From positions 128,001 to 192,000 of the forward strand of contig JBFWNL010000003.1 in assembly GCA_050251055.1 (NCBI GenBank): a DNA stretch of 64,000 bases, written 5' to 3'. Made by a program: the position numbers and the translations under genes. The DNA is from Bacteriovoracia bacterium. GTDB lineage: Bacteria > Bdellovibrionota > UBA1018 > JBFWNL01. The notes under the pieces are model-generated. The model had not been told where the DNA came from. It saw only the letters and a list, made by a program, of their open reading frames with translations, and ran no database searches. This document shows, one piece after another, positions 1 to 64,000 of this stretch. Within the stretch, counting starts at the first letter, position 1. The number at the start of each line of letters is the position of its first letter.

Positions 1-1
1 C

Positions 2-238
2 AGCGATTCACGCTCGATCCGCGGCTGGTTGCGAGCCGCTCCTCAAAACGGGATCCAGACCGAAGCGTTGACCTTTCCGGATCGCCAGGATCAGCTGGCC
101 ATGGCGGTGGCCTGGCACTCACCACAGCTGCACGCCTGGATAAATCTATTTCTAGAGCAAGCCGAGAAGACGGGTCTCCTTGAACGCATCGTGGCCGCGC
201 ACGAGGCGGGTGAACCTTCGGGAGGAAAATCCCATTGA
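2..238 (+). CDS. Amino-acid ABC-type substrate-binding protein, C-terminal part (5' truncated by window)
   Basis: Frame is open from base 2; ends ...DQLAMAVAWHSPQLHAWINLFLEQ...GLLERI, like the C-terminus of family 3 solute-binding proteins; its stop overlaps the next start (TTGA). Confidence 0.55.
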   Translation, partial: SDSRSIRGWLRAAPQNGIQTEALTFPDRQDQLAMAVAWHSPQLHAWINLFLEQAEKTGLLERIVAAHEAGEPSGGKSH

Positions 239-1482
239 TTTATCGGGTCCTACTTAACCCGTGGTTTCTGCTCGGTACGCTCGCTTTGAGCGCGCTGACC
301 GGAACGTTCGCGCGTGACTTCGCTCTGGGTATCGGAAAGTATGGGCACCTCTATATCAACCTTCTGCAGATGACGGTGATTCCAGTCCTTATCACAGCCG
401 TGGTTTCCAGCATGGGACGACTCATCGAAGTGCACGGCTTCACGCGGTGGCTGATGAAACTGACCCTGGTTTCCCTGCTTTTTCTCGCCCTAGCGAGCCT
501 AATCGGAATTTTGGGCGGCATGATCACCCGCCCGGGCGCGGGTCTTACGGAAGAAGCGCGGGCCATGATCGGCAAGGTACTCAGTGAGGCCGAAACGCGC
601 GGCGACGCCTCCGTCGCTCGCTCCGTGTCCTTCTTCGAGATGATACGGGACATGATCCCCATCAATCCCGTAGCCGCCATCAGCCAAGGCAAGCACTTGG
701 CCATACTCTTCTTCTCCCTGGTCCTAGGCATCGCATTGGGATTTGGAGAACCGGCGGCCCGTGACGTCACCCTACGGGTAGCGGAGGCGCTCTACGCCGC
801 CCAGTTAAAAATCATTCATTGGACGCTTTGCGCCCTACCATTCGGCATCTTTTGCATTTTTTCCGAACAAATCGCCAATATGGGCCTCGGCATTTTCCGC
901 GCCATGGGGGGGTTTGTGCTCTTCAGCATTGCCTTGGCGTTTGTCACCAGCCTGCTCTACGTCGGCGTCATCGCCCGCGTCTCGCGCCTGCCGTTCTTGC
1001 AAGCCTTAGCGGCCCTCAAACGGGTCATTTCGGTCTCGTTCGTAACCGCCAGTAGCTTCGCTTCCATTCCCGTAATGATCGAAGCGCTCGTCAAAGGATT
1101 CCGACGTGACGTCCGCGACGTCAACCTCATCGTGCCGTTAGCCGTGAACCTCAATCGTCAGGGATCGTCGATTTACATGGCTTTCGCTTTCATGTTCGTC
1201 GCGCAGTTATACTCGCTGCCAATCCCGATCGATTCCCTACTGCTCGTCTGGGGTTTATGCGCCCTCTCCGGCATGATTCCCGCGGGTATCGTCGGTCTTA
1301 TTCCGATCGTGTTCACGCCCGTCGGCCTCCCCATCGAAGTCGGCATTACGCTCTTGCTCGCCGTCGAAGTACTGCTCGATCCCGTCTTCACGGTAGTGAA
1401 CGCGCTGGGTTTCTGCTCGACGTCCCTGCTCTTTTCCCGATCAAGCCCGAAATCTCTCGGTGCGGAGGAGGCCTCTCCTTGA
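235..1482 (+). CDS. Dicarboxylate/amino acid:cation symporter (DAACS/SDF family)
   Basis: Multi-TM; LLQMTVIPV, MIPINPV, LPFGIF, FVTASSFASIP (HP1), LDPVFTVVN (TM8) motifs. Confidence 0.85.
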   Translation: MIYRVLLNPWFLLGTLALSALTGTFARDFALGIGKYGHLYINLLQMTVIPVLITAVVSSMGRLIEVHGFTRWLMKLTLVSLLFLALASLIGILGGMITRPGAGLTEEARAMIGKVLSEAETRGDASVARSVSFFEMIRDMIPINPVAAISQGKHLAILFFSLVLGIALGFGEPAARDVTLRVAEALYAAQLKIIHWTLCALPFGIFCIFSEQIANMGLGIFRAMGGFVLFSIALAFVTSLLYVGVIARVSRLPFLQALAALKRVISVSFVTASSFASIPVMIEALVKGFRRDVRDVNLIVPLAVNLNRQGSSIYMAFAFMFVAQLYSLPIPIDSLLLVWGLCALSGMIPAGIVGLIPIVFTPVGLPIEVGITLLLAVEVLLDPVFTVVNALGFCSTSLLFSRSSPKSLGAEEASP

Positions 1483-2516
1483 AGCAAGCACGCAACTTCG
1501 TCGTCGTCGCCTTGGTCTCCGCTCTTTACGCTTGCAGCGGGACCCCGCCGCCCAATCCCCTCATCATCGCCACCTGGCCGGGGTACCAAGTCCTGGAGTT
1601 GAACGAATCGTTTACTCGGCAAACCGGAATTCCAGTCTCCGTGCGCATCTACGAATCCAACGAAGAGCTCATCGCCAAGCTCAAAGCTGGCATCGGAAAC
1701 TACGACGTGATCGTGCCTTCTGATTACGCGGTATCCACCCTGATTCGGGAAGGGTTGATCTTGCCCCTACGCCGGGAAAGCCTGCCTTTTTTGGGAATCG
1801 ACCCGCGATTCCTGGACCGTACCTTCGATCCAGGCAACCAGTACTCGATTCCTTTTGCATGGGGCGTGACCGGAATCGCCTACCGGCACGACCTGTGGCC
1901 CGCCGGCGTCGCCAGCTGGAGCGATCTCTTCGGAAATCCTCGCCTGCACGATCGGTTCACCATCTTAAACGACAGCCGCGAAGCGTTGGGAGCCGCGCTT
2001 AAAGCGCAGGGAAACAGCCTTAACGCGACTAAGCGCGAAGCCCTCGAACGGGCAACCGAACGCTTGATCGCCTCCCGCCGAGCGGCCAAGGGTTTGATCA
2101 TGGACGCTACGGATCTCTTAGCGAGTGGCGAAATTGTCGCGGCCCACGCCTACTCCAATGACGCCACCCGGGCGGCGCGCGTAAGCGGGAAGCCCATTCG
2201 CTTTTCCGTGCCACGCGAGGGCGCCACGCGCTGGACCGACAGCTTGGCGATTCCCATGGGCTCCCGGCAAGTGGAAGCGGCCTATCGGTGGATACGGTTC
2301 ATGTACGAGCCCCGCCATAACCTTACCTTCGTGGACGCCACGTCCGTGGGCGCCGTACTGCTGGATACGCAGAAGAACCTTTCTCCGGAGAACCGAAGAA
2401 ATCCGACGATTGTGCCCGCGCGTGATTTTGGGAAAGACTTAGAGGAAATCAAGGATCTGGGTGAGAGCCAAACCACTTGGGACCGTGCCTGGAAACGCGT
2501 ACAGATCGGCTACTAG
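1479..2516 (+). CDS. Spermidine/putrescine-type (PotD/PotF-like) substrate-binding lipoprotein
   Basis: TTG start overlapping upstream stop; lipobox LYAC; TWPGY, YESNEEL, YDVIVPSDY, FDPGNQYSIPFAWGVTGI, PREGATRWTDSLAIP. Confidence 0.85.
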   Translation: MKQARNFVVVALVSALYACSGTPPPNPLIIATWPGYQVLELNESFTRQTGIPVSVRIYESNEELIAKLKAGIGNYDVIVPSDYAVSTLIREGLILPLRRESLPFLGIDPRFLDRTFDPGNQYSIPFAWGVTGIAYRHDLWPAGVASWSDLFGNPRLHDRFTILNDSREALGAALKAQGNSLNATKREALERATERLIASRRAAKGLIMDATDLLASGEIVAAHAYSNDATRAARVSGKPIRFSVPREGATRWTDSLAIPMGSRQVEAAYRWIRFMYEPRHNLTFVDATSVGAVLLDTQKNLSPENRRNPTIVPARDFGKDLEEIKDLGESQTTWDRAWKRVQIGY

Positions 2517-2531
2517 CCCCAAGCTCGGAGA

Positions 2532-3893
2532 CTAACTTCGATACGCATCGCCGGCCCGGCTGATCGCCAACATCATGGCTTGCGCCTCCGGCAACCGCAC
2601 CACGTCTTCCACGCCTTGGCGCAGGAACTGCGTGATCCGATCGTTAAGCTGCACCGCCTGGTCGATCTTGGGGTTGCTCCCTTTCACGTAGGCGCCGATG
2701 TTAATCAAGTCCTCGGACTGATTGTACACCGCCATCCACTCCCGGATCTGGGAAGCGTGCCGTCGTTGATCGGGCGTGGCCACGGTGGACATCAGGCGGC
2801 TGACGCTCTGGAGAACATCGATGGCAGGATAATGATTCCGCTCGGCGAGGCGGCGGGTAAGCACGATGTGGCCGTCGAGGATCGAGCGGGCGGCATCGGC
2901 GATGGGATCGTCCATGTCGTCGCCCTCTACCAGCACGGTATACAGGCCGGTGATGCTGCCCCGGTCCTTGGCCGTCCCCGCGCGCTCCAGGAGCTTGGGG
3001 AGCGTCGAAAAAACGCTGGGCGTGTAGCCCTTGGAAGCGGGAGGCTCTCCCAGGGAAAGGCCGATCTCCCGCTGAGCCATGCAAAAACGAGTGACCGAAT
3101 CCATAAGCAAAAGCACGTCTTGGCCCTGGTCTCGAAAATACTCGGCGATCGTCGTGGCGAGAAACGCCCCGCGCATGCGAATCAGCGGTGCGGTGTCGGA
3201 AGTGGCTACCACGACCACCGATCGGCGTAGGCCTTCTTCGCCCAAATCGCGCTCGATGAACTCCCGAACCTCGCGCCCGCGCTCACCGATGAGGGCGATC
3301 ACGTTCACGTCCGCGGCGGTGTTTTTGGCCATCATGCCCAGTAAAACCGACTTGCCTACGCCGGAGCCGGCGAAAACGCCTACCCGCTGACCCTTACCGC
3401 AGGTGAGGAGTCCGTCGATCGCCTTCACGCCCAAGCTCAAAGGATCCTTGATCCGCTCTCGACTCAAAGGATCCGACGGCCGTTGGTAAAGACCACGTTC
3501 TTCGTGCGGCACTCCGTCCAGGATCAGAGGGCCCTTGCCGTCGATCGGAAATCCGCGGGCGTCGATCACGCGTCCCAAGAGGCTTTGGCTGACGGACATC
3601 GTGGAGACGCGCTTCTTCAGCACGACCAGGCTATCGTTATTCACGCCGCGCACATCCTCGAACGGCATGAGCATCACGCGCTTGTCGCGAAAGCCAATGA
3701 CTTCAGCGTCGATACCCTGGTCTTCGGCACGCTCATGCGAAGTGTGGATGCGGCAGAGACTCCCAATGGCCGCGCCGGGCAGGGTCGCTTCGTAGACCAG
3801 GCCTAATGATTTCGTGAGCTTGCCCGCCTCGTGATAGATCAAAGCGGATCCGAGCCGATCTTGGTACTTGCGGGCGGGAATGGACCAACTCAC
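2532..3893 (-). CDS. fliI: Flagellar export ATPase FliI
   Basis: GVFAGSGVGKS Walker A, LIGERGREV, MDSVTRF, DAARSILDGH; GTG start at 3893 behind AGGAG; follows fliH. Confidence 0.95.
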   Translation of the reverse strand: MSWSIPARKYQDRLGSALIYHEAGKLTKSLGLVYEATLPGAAIGSLCRIHTSHERAEDQGIDAEVIGFRDKRVMLMPFEDVRGVNNDSLVVLKKRVSTMSVSQSLLGRVIDARGFPIDGKGPLILDGVPHEERGLYQRPSDPLSRERIKDPLSLGVKAIDGLLTCGKGQRVGVFAGSGVGKSVLLGMMAKNTAADVNVIALIGERGREVREFIERDLGEEGLRRSVVVVATSDTAPLIRMRGAFLATTIAEYFRDQGQDVLLLMDSVTRFCMAQREIGLSLGEPPASKGYTPSVFSTLPKLLERAGTAKDRGSITGLYTVLVEGDDMDDPIADAARSILDGHIVLTRRLAERNHYPAIDVLQSVSRLMSTVATPDQRRHASQIREWMAVYNQSEDLINIGAYVKGSNPKIDQAVQLNDRITQFLRQGVEDVVRLPEAQAMMLAISRAGDAYRS

Positions 3894-3904
3894 CGAATTT
3901 TCTC

Positions 3905-4756
3905 CTAACCGCCGGAGGCGCTTTGCAGCGCCTCGTGAATGCTCTTCAGCTGGGTTTCGATGCTGGCGTCGATCGCGTTCCACTCGGTTTCCACGATGCA
4001 GCCGCCACCGCGAACGTCCGCCGAAGCTTCGATACGCAGGTTCTTTGTTTCGCCCAGGTTTTTCTGGAGATCTTCCTTGAGGATCTCCAGGCTCTTCATG
4101 TCACTGGGGTTGATCAGGATCGTGACATTTTCGCGGGTACCGATCCGTTCGATCAGCTGCGCGGCGAGCTTCGACACCACCGTGGGATCCGCTTGCAGCT
4201 CCTTTAGCAACAGCGTCTTGGCGACCTGGAATACGATCTCTACCAATACCTTTTCGTTTTCTTCGAAAATCTTGGCCTTCGCGCCCTCGAGCGACCGTAA
4301 AAGCTCGTCGAACTTCTTGACCCGATCCGTACCCTCGGCCCGAAACTTCATGAAGGCTTCTTCGTATCCTTTTTTCAGTCCTTCTTCGTACCCTCGTGCG
4401 TCGGCCTGCTTGCGTACGTCGTCCTCGACCTGCTTCACGCGATTGGTGACGCGCTCTTCGATCACCCGTTTTTCCTCTTCCTCCACCGAAAGGGGCCCGC
4501 GCAGCAACGGGTTGAGGGTGAACCGCGAATCTTTTTGAGTCTTCGCCTTGCGCTCGACGTCGGTTGCCGCCAAAGGCCCATACTTCGCCTTGATCTGGGA
4601 GTAGGTTTGGCCGCTCCGTTTGTCGAGCTTCTCCATGCGGTAAGGCTGCGGCTCCGTGGCCTGGGCCATGGGCTTCATCACCCGGACCGCCTCGGAGCTT
4701 TCTCCGGCGGCTCCCTCCGATTGCACCTGAAATGGCTGAAATTTGGTGATCGCCAT
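3905..4756 (-). CDS. fliH: Flagellar assembly protein FliH
   Basis: GYEEGLKKGYEE repeat, GGCIVETEWNAIDASIETQL C-terminus; between fliG and fliI. Confidence 0.9.
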   Translation of the reverse strand: MAITKFQPFQVQSEGAAGESSEAVRVMKPMAQATEPQPYRMEKLDKRSGQTYSQIKAKYGPLAATDVERKAKTQKDSRFTLNPLLRGPLSVEEEEKRVIEERVTNRVKQVEDDVRKQADARGYEEGLKKGYEEAFMKFRAEGTDRVKKFDELLRSLEGAKAKIFEENEKVLVEIVFQVAKTLLLKELQADPTVVSKLAAQLIERIGTRENVTILINPSDMKSLEILKEDLQKNLGETKNLRIEASADVRGGGCIVETEWNAIDASIETQLKSIHEALQSASGG

Positions 4757-4784
4757 CGACTATGCCTTTCCCTTACGCCCGGGC

Positions 4785-5798
4785 TTACACCAGGGCGTCC
4801 GCCTCGCCGCCGCGGGCGATGAGGATCTTGCCCTCTGCCTCCAGCCGCTTGGCCACGTTGACGATTTCCTGCTGGGCCGCCTCGACGTCGGAGAGACGCA
4901 CCGGTCCCATCGCTTCCAGGTCCTCGCGCAGCAAATCGGCCGCGCGCTTGGAGATGTTCTTGAAGATCTTTTCCTTGATCTCCTCGGGAGCGGTCTTGAG
5001 CGCGATGACGAGCTTGTCGTTCGGCACTTCCTTGAGCAGCACCTGCATGCCACGGTCGTCGATGAAGATAATATCCTCGAAGACGAACATGAGCTTGCGG
5101 ATTTCCTCGGCCAGCTGCGGGTCTTTTTCTTCGACGCGGGCCATGATGTTTTGCTCGGTGTTCTTATCCATGACGTTGAGCATCTCGGCGATCGGCTGCA
5201 CGCCGCCCAGTTGCTGGGTGTCGATCGAACCCAAGGTCGCCAACTCTTGCTTAAGCACCTCGTCGACCTGCGCAATGAGGGTCGGCGAGATATAGTCGAG
5301 GTTTGAAATTCTGAGCACAACCTCGGTCTGGATCGCTTCCGGCAGGCGTTTGAGCACGTCGCACTTCTTGCCCGCCTCCAAGTGAGCCAGGATAAGGGCA
5401 ATCGTCTGCGGGTGTTCGTTGACCAAGAAGTTCGAGAGCGTGCGCGGGTCGACCAGCTCGAGCGCCTCGAGCGTCCGGCTGCCCTCGACCACGGAAAGTT
5501 GGCCTAGCACCGTTTTCGCCCGCTCTTCGCCCAAGGTCTCTAAGACGAAGTCGCGTCCCTGCGCGTGGCCGAAGATCAGGATGTCCTGCTCCGCGATTTC
5601 GGTATAAAAATTTTCGAGTACCTGCTTAACCAGCGGGATCGGGACTTTGGTGACCTTGCCCATGGCGGTGACCAACAACTTCACGTCGTTGTCCTTCATG
5701 TTCTTGAAGACCTGGGCCGTGACGTGATTGCCCAAGACGTTGAGCAATACCGCCGCCTTCTCCATCCCCGTCATGCTGGCTAACGCATCCGCGCTCAT
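4785..5798 (-). CDS. fliG: Flagellar motor switch protein FliG
   Basis: EHPQTIALIL, MFVFEDI, GPVRLSDVEAAQQEIV motifs. Confidence 0.97.
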   Translation of the reverse strand: MSADALASMTGMEKAAVLLNVLGNHVTAQVFKNMKDNDVKLLVTAMGKVTKVPIPLVKQVLENFYTEIAEQDILIFGHAQGRDFVLETLGEERAKTVLGQLSVVEGSRTLEALELVDPRTLSNFLVNEHPQTIALILAHLEAGKKCDVLKRLPEAIQTEVVLRISNLDYISPTLIAQVDEVLKQELATLGSIDTQQLGGVQPIAEMLNVMDKNTEQNIMARVEEKDPQLAEEIRKLMFVFEDIIFIDDRGMQVLLKEVPNDKLVIALKTAPEEIKEKIFKNISKRAADLLREDLEAMGPVRLSDVEAAQQEIVNVAKRLEAEGKILIARGGEADALV

Positions 5799-5810
5799 AG
5801 CACCCTCTCC

Positions 5811-7499
5811 TTACGCGGTTTTATCCGCGCCGTCCTTAGCTTCTTCGCCTTCCGGCGCCTTCTTCTCCCCGCGTACCCAGTCGCGAAGGATCAACGCCGC
5901 TTTGTGCGGATTGGCGTCGACCAAGGTTACGATCTTCTCCTTGATCATCTCGCCTTCGATTTTTTCCGGGTCAATCTGCTCTGGCAACTCCGGGACGACT
6001 TCGTCTACCGGCAGATTTTGGGCTTTCTGCAACTTCTCAAGCTCCTCGATCGTCTGCGGCAAGAACGTGTCCACGCTGTCGGTGGTGTTCTCGGTGACCC
6101 ACTTGATGAACGGGCGAATGACGAACAGGAAGAACAAGATGATCAACAGGCCGATGACGGAGTAAACCATCATGTTCTGGAGATAGCTGCGACGCTCGCT
6201 GTCTTGGATCTGCTTTTCAGCCTCCGAGAAGTCCGCGCGGTTGAATTCCATGTTCTTGATCTGGATCGTGTCCCCTCGTTTGGGGTTTAAGCCCACGGCG
6301 CCCGCGATGATCTGCTCGAACTCCTTCAACTTATCTTCCGACCACGGTTCCACCTTCGCCTTCGCGTCGGGCTTCTCCGGATCTTTTACCTGTCGGCCAT
6401 CGACCACCACGGAAACCGAGAGCCGCGAGACCGTTCCGGACGGTTTCCGCGTCTGGCGGATGGTCTGCGGTACCTCGAAATTCGTCGTTTCGTGGACCTT
6501 CTGGGTATCCGTCTTGACTTGCGCGGCTTGCACGCCCGGCTGCTCGCCGGGGGTATTCGCGCGAACGCCGGCTACCCCGCCCGGCGCGGGACGGCTACCG
6601 GACATCGAATCGTTATTTTTATAGGCCGAACGCACCGCGGAACCGTCGGCGTCGAAAGTCGTCTGGGTCTCGCTCACCTGGGAAAAATCCAGCTCCGCGC
6701 TCACGCGGGCGACGACGTGCCCTTCGCCCACGACGGGAGACAGCATCTCCTCAACCCGCTTCTCCATGCTTTCTTCGAGCTTCCGGCGAAAATCAAGCTG
6801 GGTGGCGCTGGCTTGCACCAGCGGGTCACGCGTATTTTCGGAAAGAGTCCGCCCCGTCGAGTCAACGATCACGACCTTGCCGATATCTAGGCCTTCGACG
6901 GCGCTGGCGACAAGATTTCCGATGCCAAAAACTTGCTTCTCCGAAAGACGAACGCTGGGCTCGAGGTCGAGCACCACCGAAGCGGTCGGCTCCTTCTGAT
7001 CCTGAATGAACGTGCTTTCCTTAGGGATAGCGAGGTGCACGCGCGCACGTTTCACGCCTTTGATGGCGCCGATCGTCCGCATCAGCTCGCCTTCTTTCGC
7101 GCGCAGCATGTTGATGCGTTGGACGAGACTAGTGGTCCCTAGGGACTGGTGGTCGAACACCTCATAACCCACGACGCTCGATTGCGGCAATCCCAAGGTC
7201 GCCAGCTCCATGCGCAGGTCGAACACGCTCTCCGGCGGAATCTCGATATTGCGTCCACTCTGGTCCACCTTGAAGGGGATCTGCTTTTGGCGCAGGACGC
7301 GCATGACGTTGGCGGAGTCCTCCGGGTTGAGGTTGGTCATCAAGGGTCGGTAAGTCTGACTGCCCGCCCATTGGAACATCGCGAACACCCCGGCCAGCAC
7401 CGCCACGGACACCACGCCTAACGCAAGCTTGCGACCCGGGCTCAGCGCCGTGAAAAACTCGCCCAGCTGCCGAAAAACTTTCTTGAAATACTCGGTCAC
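5811..7499 (-). CDS. fliF: Flagellar M-ring protein FliF
   Basis: Two TM segments; VGYEVFD, RAKEGELMRTI, ARVHLAIP, PTASVVL, ASAVEGL. Confidence 0.95.
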   Translation of the reverse strand: MTEYFKKVFRQLGEFFTALSPGRKLALGVVSVAVLAGVFAMFQWAGSQTYRPLMTNLNPEDSANVMRVLRQKQIPFKVDQSGRNIEIPPESVFDLRMELATLGLPQSSVVGYEVFDHQSLGTTSLVQRINMLRAKEGELMRTIGAIKGVKRARVHLAIPKESTFIQDQKEPTASVVLDLEPSVRLSEKQVFGIGNLVASAVEGLDIGKVVIVDSTGRTLSENTRDPLVQASATQLDFRRKLEESMEKRVEEMLSPVVGEGHVVARVSAELDFSQVSETQTTFDADGSAVRSAYKNNDSMSGSRPAPGGVAGVRANTPGEQPGVQAAQVKTDTQKVHETTNFEVPQTIRQTRKPSGTVSRLSVSVVVDGRQVKDPEKPDAKAKVEPWSEDKLKEFEQIIAGAVGLNPKRGDTIQIKNMEFNRADFSEAEKQIQDSERRSYLQNMMVYSVIGLLIILFFLFVIRPFIKWVTENTTDSVDTFLPQTIEELEKLQKAQNLPVDEVVPELPEQIDPEKIEGEMIKEKIVTLVDANPHKAALILRDWVRGEKKAPEGEEAKDGADKTA

Positions 7500-7531
7500 T
7501 TTACGCTCCTATTTCCTAAAATTACCCGCTA

Positions 7532-7948
7532 CTAAACCTGCATCCTCATGATTTCGCGGTAGGCGTCGAGCACCTTGTTCCGCACCTGCATCATGAGTTT
7601 CAACGACATTTCCGCCTTCTCCACGGCGAGCATCGTTTCATGCACATTCTTCGTTCGACCCGCGATAAGCTCCTTCATCGCGCTGTCCGCCTGCACCTGC
7701 GTCGAATTCACGTTTTCGAGCGTCCGCTGCAACATCTGCGCGAACCCGTCGGTCATGCCGCCTTTGGCGGCGGCCGGGTCGACGGCGCCGGGAGCGCCCA
7801 TCAATCCTTCGAGACCATCCGATACCTGCATGCCTTGGCGACGCATCTCCTCCATCACGCGGCGGTCGCTCATGGGCGAGGTGCCGCCCAAAGCGTCACC
7901 CTTCCAACCGCTCAGCTGATCGATGTTCTCCAACCGTAAATCGTTCAT
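7532..7948 (-). CDS. fliE: Flagellar hook-basal body protein FliE
   Basis: HETMLAVEKAEMSLKLMMQVRNKVLDAYREIMRMQV. Confidence 0.95.
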   Translation of the reverse strand: MNDLRLENIDQLSGWKGDALGGTSPMSDRRVMEEMRRQGMQVSDGLEGLMGAPGAVDPAAAKGGMTDGFAQMLQRTLENVNSTQVQADSAMKELIAGRTKNVHETMLAVEKAEMSLKLMMQVRNKVLDAYREIMRMQV

Positions 7949-8391
7949 TATCTACCGATCTCCAACGCTTTTTGGGCCATGGCCTTGGCCGCGTTCAACG
8001 TGTTCACGTTGGCGTCGTAAGAACGCTGGGCGCTGATCATATTCGCCATTTCCTCGACCGTGTTGACGTTCGGCATGGCGACATACCCTTCCTCGTTGGC
8101 GTCCGGGTGCGAGGGGTTGTAGACCATCCGCGGAGGACGCGTATCCTCGGCGATTTCGGTCACCTGCACGCCCTGGACGTTTTCATCCATGGCCGACTGA
8201 AGAATCTCGCCGAAGCTCTCCCGATCGACCTGCGCCTCCAAGACCGGATCGCGCCGTTTGTAGGGGGCGATATTCCCGTCGGCGTCGCGGGTGGTTTCCG
8301 CGTTGGCCACGTTGCTCGAAATCGTATTTAGCCGCTTGGTTTGGGCTTCCAAACCGGAAGCGCTCACGCGCATGGACGAGAAGAAATCCAT
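7948..8391 (-). CDS. flgC: Flagellar basal-body rod protein FlgC
   Basis: SASGLEAQ..RLNTISSNVANAETT, YNPSHPDANEEGYVAMPNVN. Confidence 0.97.
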   Translation of the reverse strand: MDFFSSMRVSASGLEAQTKRLNTISSNVANAETTRDADGNIAPYKRRDPVLEAQVDRESFGEILQSAMDENVQGVQVTEIAEDTRPPRMVYNPSHPDANEEGYVAMPNVNTVEEMANMISAQRSYDANVNTLNAAKAMAQKALEIGR

Positions 8392-8807
8392 TAGTTGCTA
8401 CCTCCGCCTTCCGAGATCCCGTACTTCAGCATTCCGAGCTTCTTTTTGAGTAGCTCCACGGACGCGTTGTACATGATTTGGTTTTCCGTGGATTTGGCCA
8501 TCTCGGCGGAGCGATCGACGGTGTTCCCGTCGAGCGATTCCACCCCGTTGGGGTCCTCCACGATTTCAGGATGAATGGGGTCGAGTTCCTTCGGAACCTG
8601 GTGTCCCGCGTGCGTCTGCTCGGGCCGAATCCCTTCGCCGACGTCAAGCGCTTCCCGTAACGCGGTCTCGAACTCCAGCTTCTTCGCCTTGTAATTCGGC
8701 GTGTCCGCGTTTGCGATGTTCGAGTTGATCACGTTCTGATTCACCATCCGCGCGTTCAAAGACGTATTCAGCGCGCCGATGGTGGAATCGAAAAGCTTAT
8801 TGGACAT
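8391..8807 (-). CDS. flgB: Flagellar basal-body rod protein FlgB
   Basis: SNIANADTPNYKAK, DGNTVD..EMA. Confidence 0.97.
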   Translation of the reverse strand: MSNKLFDSTIGALNTSLNARMVNQNVINSNIANADTPNYKAKKLEFETALREALDVGEGIRPEQTHAGHQVPKELDPIHPEIVEDPNGVESLDGNTVDRSAEMAKSTENQIMYNASVELLKKKLGMLKYGISEGGGSN

Positions 8808-8827
8808 AGTCCCCCTTCAACCCAATA

Positions 8828-8843
8828 TTCAAGTTACATGCCG
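8828..8843 (-). promoter_or_regulatory. Probable sigma-54 (-24/-12) promoter of flgB operon, with variant -12
   Basis: Minus strand CGGCATG-TAAC-TTGAA, correct spacing, GC replaced by GA at -12; about 20 nt before flgB ATG. Confidence 0.5.
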
Positions 8844-8948
8844 CGTTCGCCGATACTCAGCGCGGCATTACGCGGTAACGAAAATACTTTTCCCCCTAGA
8901 ACTAGGCGTTTTTTTCCGCCACGTTCACGTCCGGGTAAAACCTGCCGA

Positions 8949-9914
8949 CTAGACCTGAATGCCGATCTTGCGGTAATCCGAAAGCTTATTACGCAAGGTA
9001 CGAATCGAGATACCCAACGCCCGCGCCGTGTGCGTGCGGTTTCCGTTGTGGTACTGCAACGCCTCGAGAATCACGGAGCGCTCGATGTCGTTCAGCGTCT
9101 GACCTGGATTCCAGCTATAGCTTTCCGATCCCTCTTCGCCGGCCGCCAAGCCCGCGGCATCTTCGCGGTACTCGATCATGATGTCGCCATGGCCGATGGA
9201 CGCGTCTTTGGCCGTGATGATCGAACGCTCGATCACGTTTGCGAGCTCACGAATATTACCCGGCCAGGCGTAAGCTTCGAGCTTAGCGAGGGCTTCCGGG
9301 GAGAACGGTAGCGCGGGCCGACCATTTTTCTGCGAATACTGACCCACGAAGTACTCCGCGAGGTTCTTCACGTCGCCAATGCGGTCACGCAGCGGAGGCA
9401 AGGTGAGGTTTACCACGTTCAGGCGGTAATACAGGTCTTCGCGGAAAGTGCCTTCGGTAACGCAGCTAGCAAGATTCTTGTTCGTCGTCGCGATGATGCG
9501 GACGTCCACGGCGATGGGTTTACGGCCGCCGATCCGATCCACTTCGCCTTCTTGGATCACGCGCAATAGTTTCGCTTGGAGACGGATGTCCATCTCGGAA
9601 ATTTCATCGAGCAGCAACGTGCCGCCGTTGGCGATTTCGAACTTACCCGCTTTGGCGTTCACGGCACCCGTGAAGGCCCCCCGCTCATGGCCAAACAGTT
9701 CCGACTCGAGCAGATTTTCCGGTATCGCGGCGCAGTTGATCGCCACGAAGGGACGGTTGGCACGCGAGCTGTTCTGATGGATCAGGTTCGCCATCACTTC
9801 CTTGCCCGTGCCGCTTTCGCCCTGGATCAGCACGGTGGCCTTGCTCTGGGCGACCGTCTTCGCCAATTGAATCATCTCGCTCATCTTACGGTCCGCAGTG
9901 ATCAGATCGTTCAT
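8949..9914 (-). CDS. Sigma-54-dependent activator (AAA+ plus Fis-type HTH), no N-terminal sensor domain; flagellar FleR/FlgR-like
   Basis: [64 protein letters not shown]; ATG 9914 behind GGAGG. Confidence 0.9.
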
Positions 9915-9945
9915 CTTTACCCTCCCTGGTAAAATCGGTAACAAA

Positions 9946-12807
9946 TTAGTTTTCCGTTCTCTCTAACGCTTCCTGCGCTAATTTCTTCCAAGCGACGTCG
10001 CCGTCTTTGGTGCCTAGAATTTCCTTTAATGTCTGTACGGCCTTTTCCCGGTCATTCTCCTTGCCGGTTTTTCCCAGCACGCGGGCATAGCCGTAAAGCA
10101 GCTGGTCGTTACGCGCGCCCTGGGCAATCGCGTTCGCGAAAGCGCCGGCGGAGTCGGCGTAGTTCGCCGTGCGCTCCAACAACTCCGCTTCCTTGATAAA
10201 AAGTTCGGCCAAGCTCGGCAGACGGGGCACGCCCATGCCGACCAAGCCACGATTCGAATCCGGCGCGGCGGCCGCGAGCTTACGCTCGGCATCTTTAGAA
10301 GAAATCGCCGGACCTTCCGGGTAGCCGGCGCGAATTTCCTGAATCGACTTGATGGCGCCGGGCAGATTCCCCGCCTTTTCCTGCAACGTCGCCACCCAGT
10401 AATCCAGCTGGCGATCGATCGTGGCTGAGCGCTTCGCGAAAAGCAGCTTAGCGCGCGCTACTCGGGTCATCGCCCGCTCCGGCTGGCCCTTGCGCTCGTC
10501 CATTAAGGCGTTCAAAACCTCTTTTTCCTGTGAATAAGGCGAGTCTTCGGAAACGCGGCCCAGGTAAGTACGAAGCTTCTCTTCCCACTTCAAGCCCCCG
10601 TCCAACCAAAGCGCCTTAGCGTGGGTGAAAGCTTCTTCAGAACGGCGAAAGCGCTCGGTGACGTCGTCGTCCGCGGGATCCAAACCCGCGCCGCCAGCCG
10701 AGGTAGCGAGCTGGCGCCCATCCTTGGCGCTCCCGGTTTCGCCCTTCGCCTCGGTTGACGTACCCAGTCGCTTTTCGTAGGTGGAAACGATCTTCAAGGA
10801 AAGCGAGCCCAGCCCCAGATCGGAAGCCGCCTGCGCCAGCTTCAGCAAATAGTCCGACGTGATGGGGTCCTTATCACCCGGGACGATCGCGGCATACTTG
10901 TCGTAGAACGAAAGCGCCGCGAGCTGGTTTCCCGCGTCCAGGCGCTTCAAGATCTCTTTGCGGAATACGAAGCGGGAGAAATCGCTTAAGATCTCCCGCG
11001 CCGTCTGCCCAACGCGTCCCCGGAAGATCTCGGCGATCGTCTCGACGGCTTCGCCCTCGTAACCCATCATGACCAGCGTCCGCACGCGCGAGAGCGCGAG
11101 CAGATCAGGGTAGTCATTCATCCACACCTGACTGGCGGCCAACGTCGAAGCAGCGAAGGCTTTAGCGTCACCCTCAAAATACTTTTTAGCGCCCTCATAA
11201 GTGAACCCTCCGTGATCGCCGCAGGGAAGCAAGCGCAGCCGAGCGAGGGTCGCGCCCGGACTGATCGGGTGGTTATTCACGGTTTGATAGAGCCATTTAC
11301 GAGCCTCGGCCTTGGCGCCGACTTCCGAATGCCGGTCATAGATCTCCGCCAACCGGTAAGAAGCCATCCAGCCCGCGCGATGCGAAGGGAAGCGGGTCAA
11401 GAACGCTTTGAACTCCTCCTCCGCACGATCAAACTGCCCCAGCCAGTAAATCGCCTCCGCGCGATTCAGGTACACCTCCGGCAAGGTCGCGGCTTCTTTC
11501 TCGAAGTGCTTGAGGCCCGTGAAGTAGGCGGCGAGCGCCTGGGCGTATTGCTGGCGCTCAAGATAGAGGTCCCCGATGCTCAGGCCCGCGCGGGCACGCA
11601 CGACGGGGTCCTGCGCATTTTCGGCCACCCACTGATACTCCTCCGCGGCCCGAGCGGTCTGCTTCAGCATGAACAGGCACTCGGCCGAGGCCAACCGAAA
11701 GAGCCAGTTGAGCCGGTGGCTAGGATAGTTACGCGATAGACTAATGAAGTTCTCAAGGGCAGCCAGGTACTCGGCGTTTTGATAACGTTTGGCCGCCACG
11801 AATAACCCAGCATGCAGCCCTACCGGAGAACCCTTCGCAGTGACCGAAAGATCATGGAAGATGCGGTTCGCGTCGTCCTGCAGCCCCAGCTTCACGAGCG
11901 CGTTGCCCCGCAAGAAATGCATTTCATTACGATAGGACGACTTGGGGTATTCCGTGTCGAGGAACTCGATCGTCCGGATGGCTAGCGCGGGCTTGCCCTG
12001 GCGGTAAAGGGACAACGCCAGGCGCACGTATTGGGCGTCTTTTTCGTCGCCCTTTGGCTCGAGGTACGGATAATCGCTATCGGGGGTCGTTAGCGAGAAC
12101 CACTTCCCGAAATCGATCGGCACATGAACCGCCCGGAAGCGCACGAAGATGTCGTTCTGGGTGTTGACGGGTTCTTGACAGTATTTTTGGGTGTCCGCCG
12201 CATCGAGCTCCTTCTTCAAGGTGGCGATGCGCCGCTGCACCTGGCGCTTGGCTTTTTCTTCGGATTTCTTTCGAAGCGTGTATTTTTTGGCGCGCTCTCG
12301 TTCGGCCACCACTTGGGCATGCGTGGGACCCGGCTTCACCCAAAAATCGACCACGAATCGAGACGGGGTCTTTTCCCGGAACTCGAAAGTTTCCATCTGG
12401 GGCTGAAACGGAGCTTCCGGCCCGGTGGGAAACTTCCACGCGCCGGTCACCACCACTCCCGCCTCGGTTTCCGCTACTTTCAGATCGCCCAGGCGGGCGT
12501 CCCTTAAGTCGCTCAATCCCGTCAACCAACGCGCTTCCCCACCAAAGGGAGCCCCCAGATCCACGAGCCCCAGCTCCTTGAAGACCAGTTCGAACCCCTG
12601 GGCGGTGCTTCTCCACTCCGCCTTCACGCCGGAATCAACCCGGAAGACCAGTCGGGAGTGAGTATTGAAAGTTTGGATGGAGATGGCGCGATCGGTCCAG
12701 GCTGGGGCCCCGTGCGCGAACGCCGGCGCCAACGCCATGACAAAGATCAGAAGGTAACGTACCCAGTTGAAGAGCATCCTGCTCATGTTCCTCAGTTTTC
12801 GCCCCAC
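9946..12807 (-). CDS. Large secreted/periplasmic TPR-repeat protein in the flagellar locus
   Basis: Signal peptide (ALAPAFAHG), AMIN-like N-terminus ([15 protein letters not shown]), many TPR helices; true start may be a downstream Met. Confidence 0.8.
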
Positions 12808-12857
12808 GCACCCGCCATCCTGACGAGCCCGTAAGCTATTGCCACGGAAATAAACAA

Positions 12858-12873
12858 AGCAAACCCAGTGCCA
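12858..12873 (-). promoter_or_regulatory. Sigma-54 -24/-12 promoter
   Basis: Minus strand TGGCACT-GGGT-TTGCT matches TGGCAC-N5-TTGC upstream of the TPR gene. Confidence 0.8.
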
Positions 12874-13074
12874 ACTTTTTTCCTAGCGACGACTTTGCCC
12901 AATCCGTTGTTACCGCTAGGCATTTTCAAATCGGCAAAACCTTCAGGCCACGCGCGGACTCGCGGTTTTTTGACCCTCCGTCAGAAAGGGCCACAATTCC
13001 GGCGAGGAATTTGACGACCTTGCGGTGCACATGACCGTTGATTCCACCGGCGAATTACCATAGATATAATAGAT

Positions 13075-13629
13075 ATGCCCCACCGCTTCCCTCGCTTCGC
13101 CGTCGCGGCCGCCGCGATCGCCCTGGGCGCGCTCTCCTCCGGATGCAGCGTGCTCATTGGCAATGTGAAGCCCGTCGCCGAACATGCGGACGGCTACACG
13201 GTGGCGGAACTCCCAAAGCAAGATGCGAACTGGGCGCCGATCGAACAAGATCCCGGCGCGCCTTCCGATCCCCAGGTGTCCGACTACGCCTACCAATCCA
13301 AGCGGACCGCCTCGATCATCTCGCTCACCACGAACTGTCGTAAGCGAAACGTGGATGAGCCCAAGAACCTCCAGGAGCTGACAAACCTTCTATACATGGG
13401 CGTGGCGAACATCACCGATCGCAACGAGAAGAATTTGACGATCCGGGGCACGCCCGCGCTCGAAACCACCCTGCGCGGAAACCTGAACAACCAGGACATG
13501 ATGTTCCGGACCGTGGTCATGCGTCGGGACACCTGCATCTTCGATTTCATGTACATCGCTCGACCGAAGCACTTTCCCGAAGAGGAAAAAACGTTCGGTG
13601 AATTTATTGCCTCCCTGAATTTCAAATAG
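13075..13629 (+). CDS. Lipoprotein upstream of mlaEFD (possible PsbP/DcrB-like fold)
   Basis: Lipobox SSGC; co-oriented 32 bp before mlaE. Confidence 0.7.
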   Translation: MPHRFPRFAVAAAAIALGALSSGCSVLIGNVKPVAEHADGYTVAELPKQDANWAPIEQDPGAPSDPQVSDYAYQSKRTASIISLTTNCRKRNVDEPKNLQELTNLLYMGVANITDRNEKNLTIRGTPALETTLRGNLNNQDMMFRTVVMRRDTCIFDFMYIARPKHFPEEEKTFGEFIASLNFK

Positions 13630-13661
13630 TCCCCGCAACTGTTTAGCTTTAGACTGACTTC

Positions 13662-14507
13662 ATGGCGTCTTCGACCATCGCTTCCATCGACGCGGGCAAT
13701 CCCGTCGTTCGCGCGTTCAAGAAATTTTCACGCCGATTGGGCGAACGCATGATTTCATCCGTACGCTTCGCGGGCGGCTTCGGATTGTTGAGCCTGCAGA
13801 TCTTTCGGGAGATGTTCCGTCCCCCGTATTACCCAAAACTGCTGATCGATCAGGTCTTCCACCTCGGCATAAAATCTTTCCTGCTCACCACGGTGGTGGG
13901 CTTGGCCACCGGTTCCGTCATGGCCCTGCAGTTCGGCTACGGCCTCGAGAAGTTCGGCGGTAAAATGTATGTGCCCAAGATTGTCGCGCTCGCGATTTTG
14001 CGCGAAATGGGCCCCGTTTTCACTAGCCTTTTGCTCGCCGGCCGCATCGGCTCGGGCATTGCCTCCGAAGTCGCCTCGATGAACGTGACCCAGCAAATCG
14101 ACGCCATCCGCGCGCTGGGAACCAGTCCCATCAAAAAGATTGTCATCCCGCGCCTCATGGCCAGCATGATCGCGTTGCCGATCCTTACCCTCTTCTCCGA
14201 TTACATCGGGATTTTCGGTGCCATGCTCGTGTCGCTGCACGAACTGAACATCAACACCGAATACTTCATCGCCACCGCCGTCGATTCCCTCCGCATGACC
14301 GATCTGCTGACGGGCATGGCCAAAACCGTCGTGTTTGCCTACTTTATATCCGTCGCCGCATGCTGGAAGGGCCTGAACACCGAGCGGGGCACGCAGGGCG
14401 TGGGCAACACCACGACCTGGGTGGTCGTCGCCTCGAGCATCTTCATCATGGTCAGCGACTTTTTTCTAACGAAGTTGTTTATCCTGACGGTTTACGACAA
14501 AGGTTAA
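13662..14507 (+). CDS. mlaE: MlaE-family ABC permease
   Basis: LREMGPVFTSLLLAGRIGSGIASEVASM.VTQQIDAIRALG, GTQGVG.TTT. Confidence 0.92.
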   Translation: MASSTIASIDAGNPVVRAFKKFSRRLGERMISSVRFAGGFGLLSLQIFREMFRPPYYPKLLIDQVFHLGIKSFLLTTVVGLATGSVMALQFGYGLEKFGGKMYVPKIVALAILREMGPVFTSLLLAGRIGSGIASEVASMNVTQQIDAIRALGTSPIKKIVIPRLMASMIALPILTLFSDYIGIFGAMLVSLHELNINTEYFIATAVDSLRMTDLLTGMAKTVVFAYFISVAACWKGLNTERGTQGVGNTTTWVVVASSIFIMVSDFFLTKLFILTVYDKG

Positions 14508-14512
14508 GCCAA

Positions 14513-15295
14513 ATGGCCTCGCGGGAGAAATCCAACTCAAACGACGTGGTGCTGGATGTGCGAGGCCTCCATAAGGCGTACGGAACCAAGCGTGTCCACC
14601 GCGGGGTTTCGTTTCAGCTTTATCGGCACGAGATCCTGGGATTGTTCGGCGGATCCGGCAGTGGCAAGAGCGTGATCTTACGCTCGATCATCGGGCTGGA
14701 AAAACCCGACGAGGGGCAGATCATTTTCGACGGTCAGGACATCACCCAGCTAACCGAGGAGGAACTATTTAAGGTACGCACCCATATCGGCTATGTGTTC
14801 CAAAATGGCGCGCTATTCGATTCGCTGAGCGTGGAGGAAAACCTCACTTATCCGCTCGAAGCCCACACGCAGCTCACGCCCACGGAAATCCACGCCAAGG
14901 TGAACAAGATGCTCGAAACGGTGGACATGAAAGGTAGCAATGACCTGCTGCCGTCGGAGCTGTCGGGGGGCATGCAAAAACGCGCGGGACTGGCGCGGGC
15001 GATCATCCTGGAACCCGAGATCATCCTTTTCGACGAGCCGACCGCGGGCCTGGACCCTACTAACACGCGACGCCTCACGGAAAACGTCAAGCGACTGAAA
15101 GCGAACGGCATCACGGGAATCTTCGTCACCCACGATATCCCAAGCGCGTTCGAAATCGCCGACCGTATCGCCATCCTGAATGAGGGCCGCATCGCCGTCT
15201 GTGACACGGTCGAGAATATCAAGAAGTCCAAAGACCCGCTTGTGCAATCATTTATCGCCGAGGCGCTGGGACTACACGGAGAGCACGCAAGATGA
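14513..15295 (+). CDS. mlaF: MlaF-family ABC ATP-binding protein
   Basis: GGSGSGKS, VFQNGALFDSLSV, ELSGGMQKRAGLARA, DEPTAGLDP. Confidence 0.9.
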   Translation: MASREKSNSNDVVLDVRGLHKAYGTKRVHRGVSFQLYRHEILGLFGGSGSGKSVILRSIIGLEKPDEGQIIFDGQDITQLTEEELFKVRTHIGYVFQNGALFDSLSVEENLTYPLEAHTQLTPTEIHAKVNKMLETVDMKGSNDLLPSELSGGMQKRAGLARAIILEPEIILFDEPTAGLDPTNTRRLTENVKRLKANGITGIFVTHDIPSAFEIADRIAILNEGRIAVCDTVENIKKSKDPLVQSFIAEALGLHGEHAR

Positions 15296-16089
15296 AAAAA
15301 GGCATGGAAATCGAAATGAAGGTAGGGCTGTTCATCAGCGTGGGGGTGCTGCTGATCATGTTCGCGGTTATCCTGCTGGGCGGGGTCGAAACCTTCCTCA
15401 CCCGCCACTCTCTCTATACCGTGCATTACTCCGACTCGGAGGGCGTGATCAAGGGAGCCAAAGTCGCCCTGAACGGAATTCGCGTGGGCATCGTGGAGAA
15501 CGTGCGCTTCGACGAGCAGACGAACGACATTGCCATCGATCTTTCTATTAACCACTCTCTCACTCACCTAATCCGCCAGAACGCGGTCGCCGAAATCGCG
15601 ACCCAGGGCGTGCTGGGGGACAAATACATCTACATCAAGGCCACCCAAGACGGCTCCCCCGCCCTTCCTCCGGGTTCCACCATCACCTCCGGGACCGGCA
15701 AGAATCTCACCCAGTTCCTGAGCAGCGGCGAAGAGCTCATGGTGTCGCTTAAGTCCATCGCCCGTAACCTCGACGAGATCCTAAAAGGCTTCCGCGTGAA
15801 CAACCGCTCCGACATCTTCTTCGACAGCCTCACCAAGACCTCCAAGAACATGGCCGAGCTCACGCACAAGCTCAACCAGGAGATGGACCACATCAAGATT
15901 AAGAGCGCGATCGGCAACCTCGACTCGATCATGGCTAAGATCAATAACGGGACCGGCACCCTTGGGGCGCTGGTCAACGACTCCAGCCTCTACGAAGACG
16001 TGCGCTCGCTCTTCGGCGGGGTTAGCCGCAACCGGATCATGCGCAACCTCGTACGCAAGACCGTGAAGGACAACGAAAACAAAGAATAG
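15292..16089 (+). CDS. mlaD: MlaD/MCE-domain protein
   Basis: N-terminal TM, GAKVALNGIRVGIV, IATQGVLGDKYI, helical tail with GTLGALVND. Confidence 0.9.
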   Translation: MKKGMEIEMKVGLFISVGVLLIMFAVILLGGVETFLTRHSLYTVHYSDSEGVIKGAKVALNGIRVGIVENVRFDEQTNDIAIDLSINHSLTHLIRQNAVAEIATQGVLGDKYIYIKATQDGSPALPPGSTITSGTGKNLTQFLSSGEELMVSLKSIARNLDEILKGFRVNNRSDIFFDSLTKTSKNMAELTHKLNQEMDHIKIKSAIGNLDSIMAKINNGTGTLGALVNDSSLYEDVRSLFGGVSRNRIMRNLVRKTVKDNENKE

Positions 16090-16200
16090 ACGACGCCCGA
16101 GGGTTTCGGGTAAACCCTAAGGCGCACTGCGGCATATCCGCATGCGCCGCATCTAAAAAAAACACTCGGATCGCTTTTGCTTTGATGCTACCCCCGGGGC

Positions 16201-17055
16201 ATGAATTCCAATCCGTTACGCTGGCTTACCCTCATCGCGGCTCTATTCGTGGCCTGCGGCCCCCTCCCCCAGTCGAATCGGGCTTTTCAGGTGACAAATG
16301 GCTTCCGCGACTTCGAAGGATATTGGGTGGCTGAATATCCACTCGACCAGGAAGGCATCGCTATGGTCTTCCGTATCGATGCCGCCGGCAAATACGAAGT
16401 CTTGCAAAGCGATCCCGTCCGAAAGCTTAGCTTTCAGCCCGTACGGCTAGCCGTGGACCCCGATCAGACGGGCGCCCTCCTCACGGAAACGCTAGCTCAA
16501 GGGAAGACCGCATCGCTCCGGCCAACCCGCCTGCTCACTAGCGAACGCCTGCTGATTGAATCGACCGCTAAAAGCCTTTCCGGTTTCGACTTCACCGCTC
16601 GCCGGGTATCCCCCGAAGCAGCGGAGGCCCGAATCCAGCGGATACAGGTCCGCCTCGATCATCCGGACGCGGTGATCGATAAGCTCAAGCGCCGCGCGCG
16701 CGGGCGCTGGCGGCTTACCTCCTATACGATTTACCGCAACGAGACGATCATTGAGCAACACAGCGCACGTACTGCGATCGAGCCCGCCGCTTGGATGCGT
16801 GAACTCGACATCTCTTCTGATCGCGTCGTCTACAACGGTGGCACGCATTCCAGCCCGATTTACTATAACCCCCTCTCGCTCTCGTTCAACCTCATCCCCA
16901 AGCCGGCGGGGGAAACCGGCGACTGGAAGACCTTTTATTTCAGCGAAGAGGCCGCTTGGCCTCTCTGCGTCTATACGCGGGAATGGAAAAGGGGCAACGA
17001 GGCGGGCGAGCGGGTCGGCACCCGCCGTGAACTTTGCTATACCCGAAAAAAATAA
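16201..17055 (+). CDS. Hypothetical lipoprotein
   Basis: Lipobox FVAC; 284 aa; followed by hairpin. Confidence 0.65.
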   Translation: MNSNPLRWLTLIAALFVACGPLPQSNRAFQVTNGFRDFEGYWVAEYPLDQEGIAMVFRIDAAGKYEVLQSDPVRKLSFQPVRLAVDPDQTGALLTETLAQGKTASLRPTRLLTSERLLIESTAKSLSGFDFTARRVSPEAAEARIQRIQVRLDHPDAVIDKLKRRARGRWRLTSYTIYRNETIIEQHSARTAIEPAAWMRELDISSDRVVYNGGTHSSPIYYNPLSLSFNLIPKPAGETGDWKTFYFSEEAAWPLCVYTREWKRGNEAGERVGTRRELCYTRKK

Positions 17056-17084
17056 GGCCGGTACCCTTGCGGACACCGGCCTTA
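17053..17084. terminator. Hairpin between convergent genes, probable terminator
   Basis: TAAGGCCGGT ... ACCGGCCTTA 10-bp inverted repeat. Confidence 0.65.
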
Positions 17085-17111
17085 AGTATTCTAGCTTTTA
17101 CCGAACGGCGC

Positions 17112-18182
17112 TTAGGCGGAGCCGCTCATGCTGCCCATGTCCATCTCGGCGCCTTCGCGATTCTTCGCGGCCGGGACGATCATGCCGCGCTTGCGGAGTT
17201 TTTCCACAAGCGTGGTGCGGTTCATGCGGAGCAGTTCCGACGCCCGGTTCTTGTTTCCTTGCGTGCGGGCCAAAGCCTGGTCGATCAGGTGGTTCTCGAA
17301 AGCGGCGACGATGGCCTTGAGGTCCACGCCGACGTTCGGGAGCACCATGCGCGGGAATTCGTTTTCCGAGAAATCGGAGACGGCGCCCGTGCCGGCTGGC
17401 TTGGTTTCGGTGAACTTGCGGAAAATGCGGTGAGGCAGATCGCCCAAGTCGACGGAGCCTTGACCCTTCAGGATCACCAGGCGTTCGATCAGGTTCTCGA
17501 GCTCACGGACGTTGCCCGGCCAGTCGTAGGCCATCAACGCTTCCATGATCTGGCCGCTCGGGGCTTCGACGTTGTGACCGGTCATCGAGTTGAACTGGGC
17601 GATGAAGTGATTCACGAGCAGTGAGATGTCTTCCTTGCGCTCGCGCAGGGCCGGAATCTTCACGGGGATCACGTTCAGGCGATAATACAGGTCTTCGCGG
17701 AATTCTTTCTTCTGGACAGCCTCTTCCAGGTTGGCGTTCGTCGCCGCGATGATGCGAACGTCGGCTTGAATGGTCTTCGAGGAGCCGACTTGCTCATACT
17801 GGCGGGTCTGAAGCACGCGCAACATCTTCACCTGAAGGTGAAGGGGAAGGTCGCCCACTTCATCCAAGAAAAGCGTGCCGCCTTGGGCCGCTTCGAAACG
17901 GCCGATGCGGTTTTGGGTCGCGCCGGTGAAGGCACCCTTCACATGACCAAAAAGCTCGGCTTCCAGTAGCTCGCCGGGTATGGCGCCGCAGTTCACGATC
18001 ACCAGCGGCTTGGTCGCGCGCGTGGAATTTTCGTGGATGGCGCGGGCGACGAGCTCTTTGCCCGTGCCGCTTTCACCAGTAATTAGCACAGTGCTGTCGC
18101 TCTGCGCTACTTTCTGGATCGTACCCATGATGTTCTGGATTGCTTGGCTGTCCCCAACAAATAACGATTTCAAACTGAGCAT
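17112..18182 (-). CDS. Sigma-54-dependent activator, FleQ/FlrA-like, no N-terminal sensor domain
   Basis: [44 protein letters not shown]; HTH RTTLVEKLRK resembles FleQ/FlrA; ATG 18182 behind AAGGGGG. Confidence 0.88.
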   Translation of the reverse strand: MLSLKSLFVGDSQAIQNIMGTIQKVAQSDSTVLITGESGTGKELVARAIHENSTRATKPLVIVNCGAIPGELLEAELFGHVKGAFTGATQNRIGRFEAAQGGTLFLDEVGDLPLHLQVKMLRVLQTRQYEQVGSSKTIQADVRIIAATNANLEEAVQKKEFREDLYYRLNVIPVKIPALRERKEDISLLVNHFIAQFNSMTGHNVEAPSGQIMEALMAYDWPGNVRELENLIERLVILKGQGSVDLGDLPHRIFRKFTETKPAGTGAVSDFSENEFPRMVLPNVGVDLKAIVAAFENHLIDQALARTQGNKNRASELLRMNRTTLVEKLRKRGMIVPAAKNREGAEMDMGSMSGSA

Positions 18183-18321
18183 CAATGCCCCCCTTTGACC
18201 CTTCCGTGAGTAACGTTTGAGTGTCATTTCTGCGTCGCCTTGGAAGACGCCGCGACAACTTCGTCCAACTCAGCCGTTCAACCCTTGAACCACTGATTTG
18301 TCAGACGTGCTGACATGTAAA

Positions 18322-18350
18322 AGGCTAAGCAAAACTTGCCGGGCTGTCAA
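18322..18350 (-). promoter_or_regulatory. Sigma-70-type promoter of the FleQ-like gene
   Basis: Minus strand TTGACA-N17-TAGCCT; palindrome TGTCAG-N5-CTGACA at 18299-18315 just downstream. Confidence 0.6.
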
Positions 18351-18556
18351 AATTATTTCTTGAGAAAAATTAGCGACCTAAAAAGTCGAAGCTAAACATC
18401 AGGTTGAGGGTCGAAAAACTGTCGTTTTCTTTCCGCCACTCGAAATCGTCCCGATAGAGAATGCCAGAAATACCCCGCCCAGGCCTCCAGGTGGGTTTTT
18501 TGAGCGCGTTTTCTGACACATTCTCGAGCCTGGTTTTTCCGCATATAATCAGAGGC

Positions 18557-18973
18557 ATGAACGCTTTTCCCCGAGTTTGGATAGTCACCTTGGTCGTTTC
18601 GGCTTCCTGGCCTAGCTTCGCGGCCGACCTGGATCCGGCTCAAGCCGAAGCCTTAGCGAAAACGCAGGCTCTCCTCACCTCCCCGCCAGCAAGAGACAAG
18701 GCCGTGTCCGAAAGTCCCGGCGCTCAGAAGGCGGATCAAAATGTAAGGCATCTCCTAGGTAACGGCGGCAACGCCGAAGCGGCTTACGGGATTTCGTCCC
18801 AAGTTTTCGAGGAGCTGATTCGGGAGAATGGCGGGGATTCTGCCAAAGCCCAGGAGATCTTAGAGAACGCCCAGCGGGACCCGACGAGCTTCTATCAAAG
18901 CCTCAGCCCCGAAAGTCGGCAAGCCATCCAAGATTTGTCAAAAAAGGCAGGACAGGCAACCCACCAGCCCTAG
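18557..18973 (+). CDS. Hypothetical secreted helical protein
   Basis: ATG behind GAGG; signal peptide ending SFA-AD. Confidence 0.65.
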   Translation: MNAFPRVWIVTLVVSASWPSFAADLDPAQAEALAKTQALLTSPPARDKAVSESPGAQKADQNVRHLLGNGGNAEAAYGISSQVFEELIRENGGDSAKAQEILENAQRDPTSFYQSLSPESRQAIQDLSKKAGQATHQP

Positions 18974-18989
18974 CGAAGCCGCACGGGGA

Positions 18990-19637
18990 TTACTCGTTGA
19001 ATTCTTTCTTAAGCAGGACGCGGGTTTCTTCGAGGCGGCTCTTCAGCCCGGGAATCTGCTCTTGAAGCTCACGGATCTTCTGCTCGTGACTCCGGACCTG
19101 TGCTTCAGCGTCGAGTTGCTTAAGGTCGGTTTCGCGGATCTGCTTTTCGTAATCGACAATACTGAGCTCGATCGCTCGAATCTGCTGCGTGAGGGAAACA
19201 ATCTCCGCCTTCAGGGAAGTCTTGCGATCCTTGGTTTTTGGAATAATCAAGACCAGCTTCGGAGCGGGACGCGACATCCGCATCATACCCGCCGTCATCG
19301 CCATCTCTTCCGAGATCAGATGCTGCGCCACCATGTCGCCGCCGTAAGTAAAGCAAACGGGGATGAAATACTCATAGAGATCCGCGCTCGCGTTAAGCTC
19401 CGCCGGCTTGCCGACCGAATACTTCCCCTTCTGGGGTAGGGCGCTAACGTTAAAAACTTCCAGCTCGTAGGTCCCACTCAGCGTGTAATTTTCGGCCAAG
19501 ACACCGACCGAGAACGTACGCTGGGAAGTACGAAAGTAGATGTCCTGGGTGCGATCCGCCGTACACTCGATTTCCGGCTGGGCGAAGGCATTCACCGATC
19601 CGATCCACAATGCCAGGAACCAAAACACACGCGTCAT
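18990..19637 (-). CDS. Hypothetical secreted protein with C-terminal coiled coil
   Basis: Signal peptide (NAFA-Q); heptad pattern over the last ~75 aa; GGAGG RBS. Confidence 0.7.
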   Translation of the reverse strand: MTRVFWFLALWIGSVNAFAQPEIECTADRTQDIYFRTSQRTFSVGVLAENYTLSGTYELEVFNVSALPQKGKYSVGKPAELNASADLYEYFIPVCFTYGGDMVAQHLISEEMAMTAGMMRMSRPAPKLVLIIPKTKDRKTSLKAEIVSLTQQIRAIELSIVDYEKQIRETDLKQLDAEAQVRSHEQKIRELQEQIPGLKSRLEETRVLLKKEFNE

Positions 19638-19777
19638 AGTGATAGCCTCCACAAAAACCTAGGACTCAACGTGGTCGGACTGTACCACCGGTCGAACACT
19701 AAAGTCAACGCGATGCGTTATTTTCTAGTAGCTAAAAATAATAAATAAAAACAGATGTTTATCCTGAGGCAGAGAAG

Positions 19778-20665
19778 CTATTTCGAGTAGTCCCGCGTGA
19801 ATCCCACCGACCATTCACGAACTTCGACGCCCGGGGTGGCCCGCTCGGCGGCGACCGCGCGCTCCAGATCGCCATTCACCCAAGCCTTCTTCGGCTCACG
19901 CGTGAATTTGCGGTCATTCGCCACTAACCCTTCCTTGATCGCGATCACGAACGCTAACCGACGAATTCGCGTAGGCGCGGGCGTCACCCGCAACGGGGCG
20001 ACCTGGTCCAGCTGGGCTTGCGTTTGCGGGTAAACGCAGTACTTCGACGAGGGGGGCAGCTTCACGCTCCAGTAGCTCTCGAAGTCCCTCACTTCGAGTT
20101 CACGAAACCCCGCCGTCACGAGAATTTTCTTTAACCGTGGCATCAATTCCTGCCGGGTTACGCAAAACCCCGCCTCATCCTGCAACTTCGCGTCGTCGGA
20201 GCGGAAGTCGTAGAAGAAAAACCGATAGTCGGCGCCCGCCGTGCGCAGGGGTTTTTCCGCGGTGGCGGGCTGCAGAGTCGCCTCCCACCCCATCTGGCCG
20301 TGCGCGGGAACCGCCGCGAGCAACGTATTTTCCGTCGGAAGCTCCACCTTCACCTTCACTTCCGTGCCGGCCGGACCAGAAATATAGAGGTTGGGCTTGC
20401 CGAACATCACGTGCCCTTGGCCGGGGAAATACGTGGGATTGATTCCACCCCGGTTCCAAGCCGTGGGATAGTAAAAGTTAGGATAAGTCATGGCGCCGTA
20501 CCCCGCCCACCAGGGGTAGTTGGGGGGATAAAAAGAAGGCATGGCGTAGCTGCCATAGTTCGAGCGCATGCCGCAATAAGGGCAGTTGTAACCCATCTGG
20601 CCACCGACAAAGGCCAGTGCCGGCAGCGCGACGAAAAGCGAAAGAACCAAAAAGAGCTTTTTCAT
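19778..20665 (-). CDS. Hypothetical secreted protein (KPxLY-type conserved domain, Tyr/Pro-rich N-terminus)
   Basis: Signal peptide ALA-F; CPYCG; GKPNLYISGP...W...PL.VTPAP..IRR...EW pattern. Confidence 0.7.
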   Translation of the reverse strand: MKKLFLVLSLFVALPALAFVGGQMGYNCPYCGMRSNYGSYAMPSFYPPNYPWWAGYGAMTYPNFYYPTAWNRGGINPTYFPGQGHVMFGKPNLYISGPAGTEVKVKVELPTENTLLAAVPAHGQMGWEATLQPATAEKPLRTAGADYRFFFYDFRSDDAKLQDEAGFCVTRQELMPRLKKILVTAGFRELEVRDFESYWSVKLPPSSKYCVYPQTQAQLDQVAPLRVTPAPTRIRRLAFVIAIKEGLVANDRKFTREPKKAWVNGDLERAVAAERATPGVEVREWSVGFTRDYSK

Positions 20666-21009
20666 TGGGCGGCTCCCGACGGCGCGCGCTTGCCAGAAAC
20701 CAAATTCAGGGTAATTTCGTGGTTCTTATCCGCCTTCATCTCCACGACCTGCTCCACGAAACAGCCGGTGGAACCGGTGGCGACCACGTTGTACTTACCC
20801 GGATTCAAATGGAACTCGAAGGTGCCGCCGACGGAAAGATCGGCTTGGTAAAGCAGGGTCTGACCGGCCGAGACCCAGGTTTGCACCTGGCCGCCCGCGC
20901 ACTCCGGAGTCGCCGCAAGCTTGCCCGAAATCGCGGCGGCTCCCGCCGACGACGTGACCGCGACGCTTCCCGCGATGAAGACCCCCATCCATCTCCGAAG
21001 TTTTTCCAT
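20662..21009 (-). CDS. Small secreted carboxypeptidase-regulatory-like (prealbumin-fold) protein
   Basis: Signal peptide; ISGK...GTFEFHLNPGKYNVVA; ATGA overlap with the next gene. Confidence 0.65.
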   Translation of the reverse strand: MEKLRRWMGVFIAGSVAVTSSAGAAAISGKLAATPECAGGQVQTWVSAGQTLLYQADLSVGGTFEFHLNPGKYNVVATGSTGCFVEQVVEMKADKNHEITLNLVSGKRAPSGAAQ

Positions 21010-21089
21010 CTCTCGCCTCCCCCGGAGATAATAACCTAATTCGGTTCAATGTTCTTTTTTGTTCAAAATAGGCGAGTTAAAATCTAAGC

Positions 21090-22967
21090 ATGTCAAAAAT
21101 CAGACAGATTTCCTTACGCACGGCACTGCTCTTCTTGCTACTTTTGACCATTATTTATGCCGCTTTTCGCTCGATTTCCGATCGTTCCAGCGAAGTGATC
21201 GGCTGGTTTGGCACCCGTTCCTCTCCCGAGGTTTTGATTTTGAGTGGTAGCCGCATGCTCTGCGACGTGGCAGCAGAAAAAATCAAAGCGATGTCGCCCG
21301 CGGAAAAACAAAAACTCTTACCGTTCTTCACGGCCGGGGAAAACTGGACCCTGAAGGACTTCGACCAAAAATTCCACCGCCCTTGGTGGCTGGACTACCT
21401 GCTGATTGGAGTGGACGAGGCGACGGGCACCGGCCAAACCACGGGCTATCTCGCCATGAACTGCTTCGATCGGGCCGCGGCGGAAATGGCTCCCGTGGGA
21501 TTGAACGAGCTGTTTCGCCGCAGCTTCGAGAACGTGCTCCGCCCCGGCGGTTCCAACCGCGAATACCACTACCTGCAAAACCGCTTCGTGGAAGTGGCGC
21601 CCGAGGCGTGCGCCACGGTCCTGGTCGAGCTGCTTGACTCGGGAAAGTACCAAAATATGGAATCCATTTTGCTCACGCAGCTGGTAAAGGCCGGGCCGCC
21701 CGGTTTCGCTTGGGCGGCGGCCCAGCTCAAATCACTCGCCCCCTACGTAGAGACCGAAGCCGCGGGCAATCCCCCGTTTCCCAACGGAGGCCCCCTCGTG
21801 GGCGATTTCGCGCGCCACCAGACGCTCGTCAGCTTTTTCATGACTTGGGGAGCCGCCGTGTACACCGACAAAGATCGGGCCGCCTTCCAAGACTTCCTGG
21901 ACCAACGTTCCCCCTCCGAGCAAATCTTTGTCATCCGTCACGTCGCAGGCGCCGCCAATTCGCCGAAGGAAAAACTACAGCCCCTCGCGAACCTGGCGGC
22001 CAAGCTGACGGAATCCACGACCCCCGCCATACGGGAAGCCGCGCTTCGCATCCTGAAACTACCCGCCTTCAACCGTGGGGACATGCCGGAACTGGTGGTG
22101 CCCCGGCTACAACGCTTATTCAACGAATTCAACGGTGCAGATATAGCGGGCCTTCGCGTGGTCGAAGAAATCACCCGAACCTTAGAAGGACTGCGCACGC
22201 AGTCGACCTCTTCGCCCGTCTATCTACTGCTGAAGCCCCACCTCGAACTGTTCCTGAAAAGGTTCTTCAAAGCCGCCGATCCCAGCCTCGAGATCAATCA
22301 ACGCTTTATGGGCGCCGTAGCGAGCGGCCCCCACGGTGACGCTTTCTTGCCAACGTTCACAGAGCTCCTTAAGAATCCGCGCTGGCGGAAAACCGCGCTC
22401 AAAGCCGCGCCTCACTTTCCAAAATCTCAACCCGCGCTGATCCAAGCCCTTGTCATCGGCTTTCCGAAATACACCGTGGAAGAACGAACTTACGCACTGG
22501 GAACGATCCAAAGTCTCGCAATCCGGTACCCCAACCGTCCGTCTGACGTGTTGGACATGAAGTCGCTCGATCTGATCTTCGGCGCGACCGCGCCCGAAGA
22601 TGACCAGAGTACCCTGCAAGCCTATCTACAGCTCGCAAGCTCCCTTGGAGATCTCTTCTTGGTGTACGCCCGCGACTGGGTGAAACGAAAAACCCGTCCC
22701 GACACTAGTATTTTGGTTTTATACGCTTGGTCCCGCAGAACGCCGCTCGCGGAGGACTTTGTCCCGACTTTGCTGAAGTGGCGCGCCACGAACCGCCCTC
22801 GCTGCGATCAAGCGCTGAAAAATTTATACAACTATTTCGCGTATAATTCCGAACGACGTCCGACGGCGGAGAAGATTCGCGCCGGGATGGAAAGCTGCTT
22901 ACCTCCGCCCCAAACCGACCCGCTCACCGAGGACGCCCACCTCCAGGCCGACGACCACGAAGACTAA
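21090..22967 (+). CDS. Hypothetical membrane-anchored helical (HEAT/ARM-like) protein
   Basis: 625 aa, N-terminal TM, helical repeats such as IREAALRIL, WRKTALKA. Confidence 0.6.
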   Translation: MSKIRQISLRTALLFLLLLTIIYAAFRSISDRSSEVIGWFGTRSSPEVLILSGSRMLCDVAAEKIKAMSPAEKQKLLPFFTAGENWTLKDFDQKFHRPWWLDYLLIGVDEATGTGQTTGYLAMNCFDRAAAEMAPVGLNELFRRSFENVLRPGGSNREYHYLQNRFVEVAPEACATVLVELLDSGKYQNMESILLTQLVKAGPPGFAWAAAQLKSLAPYVETEAAGNPPFPNGGPLVGDFARHQTLVSFFMTWGAAVYTDKDRAAFQDFLDQRSPSEQIFVIRHVAGAANSPKEKLQPLANLAAKLTESTTPAIREAALRILKLPAFNRGDMPELVVPRLQRLFNEFNGADIAGLRVVEEITRTLEGLRTQSTSSPVYLLLKPHLELFLKRFFKAADPSLEINQRFMGAVASGPHGDAFLPTFTELLKNPRWRKTALKAAPHFPKSQPALIQALVIGFPKYTVEERTYALGTIQSLAIRYPNRPSDVLDMKSLDLIFGATAPEDDQSTLQAYLQLASSLGDLFLVYARDWVKRKTRPDTSILVLYAWSRRTPLAEDFVPTLLKWRATNRPRCDQALKNLYNYFAYNSERRPTAEKIRAGMESCLPPPQTDPLTEDAHLQADDHED

Positions 22968-23185
22968 CGTCCGAAGAACTGATCCAACCAACGGTCGGAG
23001 TTCATATCCCCGCGGTAAATGAACCAAATCAGGGTCAGCAACAAACAGAGCCCGGTCGTGAACCAAAAGAACCACTGCGTCCGGCTCTTTTTCCGTCGGA
23101 AATAGAGGCCGATATCGGCCAGGACAATGGCTAGAGGAACCGCCCAATAAGGGAAGAATCGTACTGCGGCGTAAATGAGTACCAT
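22964..23185 (-). CDS. Small membrane protein
   Basis: 73 aa, two hydrophobic segments, 12 bp downstream of metK. Confidence 0.65.
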   Translation of the reverse strand: MVLIYAAVRFFPYWAVPLAIVLADIGLYFRRKKSRTQWFFWFTTGLCLLLTLIWFIYRGDMNSDRWLDQFFGR

Positions 23186-23197
23186 CTACGCCTTAGC

Positions 23198-24367
23198 TTA
23201 CTTGAGTTTCTTGAGGTCGGCTACCTTATCGGTCTTCTCCCAGGTGAACTCCGGCTCGCTCCGGCCGAAGTGGCCGTAGGCCGCCGTCTTGGAATAGATC
23301 GGGCGGAGCAGGTTCAGGCTGGAGATGATGCCGGCGGGCTTGAGCTGGAAGTACTCGCGCGCGGCATTTTCCAGCACGTGGGAGGCGACCTTCTCGGTGC
23401 CGAAGGCGTTCACGTTCACGCTGACGGGTTCGGCGACGCCAATGGCGTAAGCCAACTGAACCATGCAACGGTCCGCGAGTTCGGCCGCGACGAGGTTCTT
23501 GGCCACGTAACGGGCCATGTAGCAAGCCGAGCGGTCAACCTTCGAGGGATCCTTGCCGGAGAACGCACCACCGCCGTGGGCGCCGTGGCCGCCGTAGGTG
23601 TCGACGATGATCTTCCGGCCGGTGAGGCCGCAATCGCCCATCGGGCCGCCGATAACGAAACGGCCCGTCGGGTTAATGAAAAACTTGGTTTTGTTGTCCA
23701 GGAATTGCGCGGGAATGACCTTCTTCACCACTTCCTCGATGAGCGCTTCTTGGATCTGTTTGTGCGTGACTTTTTCGTCGTGCTGGGAACTCACCACCAC
23801 GGCGTCCACGCGACGGGGCTTGCCACCTTCATATTCGATGGTGACCTGGGTCTTGCCGTCGGGGCGGAGCCAGGGGAGCGTGCCGTCCTTGCGGACTTGG
23901 GAGAGGCGCATGGCCAGCTTCTGCGAAAGATCGATCGAGAGCGGCATGAGCTCTTGCGATTCCTTGATCGCGTAACCAAACATCAGGCCCTGGTCGCCGG
24001 CGCCTTGCTCGCCCGCGTTCATCGCCCCCGCGCCAGCAGTCACGCCTTGGGAGATATCCGGCGATTGGCGGTCGAGGGTGACCATCACGCCGCAGGTCTT
24101 GTAATCAAAGCCCTTGGCCGAATCGTCGTAGCCGATCTTCTTGATGGTTTCACGCGCGATATGCGCGTAGTCCACGCGAGCGTTGGTGGTCACTTCACCG
24201 GCGATGACGACCAAGCCCGTGGTGATCAGGGTTTCGCAAGCCACGCGGGACTTGGGATCTTGCTCGAGGATCGCGTCGAGAACGGCGTCGGAGATCTGGT
24301 CGGCGATCTTATCCGGATGGCCTTCGGTGACGGATTCGGAGGTAAAAAGAGTACGATTAGTCGACAT
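23198..24367 (-). CDS. metK: S-adenosylmethionine synthetase
   Basis: [28 protein letters not shown] signatures. Confidence 0.98.
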
Positions 24368-24699
24368 AGTGAGCCTTTCTTATATAAGGTCCTAACCGTG
24401 TAGCCCCGCCGGAGTGGCCTTGTCAATCAAGTAACTTGCAAATGCCCGCTCTAACGGCGAACCCCCTGCTCCCGTAGGCCAAGCAAGGGGGGGGGTAAAA
24501 AGCCATCCCGCACCCATGACGCAAGTGGCCATCTGTTTTTAAGCCGAAATCCAGGGGAGTTCACTGGTTTTTATCATCAGTATTTTTAATTAACTTTTAT
24601 AAAATCAAATCATTTTATTGCATGAGCGATCTTCGGTAGAACCCACTTGTTCAAACGGACGGACCGGCGCTGATGCCGGCCAGATTTAGGGGAACAAAT

Positions 24700-25218
24700 A
24701 TGAAAACCATGAATGCAGTAGCCGCTTCGATCGCCATGCTTGTGACCATCGGCGCTTCCGCGGAAGTGAAGCCGGTGGGTACACGCCTCGCGATCGAACA
24801 AGCCGAAATGAAGGTGACGAAAGCCACCCAAGTCTATAATCAACACGAAAACGTCGACCTCGTGTCTTATGAGTTCGTCGGTATGGAGAAAAAAGAAATC
24901 GACATGCATTTCACGATGCCGGACGCTCGCACGATGCCAGTCACTTTCGAAGTAAAAGCCGTGAAGGCGGCGGGCTGCGGATCCCAGCTTATCATCGCTG
25001 AAACGGCGCCGCCCGTGCACACCGGCATGAGCTACACCAAAGAGCGCCTGGAACTCGTCGATCACCGCACCCGCCTGTGCGAGGACTTCCGTCCTTATAT
25101 GTGGGAAGCGAAAGTGACGAAGATCCGCGTGACTGGATTCAAGGAAGCCGTGAAAGGGCAACTGAATCTCGTGGGCAATCCGGAAGCGCTCTTTCACACG
25201 ATGTCCGTCGAGCGCTAA
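24700..25218 (+). CDS. Hypothetical secreted protein
   Basis: Signal peptide ASA-E; GCGS and DHRTRLCED Cys pair; AGGGG RBS. Confidence 0.7.
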   Translation: MKTMNAVAASIAMLVTIGASAEVKPVGTRLAIEQAEMKVTKATQVYNQHENVDLVSYEFVGMEKKEIDMHFTMPDARTMPVTFEVKAVKAAGCGSQLIIAETAPPVHTGMSYTKERLELVDHRTRLCEDFRPYMWEAKVTKIRVTGFKEAVKGQLNLVGNPEALFHTMSVER

Positions 25219-25272
25219 TTCTCGGTTAGCTTGCTTAGCTAGAAAGACGGCGGCCATTCGAGCCGACTTTAA

Positions 25273-25306
25273 ACCAGCCTCCCCTACCGGGGAGGCTGGT
25301 ATTTTT
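25273..25306 (+). terminator. Intrinsic terminator
   Basis: ACCAGCCTCCCC-TACC-GGGGAGGCTGGT followed by ATTTTT. Confidence 0.8.
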
Positions 25307-25329
25307 ATTTCGTCGTCGTCAAATCCGAC

Positions 25330-26952
25330 CTAAAAGCCGGAACGAATTCGGGACAGTAGTTCGTAGATCACGGGATCCTGGGTACCCCGCCGCATTCGCA
25401 GCGCATTTTGGATATCCACAGAGGTGACCCCCACGTAGGGATTCTCGAAGCCGCCGGTCTGGAGCCCACTCACGGAGTACTGGGGCAGGCGTCCACCAAC
25501 CCGCGTGAATACACCATTCAGGCCGGGCCAGTCGAATACCTTCAGACCAGCGAAGACCACGCCATTGACGCCCACACCCGCGTCGGTGTGGAATTCCACG
25601 GCGTGCGAATCCGGGCTCGTGCCGCCCGCCTTTCGCGCGATGATCGTGTTCGTGATGCGGGCCGAGTGAATATGTTCCAGCCACATCCCCAGCCCGCGAC
25701 GCTCGATTCCTTGGGCGGTAACCACGTCATGAGCGTCCATGACGATGTTGCCGTCAGCGACCACGTCGACGCCATTGGACGGCGCCGGTGTATCGGGACA
25801 TCCTCCACAGAGCATCCCCAGCTGAAAACCCATGGCGGCGTCTACGATCAGGTTGTCGCTGAAAACACCCCCACCGCGGTGATGAGCGCCCCAGCCACCC
25901 GATCGCGTGATCAGGTTCTTCCGCACGGTCGAGATCGTGTCTTGCTGGATGTACATCGCCGTACCCCGCAGGTTGGCGGGACGCCCGTCATACATGCCGC
26001 CGCACTGGTCGAACACGTTCTCCTCCACGAGGATGTTTCCGTGATCTTTGGCCAAGTAGAGGCAGAAGTTACCGCCACCCGGATCCGAAGTGCTGGAGCG
26101 GGAAAAGATATTTCTCCGTAACGTCAGATCGGTGATCCCCTCGATGGCGACCAAGCTGGTCGCGTCATGGAAGTGGTTCCCCTCGAGCAAAAGATCACGT
26201 CCGCCGTCTACCCCCCACCGAAAGGCCGTGGCACAACCGGTGGCATCGACCTCGAGATCGGTCAGCGCGAGAAAACTCGATAGGCTGCCTAAGCCCGTGA
26301 TCGCGGCCTCATCGCATAGGGATCCCGGCGCGATGCGCGGGCGGGCGCCGGTACCATAGGCCGTGATCACTTGGCGTGCCGATGGGGAAACTCCCTTCTT
26401 AAGCCCCAACGACTCGCGCCAGGTATCGCCACGTTTTAAGTACAGATAGTCCGGCTGACCGCTGCGAAGCATGCTGTAGCCCTTAGCCAGCGTGCGATAA
26501 GGCAAGGAGATCGTCCCCGGATTGCTGTCACTTCCTGTACTCGAAGAAACGTAGATCATACGGGATGCAGAGCTAGGAACCAGGTCGGTCCAGCCCTGTG
26601 GGACGGGGGGCTCGATTCCGCAGACCGCGGGCTGGGGATCCGCCTGGTAAGCCCGAAAATTCTCGATGAAAGCCACAATGTCCAGCACATCCCCCTGCCC
26701 GTTGCCGTCGAAATCCACCGCCGGCTGAGCTGGGTTGGCGTTAAAAGCAGTGGAAAATGCCGTGATGTCGGAATTGTTCACCACCCCATCTCGATTGAAG
26801 TCCGGACATCGGAGGACCCGGAGCGGACTCGACGAGACCGGCGGATCAATCGGTGACGCAACCTTCAAACGGCGGGCTTCCGCCACCCCCCCCATAAGAC
26901 TCAAACTCAACCCTAATGCAAGGCAGCGAACGGACAAATGCAATGTTCTCAT
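25330..26952 (-). CDS. Secreted right-handed beta-helix protein with N-terminal dockerin-like Ca-binding repeat pair
   Basis: Signal peptide AEA; CPDFNRDGVVNNSDITAF and VDFDGNGQGDVLDIVAF; IYVSSSTGSDSNPG, LKRGDTW; beta-helix repeats (LEGNHF, RRNIF, EENVF). Confidence 0.75.
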   Translation of the reverse strand: MRTLHLSVRCLALGLSLSLMGGVAEARRLKVASPIDPPVSSSPLRVLRCPDFNRDGVVNNSDITAFSTAFNANPAQPAVDFDGNGQGDVLDIVAFIENFRAYQADPQPAVCGIEPPVPQGWTDLVPSSASRMIYVSSSTGSDSNPGTISLPYRTLAKGYSMLRSGQPDYLYLKRGDTWRESLGLKKGVSPSARQVITAYGTGARPRIAPGSLCDEAAITGLGSLSSFLALTDLEVDATGCATAFRWGVDGGRDLLLEGNHFHDATSLVAIEGITDLTLRRNIFSRSSTSDPGGGNFCLYLAKDHGNILVEENVFDQCGGMYDGRPANLRGTAMYIQQDTISTVRKNLITRSGGWGAHHRGGGVFSDNLIVDAAMGFQLGMLCGGCPDTPAPSNGVDVVADGNIVMDAHDVVTAQGIERRGLGMWLEHIHSARITNTIIARKAGGTSPDSHAVEFHTDAGVGVNGVVFAGLKVFDWPGLNGVFTRVGGRLPQYSVSGLQTGGFENPYVGVTSVDIQNALRMRRGTQDPVIYELLSRIRSGF

Positions 26953-27107
26953 GATTCCCCCGAATCTAGTTTCAATCCCCCCACTCCCTCGATTGTCCCG
27001 GAGCCGAGCTTCGGACTCCACTCTTCCCGTATCGAGATAAGCATCAACGTATTCTGCCCGTATTCTCTATCCCGCTGATTCGGCCTTCGGCTTGCTTACG
27101 CCTTTCC

Positions 27108-28538
27108 ATGCCTATCTTTGCTTTCCTTTATTTTAGTTCCCTGTTTATCCATCCCAGCCAGGCGACGCCTGAAGCAATCGAACGCGCGCCCTTATTTATA
27201 GGCGAAAACGAACAGCGGGTTCTCCACTTGCCCGGCCTGAAGCGCTTCGCCCTAGGCTCCAACAGGGTCCGCATGACGGCGCTTCCGTCTGATCGTGACA
27301 CCTTCTTACTGAAAGGCGTGTCCGTGGGCGCCACCGACCTTTGGGTGTGGCGGAAAGCTGGACCGCCGGAGCATTGGCCAATCCAAGTCGAGAAATGGAC
27401 GGCCCCCAAGGAAATCCTACGGGCGGTTTCGCAGCTACGGGAAGTAGAAGTAATCCCCGTGGGAGGCCAGGCCGTACTACGGGGAACCATCCACACGCCG
27501 GGCGAGGCATCCCGCGTTCAAGCGCTCCGGCGCGAGTTTCCCCAACACATCACGGACGAGACCACGATCGATCCCGAGTGGCTTATGCGCGCGAAGGCAG
27601 AACTTGAAGCATGGAAAAAGCGGCTTCCCGCGCGCGTGGAGCTCGAGCTCGAACCAGTGGATGACCAACTTTGGTTGCGAGGCGCCGTCAGCGAGCCTTC
27701 GCTACGGGGGAGTTTAGAGACGCAAGCCCGACGCATTTTTCCACCCGTTCAACTGGATCTCGAAGCCCTTCCTTCCCCCAGTAAGACCATTTACTTTCGC
27801 GTTTTCCTGCTCGAGGTAAAACGCCAGGAATTCCAGTCCCTCGGCCTGGGCTGGCCGGGAGCGCAAGAAGGTTTCGTGCGCTTCGCGCCGGGCGCCTGGA
27901 ACACAAACTTCGATTTTAGCCTCCGGCTCCAAGCGTTGTCGCAAACCGGCGGGGTGAAGGTGCTCTCGAACCCCGAGATCCTCGTGCGGGCCCCCGGGGA
28001 AGCCGAGCTCTTCACGGGAGGTGAAGTCCCGCTGCGCCAGCAGAATCACTATATGTTCAAAGTGGAGTACCGACCGTTCGGCCTGATCCTCAAACTCAAG
28101 GTGACCCACTTCACCTCCACTACCGTGCGCTTTGACATCTCCACCGAAGTAAGCCAGCTCGACGCCCAAATCGGCCAAGACCAAATTCCTGGCTTCCAGG
28201 CCAACCGCATGAAAACGCAGATCGACGCCAAATTCGGGCATCCGCTGATGCTCTGCGGGTTGTTGCACGAGAGCATGCGCAGGCGGGTCCAAGGTCTGCC
28301 GGTGCTGAAAGACATCCCCGTACTGGGCAAGCTCTTCGGCTCGGAGGACTACCAAAGCGAGCGCTCGGAACTCGTGGCGGTGGTCATTCCCAACTCCCGT
28401 CCCCCCACCGCGCCCACCGAAAGGCTGGGATTGCACCTTCCCAGGGGCCCCGTACCCCCTCCTCGCAACTGGATCTCGCCAAGGGAAGAGGCCCACCTTC
28501 GACGAAGCCCCAATTTCCCATGGAATGCCTTGGAATGA
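27108..28538 (+). CDS. cpaC: Tad/Flp pilus secretin CpaC/RcpA-like
   Basis: Signal peptide; LKGVSVGATDLWVW, BON-like middle, VLSNPEI...FTGGEVP, GLPVLKDIPVLGKLFGS. Confidence 0.8.
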   Translation: MPIFAFLYFSSLFIHPSQATPEAIERAPLFIGENEQRVLHLPGLKRFALGSNRVRMTALPSDRDTFLLKGVSVGATDLWVWRKAGPPEHWPIQVEKWTAPKEILRAVSQLREVEVIPVGGQAVLRGTIHTPGEASRVQALRREFPQHITDETTIDPEWLMRAKAELEAWKKRLPARVELELEPVDDQLWLRGAVSEPSLRGSLETQARRIFPPVQLDLEALPSPSKTIYFRVFLLEVKRQEFQSLGLGWPGAQEGFVRFAPGAWNTNFDFSLRLQALSQTGGVKVLSNPEILVRAPGEAELFTGGEVPLRQQNHYMFKVEYRPFGLILKLKVTHFTSTTVRFDISTEVSQLDAQIGQDQIPGFQANRMKTQIDAKFGHPLMLCGLLHESMRRRVQGLPVLKDIPVLGKLFGSEDYQSERSELVAVVIPNSRPPTAPTERLGLHLPRGPVPPPRNWISPREEAHLRRSPNFPWNALE

Positions 28539-29482
28539 GCGCGTTCTCCGCTCCCCCGGAAATCCAGGCGGTAGTCGCGGATCCCTTCGTCACGGATATC
28601 TGTCTCAACGGCCCGAGCGAGCTTTATGTCGACCGGGGAAAGAAGCTCGAGTCCGCGCCAGCACCGACCGGCTGGACAGAAGCCGCCTATCGCGAATGGG
28701 CACTCCATCTGGTCTCGCTCACGGGCAAGACTTGGGACGCGAAGCATCCTTTCCTGGACGGCACGCTACCCACCGGACACCGCCTTCACGTCGCCTTCCC
28801 GCCCCTAGCCCGGCAAGGAATCCTGATTTCGTTGCGGCGCTTGCCGGGAGCCCGCTCGGTGGCCGCCGATGGGCCGTCGCGAACCTGGTCTGACCAACCC
28901 GGATACGCTCGATTGAGGGATGCCGTCACGCGCCACGAAAACATTCTGGTCGCGGGCGCGACCGGATCGGGCAAAACCACCCTGGTGAACGAACTCCTCT
29001 CTCATGCCGATCCCGCGGAGCGCATCGTCGCGCTCGAAGACACGCCCGAGCTGCAACCACGACACCCCCACTTCGTGAGCCTGATCGCGCGTCCCGCCAA
29101 CGCCGATGGCTTCGGCGAGGTCACGCTTCGGCAACTCCTGAAACAAACCCTACGCATGCGCCCGGACCGCGTGATCGTCGGGGAGAGCCGGGGCGAAGAG
29201 GTGCTCGATCTTCTGCAAGGCCTGAACACGGGCCACCGGGGGTGTCTCACCACCGTTCACGCCAATTCGGCGCGCGACGGTCTACGTCGCCTCGAGCTGC
29301 TCTGCCTGCTCCACGCCGGGCGCGAGCTCCCCCTGACTAGCGTCCGCGACCTGCTGGCGCATGGGCTGCAGTGGGTCGTCCACCTCGAACGAAACGCCGA
29401 GGGCGCGCGACGAATCCGGGAAATCGTACGGGTGGAGGGAAAGGAAGGGGATACCCTGTTACTTCGGCCGATGCTAAACTAA
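28535..29482 (+). CDS. cpaF: Tad pilus ATPase CpaF/TadA
   Basis: GATGSGKTT, EDTPEL, LRMRPDRVIVGE.RG, NTGHRG..TTVHANS; ATGA overlap with the secretin gene. Confidence 0.88.
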   Translation: MSAFSAPPEIQAVVADPFVTDICLNGPSELYVDRGKKLESAPAPTGWTEAAYREWALHLVSLTGKTWDAKHPFLDGTLPTGHRLHVAFPPLARQGILISLRRLPGARSVAADGPSRTWSDQPGYARLRDAVTRHENILVAGATGSGKTTLVNELLSHADPAERIVALEDTPELQPRHPHFVSLIARPANADGFGEVTLRQLLKQTLRMRPDRVIVGESRGEEVLDLLQGLNTGHRGCLTTVHANSARDGLRRLELLCLLHAGRELPLTSVRDLLAHGLQWVVHLERNAEGARRIREIVRVEGKEGDTLLLRPMLN

Positions 29483-29489
29483 AGGGGCC

Positions 29490-29969
29490 ATGCCGATCGC
29501 GCGCTCTCCTAGCCACGCCCTGGGATTCCGACTAATGGGCCTAGCCTACCTCGCGGCCGGGGTGGGTTTCTTCTTCCTCGAAAGCCAGGCGCTCTATTTA
29601 ATGAATTTTCTGTCGGGGCTTCTCCCCTCGCTTCAGCTGACGGATGTCCCGGCGACCACGGGAAAATTCTGGCTCATTCCGGGAGTCACCCTTTACGTCG
29701 TTTCCAGCTTCCTGTGCTTCGCCACCGCGCAGTTTCCGGCGCGCCGAACTTTCCCCGGGCTACTACTCACGGCCAACGCGGTGTCCGCCGCCTTGTATTG
29801 GTATTTATTTCAACGTGAAGAGCGGCAGGTTGGGTATTGGCTAGGGGTGATCCTCGATGCCAGCGTCGCCGTCCTCGCGCTTTTCGGAGTTCTGCACGCC
29901 ATCGCCCGCCGCACGACTGCCCGTAATCTGGCCGATCTCACCGAAACCCAGGAAATTACCCGGCCATGA
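29490..29969 (+). CDS. Hypothetical 4-TM membrane protein
   Basis: Four hydrophobic segments; ATGA overlap with the next gene. Confidence 0.6.
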   Translation: MPIARSPSHALGFRLMGLAYLAAGVGFFFLESQALYLMNFLSGLLPSLQLTDVPATTGKFWLIPGVTLYVVSSFLCFATAQFPARRTFPGLLLTANAVSAALYWYLFQREERQVGYWLGVILDASVAVLALFGVLHAIARRTTARNLADLTETQEITRP

Positions 29970-31144
29970 GATTCCTTCTTCTCGCATGCCTGGGTCTAAC
30001 TGGGTTCGCCCTACCCGTCCACGCCTGGGAATTCGACGCCAAATCCGAGGGAAAAACGCATGTCTATTATCGCGATATCGGCGGTCGCGGAGTTTCCGCT
30101 TACGCACAGTCGGTAGTGAACTTCACCTCCTTGAACACGCGCCTACGCGCGAGCACGGAGCGATCCTACTTCGAATTCCAACCCGAGGTTCGCTTCCTCT
30201 TCGGCGACTTCGGCGGCACCACGCCGGCGGACGCCGCCTACCTTTCGGTCCGCTCGCCCGATCGCGCGATCGGCTTAAGCCGTCAGCTTTTTTTAAGTGA
30301 AACCGCGGCGGGTGAGTTCGACGTGCAGCGCCTGAACTACACGTACCAGTACGAAGGCTTGGAATTCTCGATCGGACGAAAACCGTTTAGCCTGGGCGTG
30401 CTCCGGGCGATGCCGGTTTGGAATAAATTTTCGCGCCCGTTGCCCGTTACGGCCGGGCCCGCGCTCATTCACGGCGTGGACTCGCTGGCCTATCGTCATC
30501 AAATCGGCGACTGGGTGATGGAAAATGTTTTGGTCGCAGGACCGCGCCGGGAGGAGCACGCGCTTTTCCTGCAGGGAATCTGGTTCGCCGAATTCGCGGA
30601 ACTCCACGGGTTAGTGGCCCGCTGGTGGGACGCCTGGGTGCTCGGTTTCGCGATGGCTAAAGATGTGGGCGGCGCCACCTTGCGCACGGAAATTCTCGGC
30701 ATCGACGTTACGGCAGGCGGTCCCGAGCGCCAGCTGCAGTGGGGTTTGGGCGGAGAGTACGCGCTTAATGAAAACTGGAGCCTACTCGCCGAGGTCCTCT
30801 ACCAAAGCCGCGGGATTACCCAGACGGCGGACTATACCGTCGCCCTGCCTTCGCGGTTCATGTCGTTCCGCGGTCGCTGGTACAGCCTGCTCCAGGCCCA
30901 ATACAAGGCAAACGCGCTGTGGACGCTTTCGCTGGGCATCCTAACGAACTGCACGGACTTCAGCCATTACCTCAGTCCCAAGGCCCAGTACGCCATCAAC
31001 CAGAAGGCCGACTTTTTCGTAGAAGCAAATCTTCCCGTAGGCGGACACCTCACCGAATACTCGGCGCGCTCGATTTCCGCGACGAACGGACTTTACTACG
31101 GCGCCCCCACGCAAATCACCGCGGGCCTGAACTTCGCATTTTAG
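29966..31144 (+). CDS. Probable outer-membrane beta-barrel protein
   Basis: Signal peptide VHA-W; alternating aromatic beta-strands; C-terminal AGLNFAF Bam-type signal. Confidence 0.7.
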   Translation: MRFLLLACLGLTGFALPVHAWEFDAKSEGKTHVYYRDIGGRGVSAYAQSVVNFTSLNTRLRASTERSYFEFQPEVRFLFGDFGGTTPADAAYLSVRSPDRAIGLSRQLFLSETAAGEFDVQRLNYTYQYEGLEFSIGRKPFSLGVLRAMPVWNKFSRPLPVTAGPALIHGVDSLAYRHQIGDWVMENVLVAGPRREEHALFLQGIWFAEFAELHGLVARWWDAWVLGFAMAKDVGGATLRTEILGIDVTAGGPERQLQWGLGGEYALNENWSLLAEVLYQSRGITQTADYTVALPSRFMSFRGRWYSLLQAQYKANALWTLSLGILTNCTDFSHYLSPKAQYAINQKADFFVEANLPVGGHLTEYSARSISATNGLYYGAPTQITAGLNFAF

Positions 31145-31151
31145 TCGAACG

Positions 31152-31934
31152 TCACTTCGGGGCGGGCTTGCGCAGGAACTCCTGGGTAAAGACGCTCGGC
31201 GAGATAGCCTGGTCAAAAACCATTTCCTGATAAACGAGGGTCGTCTTCGATTTCTTCTTCACCGTCGTCATGCTGAGCTGGTTCGGGACGGTATGATCGC
31301 CGTACGTCTTGATCTCGAGCGTCTCCAACACTTTCAGAAGCTCCCCGGTTTCTGAGTAAAACTCCTGCTTCAACGGCACGGAGTCGGAAGCCCGCAGCCA
31401 TACGTGGACCTTCCCCCAAACCACCGGCGCGTCGGGCCTTGGCTCGCAGAGAATCTTCACGGCGGCGTGATCACCGAGCTTTTCCTTCCCTACCGTCGAG
31501 TGCTTATAGTCGCGCGCGAGGCTACTCGTCTTCACCAGGTCGTCATTGGAAAAATCAGAGCCCATCCAACTCTGGAGCATCAGGCTCGACGGAATCTTCA
31601 CGATGCGCTCGATGTTGGGCAGGTACTGCCAAAGGTTCATCTCCAGGCGCAAGTTACCCGTATCGCGATCCTTGGGCGGGTTCAGGATCTTTACCACCGC
31701 GCGATCGTTTCCCTGGGTCCAGGCGCGAAACGCCAGCTCCCGCGCCGGCCCTCCCGACTCGATCCGCAAAGTCGCGCGCGCTTGCAGGGTTTTCCCCCGC
31801 ATCTGTTTTTCGGCCCGCTCGATCCGTTGGCTGGAATCGTCCGCGCTCCATGCGAACCGGTGCGTGGATACCGCCACGAACTCTAAGCCTATGAATGCAC
31901 CGACAAATAGAACGAATGGGAGTTTCCGCCGCAT
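31152..31934 (-). CDS. LolA-like outer-membrane lipoprotein-sorting protein
   Basis: LWQYLPNIERIVKIPSSLMLQSWMGSDFSNDDL; APVVWGKV; VFTQEFLR. Confidence 0.85.
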   Translation of the reverse strand: MRRKLPFVLFVGAFIGLEFVAVSTHRFAWSADDSSQRIERAEKQMRGKTLQARATLRIESGGPARELAFRAWTQGNDRAVVKILNPPKDRDTGNLRLEMNLWQYLPNIERIVKIPSSLMLQSWMGSDFSNDDLVKTSSLARDYKHSTVGKEKLGDHAAVKILCEPRPDAPVVWGKVHVWLRASDSVPLKQEFYSETGELLKVLETLEIKTYGDHTVPNQLSMTTVKKKSKTTLVYQEMVFDQAISPSVFTQEFLRKPAPK

Positions 31935-31987
31935 CCTTCCTGCATAGTTTACTTTCAGATGCCCGTCACCTATAACTATTACCCGGC

Positions 31988-33169
31988 GTGGAGTCGCATT
32001 TGAAAACCAAGCTAACCATCCTCCTTACCGGCGGCCGCGCCCCCGCGACGCTCGACATGTGCCGCTATCTCCACCGGCTGGGGCACCGGGTCTTAGTCGC
32101 CGAAAGCCAGGCCCAGCACCTCTGCCTCACTTCGCGCGCCGTGGCTCGGGCATTCGCGGTCACGGCCCCCAATCAGGATCTGGCTCGCTTCGTCGCCGAT
32201 CTCGAAGAAATCATTCGGGCGGAAAAAGTCGATCTCCTGATACCGACCTGCGAGGAGGTCTTCGCTATTTCACGGGGGCTACCCACGCTCTCGCAAGCTA
32301 CTCGCGTGTTAGGCGACTCGATCGACGTGTTAGATCGCCTCCACAATAAGTGGGAATTCAATCAACGGGCTACGGCTCACGGGCTAGGAGTGCCGAAAAG
32401 CCAAGTGGCGTCCTCCATGGACGAACTCACGCAACTAGCAGGTTCACGCCGTCCACTCGTGATCAAACCCGCGTATTCCCGTTTTGCTTCCAAAACCTTG
32501 ATTCTCCATGAGGGGGATCCGCTTCCCTTGCTTGCGGATATCCGCCCGAGTTACCCGTACGTCATCCAGGAGTTCATGGCCGGCCAGGAGTATTGCACCT
32601 ACGGCGTTTGCCAGAGCGGCGAGCTGCTTGCGCACGCGATTTACTCCCACGATTTTACCGCTGGGAAAGGCGCGGGAATTTGTTTCGAGGCGATCGAAAA
32701 ACCCGCGATTCTCGCGTGGGTGAGGGAGTTCGTGAAACGGGAAAAGTTCACTGGCCAGATCGCGTTTGATTTCATCGAAAGCGCCCCGGGCCAAGTATGT
32801 GCGCTGGAGTGCAACCCCCGCACGACCAGCGGCGTGCATTTGTTTGCGCCCGACGATCGCCTGGACCTGCGCTGGCTGGGCCAATCCACCGAATTCGTGC
32901 AGCCGAAGCCCGGCTCGCTTGGGCGTATCGGGCTGGCGATGTGGCTTTACGGACTGCCTTCGGTGCGAACCTGGTCGACTCTGGCCAACTGGATCCGAAT
33001 CATGCTCCGCGCCCGGGAAGTGGTCTTCGACTTTGCCGATCCACTCCCCTTCTTTCATCAATTTTACTGCTATTTCAGCTTTTGGCGGCAAAGCGTTCGC
33101 CTCGGGATACCCATCCTTGAGGCCAGTACCCACGACATCGAGTGGAACGGAAACCGCAAAGCGGAATAA
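31988..33169 (+). CDS. ATP-grasp domain protein of the type found with F390-synthetase-like clusters
   Basis: LTGGRAP, LLIPTCEE, LHNKW.F, KPAYSRFA, QEF..G.EYC, FTGQIAFDF, LECNPR.TSG, DIEWNG. Confidence 0.85.
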   Translation: MESHLKTKLTILLTGGRAPATLDMCRYLHRLGHRVLVAESQAQHLCLTSRAVARAFAVTAPNQDLARFVADLEEIIRAEKVDLLIPTCEEVFAISRGLPTLSQATRVLGDSIDVLDRLHNKWEFNQRATAHGLGVPKSQVASSMDELTQLAGSRRPLVIKPAYSRFASKTLILHEGDPLPLLADIRPSYPYVIQEFMAGQEYCTYGVCQSGELLAHAIYSHDFTAGKGAGICFEAIEKPAILAWVREFVKREKFTGQIAFDFIESAPGQVCALECNPRTTSGVHLFAPDDRLDLRWLGQSTEFVQPKPGSLGRIGLAMWLYGLPSVRTWSTLANWIRIMLRAREVVFDFADPLPFFHQFYCYFSFWRQSVRLGIPILEASTHDIEWNGNRKAE

Positions 33170-33172
33170 CGT

Positions 33173-34411
33173 TTAGTGAGAACGCATCGCCTCGGTGGGA
33201 TTGAGGCCGGCCGCCCGGAAAGCGGGATACAGCGCCGCCAGAAGCATGAAACCCATCATCGATCCCATCATTTTGAAAAATAGGATCAAGTTGAAGGACG
33301 GACGCACCAAGGTAACCACGCGGAAGCTGCCCACATCCAGCTCTTTCCCTAGCAAGAGGCGGACATCAAAGCCCACTTGCTGATGGTAAAGAACCGCCAG
33401 TGATCCCAATAAAGATCCGAGGGCAATGGAGAGCAAGCCCAGCAGGGCCGCCTCAAACAACACCATCAAGATCACCTGTCGAGGCTGCGTACCCAATGCG
33501 ATCATCAGCCCAAACTCGCGCGTGCGCTCAAACACGCTGACCAAAAGCGTGTCCACCGCGCCCAAGGTAATGAGCACGGAAAGCATCACGCCGATGAGCA
33601 CGAGCGTGGCGTTGTTAAAATTCACGATCCCAGAAACGAACGGCATGGCCTCCCGCCAAGTCGTTAAGCTCAACTGCGGGTCTAAGTCTTTCCTGAGCGC
33701 GGCCTGAACAGTGGAGATATCCGAACTTCGGGCAAGTTGGATCGCGATCTCATGGAAACCCTCGACCGCACCTACCCGACGCGCGCAGTTAAGGGTAGTA
33801 AAAGCGACTCCCTTGTCGAACTCGGGCGAGCCGGAATCAAATATCCCTTTTACCCGGAACAGCTCGTTACCCAGCGTTCCGTCCAACGCCTGGGCGAGAA
33901 TCACTACCTTGCCGCCCACGGACGTCTTCAAAGTATTTGCCAACGTACGCCCGAGGTAAATCTGCTTGCCCGCGCAGTCGGGGGAATCATCGACGCCCAG
34001 ATACTCTCCCGCGACCTTGCTCTTGGCGGGACTAAACGTCCGTCCCTCTAAGACGGGATCCACGCCCACTAGGCGCAGAGGGGACGACGCCTCACCCGTG
34101 GATGCTAGGGCCGATAGGCTCACGCGCGGGGAATACCCGGCAACGCGCTCGGGCAGGCTCTTTACGACGGCGGGAACCTCGGGAAACACCTTCGCCAGTG
34201 GATACTCGGGAAGATAGTCTTTTTGGTAAATCTGCAAATGCCCCCCGTGGGTGCCCGTCACCGAGTCAATGATGTTTTGGTTGCTCCCCGAAAGAATGCA
34301 TTGCAGCCAGAGAATCACGGCGACTCCGAGCGAGATGCTCACCAGCGTAATGAGCGAGCGGCGAAAATTCCGGCCCAGATTGCGAAACGCCATCATCAGG
34401 ATTGGCTTCAT
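33173..34411 (-). CDS. LolE/MacB (FtsX-like) ABC permease
   Basis: AFRNLGRNFRRSLIT, VFERTREFGLMIALG, YPAFRAAGLNP.EAMR. Confidence 0.9.
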   Translation of the reverse strand: MKPILMMAFRNLGRNFRRSLITLVSISLGVAVILWLQCILSGSNQNIIDSVTGTHGGHLQIYQKDYLPEYPLAKVFPEVPAVVKSLPERVAGYSPRVSLSALASTGEASSPLRLVGVDPVLEGRTFSPAKSKVAGEYLGVDDSPDCAGKQIYLGRTLANTLKTSVGGKVVILAQALDGTLGNELFRVKGIFDSGSPEFDKGVAFTTLNCARRVGAVEGFHEIAIQLARSSDISTVQAALRKDLDPQLSLTTWREAMPFVSGIVNFNNATLVLIGVMLSVLITLGAVDTLLVSVFERTREFGLMIALGTQPRQVILMVLFEAALLGLLSIALGSLLGSLAVLYHQQVGFDVRLLLGKELDVGSFRVVTLVRPSFNLILFFKMMGSMMGFMLLAALYPAFRAAGLNPTEAMRSH

Positions 34412-35085
34412 ACCAATAGCCTTCCGTCGCGCATGGTGTACCGCGTGGTCACCCGGCTCACCAAATTCGGGTCGTGGGTCGAAAACAAGAAAGTCGCGCC
34501 GTGCGTTCGATTGATCTCTTCGAACAGGTCAATCAACTCCTGGGCGGTCTTGGAATCGAGATTGGCCGTGGGCTCGTCTGCAAAAATAATCTCCGGTTCG
34601 CTCGCCAACGCACGGGCCACGGCTACCCGCTGCTGCTGCCCGCCGCTTAACTGCGTAGGCCGGAACTCCAAGCGATCCCCCAGCCCTACTGCTTGCAAAG
34701 CTTGAATTGCGCGCGCGCGAGCTTGCGCGGGGGGGTCCCCCCGCACCACGCTCGTGTACTCGACATTCTCAAGCGAGGTGAGCACGGGAAACAGATTATA
34801 AGCTTGAAAGATGAAGCCTACGTGACGGCTACGAAAACGTGACAGCTCGGGCTGCGAGAGCCCGGTCAAGGCGCGTCCACCGAGCAGGATCTCGCCGCGT
34901 GTCGGGCGATCCAGCCCCGAAGCCAGGTTCAGAAGCGTACTCTTTCCGCTGCCCGATGGCCCCACCACCGCGGCAAATGCTCCGCGAGCCACGGCAAGGT
35001 CCACTTGGTCCAAGGCAATCACCGGTGGGCTGCCGGCGTACTGACGCGTGACTTGCTTGAACTCCAAAACATTGCTCAAGGTCAA
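34408..35085 (-). CDS. LolD-like ABC ATP-binding protein
   Basis: GPSGSGKSTL, GFIFQAYNL, LSGGQQQRVAVARA, ADEPTANLD. Confidence 0.92.
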   Translation of the reverse strand: MTLSNVLEFKQVTRQYAGSPPVIALDQVDLAVARGAFAAVVGPSGSGKSTLLNLASGLDRPTRGEILLGGRALTGLSQPELSRFRSRHVGFIFQAYNLFPVLTSLENVEYTSVVRGDPPAQARARAIQALQAVGLGDRLEFRPTQLSGGQQQRVAVARALASEPEIIFADEPTANLDSKTAQELIDLFEEINRTHGATFLFSTHDPNLVSRVTTRYTMRDGRLLV

Positions 35086-36458
35086 CTCCGCGTATCAGTG
35101 AGAACGTTGACGGCGGCTTCGGAGTAGTTACGCTTTATCCGGCGCTGCTTGGTTAAGCCGCGCGCCTCAAAGCCGACTTCGACTTCGCAAACCGGGGCGC
35201 GGGCGCCAATACGCGCGGCCAATGCCTCGAGCTGTGCCTCAATCTTCCGTCTTTCGGCCGGCTCGTTCGCTTCGGCCGCGAACTTGAGAGCCATGCGTAA
35301 CTGGCCAGGGAGGTCTTGGCGGACTTGATACTCAATCACCGCGGAGGAGCCCACCATGACCGCGTTTCGAATAAAATCCGGAAACACCGGCACCGGCGGG
35401 CGGTTCGGAGAGGCCGAATGGAAGTACAACAGGTCGTCCGCGCGTCCTTCAATCCACTCCAGGGCCGTAAAGATCGATCCGCAGGCGCACGGCTCCTTAG
35501 CTTCGGTCAAGATATCGTTGAGCCGATATCGGACAATCGGCTGGCTCCGCCGCGTGAAATCCGTGATGATCGGCATGAACTTTCCGGCCGCGCGGTCCAG
35601 GTAGTCTTTTTCGATGTGCACGAAGTCTTCGTTCAAGTGCAGACGGCCCTCGCGGCAAGTGACCCCCAAGAACCCTTCGGTGCATTGATAAACCTGATGC
35701 ACCTTTTTTCCGAAGGTTTTTTCCAAATAAGCCTCGTCGATCGGATCGAGCACTTCGGCGACCGAAACGACTTTCTCAGGGGAAATCTTTAACTCTCCGC
35801 GCTGGGTAGCTTCGGCGAGCTGCCGCAGAAGCGAGGGCGGGCCCACGAGCAACGTGGGTTGATAGGCGTTCAAGCGCTCGAGGTGTTCCGCTAACGGCGC
35901 CAGAAGATCAAAGTATTCAAACTTCAGCCATCGCGAGCGCGACGCCGTGTAAAGGTTGCTGTTTGCCCGCAGAAAAAACGCTACGCGGTGACCACCAAAA
36001 AGCGACCGGGGGAGCACACGAGCCAAGATCGTTCCGGCGTGCTGCCAACGCTCGCGTGAACTCACCAAAAACAAACCCCGGTTGCCACTCGTACCGGAGG
36101 ATAGGCCCACCGTGATGGGTCCACGGGCCCCCGGAAGCGTAGGGGAAAAATCTCGCGAATTCTCGGCGCGAATGGCCGCGGCCATCGCTTCGTCACGATC
36201 AATTCCGACCGTATTCAGCTCGGTGAAATTTTCCATCATCTGCGCCTTATCCATCAGGGGCAGTTGCCGCCAGTTCGCATAATCTCCCTGACTAGAATCC
36301 TGCACCTGGGCCAGCCGAGCGCGGTAGAACAGCGAGTTTCGGGCGACCCACTTCAAATGAGCGAGGACTCGCTTCTCTTGCCAATGCTCGAGCTGGGCCC
36401 GAGATTCAAACCTTCGTCCGTAGCGGACCCGAAGATAATGAAAGAGTGCCATCAACAT
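35082..36458 (-). CDS. F390-synthetase-like adenylate-forming enzyme (TIGR02304-like, ANL superfamily)
   Basis: GLSSGTSGNRGLF, FFLRANSNLY, SVAEVL, HQVYQCTEGF, QPIVRYRLNDIL, IEGRADD. Confidence 0.88.
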   Translation of the reverse strand: MLMALFHYLRVRYGRRFESRAQLEHWQEKRVLAHLKWVARNSLFYRARLAQVQDSSQGDYANWRQLPLMDKAQMMENFTELNTVGIDRDEAMAAAIRAENSRDFSPTLPGARGPITVGLSSGTSGNRGLFLVSSRERWQHAGTILARVLPRSLFGGHRVAFFLRANSNLYTASRSRWLKFEYFDLLAPLAEHLERLNAYQPTLLVGPPSLLRQLAEATQRGELKISPEKVVSVAEVLDPIDEAYLEKTFGKKVHQVYQCTEGFLGVTCREGRLHLNEDFVHIEKDYLDRAAGKFMPIITDFTRRSQPIVRYRLNDILTEAKEPCACGSIFTALEWIEGRADDLLYFHSASPNRPPVPVFPDFIRNAVMVGSSAVIEYQVRQDLPGQLRMALKFAAEANEPAERRKIEAQLEALAARIGARAPVCEVEVGFEARGLTKQRRIKRNYSEAAVNVLTDTRS

Positions 36459-37273
36459 GCGCGCAACGCCCTTTCACAATGGCAAGGGATGATCTTGAGA
36501 TCGGGATGTGCTTGATGCAACTTCGCGATCCGATCCAGGGTTTCCGTGTATCTGCCGTAATCGTCGAAAAGCAAGCGCGTGACCTGGTTCGGAGGCCGGT
36601 TGCGCTCGATGCTCTCGGTTAGCCAGCAGGCATCGGCGACCAAGAAATGCGGACCGGTTTCGGCTTGCACAATGAGGCCCATCTGCCCACGCGCGTGACC
36701 CGGCAACTCGACGGCGTGCACGGTTCCGTCTCCAAATACGTCGTGTACGGAGGAAAATCCCGAATACGCGCCTGCAGGTGTCAGCTGGCTTGGATCGATC
36801 GGGCGCGAACGCGCCTCAAAGTCACCCGGCAGTAGCCCCAACAACACCCCGGCCTTCAACGCGCCCAGGCGCCCTTTCCGCCGGAGTCCCGCGTAAGCAT
36901 GCGAAAAGTAGACGTACTCCGCCGCCAGAAAGTCCCCCGCCCCGGCCACGTGGTCGGCGTGAAAATGCGAGAGGATCACCTTCCGTACGTCGCCCGCGGC
37001 GATGCCCCGTGCTTTTAACAAAGACACCGCCGTAGTCTCGGGCGTAACCGTAACCGGCGTCACTAAAGCGTAGAGCTTTTCGGGGAAGTGACGGGTCTGC
37101 TCGTAAAACTTCATCGAGTAACCCGTATCAAACAACGTGATCCCATGTTTCGGGTGATCAATGACCGCGACGGACGCCGGAAAACGCACGGGCGCCACGC
37201 CTGATCCGGGCAGGACCACGAACTTTGGGTGCACGCAGTGCCCCGCTTCGATGAAGCTTAGCTTCACGCTCAT
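36452..37273 (-). CDS. Metallo-beta-lactamase-fold hydrolase
   Basis: LFDTGY, SHFHADHVAG, LPGHARG, VADACW, PCH; ATG 37273 overlaps the upstream stop. Confidence 0.88.
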   Translation of the reverse strand: MSVKLSFIEAGHCVHPKFVVLPGSGVAPVRFPASVAVIDHPKHGITLFDTGYSMKFYEQTRHFPEKLYALVTPVTVTPETTAVSLLKARGIAAGDVRKVILSHFHADHVAGAGDFLAAEYVYFSHAYAGLRRKGRLGALKAGVLLGLLPGDFEARSRPIDPSQLTPAGAYSGFSSVHDVFGDGTVHAVELPGHARGQMGLIVQAETGPHFLVADACWLTESIERNRPPNQVTRLLFDDYGRYTETLDRIAKLHQAHPDLKIIPCHCERALRAC

Positions 37274-38283
37274 GCGCCTCCCTCGAAGCCGCTTTCCCGC
37301 AGGAAACGGTCCATGCCTTCGGCCATGCTGATACGGGGTACATATCCCAACTCCGCGCGCGCGGCCGAAATATCCAGGGTTCGGCTTTTTCCCAGCACGC
37401 AAACCGAGTAACGGGTTAACAACGGTTCGGTCGAGCGGAACAGATACTTACACGCCTGTTCCATTCCCCAGGCGATCTGCCAAGCGCGCTTGAAAGGAAT
37501 GCGCCGAAACCTAAAGGGGATATTCATGCGCTTGAGCATGCTCTCCATCGTGCCATAAAAAGATACCGGATCCCCGTTGGTGATGTTGAACTTCTTGCCC
37601 AACGCATCCTCGGGGGCGTTCATCGCGCAGATCACGGCATCCACCACGTTATCAATATAAGTGAGATCCATCTGCGTCTGGCCGTCGCCAATCATCGGGA
37701 TCGTGCCTTTCTTCGCCAGGCGGATCACCCGGGGCATGATCGCGGTATCACCCGTCCCGAAAAGCCCCTGCGGTCGCAAGGTCACGACCGGTAGTCCTCG
37801 AGCAAAGGCTTCGTCCACTTTCGCTTCCGCGAGTTTTTTTGTCGCCGCGTAGTAATTGATGGGCTCCGCCGGAAGCGGATCCCCCTCCCGCACCCCGAGT
37901 CGATCGCGAGCTTCCACGTAGAGGCTCGGCGTGGAGATATGCACCATGCGCGCGGTGCCCGCCGCGATACAGCCGGCGATCACGTTCTCGGTACCGGCGA
38001 CGTTGGCGGAATAAAAATCGGCGTACTTTCCCCACGGAGACGAAATCGCGCCCGCATGAATGACCGCGTCTTGCCCCAAGCAAGCGGCGCCAATCGCCGC
38101 GCGCTCCGACAGGTCCGTCTTCACAAAGCGCGCGCCCATCTTCACGAGCCGCTGGCCTTGCTTCTCGTTACGACCGAGCGCAGTGACTCGCGCGCCACCC
38201 GCGACGAGCCTTTGGGTCAGGGCCCCGCCCAAAAAGCCGGTGGCACCGGTGATCATCACTTTACCTTGGAAATTAGTATTCAA
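37270..38283 (-). CDS. NAD-dependent epimerase/dehydratase (3-beta-HSD/OleD-like extended SDR)
   Basis: ITGATGFLG, HISTPS, YAATKKLAE, LRPQGLFG. Confidence 0.9.
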   Translation of the reverse strand: MNTNFQGKVMITGATGFLGGALTQRLVAGGARVTALGRNEKQGQRLVKMGARFVKTDLSERAAIGAACLGQDAVIHAGAISSPWGKYADFYSANVAGTENVIAGCIAAGTARMVHISTPSLYVEARDRLGVREGDPLPAEPINYYAATKKLAEAKVDEAFARGLPVVTLRPQGLFGTGDTAIMPRVIRLAKKGTIPMIGDGQTQMDLTYIDNVVDAVICAMNAPEDALGKKFNITNGDPVSFYGTMESMLKRMNIPFRFRRIPFKRAWQIAWGMEQACKYLFRSTEPLLTRYSVCVLGKSRTLDISAARAELGYVPRISMAEGMDRFLRESGFEGGA

Positions 38284-39295
38284 GCGCCAGCCCCCCGATC
38301 GAGAAACCCGCGGAGGTCCCGATCAAGAGCAGCTTGTCTCCGCGCTTCAGGCGGTTTTCCGAAATTGCCAGGTGTAGGGCCATCGGAATGGAGGCCGCGA
38401 TCATGTTGCCGTGGTTTTGAATGATGCACATCCACTTGCCTTCCGGCACGCCCAAACGACGCCGCATGAGCTCCATCGCGGAATAACTGGCTTGGTGCGG
38501 GATAACGAGCGCGGCGTCCTCGAGCGTCCAGCCGGCCGACTGTAAAAGCTTTTCCATGAAGCCATCGATCTTTTCCGATACCAGACGGAAGACTTTCTTC
38601 CCATTCATCGAGAAGCGATATTCGTCGTAAAGGGAGTCGGTCCACTTCCAGCTAGGGAGGATCGCGCCCCCGCCGCGGATTGCGCAGGTGTCAGCACCGG
38701 CGCTGTAAGTTTCCATATGTGCGCCGCAAATGACGCCGCCCGAGACACCCGACAAGAGCGAGGATTTCTCGATTATCACCGCGACCGCGCCGTCCCCAAA
38801 GAGGCTGCAGGCCTCCACGCCGCCACGCTTCCAGTTCAGTCCGATCGAGGCGATTTCCGAAGAAACGATCATCACGCGACGATAGCGACCCGCGTCCACC
38901 AGGTAGCTCAAAGTATCGAGCGCGGTGACAAAACTGAGGCACGTGGAACCTACGTCGAAGCACGCCACGCCGGAGTTTTCCTTACCAAGCGCGCGTTGGA
39001 TCAGGGCGGCGTTATAAGGAATGGGTTGATCGAAGGTGGCGGAGGCGCAAACCAAGAGATCCAAGTCTTCGAAGCGGAGACTGGCATTCTCGAGCGCCGA
39101 CATGGCGGCATAGGCGCCCATCTGCGCGCTCGATTGATCGGTAACGAAATGGCGACGCTCGACCCCGGAGGCGCGAGCGGAACTGCCCGGGCTTAGACCC
39201 AGTCTTTGGTCGATTTCGGTGGAAGGTACGACTTGCGGAGGCAGGTAGTGACCGGTGGAAACGATACGCACGTGCCTGTTTGCGGCTTGGATCAT
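38273..39295 (-). CDS. 3-oxoacyl-ACP synthase III (FabH-like condensing enzyme of the cluster)
   Basis: STCLSF catalytic Cys, LFGDGA, IPHQAS, HGNMIAASIP, GTSAG. Confidence 0.9.
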   Translation of the reverse strand: MIQAANRHVRIVSTGHYLPPQVVPSTEIDQRLGLSPGSSARASGVERRHFVTDQSSAQMGAYAAMSALENASLRFEDLDLLVCASATFDQPIPYNAALIQRALGKENSGVACFDVGSTCLSFVTALDTLSYLVDAGRYRRVMIVSSEIASIGLNWKRGGVEACSLFGDGAVAVIIEKSSLLSGVSGGVICGAHMETYSAGADTCAIRGGGAILPSWKWTDSLYDEYRFSMNGKKVFRLVSEKIDGFMEKLLQSAGWTLEDAALVIPHQASYSAMELMRRRLGVPEGKWMCIIQNHGNMIAASIPMALHLAISENRLKRGDKLLLIGTSAGFSIGGLALEY

Positions 39296-39324
39296 GACAA
39301 ACTCCCAACCGATACCTACTAATG

Positions 39325-39341
39325 TTGACGCGCTATGTCAA
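39325..39341. promoter_or_regulatory. Palindromic operator-like site TTGAC-N7-GTCAA
   Basis: TTGACGCGCTATGTCAA about 30 nt upstream of the KAS III start. Confidence 0.55.
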
Positions 39342-39406
39342 ATATGGGCGCACTCTTTTGTAAGTCAATATTATTCAATTATTACAAACTGATACAAAGG
39401 AAACCC

Positions 39407-40750
39407 TTAAGGCAGGCGCCTTGCCAGCATCAAGAGGAGCGAGCGGGTTAGCCCCACCCGATCGTAGGCTTTTTGGTGAGCTCCGCGATATCCCACCGTA
39501 GCCGCATGGTCTGGCACGTCCTGAAGCACCACGAATTCGGATCCCGGTAAAATACCTTCTTGAAGCTTCACAAAGAAGTCCGTTTCGGTGGTGACCGAAA
39601 TCATCGGCGCGCCGCTGCCCATCCAGGTCTGAAACAGCGGTCGCTGAAAATACTGGCGCATGCGCTTTGGGTGCAAGCTAGCGACCAACTCAGGAGTAGC
39701 GGCCAGGACAGCATGGCCGAGCTCTGCCGTAAGTTCAACGGAGCCGGTAACCATATTTCTACTGGTGAATTTTCCATCTCCCGCGCCGATCTGCTCCAAC
39801 AAGCCCGCCACGAAATAAAAATTCATGTCGTTGCGGCCGACCATGTCCGCGAACGTGGTCCCCAAAAAAGGCGCCTGCAAGGAAATCCAGCCCGCGACCT
39901 TTGGTCCTACGACCGAATCGTGTGCAATCGCCGAAAGCGCGGCGATGCCTCCGTAGCTATGCGAGATCAAAATCACGGGTTTGTCTGAAGCCAGAATCGC
40001 TTCCCGCACCGCGTGCGCGTTTTGATCCGCTAGACCTAAAGTGGGCGACGCCACCTCGACAAAATCAAGTCCTTGATCCGTAAAATAATTTTTCTGATCA
40101 CCAAATGTATGGCCGATATAACCGCGGGAAAGTATCGACAGAAGATCTTTTTCTTGAGTCATCATGCCGCTTACGAGCAGAATCCGGTAACTTTTCAGCT
40201 TTGCGATCGTCGTTGCGTCGAGCGGATGCGCCGACGCGCTTTGAAATAACGTCTCGAACTCTGAGGTGCGGTTTACGCCATCGTATTTTTGACAAACCGG
40301 CAATTCGGATACGGCATCGAACAAGAGATCCTCGCAAGAAACCGCCTCTCTCACATCTGCGGTCTTTTCACTGTATTCGCCAGTCTCAAAGAACACGCGA
40401 GACTTTTTATGGCCAGGGTCGGTGCCGTCGAGATAAAGGCGCACGCTCACCGCGTAATCATACTTGCGCGCGGTCATTTTCTTCTTCAACCGGAGGGAAA
40501 GATCACCGGGCAAGCGATCATCGCCGTTCTCCACCCGAGATAAGCTCACGGGTTGATACCCTTTCAAAAGCAGAGCATGACGAACCGAGGGGGAATCAGC
40601 GATGCCCCGTAATTGAATGCGACAGTCGTCGTGCCAGATAGTGGCGTCACCTGCCAAGGCGTTCGCAGCAATCCCAGTCGTAAATACCAAGATGACTAAA
40701 GTACGCGCTAAGCGAACGCATGGTTTTCTCGAAACTGGCCCGATCTCCAT
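39407..40750 (-). CDS. Secreted alpha/beta hydrolase (lipase/esterase-like)
   Basis: Signal peptide ALA-G; LLVSGM oxyanion region, ISHSYGG nucleophile elbow, APFLGT, PDH; ATG 40750 behind GAAGGGG. Confidence 0.75.
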   Translation of the reverse strand: MEIGPVSRKPCVRLARTLVILVFTTGIAANALAGDATIWHDDCRIQLRGIADSPSVRHALLLKGYQPVSLSRVENGDDRLPGDLSLRLKKKMTARKYDYAVSVRLYLDGTDPGHKKSRVFFETGEYSEKTADVREAVSCEDLLFDAVSELPVCQKYDGVNRTSEFETLFQSASAHPLDATTIAKLKSYRILLVSGMMTQEKDLLSILSRGYIGHTFGDQKNYFTDQGLDFVEVASPTLGLADQNAHAVREAILASDKPVILISHSYGGIAALSAIAHDSVVGPKVAGWISLQAPFLGTTFADMVGRNDMNFYFVAGLLEQIGAGDGKFTSRNMVTGSVELTAELGHAVLAATPELVASLHPKRMRQYFQRPLFQTWMGSGAPMISVTTETDFFVKLQEGILPGSEFVVLQDVPDHAATVGYRGAHQKAYDRVGLTRSLLLMLARRLP

Positions 40751-40769
40751 GCCCCCTTCATATCTAATT

Positions 40770-40786
40770 TTGACGCAATGAGTCAA
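40770..40786. promoter_or_regulatory. Palindromic operator-like site TTGAC-N7-GTCAA
   Basis: TTGACGCAATGAGTCAA 20 nt upstream of the hydrolase start. Confidence 0.55.
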
Positions 40787-40931
40787 TTAAAATCCGAATG
40801 TTTTTAATGATTTAAACGCTCACTCGAAAGGAGCGCATCTATCTGGAAACTACTCGGAAAAACCCAAGGTTTACCTCCCAACGCCAGGGCCAGCAAGATT
40901 GCCCAAGCCATCCAGATGAAACCGTCTCGAA

Positions 40932-41939
40932 TCACATCCGCCCCATACTTTCCGAAAATGCGAGCCAAAGCGAAAGCGCAAGAAGGCCCAGAACGCCGGG
41001 GGCGACGCAGACAAAGAGCGGCTTGAGCACCCGGGTCGCCAGCACACTCAACTCCTGATCCACGCACGCGCGAAGTTCCTGGGTCAAGGAGGTGAGAGCG
41101 GCCTCAACGCGCTCCAAGCAGGGTTTCCCTTGCATCAGGCTGGATTGGATCGCCTTTCGGAAGGAGTCGCCCGCGCCGAGCAAAGCCTGGGTTGACCTGC
41201 CCGGCGCCCGGACAAAGGCCGGTGTGGGTACCCAAATCTGTGCGCCCCACGTATGCGCCAGCTCGGGCGCGTGTCGAGCCAAGAAATCCAGCGCGCCATT
41301 CCAAGCCAAGTCCGGAGGGGTCCCCCCCCGCACCAGCGCCAGAAACCGCTCACCCGCGCACTGCGCACCGAAAGGCCAACCGCGCGCCTTCAACGGCAGC
41401 CCACCCCAACGCGCCTGATCGGCGAGCCTTCGAATCCAATACGCACCTCCGACGCCACCTCCGAGCGCGGCCGCCGTACCCGTGAACCAAACCATCGCGT
41501 GGGCCCTAACCTCGGGAATAAGCACCCATAATCCTGCGCTGGCCAGAGGTACGAGAGCGAGGCATGTGAAAGCTTGAAATCCCGCTTGCGCCGAACGCGC
41601 CCGCGATTCCTGCAGATTTTCCAGGGAATTTTCAACCAACGCACGTAACCGCTTCACGGTCGGTAAGAGACTGGCTCCTCGGCTTCTTAACTCCTGCAGA
41701 CTTTCGCCCACCACCGTGCCCCAAGGCGGGGCAAGCTCCCGTGATCGACGCCAAAGCTCGTCGTCCGGAATCAGGCCCGCTTCAATCGTGTCCTGCAGCT
41801 CCCAAAGCACCGCCTGCACGGTGCGCAAACTGAGCTCGCCCATCCCTTCTCCCCGCGGGGAAAAGAGAGGCACGATCGCTAGCGCTCCCAAATGAACCGC
41901 ACGCGCGGCGAAAAAACACGTTCCAATCCAAAGCACCAT
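40932..41939 (-). CDS. TadB/TadC-like (T2SS F-family) membrane protein, possibly two fused modules
   Basis: Two GspF-like halves (ELRSRGASL...RSAQAGFQA+TM; GGTPPDLAW...LATRVLKPLF+TM). Confidence 0.65.
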   Translation of the reverse strand: MVLWIGTCFFAARAVHLGALAIVPLFSPRGEGMGELSLRTVQAVLWELQDTIEAGLIPDDELWRRSRELAPPWGTVVGESLQELRSRGASLLPTVKRLRALVENSLENLQESRARSAQAGFQAFTCLALVPLASAGLWVLIPEVRAHAMVWFTGTAAALGGGVGGAYWIRRLADQARWGGLPLKARGWPFGAQCAGERFLALVRGGTPPDLAWNGALDFLARHAPELAHTWGAQIWVPTPAFVRAPGRSTQALLGAGDSFRKAIQSSLMQGKPCLERVEAALTSLTQELRACVDQELSVLATRVLKPLFVCVAPGVLGLLALSLWLAFSESMGRM

Positions 41940-41947
41940 GCCTGCCG

Positions 41948-42220
41948 CTAGGCAAAGCGCGTGCCCGGGGGCGGGGGTGGGATCTCGTGGTAAAGATGCG
42001 CGATCGTAGCCAAAACTTGATCCACCTCCACCGAGAAATCCGGCGGGACATTCAAGACCAGATCACGATAGTGCGCACCGACCGGCGCCTCGAGCGTCGA
42101 ATAACTGGCGATCCCCTCGTAAGATTCAAAGAGGCAATACACGAAAGCCGAATCTTCCTTACGGACGCGGATGAAACGCTTGCCAAACTTCGGAATCGAG
42201 TGCGGATGAAGCACGGACAT
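41948..42220 (-). CDS. DUF4911-like protein
   Basis: RVRKEDSAFVYCLFESYEGIASYSTL. Confidence 0.7.
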   Translation of the reverse strand: MSVLHPHSIPKFGKRFIRVRKEDSAFVYCLFESYEGIASYSTLEAPVGAHYRDLVLNVPPDFSVEVDQVLATIAHLYHEIPPPPPGTRFA

Positions 42221-42318
42221 AGGCAGTAACTACCACATTTCGCCCGATTTAGTGCCAATGCCTTGACGCATGAAGGATGAGTGGTTGCCGCCCTCTCGAA
42301 TAGTGTTACCCTGATGAT

Positions 42319-43296
42319 ATGAGGCACCTTTTCACGTTTGCACCGTCCTTGTTCATTAGCGTCGCCACCCTAGCCACCCTGAGTCTAGGGGCGAATGGTT
42401 GCGCATCCACTCCAAAGTCGACTGAACCTACCGTCGAAGCCGAGAACCATGCACCGCCCCCTCCGACCGAGAGCGAGCTCCTTCGCGAGCAAGTGGCGCA
42501 TCTCACTTCGACCGTAGCGACCCTCGAGAAAAAACTCGGAGAAGCGGAACAGAAGATGGGCATGATGAACGACAAGATCAACGCCGCGAACGCGACCCAG
42601 GCGATCGCGCTCAAGAAGCAGACCGGGAAGATAAAAACCTCACCGATCTCCGTCCACCCGGCCGATGCCCAAGGCGAAGCCGTGGAAGCCGACACGCTGG
42701 CCGACGACCCCGAAGCCGAATACGCGCGGGACGCCTCAATCCAGAAATTTCGCGACGCCATGGTGCTCTTCGACGGCGGCAAATACGCTGAATCCGTCCT
42801 CCAGTTTTCCAATTTCCTGCAGAACCAGCCCGATCACGTGCTCGCGGGAGCCGCGCAGTACCACGTAGGTGAAGCGTACTTCAAGCAGAGGGAATTCCGC
42901 TTGGCTCTCGACGAATACCAACGCGTGATCGTTTCCTACGACCGTAGCAGCTACACGCCAGAAGCCTTGCGCCGGATGGCCGAATGCGAGGATCAGCTGA
43001 ACCGCCCGAAAGTGGCCGCTCGCCATCGCCAGCAGCTACTGGCGCTCTTTCCCCAAAGTCCGGCCGCTGCCGGCATCCGCGTGGATACGCCATCGGCGCC
43101 CGCGATGGCTGCTCGCCCAACCCAAGGCGTGGCCACCCCTGCCTCCGAGGAAGTCCCCGCGGTGGAAGCGGCTCCCGTGCATCTGCCAGGCAGCACGCCG
43201 GAAACCGCCCCGGCGCCGGGTTCACCCACGAGCCAAAATTTGCAGTTACCCAGTCAAAGCGCGGCGGCCCACGCCGTATTGGATGAAGGCGAATGA
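42319..43296 (+). CDS. cpoB: CpoB/YbgF-like TPR lipoprotein
   Basis: Lipobox ANGC, coiled coil, three TPRs (AQYHVGEAYF, FPQSPAA), Pro/Ala-rich tail. Confidence 0.75.
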   Translation: MRHLFTFAPSLFISVATLATLSLGANGCASTPKSTEPTVEAENHAPPPPTESELLREQVAHLTSTVATLEKKLGEAEQKMGMMNDKINAANATQAIALKKQTGKIKTSPISVHPADAQGEAVEADTLADDPEAEYARDASIQKFRDAMVLFDGGKYAESVLQFSNFLQNQPDHVLAGAAQYHVGEAYFKQREFRLALDEYQRVIVSYDRSSYTPEALRRMAECEDQLNRPKVAARHRQQLLALFPQSPAAAGIRVDTPSAPAMAARPTQGVATPASEEVPAVEAAPVHLPGSTPETAPAPGSPTSQNLQLPSQSAAAHAVLDEGE

Positions 43297-44864
43297 AAAC
43301 AAAGCCACGGAAGGTTCTGTTAGCCATCTCGACGTTAAATCTGCTCGCCGCCAGCGGCGCCTACGCCGCCAAGGCCCCGGCCATATCTCCCGAAGAGGAA
43401 GCGGCCCAGCTGGCGAAGAAGCTGCAACCCATCTCGGATGCGCGTTGGTCGGAAATCACGGGCACCAAATCGCGAGAAAACTATCTCATTACCAAGGGTG
43501 ACACGCTTTACGACGTGTCCACGCGGCTCTTCGGCGACGGTAAGTATTGGCCGAAGATCTGGTCGATCAACAACGGAGCCATCACGAACCCCCACCTGAT
43601 TTATCCCGGCAACCAGGTCGCCTTCATGCCGGGTACGGGCACTTCCCTGCCAACGGTGGCGATCACCGCCTTGACCCAGACCTACGTCGACGCCGATATC
43701 GTGATTCCTAAACCCCCAAACGGCAAGGTAAACGGAGAGTGGACCGAGCTGCCCCGGCAGCGCTGGGAAACCGTCTCCGTCCAGCTACCCACGGGCATCG
43801 ATCCGCAGGGATTTGACTCTCGCAGTAAGATTCGCTTCCACGAAAGCACGGGCATCACTTTGCCCTCGTTCGCGCAATCGGCGGAACTTACTTCCTTGGG
43901 CGACATCAATTTTTCTAAGGAACCCTCCGCGGGTCTCAGCATCGGCGACGGCGTGTATATCGAAGCCAAAGGCGACCTTCAGCTAGGCGAGAGCTATACC
44001 GTTACCCAAGAACCGGAGTCACTGGATCCGTATGGGCAGGATCGTTCGGGCTACCTCTATCAGAATCTCGGCACGGTCAAAGTCGTCGGCGTGCGCTCGA
44101 ACCTTTTTCTGGGCGTCATCACCGCCGCTTCGCAGCCCATCACGCGCGGTACTTTCATCATTCCATTCATCCGTCCCCACGACGTTCCCGCGCCGATTCC
44201 CGGATCCGAGCCACTGGAAGCCGAGATCCTCATCGATCGGCGATCGGCCTCCTACGCGATCGCGGAAAACAAGCACGTGTTTATTGATCGTGGCAGTGAT
44301 GACGGCGTGCAGCCTGGCATGGTGTTCCGCGCGTACCAGAATAAGGACCCCGGAACGAAGCAAGAGTTCCCCGATGCCAACTTCGTACGCGAGGCCGACT
44401 TCCTCGTGATCGCCACGACGCCTCAGTTCTCGACCGCACTCACGATCTACTCCAGCTACACGATCGACGACGGACACCCCGTCATTCTGCTCACGGACGT
44501 CTCCGATGTCTACGGCCAGCGCAACACGCTGGGTGGCGGCGACGATCTTGACCAACTGGATCCGGGCGGCACGCTGAGCGACGAAGAGCGCAAGGAACTT
44601 CAACAACTCGAAGATTGGAAGGGAAATCCGGAAGAAGAAGCACTGCCGGAAGAAGACCTCGACGCCCCGCCGGTCGACGAAGAAGCGCCGACGGAAGCCC
44701 CTGCGGAGTCCGCGCTGGAGGAAGAGCTTCCACCGCTCGACGACGCTCCGCCACCGGCCGAGGAAGTCCCCTTGACGTCGGAACCGCCGGCCGAAGAAGT
44801 GCCGACGGACGAGTTCCCCGCGGACGAACCGCCGCCGGTCGAAGACTTCCCGATCACCCAATAA
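43293..44864 (+). CDS. LysM peptidoglycan-binding protein with acidic Pro-rich tail
   Basis: Signal peptide; YLITKGDTLYDVS...YWPKIWSIN...ITNPHLIYPG; VFIDRGSDDGV.PG; usual position before dprA. Confidence 0.85.
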   Translation: MKTKPRKVLLAISTLNLLAASGAYAAKAPAISPEEEAAQLAKKLQPISDARWSEITGTKSRENYLITKGDTLYDVSTRLFGDGKYWPKIWSINNGAITNPHLIYPGNQVAFMPGTGTSLPTVAITALTQTYVDADIVIPKPPNGKVNGEWTELPRQRWETVSVQLPTGIDPQGFDSRSKIRFHESTGITLPSFAQSAELTSLGDINFSKEPSAGLSIGDGVYIEAKGDLQLGESYTVTQEPESLDPYGQDRSGYLYQNLGTVKVVGVRSNLFLGVITAASQPITRGTFIIPFIRPHDVPAPIPGSEPLEAEILIDRRSASYAIAENKHVFIDRGSDDGVQPGMVFRAYQNKDPGTKQEFPDANFVREADFLVIATTPQFSTALTIYSSYTIDDGHPVILLTDVSDVYGQRNTLGGGDDLDQLDPGGTLSDEERKELQQLEDWKGNPEEEALPEEDLDAPPVDEEAPTEAPAESALEEELPPLDDAPPPAEEVPLTSEPPAEEVPTDEFPADEPPPVEDFPITQ

Positions 44865-44977
44865 CGGCCGCGCCCGCGCGGCGGTAAAACCGGTTTTCAT
44901 ACTAACCGTCCCAAGCAGGGGGACCTCCGCTGTCTATTGTCTTTTCGATCGGCACCCCGTTCGCAAGGGCTGGAGGC

Positions 44978-45886
44978 ATGGAGCTCACTCCCTCCAACCT
45001 TCCCGGTCATGCCCTCTGGCAGGCTCAACGTCCCCCGACGCGACTATTCGTACGGGGAAAGTGGGGACCTAAACACGCCCACGAGCTGCTCCGGCGACTA
45101 CCGGAGGACGGACTGGCGTGCGTCGGCACGCGCCGAGCGCTGCCGTCACTGTTGCACCAGACCCGCAACTGGATACTCGCGCTACGGGACTCGCGGATCG
45201 TCGTTATCTCCGGGTTGGCCAAAGGAGTGGACACGGTGGCGCATACAGCGGCTCTGGAGGCGGGCTTACCCACCATCGCCGTCGTGGGCGCCGGGCTGGA
45301 CGTCAGTTATCCTCCCGAAAATCACGCGCTCGGCGAGCGAATCGTCGCGGCCGGCGGGCTGATCCTGAGCGAGTTCCCCCTCGGTACGAAGCCATTGGCC
45401 GCTCATTTCATTCACCGCAATCGTCTGATCGCGCGCCTCGCGAAGGCCGTGTGGGTCGTGCAGGCCGCTCATCGTTCGGGAGCGCTCAATACCGCACGCT
45501 GGGCCCGCGACATGGATATCGACTGTTACGCCGTACCTTGCCGCCCCGGTGATCCTGCCCTGGCGGGAAACCAACGGCTCATCGACGACAATCACGCGCG
45601 CCCGTTTTGGGGACCGCATTCGTTGGGCGCCACCTGGTTCGAGCTATCGTCCACCTTCGAGGCGAAAGATTCGAGTGCGGGAACCCGCGCGCCCGCGATT
45701 CAACTTCTCCAAAAAGTATATTCGGCGTCCCGATCCCGGGGAGGCATCAGCGTGCAGGACCTTCATGACTGGGCCATGCAGACGGGGTGGCCATCGGAAA
45801 AATTCTTTTCTGCGCTCGAGGTTGCGACGGAAACCGGAAGCATACTGGATAAAAACGGTATACTGACTTCGGTGAAGTTGAACTAA
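44978..45886 (+). CDS. dprA: DNA-processing protein DprA/Smf
   Basis: VGTRR, ISGLAKGVDTVAH, LSEFPLG, RNRLIA, SGALNTA. Confidence 0.92.
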   Translation: MELTPSNLPGHALWQAQRPPTRLFVRGKWGPKHAHELLRRLPEDGLACVGTRRALPSLLHQTRNWILALRDSRIVVISGLAKGVDTVAHTAALEAGLPTIAVVGAGLDVSYPPENHALGERIVAAGGLILSEFPLGTKPLAAHFIHRNRLIARLAKAVWVVQAAHRSGALNTARWARDMDIDCYAVPCRPGDPALAGNQRLIDDNHARPFWGPHSLGATWFELSSTFEAKDSSAGTRAPAIQLLQKVYSASRSRGGISVQDLHDWAMQTGWPSEKFFSALEVATETGSILDKNGILTSVKLN

Positions 45887-45935
45887 AGAGTTGATTTTTA
45901 CCCCCCTCTTGGCGTTATCATCACTATCATTATAT

Positions 45936-48437
45936 ATGGCGAAAAAAGCTAAAGCCGCGACCGCGTCACCGAAAACCACACCGAAGGCTGCGCCAGCGAA
46001 GGCAAAAAAAGCCCCTAAACCCGCGAAGGCCGCGAAAAACTCTAAGTCCGAGGCCGCTCCCGAAAGCACGGAAGAGCGCGTCATGGTGATGAAGCCCCAG
46101 AAGCCGAAGAAGGCCCTGGTCATCGTCGAGTCGCCCTCCAAAGCCAAAACCATCCAGAAGTATCTCGGCCGCGAGTACATCGTGAAAGCCAGCATCGGCC
46201 ACATCAAGGATCTGCCGAAGAACAAGCTAGGCGTGGACCCCGCCAAGGGATTCGACATTGATTACCAACTCATTCCGGGAAAAAAGAAGGTGCTTGAAGA
46301 GCTACACAAAGCCGTGGAACGCGTGCCGGAATTGTACCTGGCAACTGACCCGGACCGCGAAGGCGAAGCCATCGCGTACCACATTAACGAAGAGCTCGGG
46401 GCGAAGAAGAAAGTTCACCGTATCCTGCTGAATGCGATCACCAAACCCGCCATCTTGGAGGCGATCCAAAATCCGCAGAAGCTGAACATGGACCTCTTCC
46501 AGGCCCAGCAGGCCCGCCGCGTACTCGATCGTCTGGTGGGTTACAAGATCAGCCCCTTACTGTGGGACAAGGTGCGTCGCGGGATTTCCGCCGGACGCGT
46601 GCAGTCGGTCGCGCTCAAGATGGTGGTCGAGCGTGAACGCGAAGTCAAAGCGTTTAAGCCCGACGAGTTCTGGGAGATGGAAGGCACGTTCTCTAAAGAC
46701 GGCCAGGATTTCCGTACCCGCCTTTTCAAGACGAACGGCAAGGACCCAGATCTGACGAATAAGTCACAGGTCGATACGGTACTCGCCGCCATGAAGGGCG
46801 CGAGCTGGACCGTGAAGTCCATCGAACAAAAAGAGCGCTCCCGCCGCGCCCAACCGCCGTTCATCACCAGCCGCCTACAACAGGAAGGCGCCCGCAAGCT
46901 CGGCTTCAGCGCGAAGAAAACGATGATGCTTGCCCAACGCCTCTACGAAGGGGTGGACTTGGGCGATCTCGGCACGACCGGCTTGATCACCTATATGCGT
47001 ACCGACTCCGTGCGTATCGAGCCGGGCGCGCTGGCTTCCGTGCGTGAATATATCGGTAAACAGTACGGGGCCCAGTACCTCCCAGCCGAACCGAACGCAT
47101 ATAAGACGAAAAAAGGCGCGCAGGACGCGCACGAAGCGATCCGTCCCACGTCGCTTGATTTCCCGCCCGAGCGCGTGAAGGGCTTCCTGGAAAAAGACGA
47201 GTTCCGCCTCTACCAACTGATTTGGAACCGATTTGTCTCCTCCCAAATGTCCCAGGCCGTTTACGATCAAACGGCCGTCGATGTCATCACGAAGGACAAA
47301 TCGGGAAACGAGCAAACGTTTCGCGCGACTGGATCCGTCATCAAATTCCCGGGTTTCACCGCCGTCTACGAAGAGCAGGAAAGCGACGCCGCCGCTTCGG
47401 CCGCGGAAAACGAAGACAAGGTCTTGAAGCTGCCAAAAATCGCCCCCGGAGACGCGGTCACGAACAAGGGTTTCGAGCCCTCCCAGCATTTTACGCAACC
47501 GCCTCCCCGCTATTCGGATGCCTCCCTCATTCGCGACCTCGAAGAAAAAGGGATCGGCCGGCCGTCGACTTACGCGTCCATTTTGTCCAATTTGCAGGAT
47601 CGCGAATACGTCGAAAAACGTGACAATAAGTACTATCCCAGCGAATTGGGCGTGGTCGTCACCGACCTTCTGATCGAGAGCTTCCCGGACATCCTGAACG
47701 TCGAGTTCACCGCGGGCATGGAAAACCAGCTCGACGAGATCGAAGAAGGTAAATCCGACTGGCGCAAGACGCTCGGCAACTTCTGGAAGCCGTTCGAAAA
47801 GACACTTGAACAAGCCAAGAAGCACATGAAGAACGTCAAGGCGCAGGAAGTGCCGACGAACATCAAGTGCGACAAATGCAGCAACACCATGGTGATCAAG
47901 TGGGGCAAGTTAGGATCATTTCTCGCCTGCTCGAACTACCCCAACTGCAAGAACACCCAAGATTACAAGAAAGACGACCAAGGCAACATCGTCGTCATCC
48001 CGAAGGAATACACCGACAAAAAGTGCTCCAAGTGCAGTAATCCGATGGTCGTGAAGTCCGGAAAATTCGGCAAGTTCCTAGCCTGTTCCGATTATCCGAA
48101 CTGCAAGACGACCGAAGCTATCACCCTGGGCATCCACTGTCCCGTTTGCAAGGAAGGCGAGATTGCCCAGCGCCAGTCCCGCTTCCGCCGTATTTTCTAC
48201 AGCTGTAACCAGTGGCCGAAGTGCAACTTCGCTTGTTGGGATAAGCCCTTCGTGAAGGAATGTCCCCAGTGCAAGTTCTCGGTCATGATGGAGAAGGTCA
48301 CGAAGCGCGCGGGATTGATGCATAAATGCCCGAATCGCGAGTGCAATCACGTGGAAATCATCGACCCCAACTACCGGCCAGGCGGCGCGGAAGAAGGCAG
48401 CGAGCAAGAAAGCACCGAGTCGGCCACCGTTCAGTAG
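45936..48437 (+). CDS. topA: DNA topoisomerase I
   Basis: LVIVESPSKAKTI, ATDPDREGEAIA, SAGRVQS, GLITYMRTDS (catalytic Tyr), C-terminal zinc ribbons. Confidence 0.97.
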   Translation: MAKKAKAATASPKTTPKAAPAKAKKAPKPAKAAKNSKSEAAPESTEERVMVMKPQKPKKALVIVESPSKAKTIQKYLGREYIVKASIGHIKDLPKNKLGVDPAKGFDIDYQLIPGKKKVLEELHKAVERVPELYLATDPDREGEAIAYHINEELGAKKKVHRILLNAITKPAILEAIQNPQKLNMDLFQAQQARRVLDRLVGYKISPLLWDKVRRGISAGRVQSVALKMVVEREREVKAFKPDEFWEMEGTFSKDGQDFRTRLFKTNGKDPDLTNKSQVDTVLAAMKGASWTVKSIEQKERSRRAQPPFITSRLQQEGARKLGFSAKKTMMLAQRLYEGVDLGDLGTTGLITYMRTDSVRIEPGALASVREYIGKQYGAQYLPAEPNAYKTKKGAQDAHEAIRPTSLDFPPERVKGFLEKDEFRLYQLIWNRFVSSQMSQAVYDQTAVDVITKDKSGNEQTFRATGSVIKFPGFTAVYEEQESDAAASAAENEDKVLKLPKIAPGDAVTNKGFEPSQHFTQPPPRYSDASLIRDLEEKGIGRPSTYASILSNLQDREYVEKRDNKYYPSELGVVVTDLLIESFPDILNVEFTAGMENQLDEIEEGKSDWRKTLGNFWKPFEKTLEQAKKHMKNVKAQEVPTNIKCDKCSNTMVIKWGKLGSFLACSNYPNCKNTQDYKKDDQGNIVVIPKEYTDKKCSKCSNPMVVKSGKFGKFLACSDYPNCKTTEAITLGIHCPVCKEGEIAQRQSRFRRIFYSCNQWPKCNFACWDKPFVKECPQCKFSVMMEKVTKRAGLMHKCPNRECNHVEIIDPNYRPGGAEEGSEQESTESATVQ

Positions 48438-48481
48438 CGCCGCTTTGCTCGAATCGTTTCGTCAAGTCACTCATTCACCGA

Positions 48482-48542
48482 CACCTGGCAGGTAAGCAAA
48501 CTCGTGGAGTCAAAGGGGTGGAGTATGCTTACCCGCCAGGTG
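48482..48542. repeat. Imperfect 22-bp inverted repeat between convergent genes
   Basis: CACCTGGCAGGTAAGCAAACTC / GAGTATGCTTACCCGCCAGGTG, 20 of 22 paired, 17-nt loop. Confidence 0.75.
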
Positions 48543-48571
48543 GGTCTATCCAAAACGGCTAAACTACTTAT

Positions 48572-49225
48572 CTAACGGCAGGCCGTGAGCTCATGGTAGG
48601 AGTGCTGGACGGCGTTTACGTACAGACTTCCGCTCGCGGCCAAGCTGCCATCGGCGGCGGTCAGCTCAATCCGATAGTCGCTTTCGTTGCCGAAATAGTG
48701 ATGCTCGACTTCTTGATATCCACGATGAGTAACCGTTTCCGTGCGGCAGACACGCTCGCGGCCATGCCCCCGGCAAATCGTGTGGCTGGTCGTATAAGTA
48801 CAGCTCTCGGTAGCTTGGCTACGATAATCCACGTTTTCCCGCGCCAAAACCGAAATCGCCACGCCCAGATTCTGACCCGATTCGGCGGCCGAAACCTGCA
48901 GTCCGCCCAAATCATGGGGGACATCGCGGCCCATGCGGTTCTTCACGACTAAAATCGACTGTTGCTTCAGATCAAATGGAACTTTCTTGCCCTGGAGCTT
49001 GAGCACCATGGCTGACTGCACTTCCTTATCCTTGCGCTTGGATGCGAACTGCGCTTCCACGCTCGCGGGGCCAACCGGTACCGTGATGGATTTTTTCTTT
49101 GAGACCGCCAAGGTCATTGGTTGCTTTACTTCGAATTGCTTGAGGTCGTCGAAATCGGATTTGTTACACGCGGCGAAAGCAAGCAACGCCATCGCGGACA
49201 CGCTGATCTGATAAATGTTTTTCAT
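48572..49225 (-). CDS. Hypothetical Cys-hairpin lipoprotein, paralog of 62349..63005
   Basis: Lipobox FAAC; shares FEVKQ, KKK..VPVGP, QFA.K.K..EVQS.M.LKL, CxY...GYQ.VE.HY.G and terminal ACR with its paralog. Confidence 0.8.
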   Translation of the reverse strand: MKNIYQISVSAMALLAFAACNKSDFDDLKQFEVKQPMTLAVSKKKSITVPVGPASVEAQFASKRKDKEVQSAMVLKLQGKKVPFDLKQQSILVVKNRMGRDVPHDLGGLQVSAAESGQNLGVAISVLARENVDYRSQATESCTYTTSHTICRGHGRERVCRTETVTHRGYQEVEHHYFGNESDYRIELTAADGSLAASGSLYVNAVQHSYHELTACR

Positions 49226-49255
49226 AGGTTCCCTCTCTCGTTGTGATCCCGTATC

Positions 49256-49271
49256 AGCAAGGGGTGTGCCA
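49256..49271 (-). promoter_or_regulatory. Sigma-54 -24/-12 promoter
   Basis: Minus strand TGGCACA-CCCC-TTGCT 30 nt upstream of the lipoprotein ATG. Confidence 0.75.
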
Positions 49272-49393
49272 CGCGGGAGGGTGCACTCCCTGCATTTAAA
49301 TGCGTGTACGAGGGAAAAAACTCATCTGACTCGGCGCACACATCGCGTCTTCACCGCACCGGTGCGAAATGGGAGGGCACAAAGAACCCTCGA

Positions 49394-51280
49394 TCAGCGT
49401 CGACCGGGGCCTGCGCGCAGCTCAGCTTTAGCGTCACTCTCGTCGAGTTCGAACAGATACTGCACAAGATCATTCAAATCGGCGTCATTCATCTTGTCAG
49501 GACCATGCGAACCGTTGCCATTTTTTTTAAGAAACACGTCTCGCAACGTCGCCGCCGAACCATCGTGAAAATAAGGCGGCGTCTGCCAAGCCCCTTTTAA
49601 TGTGGGCACATCGATGCCGACGAACGGCTGGCCCAGGCGTTGCCCGGTGGTCGGCTTGATCGTATCCACCATTCGCCGGGTCAGCGGCCCGCTGATGGTG
49701 AACTGCGGGCCCCCATGGCAGCTAGCGCAGTCGAACTTGCGGAAAACCTCGCGGCCGCGCTCCGCGACCGGAGATAAAGCTCCATTCGGAAGTCGGTACG
49801 GACTAGCCGGCGCCTGATCCAAAGTCGCAAAATAAGCGGCCAGCTGATCGAGCGCCTTGGACTTTCCCGCCTTAATGTCAACCGAGGGGTCCGCGTCGGC
49901 GTGAAAAGCGGCAGCCGGCATGAATCCGTGGCCACCAAAAGCCTTGCGCATGTCGTGCTCGAAATCTTGGATCTCGTTGAAATTGCCCGTCCAATGCACG
50001 GGCCCATGCCCAGTACCGCCCGGCCCGTTGAGCGAAATAGTGTTGCGCAGGCCTTCGCCGCGATCCCCAAAATCCCAAACGCGGCCATCTTGTCCGCCGT
50101 CCAGGTGGCAGGTGGCGCAGCTCATGCGGCCTTGCGCACTCATGCGGACATCGGCGGCGTTATGGAAAATCTTTTTCCCCGCGAGCACCGCCGCCGGCAA
50201 GGTCTCGCGCGTGATTAGCGACACCGTTTTGGTGAGCCGGATGGGTTCGCTGGCCAAGTTGTATATCGCCAGGTCGCGGGTCAGCCACTGCAACACGTAA
50301 AGCCGGGAATGCTTGGAATCGCGCGCGATCGCCAACGGGGCCCGTCCCGGTAGTTGGATGGGCGGGGAAAGCGGCGCCCCGCCCGCGATGGGGAGTCGGT
50401 CCAGCGTCTGCGTTCCCAAGGACGCGATCCACACGCGCTTACGATCGGACTCCGCCAGCGCAAACACGGGTAAATCCCGGCCGGGAAGCTCGCGCCGCTG
50501 CTCGGCGACCTCACGGCCCGTGGCGAGATCGATCTGCGCAACGAAGCCACGCGTGGTGAATTCAGAAGTGAGCGGTTGTCCGTCGCGGAATTTACCCCGG
50601 AATATGTTGTCGATTTTTCCCGTGACCCAGAGACGATCCGGGCTCTTCGTCACGGCTACCCCCAGCAAGTAGTTGGGCAAGCCCCGCATACGCTCGTGCG
50701 TGTCCGGGCCCTCACGCCGAGGCGCCAGCCTGAATACGCGAAGTAGCGCCATCTTCTCCGGATCGATCGCGTAGACTTCACCGCCCGAGTCAGGAGAAAT
50801 AAACCGAGCTACGTAAAGCACGCCCTGGGTGTCCTCGACCAATGCCCGGCCGGCCCCGGGGAGCGCAAGCCGCGCCGTCACCCGGCCTTCGCTCAAATCC
50901 ACCTTCAGCAACTCGGCCTTGGCTTCATCGCAGACCCAGATCCGATTTCCTCGCGTCACTAGGCCGAAGGGCAATCGACCATAACCCAGCTCGATTTTTC
51001 GCACGGACGGACGGCTGCTGTAGGGTTTATCGATGGTAGCCAGCGCGGACTCTCCCCGTAGGGAAATCACGAGACCTCCTCCGTTGGTCGGAGCAATCGC
51101 CCGGGGATCTCGTCCCACGGAGATTTCCGCGGCTTTCCGCAAAGTATGACGATCCACGGCGGTGATGCTACCCTGGTCGGGATTCACGGCCCAAACCGCA
51201 CGATCGTCCAGCCAAAGGGGCGAACCCTCGGCCGCCGTCGCGACGGGGCTAGCGAGCAAAAGCAGAATCCAGGCGAACAT
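49394..51280 (-). CDS. Secreted YncE-like beta-propeller fused to di-heme cytochrome c (CcP/MauG-like) domain
   Basis: Signal peptide; WAVNPD, VGRDPRAI propeller blades; CATCH and CASCH heme motifs; VPTLKG...PPYFHDGSAATL. Confidence 0.85.
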   Translation of the reverse strand: MFAWILLLLASPVATAAEGSPLWLDDRAVWAVNPDQGSITAVDRHTLRKAAEISVGRDPRAIAPTNGGGLVISLRGESALATIDKPYSSRPSVRKIELGYGRLPFGLVTRGNRIWVCDEAKAELLKVDLSEGRVTARLALPGAGRALVEDTQGVLYVARFISPDSGGEVYAIDPEKMALLRVFRLAPRREGPDTHERMRGLPNYLLGVAVTKSPDRLWVTGKIDNIFRGKFRDGQPLTSEFTTRGFVAQIDLATGREVAEQRRELPGRDLPVFALAESDRKRVWIASLGTQTLDRLPIAGGAPLSPPIQLPGRAPLAIARDSKHSRLYVLQWLTRDLAIYNLASEPIRLTKTVSLITRETLPAAVLAGKKIFHNAADVRMSAQGRMSCATCHLDGGQDGRVWDFGDRGEGLRNTISLNGPGGTGHGPVHWTGNFNEIQDFEHDMRKAFGGHGFMPAAAFHADADPSVDIKAGKSKALDQLAAYFATLDQAPASPYRLPNGALSPVAERGREVFRKFDCASCHGGPQFTISGPLTRRMVDTIKPTTGQRLGQPFVGIDVPTLKGAWQTPPYFHDGSAATLRDVFLKKNGNGSHGPDKMNDADLNDLVQYLFELDESDAKAELRAGPGRR

Positions 51281-51285
51281 GGAAG

Positions 51286-52038
51286 TTAATCCACCACCAT
51301 CAGGGAAGTGCGGCAGTTTTCACCCCAGGTGCTCGGAAGGGAAGCGCTCCCCCCGTCGCCACCCAGCGGCTCGTGCGCCGAAGATCCCGTGTTGCCTCCG
51401 TAACAGCCGCTCTTGAATCCCGCGTGAGCGGTACCGGATTGGCGCATCAACCGCGGTATTTCCGCGCTGGAGCGGATGCCCAAGAGCGATTCGATCTGCC
51501 GGCGGAAATTCAATCCGATCTGTACCAGCGACGCGCCCTCTCCCCCGCTGATCTGAATCCCGGCATCACCCGGGGAAGGCAGGAACTGGATCTGATAGCT
51601 GCCCGTGTCCGTAAACGTGCGAGAAGGCCCGTGAACCAAAACGCTATAGGGCGACAACTCGAGCGGATTGCAGTGACGAGCGACGTCTAAATCGATGCGG
51701 GAGTAGAGTCCTTCGCGTACCACACCAGAAAAAAGATCCGTGCCCGCGTAGCCGAAGCCAATCGACCGCTGAATCGGAATTTCAATCGGGGCTCGGCTGG
51801 GTTCCGATGACGACAACCCGAGAGAATTCACGCAGAACTGAACCGGTAGGTCGGCCTCTTCGTAACTCTCCGGCAGGAAATAGCCGTCCATGCGCAGATG
51901 CGCGACCACGTCTTCCGGTGTACCAACATCGATGCCGCCGCCGCCGGCGGAAACGGTATACGGTCTCGAGCACGCGGAAACGGCGAGCGTCGCCGCGAGG
52001 CTAAGCATGCGAATAATAGGAAGCAACAGTCCCCCCAA
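51286..52038 (-). CDS. Hypothetical lipoprotein
   Basis: Lipobox VSAC (start possibly 52008); 5 bp upstream of the cytochrome gene. Confidence 0.55.
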   Translation of the reverse strand: MGGLLLPIIRMLSLAATLAVSACSRPYTVSAGGGGIDVGTPEDVVAHLRMDGYFLPESYEEADLPVQFCVNSLGLSSSEPSRAPIEIPIQRSIGFGYAGTDLFSGVVREGLYSRIDLDVARHCNPLELSPYSVLVHGPSRTFTDTGSYQIQFLPSPGDAGIQISGGEGASLVQIGLNFRRQIESLLGIRSSAEIPRLMRQSGTAHAGFKSGCYGGNTGSSAHEPLGGDGGSASLPSTWGENCRTSLMVVD

Positions 52039-52137
52039 CTACGTACCTACGGACACTTGCGTACCCTCTATTTTATATTGTTGATTAAATTAGTTCAATA
52101 TTATTTAACTCATTGAAATAACTAATAAAATTATCGA

Positions 52138-53691
52138 TTACCCCCCACACACCGTGGAGGGGTAGTTCGTGTCCGTGGCCGACAGGCATCCGGCTGGAAT
52201 CCACTCACCCTGGCTCCCACAACGGTACGTTTGGCTTGCTCCCACCGAACTCGAGCAGGTGTCGTCGTCCGCCGGCGAAAAAGCGACGAAGTCTTCCCGG
52301 CAGCGGGAGTTCTCGGAGTAAATTTGAAAACCCCACGTACAAGGTACCGGCTCGGCGGGTTTCCACGATTTCCGGCAGTCGTCACCAATGCAGATCTGAT
52401 CACATTCGCCCGCTTGGGTGCAGCTGGCTTCCGGCCGCCGACAGATCGGCGCAGGTGCCGCCGCGGTGAAGTCAAATCCATAGAGTGCTTCGTTCGCCCC
52501 CGTGCAAGCGAACGCCTGCGCCGCGAACGGATTGATGCCTGCCGGGTTGGCCACCGTGGAAGCCAGCGTCAAGTTCGTCGCCGAAGGCGTGATCGTCACC
52601 CCTAGGGTCCCTTGCAGATTTCGAAACCGATTCTGCTCGGGACTAAGTTGGCTTAAGCCGCCATAAATCGGATAAGCGTTCGGCACCGTACGTCCCTCCT
52701 CGACCTCGCGAAACGGCTCCAAGCTCCAACCCACCTGATCGCCGCAGATTGCGCCTTGGGGTCCGAAGCCCAGGAGCATTCGACGCGAGAAGGAGCGGTT
52801 GACCACGCCGACCGGACCGGGGATAAATCCCGCGGAGGCGCACCCCGACGCCTGCTCGGGACCCAAGAACTTCACCGACTCGAGCCAGCTTTGGCCGATA
52901 TCGAAAAAACGAGTCTGATAGAAAGTACCGGCGCCGAATGAAAGCGTATCGATCGAAGAGTCCGGCTGTACGTTCAAAAACGCATGGCCGCTGAGCATTT
53001 CCGAGCCGACCGCGAGTGAGTTTAAGGGGGGTGGGCTAAACGCGGATCCGGGCGATCGCGTCACTTGGAATTGGGAAAACTCACAAGTTTGTTTGCTCAC
53101 CACGTAAATCCCTCCGACGGCCGTGCAAAAGCTATCGTAGTTAGAAAGGCTCGGCCGGGTTTCCACCACGCATTCGGACAAACGGTAACGATCGGGCCCG
53201 GTCGCCACGGTTCGCACCGAGAACGGCACGCGCGCAACGAGCGGAAGCTTGCCTAAAGGACCACCCCCTTGCCTTTCGGCGGTGAGCTCCACCACGAGAT
53301 TCAGTTGCGGTGTCGGGCCCGCAAACGACACGCTGGTGGCGCGAAAACGCCAGTCCGTGAGCGTATAAGCGCGATTGCTCGATAACCCGCGCGGAAAAAC
53401 GAGATCAGTGTCGAAACGAAGCTCGTTTGGGCTAAACGGGATTTCAAAGGGCTGGAAAGATGCTTCCGTCGTGAGCTGAACCGTCCGCTCCAGGGCTGGC
53501 CAGGACGCCATCAGCGTAGCGCAGGTCTCACGCTTACCTAGGAGGTGACTCATCTCCCGCACGTCGGAGGCCCAGGTTTGTTGAACGTGGCTGCTTTGCA
53601 ATGCCAAGCGCTGGGACTTGCTCGTGCTCGCCAAACCCAGGGCGCCAATCACGAGGATGGACAATGCAATCAAGTAGGCTTCCAATCTCAT
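52138..53691 (-). CDS. Pilin-like/fibre-like Cys-rich protein C
   Basis: N-terminal hydrophobic helix; CTAVGG, LLGFGPQGAIC, FRNLQG, CDQICIGDDCRKSW; collinear with the two upstream paralogs. Confidence 0.7.
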   Translation of the reverse strand: MRLEAYLIALSILVIGALGLASTSKSQRLALQSSHVQQTWASDVREMSHLLGKRETCATLMASWPALERTVQLTTEASFQPFEIPFSPNELRFDTDLVFPRGLSSNRAYTLTDWRFRATSVSFAGPTPQLNLVVELTAERQGGGPLGKLPLVARVPFSVRTVATGPDRYRLSECVVETRPSLSNYDSFCTAVGGIYVVSKQTCEFSQFQVTRSPGSAFSPPPLNSLAVGSEMLSGHAFLNVQPDSSIDTLSFGAGTFYQTRFFDIGQSWLESVKFLGPEQASGCASAGFIPGPVGVVNRSFSRRMLLGFGPQGAICGDQVGWSLEPFREVEEGRTVPNAYPIYGGLSQLSPEQNRFRNLQGTLGVTITPSATNLTLASTVANPAGINPFAAQAFACTGANEALYGFDFTAAAPAPICRRPEASCTQAGECDQICIGDDCRKSWKPAEPVPCTWGFQIYSENSRCREDFVAFSPADDDTCSSSVGASQTYRCGSQGEWIPAGCLSATDTNYPSTVCGG

Positions 53692-53703
53692 ACGGTCGCT
53701 CCC

Positions 53704-55203
53704 CTAGGTATGGTCATCCCGACAAACCGGGACCCCTTCGCAGGGGCCCGTTTCGGCCGATGGCGCGCTCCAGGTTCCGTCGGGACGGCACGCGTGGAAC
53801 CGCGCCAAGCCGTTCGGCGGCTGGGTCGTAAAATCACACTGTGCCAGTCGGCAACGCGCGCCCGGGGAGTAGGCCAATCCCCCATCGCGGCAAACCGCGT
53901 CGGCGCCGGGCCGGACATTCCAGTCCCGACGACAATCCCCACCCAAACACACCTGCGCGCAGCTGCCGGGCCGGTCGCACTTCAGATCTCCCACCGTGCC
54001 CGTAGAAACGCAGATCGGCGTACGGTTTCCGTGAAAACCGACGAGCGTCTCGCCTGCTCCGCAGCTCACTTGCGTCGGCGGATTCACCTGGGAGAGGCGT
54101 AAGTTCGTCACCCCACCCGAAGCGTTTACCGAAACCCGGATCGGCGCGGCGCCCTCGAGCGCGCGCAGTAGAATCTGCGAGCTAGCGGGATCCTTGCCCG
54201 CGACCAGACTGGCCGTGCCGCCGAGGCTAACGGCGTTTTGCAGGGTGCGCGCGCCGCCGTTTTGATCCGGCTCGCAGATTAATCCTTGGGCGCCAATCCC
54301 GCGTAAGAGCTGGCCCGCCGGACAGCGTAGGTCCGCGGACGCGCTGACGGCGGGCACGCCGGCATCGCTCTTCAAGGAAACACTACCGCCATCATAGCGC
54401 GCCGTGACCCCAACTCCTTGATTCTGCGCCAACAAACGAACGTTTCGGGTTTCACTCCCCACGCTCAGTTGGTGATAGTTTTCTCCCGGCGAAAGCGCGC
54501 GCCGGAAAGAGGCGGTAGAAGTGACGCGCATTTCCGGAAACACGCATTTTTCCCGGGCAGGAGCCGTCGTGGTATCGACCAACCATTTGCCTCCCATCAA
54601 CCGGCATGCCTCCAGCGGCGACCGCGCCGCGCCTCGCATGTCGATGCATTCGTTGGCCCGGACGTTCGCGCCGGCAGGAATCGTCGAAACCCGCAGCGGC
54701 AAGGAGTAAAGCACGGAAGCCGCGCCGATCCGCTGCCCGCTCTTGGTCGCGGTCAATAAGACCGAAAGATCGTATTGGTTCGCGGGCAAGGGTTGAGCCG
54801 GATCCGCGGGCAACCCCACGGCGAAAAGCCCGTTGATCTTCAAATCGGTGCCGGGCACATCCCACGCGGCCGCGTTGGGTAGGCAAGGACCGCGGGCGAG
54901 AACCTGCTCCGATCCCGTGCCGATGTCGATTTTTTCCACGCATTGCCGCAGCGTCTGCGGCTGGGTGGGAGAAAAAACCACCGCCACGTTCTGCAGGAAA
55001 CGCGTGCACTGTTCCTTCGTATGCAGGACATTCTGAACTTGCGCGGTGAAGTCGGCCCACTGCGAACTCATCGCCACGTTGCGAACGGAGCGCTGCGTGG
55101 TGGCCCCCAGCTGCATCCACGCCAGCAGCAGCGTAGCAAGCACGGCATTCACCAAAACCGCGCCGATGATCGAAAAACCTCCGATGGATTTCCCCCGTCC
55201 CAT
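53704..55203 (-). CDS. Pilin-like/fibre-like Cys-rich protein B (class III signal-like, no Glu5)
   Basis: MGRGKSIGG|FSIIGAVLV; CRLMGG, CPAGQLLRGI..QGLIC, CGAGETLVGF, CAQVCLGGDCRRDW. Confidence 0.72.
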   Translation of the reverse strand: MGRGKSIGGFSIIGAVLVNAVLATLLLAWMQLGATTQRSVRNVAMSSQWADFTAQVQNVLHTKEQCTRFLQNVAVVFSPTQPQTLRQCVEKIDIGTGSEQVLARGPCLPNAAAWDVPGTDLKINGLFAVGLPADPAQPLPANQYDLSVLLTATKSGQRIGAASVLYSLPLRVSTIPAGANVRANECIDMRGAARSPLEACRLMGGKWLVDTTTAPAREKCVFPEMRVTSTASFRRALSPGENYHQLSVGSETRNVRLLAQNQGVGVTARYDGGSVSLKSDAGVPAVSASADLRCPAGQLLRGIGAQGLICEPDQNGGARTLQNAVSLGGTASLVAGKDPASSQILLRALEGAAPIRVSVNASGGVTNLRLSQVNPPTQVSCGAGETLVGFHGNRTPICVSTGTVGDLKCDRPGSCAQVCLGGDCRRDWNVRPGADAVCRDGGLAYSPGARCRLAQCDFTTQPPNGLARFHACRPDGTWSAPSAETGPCEGVPVCRDDHT

Positions 55204-55216
55204 CTCGTCCCCCTCT

Positions 55217-56668
55217 TCAACTTCCGCAAAGCGGCACCGTGGCGCGACCACAGCTGCGGCTCCACTGCCCGTTCGCTTCACACTGGTAGATCATCGCGTG
55301 CCCCACCCGTCGGCCTTGGCTGTGGCAGCTCGATCCGTACACTCCACTAGCGTCGTATTGCGGACGCGTTTCGCGGCAGCGCGCGCCCGCCGTATAGGAT
55401 TGACCCCGAAAAAAACAGGTGCGGGCCGTAGGAGCCGGGAACGACGCCCGGCAATCGCCGCCGATGCAGAGCTGGTTACATGCACCACCAGCCGTACAAG
55501 TCCGATCTAGGATTCCGCCCGCCGCCGCATTCCAATTCGGCGTCACGCAGTTCACCACGCCGCCCGCCTGCACGCCCCGGGCGACTTGACCCGCTGGACA
55601 AGGGCTCACTTCCCGGAAGCCTCCGACCGTCCCAACGACCACGCGCTCCGCATACTGGGTGACGGTAATGCCCGCGCCCGCCGTCAGTCCCTTGAATTGG
55701 AATACTCCGTTCGCGCCCGGAGTGACGTTCGCCAGCAAGGCATCCCCACTCCCTTCGCCGGATCCCGTGTAAATCGAAGGCGCCGCCGGGGACTCGGCGT
55801 CAGACGCGCATACCGCGCCCGTGGCATCGAACCCCACGAGCTTATTCCCCGCCGGGCAAGCCAGCGGAGGATCCACCCGCAATGCGCGCGTGGGCGCCGC
55901 CGACAGGGCGCTAGCGTCCACCGTCCATCGGCCAGGAAAGCCTTGCACGGTCGAAACCTCCACGATGCCCGTATCTCCCCGCGCCGAAACGTAGGCGCCT
56001 CCACGGGTGCCGACGAAAAGACTGCCCGGGGCACGGAGCGCGGGATCATTCAAAGTGGCGGGATCCGTGGAAACCACCAGTGAGCTCAGGGCACAATCCA
56101 CGCTACCGTCGCCATCGGAATCGGCGGGATCAAGCGCGCGACCGCCGGCCAGTCGGCAGATCTCCACATCGGAAAACTGGGCGTCGCGCGGCACGTCGCC
56201 CGCGCAGCGGCGCATGAGATACTCATCGCCTTGAACCTGTTCAACCGCCACGGTCAAGGGGAACTCCGTGCGATAAACGCGGGCGCCTGCCGTCGCGGGT
56301 CGGCGCGCCGCCACGTTCACCGCGAAGTGAAAAAAACCGGAGTCCCCACCGGATCGACCGCGTAACTCCAGCGCGTCGTAAACCACCCCCCCGGCTGTCC
56401 ACGTCGGAGGAACCGGAACGGAGATACGAACCGCCTCCAAGCTTCCGCCTACGCCCACGTTGAAAGTGCGGGTGGGCAAGGTTTCGAGGAAGGCCGTGCA
56501 GCGGGCCGGATCCAAGAGCTCCAGCTTGAGCTCCTGGATCCGGCGTTGCAGATGATGCCCGCCGTCCAAATCTCTGCCCTGGCGGTGACCCTCGGTCAAC
56601 ACGCTGGCTCCGGCGAAACTCACCGCCGCTACCATCGCTAGTCCGACCAAGAGTTCCCCCAGAGTCAC
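55217..56668 (-). CDS. Pilin-like/fibre-like Cys-rich protein A
   Basis: MTLGELLVGLAM pilin-like start; CRLAGG, CPAGNKLVGF..GAVC, FKGLTAGAGITVT, CNQLCIGGDCRASF. Confidence 0.72.
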   Translation of the reverse strand: MTLGELLVGLAMVAAVSFAGASVLTEGHRQGRDLDGGHHLQRRIQELKLELLDPARCTAFLETLPTRTFNVGVGGSLEAVRISVPVPPTWTAGGVVYDALELRGRSGGDSGFFHFAVNVAARRPATAGARVYRTEFPLTVAVEQVQGDEYLMRRCAGDVPRDAQFSDVEICRLAGGRALDPADSDGDGSVDCALSSLVVSTDPATLNDPALRAPGSLFVGTRGGAYVSARGDTGIVEVSTVQGFPGRWTVDASALSAAPTRALRVDPPLACPAGNKLVGFDATGAVCASDAESPAAPSIYTGSGEGSGDALLANVTPGANGVFQFKGLTAGAGITVTQYAERVVVGTVGGFREVSPCPAGQVARGVQAGGVVNCVTPNWNAAAGGILDRTCTAGGACNQLCIGGDCRASFPAPTARTCFFRGQSYTAGARCRETRPQYDASGVYGSSCHSQGRRVGHAMIYQCEANGQWSRSCGRATVPLCGS

Positions 56669-56681
56669 GTCACGTCTCCCT

Positions 56682-59600
56682 TCAGTTGTTCGTTAGGCCA
56701 AAACGGCGGTTCGGGGCGCCGATCATCATGTCTACTTCCTCGTCCATCGACAAGATCACGGTCTGAGTCTGTCCCGGATCACCGATGCGGATGAAGTAAC
56801 GACCTTCCCGCAACGACTGGCCGTTAGCCGACATCACTCGCGCCGATACTTCGTACAAACCCGGCTCCGTCCAGAGGAAGTAATAGTTCCCCGGAGTCGA
56901 TCCCGGCGTCACAACGCCGTCATCCCGGTGATAAGCGACCGTCGTGTTCGCCCCACCCCAGACGAAACAGTTCGCGCCGCCGAACTGGGAGGCGCATCCT
57001 CCCTGACTCGGACCGTAGACCACGCCGGGATAGGCGAAGCCGGGGTTATGCGGATCGAAGGGCTGGAACTGGCTTTGTCCCGGCGCTTTGTACGCGAGCT
57101 CGATACGTTCCGGACGGCATCCCGTCGGCACGGTCGCAAAGACTTCCGGGAAAACCTGCTCCGGATACGCCACGCCGCTGAGGTAGGAGTCGCCGACGTA
57201 CCGGCCGCCAAACCACTGACCTCCGCTCGACTGAATCGGCGCCGTAGGCGTCAGACCTTCGATGGTGATGGAATGGATGCGGCTGATCTGGCCGGTGAAC
57301 TGCGCCCAGCTGATCGTACGCACGTAAGGCGATCCGTCCGGGAAGTCGGGCGTGATCGGACCAATGGGGTCGAACGAGTGGATCCAGGGCCAATTGGCCG
57401 GACATGCCGCCGTCACCGCCTCCACCGTGAGGTTTGCCGTGCGGGTACCAACAACCGGCGTACCCGCGCTCGGATTCGATTGACTGCGGAACTCGAGCGC
57501 ATACGTACCCGGCGAAACATTGGGCACGTGCACGGGCAACGTCGGCTGGTTCCCATTGATGCTCAGGGCGAAACTCCACGCAAGGGGCGCTTGCGCATTC
57601 GGGACCGACGCACTGTAGACCACGCCCCGGCCCGGCCAGGACATCTGCACCGCGTACGGGAAACATGCGGCCGGAGGCGTCGATGCGAACTGTCCGGTCG
57701 CGCTGACCTGGGTTACCGCCTGCGCTCCCGATTCCGGGATCGTGGGCGGCGTGAACGTGAACGAGTTGAAGTTCAAACGCGGGCAGCTCGCCGCAGCGAT
57801 TCGCACGGTCGCCGTCGAGCTGTCACGCGACTGCGCTCCCAGCGTCACGCGGGCGTAATACCCGTGATCTCCGTAAGCAAGATCGCTATCGGCGGCGACG
57901 GCCGTGGATAGGGCCGTCGGTGGCGGCGTGGGCAAGTTGGGGCTATGGGTGAGATAGCTCGCCACGGTCACCGCCGAACCCCGAGGGGCCGCGGCTTCCC
58001 AATTCACGCCCGTGTATTGGCCATTGCTTACGCGACGAAGCACGCGGTCGCCGCCCGCGGCCGAACGCCGGATCTGCACCCGGTAGTCGCAGCTCGCCGG
58101 CAGGCTCTGATACTGAGCATTTACCGTTCCTTGAATCGTGAACTGCGCCGCACCTGCCTCGATGATCGCGGTCGGAGAGGCCGGGTTCACGGCGAGCGTC
58201 AGCTGGCTATAGAGCTCTTGCGGAGCCGGACAAGCGCGCACTTGTACCACGGCGGTGGTTTCTCGCCCCACATACTGGGCGAACTCCGGCGTCAGCGCCG
58301 GCCACGGCCCCAGGGCGGAGTACGGAGTCCAGCGTACACGCAGCTGGTAGTCACCCGCAGGAGCCGGGCCCGACGGATTGGCCGCCGGGAACGCTAGCGC
58401 CGCCCACACCGCGCTCACCGAGAGACTCTGGCCGGCTTCGCCGGGATTGATCACGCGGTCCACCGCGAAACTGTCGGAAAACTGCGGGCCCGGCGTGTAG
58501 CTTCCGAGCGACCCCTGTACCCCGGACGCCACGTCGTATTGAAAACGGTTCTGACCGCATCCCCAAGGGATCTCCGCCGACGAGGGTGCCGCCACCGAAA
58601 AGCTAGCCTGCGCGACCGAGCTAGCGCCTCCCCAGACCTGATTCGGCTGCGGGCTCAAGGCCAAATTCTCGGGTTGGCACTCGGGGAAGATTCGCAGGTA
58701 AAAGCGCACCGAACCCCGCTCGATCGCATTCAGCGATTGAAACTCCAGCAGCTGTCGCTTCACGATCGTGCCCGACTGGTTCAGGATGTCCGCGCCGTCG
58801 GTGATACGATCATAGATGCGGCGAGAAACCCGCCAGACTCGCGGTCCCATGTCCTGCTCGCCGGTGCCGGTCCAACCCCAGCCCTGACGTTGGGGGCTCG
58901 TCGGCAGCACGTTGACATAGAGCTCGCCGGTTGAAGGAATATTCGGGTGCTGGGTAACGCCGTAGTTCGACGGGCTAGGCTTACAGGTGATTTCCCACTT
59001 GGGCGGATTGGATCCGGCGATAATCCCAAAGGTCGGATTGTAGCGCTCACCCTCCCGAGGGCACTCACAAAGCGCGGGGTTCGACGGCGAATCGCAACGG
59101 TAGCGTACCGCCGTGGGCTCGAACACGAAGCTGCCACGGACGCTGCCACCACCCACGCTCTCGATATCTTGGGCAGGATTTTCCATCGCACCCCAAGCCA
59201 TACGTCCGCGGTTCCACTCGCTCGACGCCTGGGCGTCAAGCACGTATCCATTGCCGCCCGCGCAGTTCCCGTTCGCGTCGAGCTGACAGGCGCGCAGAAT
59301 GTTCGCGCAGGTGTGGTCGGACTGAAAGGAGCTACAAGCCGCCAGCTGCAGGGCGAACAGGCGCACGCCCTCGCCCACTTTAACGTCCAACACACGATTA
59401 GGATTCACGTCGTCACCACAGGCCGGAACGTCGGTGCGATCAGGCTGGATGAACTGCTCGAACCAGGGCCCCGTCAAGCCGTGCTGTAAATGCGACCAGA
59501 TCTGCTGCTCACGTTGGGCATCGAGATATTTACGATCGATCGGATCTTGGGAGTTTTGGCAAACAATAGCCGTACGCACGGGCGCGCCGCCCGTGGCCGC

Positions 59601-60047
59601 GTATACGTGCGCATAGATCGCGATCGTGCGAGGTTTATAGCACTCCCGGATCACGTCTCGGCAGCTCGGCAGCGGAGTATTGGGATCGTTATCGCAGCCA
59701 GGATTGCCGCAGAACTCGGGAAAGAGTTCGCGGGTGGTTGGATCGGCGCAGATCGGCACGGAAGGAAAGCTCGTCGGACCGGGCCCGCCCGGACCCGCTC
59801 CTCCGCCGCCACCGCCGCCTCCCGAAGTGATGCCAGTAATACCGCCGCCGCCTTCCTCGCAGTCGGTGGGCAGGGGGCCGCCTTGCTGACGCCGGCATTC
59901 GCAGTACGAGGGAAAAGGGCCAGAGCCGCCGAACGGGGCTTCGCCCGGAATCACGCCTCCATCAATATAGACGTCACAGCGAGGATCCACGCTCGCAAGC
60001 GCGGCGTGAGACACGAGCAACCCTAAGGCGAATAAAACGTACTTCAT
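56682..60047 (-). CDS. Large secreted Cys-rich multidomain protein (adhesin-like)
   Basis: ATG 60047 behind GGGGG; signal peptide ALA-S; Cys-rich N-terminus with poly-Gly linker; tandem beta-rich modules delimited by Cys-(x)-Pro. Confidence 0.75.
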   Translation of the reverse strand: MKYVLFALGLLVSHAALASVDPRCDVYIDGGVIPGEAPFGGSGPFPSYCECRRQQGGPLPTDCEEGGGGITGITSGGGGGGGGAGPGGPGPTSFPSVPICADPTTRELFPEFCGNPGCDNDPNTPLPSCRDVIRECYKPRTIAIYAHVYAATGGAPVRTAIVCQNSQDPIDRKYLDAQREQQIWSHLQHGLTGPWFEQFIQPDRTDVPACGDDVNPNRVLDVKVGEGVRLFALQLAACSSFQSDHTCANILRACQLDANGNCAGGNGYVLDAQASSEWNRGRMAWGAMENPAQDIESVGGGSVRGSFVFEPTAVRYRCDSPSNPALCECPREGERYNPTFGIIAGSNPPKWEITCKPSPSNYGVTQHPNIPSTGELYVNVLPTSPQRQGWGWTGTGEQDMGPRVWRVSRRIYDRITDGADILNQSGTIVKRQLLEFQSLNAIERGSVRFYLRIFPECQPENLALSPQPNQVWGGASSVAQASFSVAAPSSAEIPWGCGQNRFQYDVASGVQGSLGSYTPGPQFSDSFAVDRVINPGEAGQSLSVSAVWAALAFPAANPSGPAPAGDYQLRVRWTPYSALGPWPALTPEFAQYVGRETTAVVQVRACPAPQELYSQLTLAVNPASPTAIIEAGAAQFTIQGTVNAQYQSLPASCDYRVQIRRSAAGGDRVLRRVSNGQYTGVNWEAAAPRGSAVTVASYLTHSPNLPTPPPTALSTAVAADSDLAYGDHGYYARVTLGAQSRDSSTATVRIAAASCPRLNFNSFTFTPPTIPESGAQAVTQVSATGQFASTPPAACFPYAVQMSWPGRGVVYSASVPNAQAPLAWSFALSINGNQPTLPVHVPNVSPGTYALEFRSQSNPSAGTPVVGTRTANLTVEAVTAACPANWPWIHSFDPIGPITPDFPDGSPYVRTISWAQFTGQISRIHSITIEGLTPTAPIQSSGGQWFGGRYVGDSYLSGVAYPEQVFPEVFATVPTGCRPERIELAYKAPGQSQFQPFDPHNPGFAYPGVVYGPSQGGCASQFGGANCFVWGGANTTVAYHRDDGVVTPGSTPGNYYFLWTEPGLYEVSARVMSANGQSLREGRYFIRIGDPGQTQTVILSMDEEVDMMIGAPNRRFGLTNN

Positions 60048-60073
60048 GATTTTCCCCCAACCTTTAGAAAATT

Positions 60074-60157
60074 TTTCCAGCCGGAAGTTGATGACCGTTA
60101 TTGGGGCAAGGGCTAATTGGGCTCTGGGATTAGGCTCAGTCAACTTCCGGCTGGAAA
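60074..60157. repeat. Perfect 18-bp inverted repeat with 48-nt spacer in the leader of the large secreted gene
   Basis: TTTCCAGCCGGAAGTTGA (60074-60091) / TCAACTTCCGGCTGGAAA (60140-60157). Confidence 0.85.
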
Positions 60158-60239
60158 TTTAGGAAGACCGATCGCAAGTATCCGTTTCCGTCTTTTCAAA
60201 CCCCTCCGGGTTTTCGGGCTTCCTTGTTTAAGAGCATAT

Positions 60240-60389
60240 GACGCGATGCATTTTTTATCAAGTATTTTTTTAAATTTTGTTTATTATTATTTTTAAAAAT
60301 TAAATAAAATTTAAATATTTCAAATATTTAATAAACAAAATGAATCAAATATTTTACTTTTTTTATATTTTTTGTTAATCTATTAAAAG
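60240..60389. promoter_or_regulatory. Very AT-rich divergent promoter region
   Basis: About 140 nt almost entirely A/T in a GC-rich background, between divergent genes. Confidence 0.65.
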
Positions 60390-61220
60390 ATGAAACCGGA
60401 AGGAACTCCCCAGCTTTTCAAATACCATGACTATCGGGAGTTCCTGCGCGATTGGATTTCGCATCGACGAAACGCCCAGGGCGATACGGCAGCGGCCATC
60501 GCCCAGCGCGCGAAGCTGACGCCGGCATATCTTTCCATGGTTCTCCAAGGGAAGCGCCCCTTCACCCGAAGTGCAATCAAAAAGCTTCTTCCCCACCTTG
60601 GCCTGCCCGAAGCCCATTGGGACTTTCTCTTAGCCCTTTGGCAGCTTGCCGATGGCCGCACCCCGGCTTCGCGCACGGCCGCGCTCAAACGCATTCAGAA
60701 GTCACTCACCTACCGCCAAGAGAACCCTTCCGAGTTCGAGGTTTTCCAGTTCCTGAGCCATCCTCTATATCCGGTTTTGCGGGAGATCGCCGGCGTGCAA
60801 GGCTTTCGCGCCGACGCGCGCTGGATTCAAAAAAAATGTCGACAAAAAGCCAGCCCCAAGGAAATCGAAGCGGCGCTACAGTTCCTGGTGAAGCACGGAT
60901 TCCTTTTGGAAAAGGACGGCAAGATTCAGTATCCGGAAAAACCGCTTCGCTGTGCGGATCGCGTGTTTCGTCTGGCCTCGGCCGAATACCATCGCTTGCT
61001 CCACGAGCAAGCCGTCCGAGCGATTTACGATCTGCCCCACGAAGAAAAAAAGATGCGCGCGCAGACGATCGGGGTATCTCGCGAGACATTCGAAAAGGTG
61101 AAGGACCGTATCGACGCGTTCATGGATGAAATTTTCGCGCTCACTACCGCCGAATCCAAGCGGGAATCCGTATACCACATCCAACTCAACGCCTTCTTAG
61201 CCACGGAGCCCGGAGAATGA
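60390..61220 (+). CDS. TIGR02147/DUF4423-family putative transcriptional regulator
   Basis: FKYHDYREFLRDW, HTH (AYLSMVLQGKRP), YPVLRE, ADARWI, YH, C-terminal VYHIQLNAF. Confidence 0.85.
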   Translation: MKPEGTPQLFKYHDYREFLRDWISHRRNAQGDTAAAIAQRAKLTPAYLSMVLQGKRPFTRSAIKKLLPHLGLPEAHWDFLLALWQLADGRTPASRTAALKRIQKSLTYRQENPSEFEVFQFLSHPLYPVLREIAGVQGFRADARWIQKKCRQKASPKEIEAALQFLVKHGFLLEKDGKIQYPEKPLRCADRVFRLASAEYHRLLHEQAVRAIYDLPHEEKKMRAQTIGVSRETFEKVKDRIDAFMDEIFALTTAESKRESVYHIQLNAFLATEPGE

Positions 61221-62284
61221 ACGCCTTTCGTTTCTACGTGGCATTTTCACTCGCGCTCGTCACCGGATGCGGGGCTCGTTTTCATCAGGTCGTCGAATCC
61301 AAATTCTACGTGCTCACGGCCGGAATCAATTTCATCACGATTTATGCGAATCCTTACCACGGGGACGGGCTGCGCCTCGCCACCCACTACACCAAGGAAG
61401 ACCTGGGACTCACCTACCTCTATCCCTACGTGGCCTTATTTGACCCATTACATCAGTTCATTTACATCCCCAACCGAACGGGCAACCAACTTCTGAGTTA
61501 TCAACTTAACTCCGATCTAGGCACGCTTTTACCGGTATCATCTCTGACTGTTTCCAATCCGCGCGGTCTCGTCGCCGACTCTAGCTTCACCCACCTGTAT
61601 GCGAGCTATGGCGGTCCCGGAGGAATCCAGCCCGTGAGTTTAGACCGGGCGACGGGGGCCATGGAAACCCAAGGCTTTGGCGTGCTCGCTACTTCATCCC
61701 AGGAAATGCTGATTAGCCCTAACGAAAGATTCGTATTTACCCACGCCGCGCAGACCGGTCAAATGTATGTGTTTCTGCGCAATGCGACCACGGGCAACCT
61801 CTCTTCTGGAAGCAACGCCTACGATTTCGGAACCGGAGCAGCCCGCAACTTTGCATTTTCAGACGATGGAACCCAGCTGGTGGTAGCCGACAGCATCCTG
61901 AACAAAGTCTACCTGATGGACATCCACCCTGACTTAGGCACCTTGAGTCTTCGGCAAACAATTTCCTTAACGGAACCCAAGGATGTCATTCGCTGCGGGC
62001 CCAACCGCGATTTTTACGTCAGCGGGCCACAAAACCTATGGCGCTACACCTTAGCCGACGGAGTACTCACCCAAGCCCAAGCCCTCGTCATGCCGGGCAC
62101 GCTTTCCCGCTTAGGATGTAGACCGGATTCCGCCGCGCTCTTTGCCGTCATGACGGGTGGCGTGGCGAACGAGATTGTCACTTTCGGCTTCGTGGAAAAC
62201 GGCGACGCCTACCCAATGTCTTACGTGACCATCCCCACGACCACCTACACACCAGAAGTACTCACCGTCATGCGCGGACGGTAA
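61217..62284 (+). CDS. Lactonase-like beta-propeller lipoprotein
   Basis: Lipobox VTGC; blades ISPNERFVF, FSDDGTQLVVAD, repeated TG.L turns; ATGA overlap with the regulator. Confidence 0.7.
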   Translation: MNAFRFYVAFSLALVTGCGARFHQVVESKFYVLTAGINFITIYANPYHGDGLRLATHYTKEDLGLTYLYPYVALFDPLHQFIYIPNRTGNQLLSYQLNSDLGTLLPVSSLTVSNPRGLVADSSFTHLYASYGGPGGIQPVSLDRATGAMETQGFGVLATSSQEMLISPNERFVFTHAAQTGQMYVFLRNATTGNLSSGSNAYDFGTGAARNFAFSDDGTQLVVADSILNKVYLMDIHPDLGTLSLRQTISLTEPKDVIRCGPNRDFYVSGPQNLWRYTLADGVLTQAQALVMPGTLSRLGCRPDSAALFAVMTGGVANEIVTFGFVENGDAYPMSYVTIPTTTYTPEVLTVMRGR

Positions 62285-62316
62285 AAAAAAACCGCCCTCG
62301 CTTGCGCGAAGGCGGT
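62283..62316 (-). terminator. Intrinsic terminator
   Basis: Minus strand ACCGCCTTCGCGCAAGCGAGGGCGGT followed by a T run. Confidence 0.75.
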
Positions 62317-62348
62317 CTACATGAACATCTTTTACTTTTAGACGTCGA

Positions 62349-63005
62349 TTAGCGGCAAGCGTTGAGCGGCGTACGCGAGAACATCACGCCGTTAACGTCG
62401 TAGTTAGCCATCGCGGCCGTGCCACCGTCACGATCCACCAGGCGGGCCGTGTACTGCGTACGATCACCGTAGTAGTGATCTTCCACGTCTTGGTAGCCGT
62501 AGCGGGTAACGTCCACCCAGTAGCACTCGCGGCCATAGCGCGGGTGATAGCGGCAGACGTATTCCGAAATCGTGTAAGAGCAGGAGACCACGCGGCGTTC
62601 GCGGCGGTCTTCGTTTACGCGAGCGACCACGTCAAAAGCTAAGCCCACGGTTTGGCCCGTGTCGCCAGCATTCATACGCACGTTCTCGAGGCCGAGTACA
62701 ACGTCACGACCGGCCAGGTTCTTCACGATCGTGAGCGGCTGGTTGCCCAAATTGAACTCGATTTTCTTTCCGCTGCCGAGCTTCAGCAACATTCCGGACT
62801 GCACTTCCCCGTTCTTTTTCTTCGTGGCGAACTGCACTTGGCCCGTGGTCGGCCCAACCGGCAACACGACGGTTTTCTTCTTGGAATCCGTAAACGTAAT
62901 CGCCTGCTTCACTTCGAAACCGGTCAAAGGATCCAGTTCGGTCTTATCGCAAGCGGTGGTAACCAAAGCGGCGGCCACCAAAATCCCCAGGTGATTGATC
63001 TTCAT
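62349..63005 (-). CDS. Hypothetical Cys-hairpin lipoprotein, paralog of 48572..49225
   Basis: Lipobox TTAC; ATG 63005 behind GGAGG; collinear with its paralog. Confidence 0.8.
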   Translation of the reverse strand: MKINHLGILVAAALVTTACDKTELDPLTGFEVKQAITFTDSKKKTVVLPVGPTTGQVQFATKKKNGEVQSGMLLKLGSGKKIEFNLGNQPLTIVKNLAGRDVVLGLENVRMNAGDTGQTVGLAFDVVARVNEDRRERRVVSCSYTISEYVCRYHPRYGRECYWVDVTRYGYQDVEDHYYGDRTQYTARLVDRDGGTAAMANYDVNGVMFSRTPLNACR

Positions 63006-63141
63006 AACTTCCTCCCTTTTGTGGCCCTGTCTTGCCATATTAATGACGCAGAAGGAAAGAAAAGAGACCCGCCTCTAGAATTATTAATAACGCGATAGGT
63101 CATTCACCTCTGTATTTGGAATCACCGAAAAGAAAGACGCG

Positions 63142-64000
63142 ATGGCACGCTTCGATCAATTTCGACTTGTTGCGTTATTTATTTACTCATTCACCTGGGT
63201 AAATTTCGTCCAGGGTTCACCAGCTCAAGCCAATGTATTGGGATGCATCACCGATCGCCTCGAAGGGCACCTTGCCCCGGCTGCATCCGGAGTCATCACC
63301 CCTAAGCAAGGCCTTCTCGGAAAACAAAACCTCTCGCCCCGTTCCCCCGAACTTCGTTTTTGGATGAGCACCATCGACGGCCTAAGAAATTTCAATGACT
63401 TCCCGACGATTCACCCCACGGAAATCGTGGACTCCCGGGCTCTTCCCGACTTAGGTGGAATCGGAAACAAAGAAGTGCGCGAGGCGAGTTACCAAGGAAA
63501 AAAAGTATTCGTCAAGGTGATGGACCCGGCTACCCGCACGGAATCGCGCGCCCTGAACGAAGCCCGAATGACGATGATGCTTAACAAATTCGGACTCGGG
63601 CCCGAGTTCAAAGGAATCATGCGCACCGAAAGCGGTGACCTCGCCATCGTCACCGAACTGATCGATAAAGCCGTGGCCTTCAAACCCCAACGCCCAGACG
63701 CCCTACCCGAGAATTTCGTCGTAAAAGCTTCGCACCTCCAGGAGATCCGCGAAGCCGGGCAACGCCTGGAGGCGGCCGGAATCCGCTACACGCCCGATAT
63801 GCAGTTTATGCTGACGCCTGATGGACATGCGGTGCTAATCGATTGCGAATATTTCGCCCGGGAAATACCGGCCAATCCCCCGACCGACCTGCCCTATGAT
63901 CCGGTGAAAAACACCGAGTTCATTGCCGATCGCCTGCGCGAATGGGCTCGGCGACACCGGGGTGACGCGATCACCGAGGCGCCGGAAAAGTCCTCGCCAG
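63142..64000 (+). CDS. Secreted protein-kinase-like protein (3' truncated; absent from ORF track)
   Basis: Translated by hand, open to the window end: MARFDQFRLVALF...PAQA signal; LGGIGNKEV, KVFVK, NE, GLGPEF.G, IVTELI, PDMQFML, VLIDCE. Confidence 0.7.
   Translation, partial: MARFDQFRLVALFIYSFTWVNFVQGSPAQANVLGCITDRLEGHLAPAASGVITPKQGLLGKQNLSPRSPELRFWMSTIDGLRNFNDFPTIHPTEIVDSRALPDLGGIGNKEVREASYQGKKVFVKVMDPATRTESRALNEARMTMMLNKFGLGPEFKGIMRTESGDLAIVTELIDKAVAFKPQRPDALPENFVVKASHLQEIREAGQRLEAAGIRYTPDMQFMLTPDGHAVLIDCEYFAREIPANPPTDLPYDPVKNTEFIADRLREWARRHRGDAITEAPEKSSP

Follow-up and report, generated by a model that had tools for sequence, protein, structure and literature searches.

Three collinear paralogs in a Bacteriovoracia bacterium: probable modular type IV pilins and a possible shared tip

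In the genome of a Bacteriovoracia bacterium, three adjacent genes encode similar proteins that each join a pilin-like N-terminal region to a cysteine-rich C-terminal half. Are these proteins pilins, and if so, do they act together as one pilus tip or separately? We studied these genes, which we call A, B, and C, within a 64,000-nucleotide stretch of contig JBFWNL010000003.1 (the window). A, B, and C are probably sticky pilus tips. It is less certain that they share one tip.

The locus and the paralogy of A, B, and C

An earlier note on this DNA described three adjacent, collinear genes of about 500 codons that are 12-13 bp apart, and the open reading frames lie exactly where it placed them. 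The features of the locus are:

60390..61220, plus strand: divergent gene for a candidate regulator with HTH and DUF4423 domains (Pfam DUF4423 1.8e-25, HTH_31)
60233..60378, minus strand: candidate operon promoter, three promoter-like sites ahead of the gene for the 1153-aa ORF (consensus scan only)
56682..60143, minus strand: gene for a large Cys-rich secreted protein (ORF of 1153 aa), at the head of the putative operon
55217-56668, minus strand: gene A (483 aa, GTG start), very likely a modular pilin, no leader
56093..56668, minus strand: A pilin module, residues 1-192 (alpha-1 helix, 4-stranded sheet, Cys pairs C57/C155 and C171/C192)
55220..56092, minus strand: A C-terminal Cys-rich half, residues 193-483
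53704-55203, minus strand: gene B (499 aa counted from the ATG), very likely a modular pilin, with a class III signal
54544..55203, minus strand: B pilin module, residues 1-220 (N-domain HMM E 4.9e-59)
53707..54543, minus strand: B C-terminal Cys-rich half, residues 221-499
52138-53691, minus strand: gene C (517 aa), very likely a modular pilin, no leader
53083..53691, minus strand: C pilin module, residues 1-203 (N-domain HMM E 1.3e-52)
52141..53082, minus strand: C C-terminal Cys-rich half, residues 204-517
51286-52038: lipoprotein gene, downstream neighbor
49394-51280: propeller and di-haem cytochrome c peroxidase, downstream neighbor

The 1153-aa ORF stops 13 nt ahead of gene A, and the gaps between A and B and between B and C are 13 nt and 12 nt. 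(The B ORF extends upstream to a GTG at 55281, which overlaps A.) Each of A, B, and C has a Shine-Dalgarno sequence of the GGGAG type 7 nt before its start. This spacing, together with the matched Shine-Dalgarno sequences, suggests that the three genes are co-expressed; it is also the arrangement of adjacent minor pilin genes that is looked for in heterotrimeric tips. A consensus scan for promoters found 5 sites in the region versus 3.0 +/- 1.5 in shuffled sequences, so the promoter-like sites are not significant on their own. The downstream genes are 99 nt away from the trio and have their own promoter-like site in the same kind of scan. Judging by its sequence and position, the divergent HTH and DUF4423 protein might regulate the operon, and genes that resemble it in N-terminal sequence are neighbors of three further modular-pilin loci in this genome (C2:446229, C11:9807, and C8:20275).

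The first gene of the putative operon likely starts at the ATG at 60047, which would give a protein of 1121 aa with the signal peptide MKYVLFALGLLVSHAALA. (The Protein Atlas entry for this protein begins at residue 33.) It matched no family in Pfam, NCBIfam, or PHROG searches, we found no homolog in 116 genomes of the order, and none of its Protein Atlas feature clusters scored above 0.76. It may be a tip-associated partner of the pilins.

A, B, and C are collinear paralogs. In a three-way alignment, B and C are 28% and 25% identical to A, and 14 of the 62 invariant columns are cysteines. This similarity is far above chance, as the pairwise BLASTP E values are 1e-13 (A-B), 2e-13 (A-C), and 4e-18 (B-C). 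Every motif quoted in the earlier note is present, in the same order in all three proteins: a cysteine-pair motif (ARCTAFL, EQCTRFL, or ETCATL in A, B, and C, respectively); CxxxGG (CRLAGG, CRLMGG, or CTAVGG); LxVG (LFVG, LSVG, or LAVG); CPAG...C hairpins; the strand FKGLTAGAGITVT in A, with counterparts in B and C; a C..G.C.Q.CIG.DCR module; and a C-terminal knot. In A, the C-terminal layout is the LxVG region, a hairpin at C271-C287, the strand, a hairpin at C357-C374, the C..G.C.Q.CIGGDCR module at C391-C406, and the knot at C418-C481. The first hairpin is degenerate in C, with 32 residues between its cysteines versus 16 in A and B.

Two further statements about these motifs need qualifying. 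First, the paralogs were said to be register-matched. The order of the modules is conserved, but their spacings differ by as much as ~16 residues, so the three proteins are not strictly in register. Second, the fibre was said to be stapled by disulfides. A, B, and C contain 18, 20, and 18 cysteines (B has an extra pair in its pilin module, C88/C107); because the number is even in every chain, intrachain disulfides fit, and there is no sign of interchain staples.

Pilin modules and leader peptides

The proposal that the N-terminal regions are pilin-like is supported by the signals of their relatives, by profile matches to known structures, and by a structural model. A, B, and C themselves have no match in Pfam (E <= 1, including N_methyl), NCBIfam, or PHROGs. 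Relatives that align across residues 1-200 carry canonical prepilin signals (a leader ending in Gly, then Phe/Met-x-x-x-Glu), and Pfam's N_methyl (PF07963) matches 9 of the 55 distant relatives that came from the databases, as well as 10 of 34 paralogs from the same genome. When we compared a profile of 55 sequences to the PDB, all 19 of the sequences with E <= 1 were type IV pilins or pseudopilins, and the best match was geopilin (1.6e-8).

With the 55-sequence alignment as input, AF2 modelled the pilin module of A with a pLDDT of 84.8, as a helix at residues 3-62 and a 4-stranded sheet with strands across residues 95-157. Foldseek of this N-domain model against the PDB gave nothing at E <= 0.001; the top structural rows were GspK and XcpV/W. 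(The AF2 model of full-length A, with 3 paralogs as the alignment, had a pLDDT of 42 and was unusable.) C57 is the sole invariant column in the 55-sequence alignment and C155 is nearly so (90% or more), while a 13-sequence alignment has C57, C155, and C171 in every sequence and C192 in nearly all. A maximum-likelihood tree of the 55 pilin modules is star-like, with 34 of 52 inner branches open and A and C on long branches, and so does not date the origin of the trio. Overall, in each protein a ~200-aa pilin module precedes ~290 aa of Cys-rich modules that are also known from non-pilin proteins, and we consider A, B, and C very likely to be modular type IV pilins.

The pilin-module family is widespread in the order: it is found in 95 of 116 genomes, with 1-20 scored matches per genome. 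In the genome under study, 57 ORFs match the module at E < 1e-3, and 42 of these cover at least 140 profile positions. The C-terminal heads of these paralogs include Peptidase_S74, the collagen-IV C4 domain (two paralogs), Gly_rich_2 (three), and Dockerin. The single S74 member matches Bd2133, a solved mosaic adhesive trimer (MAT) protein, at 3.4e-8. The genome also encodes a PilA-like major pilin and machinery for assembling filaments, namely two PilD-like prepilin peptidases, two PilC/GspF platform proteins, and two TadB/C platform proteins. PilY1 (PF05567) had no match in this genome, nor in the control genomes, so its absence is uninformative.

If the trio were a fixed unit, then its homologs might be expected to occur in threes, as the earlier note proposed. 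Instead, the copy number varies, an outcome that the note listed as a refutation of its proposal. Most members of the family are solitary; the tandems that we saw across the order, among the 150 matches listed, are about 15 pairs and 2 triples; and the S74-type arrays consist of twos, threes, and one four. Because the genes are mostly solitary and the arrays have 2, 3, or 4 members, three is not a conserved number for the pilin-module family.

The leaders are where A, B, and C differ. Only B has a class III leader, so the trio as a whole does not fit that signal: B begins with MGRGKSIGG/FSIIG (the slash marks the cleavage site) and has Gly instead of Glu at +5. Glu5 is also absent from known tip pilins such as GspK (PMC8179133). 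The N-terminus of A, MTLGELLV, is that of a mature pilin, including Glu5, and is preceded by a stop and 8 codons with no start codon among them. The database's gene call for A (P0002, 472 aa) starts at an ATG 11 codons downstream; we disfavor this start because the conserved pilin N-terminus would be lost. C begins with MRLEAYLIAL, in which position 4 is Glu; there is a TAG stop 4 codons before its ATG, and GGGGAG lies 7 nt before the ATG. The first residues of both A and C align with +1 of their relatives, and neither has an upstream start codon available.

We know of no natural pilin that lacks a leader. In this genome, there are 4 leaderless pilin-like genes (A, C, C8:23436-24761, and C12:58724-59719). 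All 4 belong to the three clusters of three pilin genes in this genome, and the solitary genes include no leaderless member. Each of the other tandem arrays that we inspected has leaders on all of its members. A and C have neither of the defining marks of a prepilin, a leader and a Gly-1 cleavage site, and so might not be incorporated into filaments at all.

The cysteine-rich halves and the assembly of the tip

The earlier note viewed the rest of each protein as fibre modules. This is supported in part, through links to MAT-type fibres, but we found no phage protein by sequence. The C..GQ...C hairpin is present in all six of the Bdellovibrio-type MAT ORFs from another genome (G201), and a C-terminal HMM matches three of these six (1e-14 to 1e-6). 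The last ~130 aa of A recur as the body of small proteins of 135-200 aa (P0007, P0010, P0011, and others), and the C-terminal modules are also found in P0009, which is not a pilin. In other proteins, the same modules adjoin collagen repeats (P0028), a YadA stalk (P0014), or S74 domains. In the Protein Atlas, the nearest clusters to residues 200-483 of A are phage tail-fibre-like and shufflon-adhesin clusters, with scores of 0.83-0.85 and ~105 shared features, which we treat as a lead only.

We found no full-length relative of the C-terminal halves among 1.84 billion representative proteins. When we searched for homologs with the trio profile, 8000 candidates were scored, and the only 2 hits were proteins of the window itself. 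Searches for the trio gave 66 pattern matches in genome contigs and 94 in metagenome contigs, and a search with the C-terminal alignment gave 76 in viral contigs; none of these was confirmed. With tblastn, residues 340-483 of A had no match in 50,697 phage records, and the C-terminal profile had only 3 chance-level rows among PDB sequences (E >= 0.22). In Pfam, A, B, and C have no match to S74, nor to Shufflon_N (PF04917) at E <= 1; among the distant relatives that we compared to Pfam, only a mosaic protein, P0013, carries Shufflon_N.

We also asked if the N-terminal domains of the MATs are pilin-like, and we rejected this idea, as none of the six MAT-type ORFs from G201 matches the pilin HMM. 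Five of the six have an ordinary Sec signal peptide and then the conserved MAT domain, and the start of the sixth is unclear.

How might the three proteins work? We propose that the operon encodes a large secreted Cys-rich protein together with three paralogous modular type IV minor pilins. By means of its pilin module, each protein would be lifted from the inner membrane into a filament by the type IV machinery of the cell. The disulfide-rich part of ~290 aa, drawn from a pool of modules in common with MAT and tail-fibre-like proteins, would then form an adhesive head at the distal end. Prepilin peptidase would process B, whereas A and C would enter with N-termini that are mature from the outset. 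Together, A, B, and C would form one asymmetric cap at the filament tip, with the alpha-1 helices bundled and the C-terminal halves side by side, and this cap would bind a ligand on a surface or on prey. Taken as a whole, from the four-gene operon to incorporation at the tip and co-assembly into one adhesive cap, this scenario is plausible, but we would put it at somewhat short of an even chance.

The computational support for a heterotrimer is a weak complex prediction. For the three C-terminal halves, the score was 0.46 versus 0.05 for the best control, and 0.46 lies in a band where predictions are more often wrong than right. Of 157 solved complexes, 116 attained the mark for this score, as did 2 of 215 mismatched pairs; scores past the mark yet no higher than 0.60 came from 18 of the 157 solved complexes and from both of the passing mismatches. 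At least 62% of the contacts recur between runs, with partner pLDDT of at least 52. The runs used custom alignments that were nearly the same for all three chains, and the score does not separate the heterotrimer from homotrimers of the paralogs. So, of the earlier note's argument for a heterotrimer, the model weakly favors a complex, homotrimers are not told apart from it, and the triplet number is not conserved.

Alternatively, A, B, and C could be modular minor pilins that do not co-assemble. Duplication would have supplied the cell with a repertoire of alternative tip adhesins, each capping a pilus alone (as a monomer, or as a homotrimer in the manner of CofB/TcpB or the S74 fibres), which would widen the range of ligands. 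The large and fast-diverging family, its mostly solitary members, and the arrays of varying size all agree with this, as do the 25-28% identity and conserved architecture of the trio, which fit diversifying duplicates. Also, S74 domains, which other members of the family carry, serve as chaperones for homotrimers (PMC10769870), the recognition sets made up of MATs or of Kil Tips have been called redundant and interchangeable (PMC10769870, PMC12075869), and homo-oligomerising paralogs would give a weak complex score just as well. However, adhesins that can stand in for one another would be expected to retain the same kind of targeting signal, which is not the case, as B alone has a leader; B also lacks Glu5, as GspK does. 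Also, leaderless members occur exclusively in 3-gene clusters and leaders are kept throughout the other inspected arrays, so this locus is unlike simple arrays of duplicates. Finally, the four genes are tightly coupled, and the 12-13 nt gaps suggest that all three pilins are made in fixed proportions. These observations favor co-assembly, and we consider separate tips a real possibility, if a doubtful one.

It is quite improbable that A, B, and C are not filament proteins at all, with the N-helix of A and C (and perhaps of B) serving as a signal-anchor in the inner membrane and the Cys-rich part as, for example, a periplasmic or envelope scaffold or receptor that works with the upstream secreted protein, the downstream lipoprotein, and the di-haem peroxidase: the absence of a prepilin peptidase site from A and C, the absence of N_methyl matches to the trio, and the envelope-protein neighbors would be explained, but A (MTLGE...) fits the consensus of processed pilins and B (G/FSIIG) that of unprocessed ones at every residue, dozens of proteins with canonical prepilin signals share the entire 200-aa module and not just the helix, and the downstream genes are set apart by their distance and promoter-like site.

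A bolder version of the one-cap proposal is that leaderless subunits bypass prepilin peptidase and N-methylation and thereby fix the order or the end of assembly in three-pilin caps, that the C-terminal halves form a heterotrimeric MAT-like fibre, and that A and C are the first natural leaderless type IV pilins. This is unlikely as a whole.

Comparison with known systems

The earlier note did not recognize this combination as a described system, which overstates its novelty. Modular pilins, including pilins with S74 domains, were catalogued in 2021 (PMC8179133), and three-gene heterotrimeric tips were reported from a predator in 2025 (PMC12075869). The design principle of the modular pilin is already known; the version with two leaderless subunits is new. 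A literature search that joined prepilins or minor pilins with S74, tail fibres, or intramolecular chaperones returned phage papers only, and the word "pilin" is absent from the MAT paper (PMC10769870) and from a 2026 review of Bdellovibrio.

Grafted modules on minor pilins give type IV pili new functions, and very few modular pilins have been studied. The ~42 modular pilins of this genome, with S74, collagen-IV NC1, or orphan Cys-rich heads, point to a large and individually regulated repertoire of pilus-mounted adhesins in relatives of predators, which would parallel the Sec-exported MAT fibres of Bdellovibrio and share modules with them. The leaderless members of the 3-gene clusters offer a testable handle on the order of the tip complex and on whether leader cleavage is obligatory. 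If the trio does form one fibre, it would be the pilus-mounted counterpart of the MAT fibres and a compact system for studying how heterotrimers are specified in beta-rich fibres.

The closest relatives in design are the modular pilins of Raynaud et al. (PNAS, 2021), whose catalogue includes N_methyl with S74 (IPR030392) and whose prototypes are PilB and PilC of Streptococcus sanguinis (PMC8179133). As in A, B, and C, extra C-terminal modules are grafted onto an N-terminal pilin module, and a tip location is expected (PMC8179133). The paralog with S74 in this genome has this catalogued architecture. In contrast, the grafts of A, B, and C have no database signature, are Cys-rich, and are in common with MAT-type fibres and small anchored proteins; a class III leader is missing from two of the three proteins; and the pilin module, with its two disulfide loops, comes from a lineage-specific family.

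Heterotrimeric tips of minor pilins are known from GspI/J/K of type II secretion, from PilA/B/C of S. sanguinis, and from KilL/M/N of the predator Myxococcus xanthus, in which 3-gene clusters were shown in 2025 to encode the Tips of Kil/Tad pili (PMC12075869, PMC8179133). Like these, A, B, and C are encoded by three adjacent pilin-like genes, one member lacks Glu5, and many intramolecular disulfides are predicted. As with the Kil Tips, there are several paralogous 3-gene clusters per genome and a proposed role in recognizing prey or surfaces (PMC12075869). The known tips are built of three different proteins, whereas A, B, and C are collinear paralogs with identical module order. The signals at this locus belong to the T4a/T2SS type and not to TadE/F. 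The complexes of GspIJK, PilABC, and KilLMN are known, whereas that of A, B, and C is weakly predicted, and for the C-terminal halves alone.

CofB and TcpB (type IVb) and PilV (IncI1 thin pili) are large tip minor pilins with C-terminal adhesive domains, as proposed for A, B, and C. CofB and TcpB are trimeric, but they are homotrimers of one gene product. The modular build of CofB has been described (PMC8179133). Our profile search of the PDB turned up neither CofB nor TcpB, and Pfam gave no match of A, B, or C to the Shufflon_N domain of PilV.

Finally, A, B, and C resemble the MATs of Bdellovibrio bacteriovorus (Caulton et al. 2024, PMC10769870), which are mosaic, fibre-type surface adhesins with a large and variable repertoire and the C..GQ...C hairpin. 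The MAT-type ORFs of G201 begin with a Sec signal peptide and an "LTYQGRI...PLEY.NVSF" domain; in its place, A, B, and C have the pilin module, so they lack the Sec signal peptide and the beta-rich N-terminal domain of ~130 aa that define a MAT. Also unlike the MATs, they have neither an S74 domain nor a detectable beta-helix region.

Three collinear genes with a pilin module

The window contains three collinear open reading frames, at the positions assigned to them in the earlier note:

55217-56668, minus strand: gene A, 483 aa, GTG start
53704-55203, minus strand: gene B, 499 aa counted from the ATG
52138-53691, minus strand: gene C, 517 aa

The gaps within A-B-C are 13 nt and then 12 nt. 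A ribosome-binding site of the GGGAG type lies 7 nt ahead of every start. In the public protein collection, gene A is represented by a 472-aa product (P0002), with its start placed at an ATG 11 codons further downstream. That start would cut off the conserved pilin N-terminus MTLGELLVGLA, and the GTG has the better ribosome-binding site.

The three proteins can be aligned end to end (28% and 25% identity to A; pairwise BLASTP E-values of 1e-13 to 4e-18), with 62 invariant columns, 14 of which are cysteine. All of the motifs quoted in the earlier note are present in each protein and in identical order, and the spacings between modules vary by up to ~16 residues. The proposed stapling of the chains by interchain disulfides is not suggested by the cysteines: their number is even in each chain (18 in A, 20 in B, 18 in C) and they lie in closely spaced pairs, which fits intrachain disulfides and an extracytoplasmic location.

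Neither Pfam, NCBIfam, nor PHROGs has a match in A, B, or C. An exhaustive HMMER search of 1.84 billion representative proteins gave 58 proteins at E ≤ 0.001, of which only A, B, and C themselves were below 1e-30. Several of the weak matches span positions 1-200 and start with canonical class III signals (MRERMKG↓FSLAEV, NPVG↓MTMVEV; arrows mark the cleavage site), as do two partial relatives from genomes of the same order, and Pfam's N_methyl is found in 9 of the 55 non-self matches. We compared a profile from a 55-sequence alignment of the module to the PDB; it matched 19 sequences at E ≤ 1, and every one is a type IV pilin or a pseudopilin. These signals and profile matches support the pilin-like N-terminal region that had been proposed, and on sequence grounds we consider it established that the N-terminal third of A, B, and C is a type IV pilin module. 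The AF2 model of the module, from the same alignment, is confident (pLDDT 84.8) and shows a helix at 3-62, a sheet of four strands after it, and two small loops closed by disulfides. Foldseek found nothing significant for this model, so pilin membership is compatible with the fold search and unproven by it.

In the alignment, A (MTLGELLV) and C (MRLEAYLI) start precisely one residue past the cleavage-site glycine of their relatives. The sequence offers no alternative upstream start for either gene (the starts are known from one assembly). B keeps a basic leader of 9 residues (MGRGKSIGG↓FSIIG), with glycine at +5.

The pilin-module family and the putative operon

At E ≤ 1e-5, the module profile has matches in 95 of the 116 genomes of the order, with 1-20 scored matches in each; the ORFs are ~200-1000 aa long. 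A deeper HMM found 57 ORFs in the source genome (G000) at E < 1e-3, and at least 140 positions are covered in 42 of these. Nearly all of the pilin-module ORFs in this genome have canonical leaders. Among 34 paralogs whose C-terminal heads we scanned, we found Peptidase_S74 (1), collagen-IV C4 (2), Gly_rich_2 (3), and Dockerin (1); most have a C-terminal part without a recognisable domain. These are "modular pilins" as Raynaud et al. 2021 use the term (PMC8179133).

The genome's sole Peptidase_S74 protein (L056; G000:C2:443450-446116) carries a prepilin signal of the N_methyl type and is a homolog (3.4e-8) of Bd2133, a solved mosaic adhesive trimer (MAT) protein from Bdellovibrio. L056 is a pilin-anchored MAT-like fibre. 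At least five further genomes of the order also encode S74 and the pilin module within a single ORF. Two other prepilin-headed paralogs, L064 (G000:C6:138963-140285) and L074 (G000:C13:32959-34293), strongly match the collagen type IV C4/NC1 domain (PF01413; E = 1.5e-35 and 3.2e-56), which selects trimers and is known chiefly from animals.

The filament machinery of this genome includes two prepilin peptidases, two PilC/GspF-type platform proteins, and two Tad-type platform proteins, and its PilA-like major pilin is at G000:C6:269604-270221. A Tad/Cpa-like pilus machine is encoded at 27108-29482 of the window, ~23 kb from A/B/C: a secretin with a T2SS-T3SS_pil_N domain and, after it, an ATPase of the T2SSE family. 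Two genes of TadB/C type are elsewhere on the contig.

The first gene of the putative operon is a 1153-aa ORF that ends 13 nt ahead of A, with promoter-like sites 5' of it. Its likely product (1121 aa) has a Sec signal peptide, no homolog in the 116 genomes, and no family in Pfam, NCBIfam, or PHROGs. PilY1, TcpF, and CofJ ride on pilus tips, and by analogy we conjecture that the 1121-aa protein could do so too. Downstream of C, a lipoprotein gene follows a 99-nt gap and has a promoter-like site of its own, so this gene and the propeller/di-haem peroxidase gene are probably a separate unit. The latter (49394-51280), between two lipoprotein genes, encodes a secreted 628-aa protein that combines a beta-propeller at the N-terminus with a di-haem cytochrome c peroxidase/MauG-like C-terminal part; its similarity to hydrazine synthase gamma is weak and far under the cut-off. 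The GC content is 0.64 at 54-60 kb (the operon), versus 0.54-0.61 over most of the window and 0.51 at 60-62 kb, upstream. There are no tRNA genes within the window, and we saw no mobile-element genes near the operon. Upstream of the operon is a putative regulator:

60390-61220, divergent: HTH-DUF4423 gene (Pfam)

Look-alikes are beside three more modular-pilin loci, at G000:C2:446229-447128, C11:9807-10724, and C8:20275-21150 (N-terminal sequence only). HTH-DUF4423 genes at four such loci may indicate that the adhesin repertoire is regulated locus by locus.

Possible co-assembly or independent adhesins

The genome has two other 3-gene clusters of pilin modules:

G000:C8:23436-27542, minus strand: last gene leaderless, starts MNLAETMAAI
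G000:C12:58724-61265, minus strand: last gene leaderless, starts MYSILAMVIAL

The leaderless pilin-module genes of this genome are A, C, C8:23436-24761, and C12:58724-59719. All four sit within the three clusters, and none are among the solitary genes. Unlike A/B/C, the one pair that we compared in the C8 cluster (24748-26304 and 23436-24761) has no BLASTP similarity beyond the pilin module.

Complex prediction for the three C-terminal halves, with alignments that we supplied, gave a score of 0.46 (best control, 0.05). Among 157 solved complexes, 116 reach that mark, as do 2 of 215 mismatched pairs. The score lies in a band (up to 0.60) that is more often wrong than right. This band holds only 18 of the 157, as well as both of the mismatches that pass. 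Contact agreement was at least 62% and partner pLDDT at least 52. The prediction lends weak support to an association of A, B, and C, and it does not separate a heterotrimer from homotrimers, as homo-oligomerising paralogs would score alike.

Heterotrimeric pilin tips have precedents in GspI/J/K, PilA/B/C of S. sanguinis, and the "Tips" of Myxococcus, which has four KilL/M/N clusters; the Tips are heterotrimeric, rich in disulfides, and tied to prey recognition (PMC12075869). The earlier note would count the lack of a conserved triplet against its proposal, and the pilin-module family does lack one. Most family members in the order stand alone, with ~15 tandem pairs and two triples (A/B/C and one in genome G062, contig C264) among the 150 matches listed. 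S74-type arrays in the order come as pairs, triples (G031:C23 and G084:C9), and one row of four genes (G003:C87). All members that we inspected in these other arrays retain a leader.

Tight gene coupling, the non-equivalent N-termini, the confinement of leaderless genes to 3-gene clusters, the precedents, and the complex score all favour co-assembly of A, B, and C; the unreliable score band, the mostly solitary family, the leaders kept in other arrays, and the unequal module spacings disfavour it. On balance, we suggest co-assembly tentatively, at slightly less than an even chance. That A, B, and C are independent alternative adhesins seems somewhat less likely than co-assembly. A non-pilus, membrane-anchored role seems very unlikely.

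Cysteine-rich heads and known fibres

Full-length relatives of A/B/C were absent from their own genome, 40 relatives, a 5.8-billion-protein index, the representative library, phage records, and scans of genome, metagenome, and viral contigs. The C-terminal half gave no confident structure model. The final ~130 aa, comprising a hairpin, TDTRC..C.Q.CIG..CR.SW, and a knot, make up the entire body of small database proteins:

P0007, P0010, P0011, P0021, P0030, P0031, P0040: stand-alone ~130-aa unit, 135-200 aa

Each consists of a single hydrophobic segment at the N-terminus, a GH...E[IL] motif, one cysteine hairpin, TDTRC..CIG..CR.SW, and the C-terminal knot. Proteins of 1400-3500 aa contain 13-17 stretches that match the strand-plus-hairpin unit. 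The cysteine modules adjoin collagen triple-helix repeats in P0028 and a YadA stalk in P0014, and six further proteins combine them with a prepilin signal.

For comparison with MAT fibres, we identified genomes of the Bdellovibrio type from the 10-16 S74 genes that each contains and took six S74-type ORFs from one of them (G201). In five of the six, a plain Sec signal peptide is accompanied by a conserved LTYQGRI..DG.PLEY.NVSF domain; where the sixth starts is ambiguous. The pilin HMM matches none of these six ORFs, yet all six contain C..GQ...C hairpins and three match the C-terminal profile of A/B/C (1e-14 to 1e-6). A/B/C and MAT fibres thus draw on a common pool of modules and differ in anchoring: the MAT-type ORFs have a Sec signal peptide and MAT domain at the N-terminus, whereas A/B/C have a pilin module. 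The tail-fibre-like reading is supported by the module context shared with MAT fibres and not by homology to a phage protein. Our literature search, of limited coverage, found no paper on predators that connects prepilins to fibres of the MAT or S74 kind. The lifestyle of the source organism we deduce only from its phylum.

Tip-located modular minor pilins are already known, and pilin with IPR030392 (S74) is among the frequent architectures in the Raynaud et al. 2021 survey (PMC8179133). Heterotrimeric pilin tips from 3-gene clusters in a predator are known as well. What is new here is the orphan cysteine-rich head architecture common to three collinear paralogs, the link between these head modules and MAT fibres, how large the pilin-module family is in this lineage, and the natural leaderless pilin modules, confined to 3-gene clusters.
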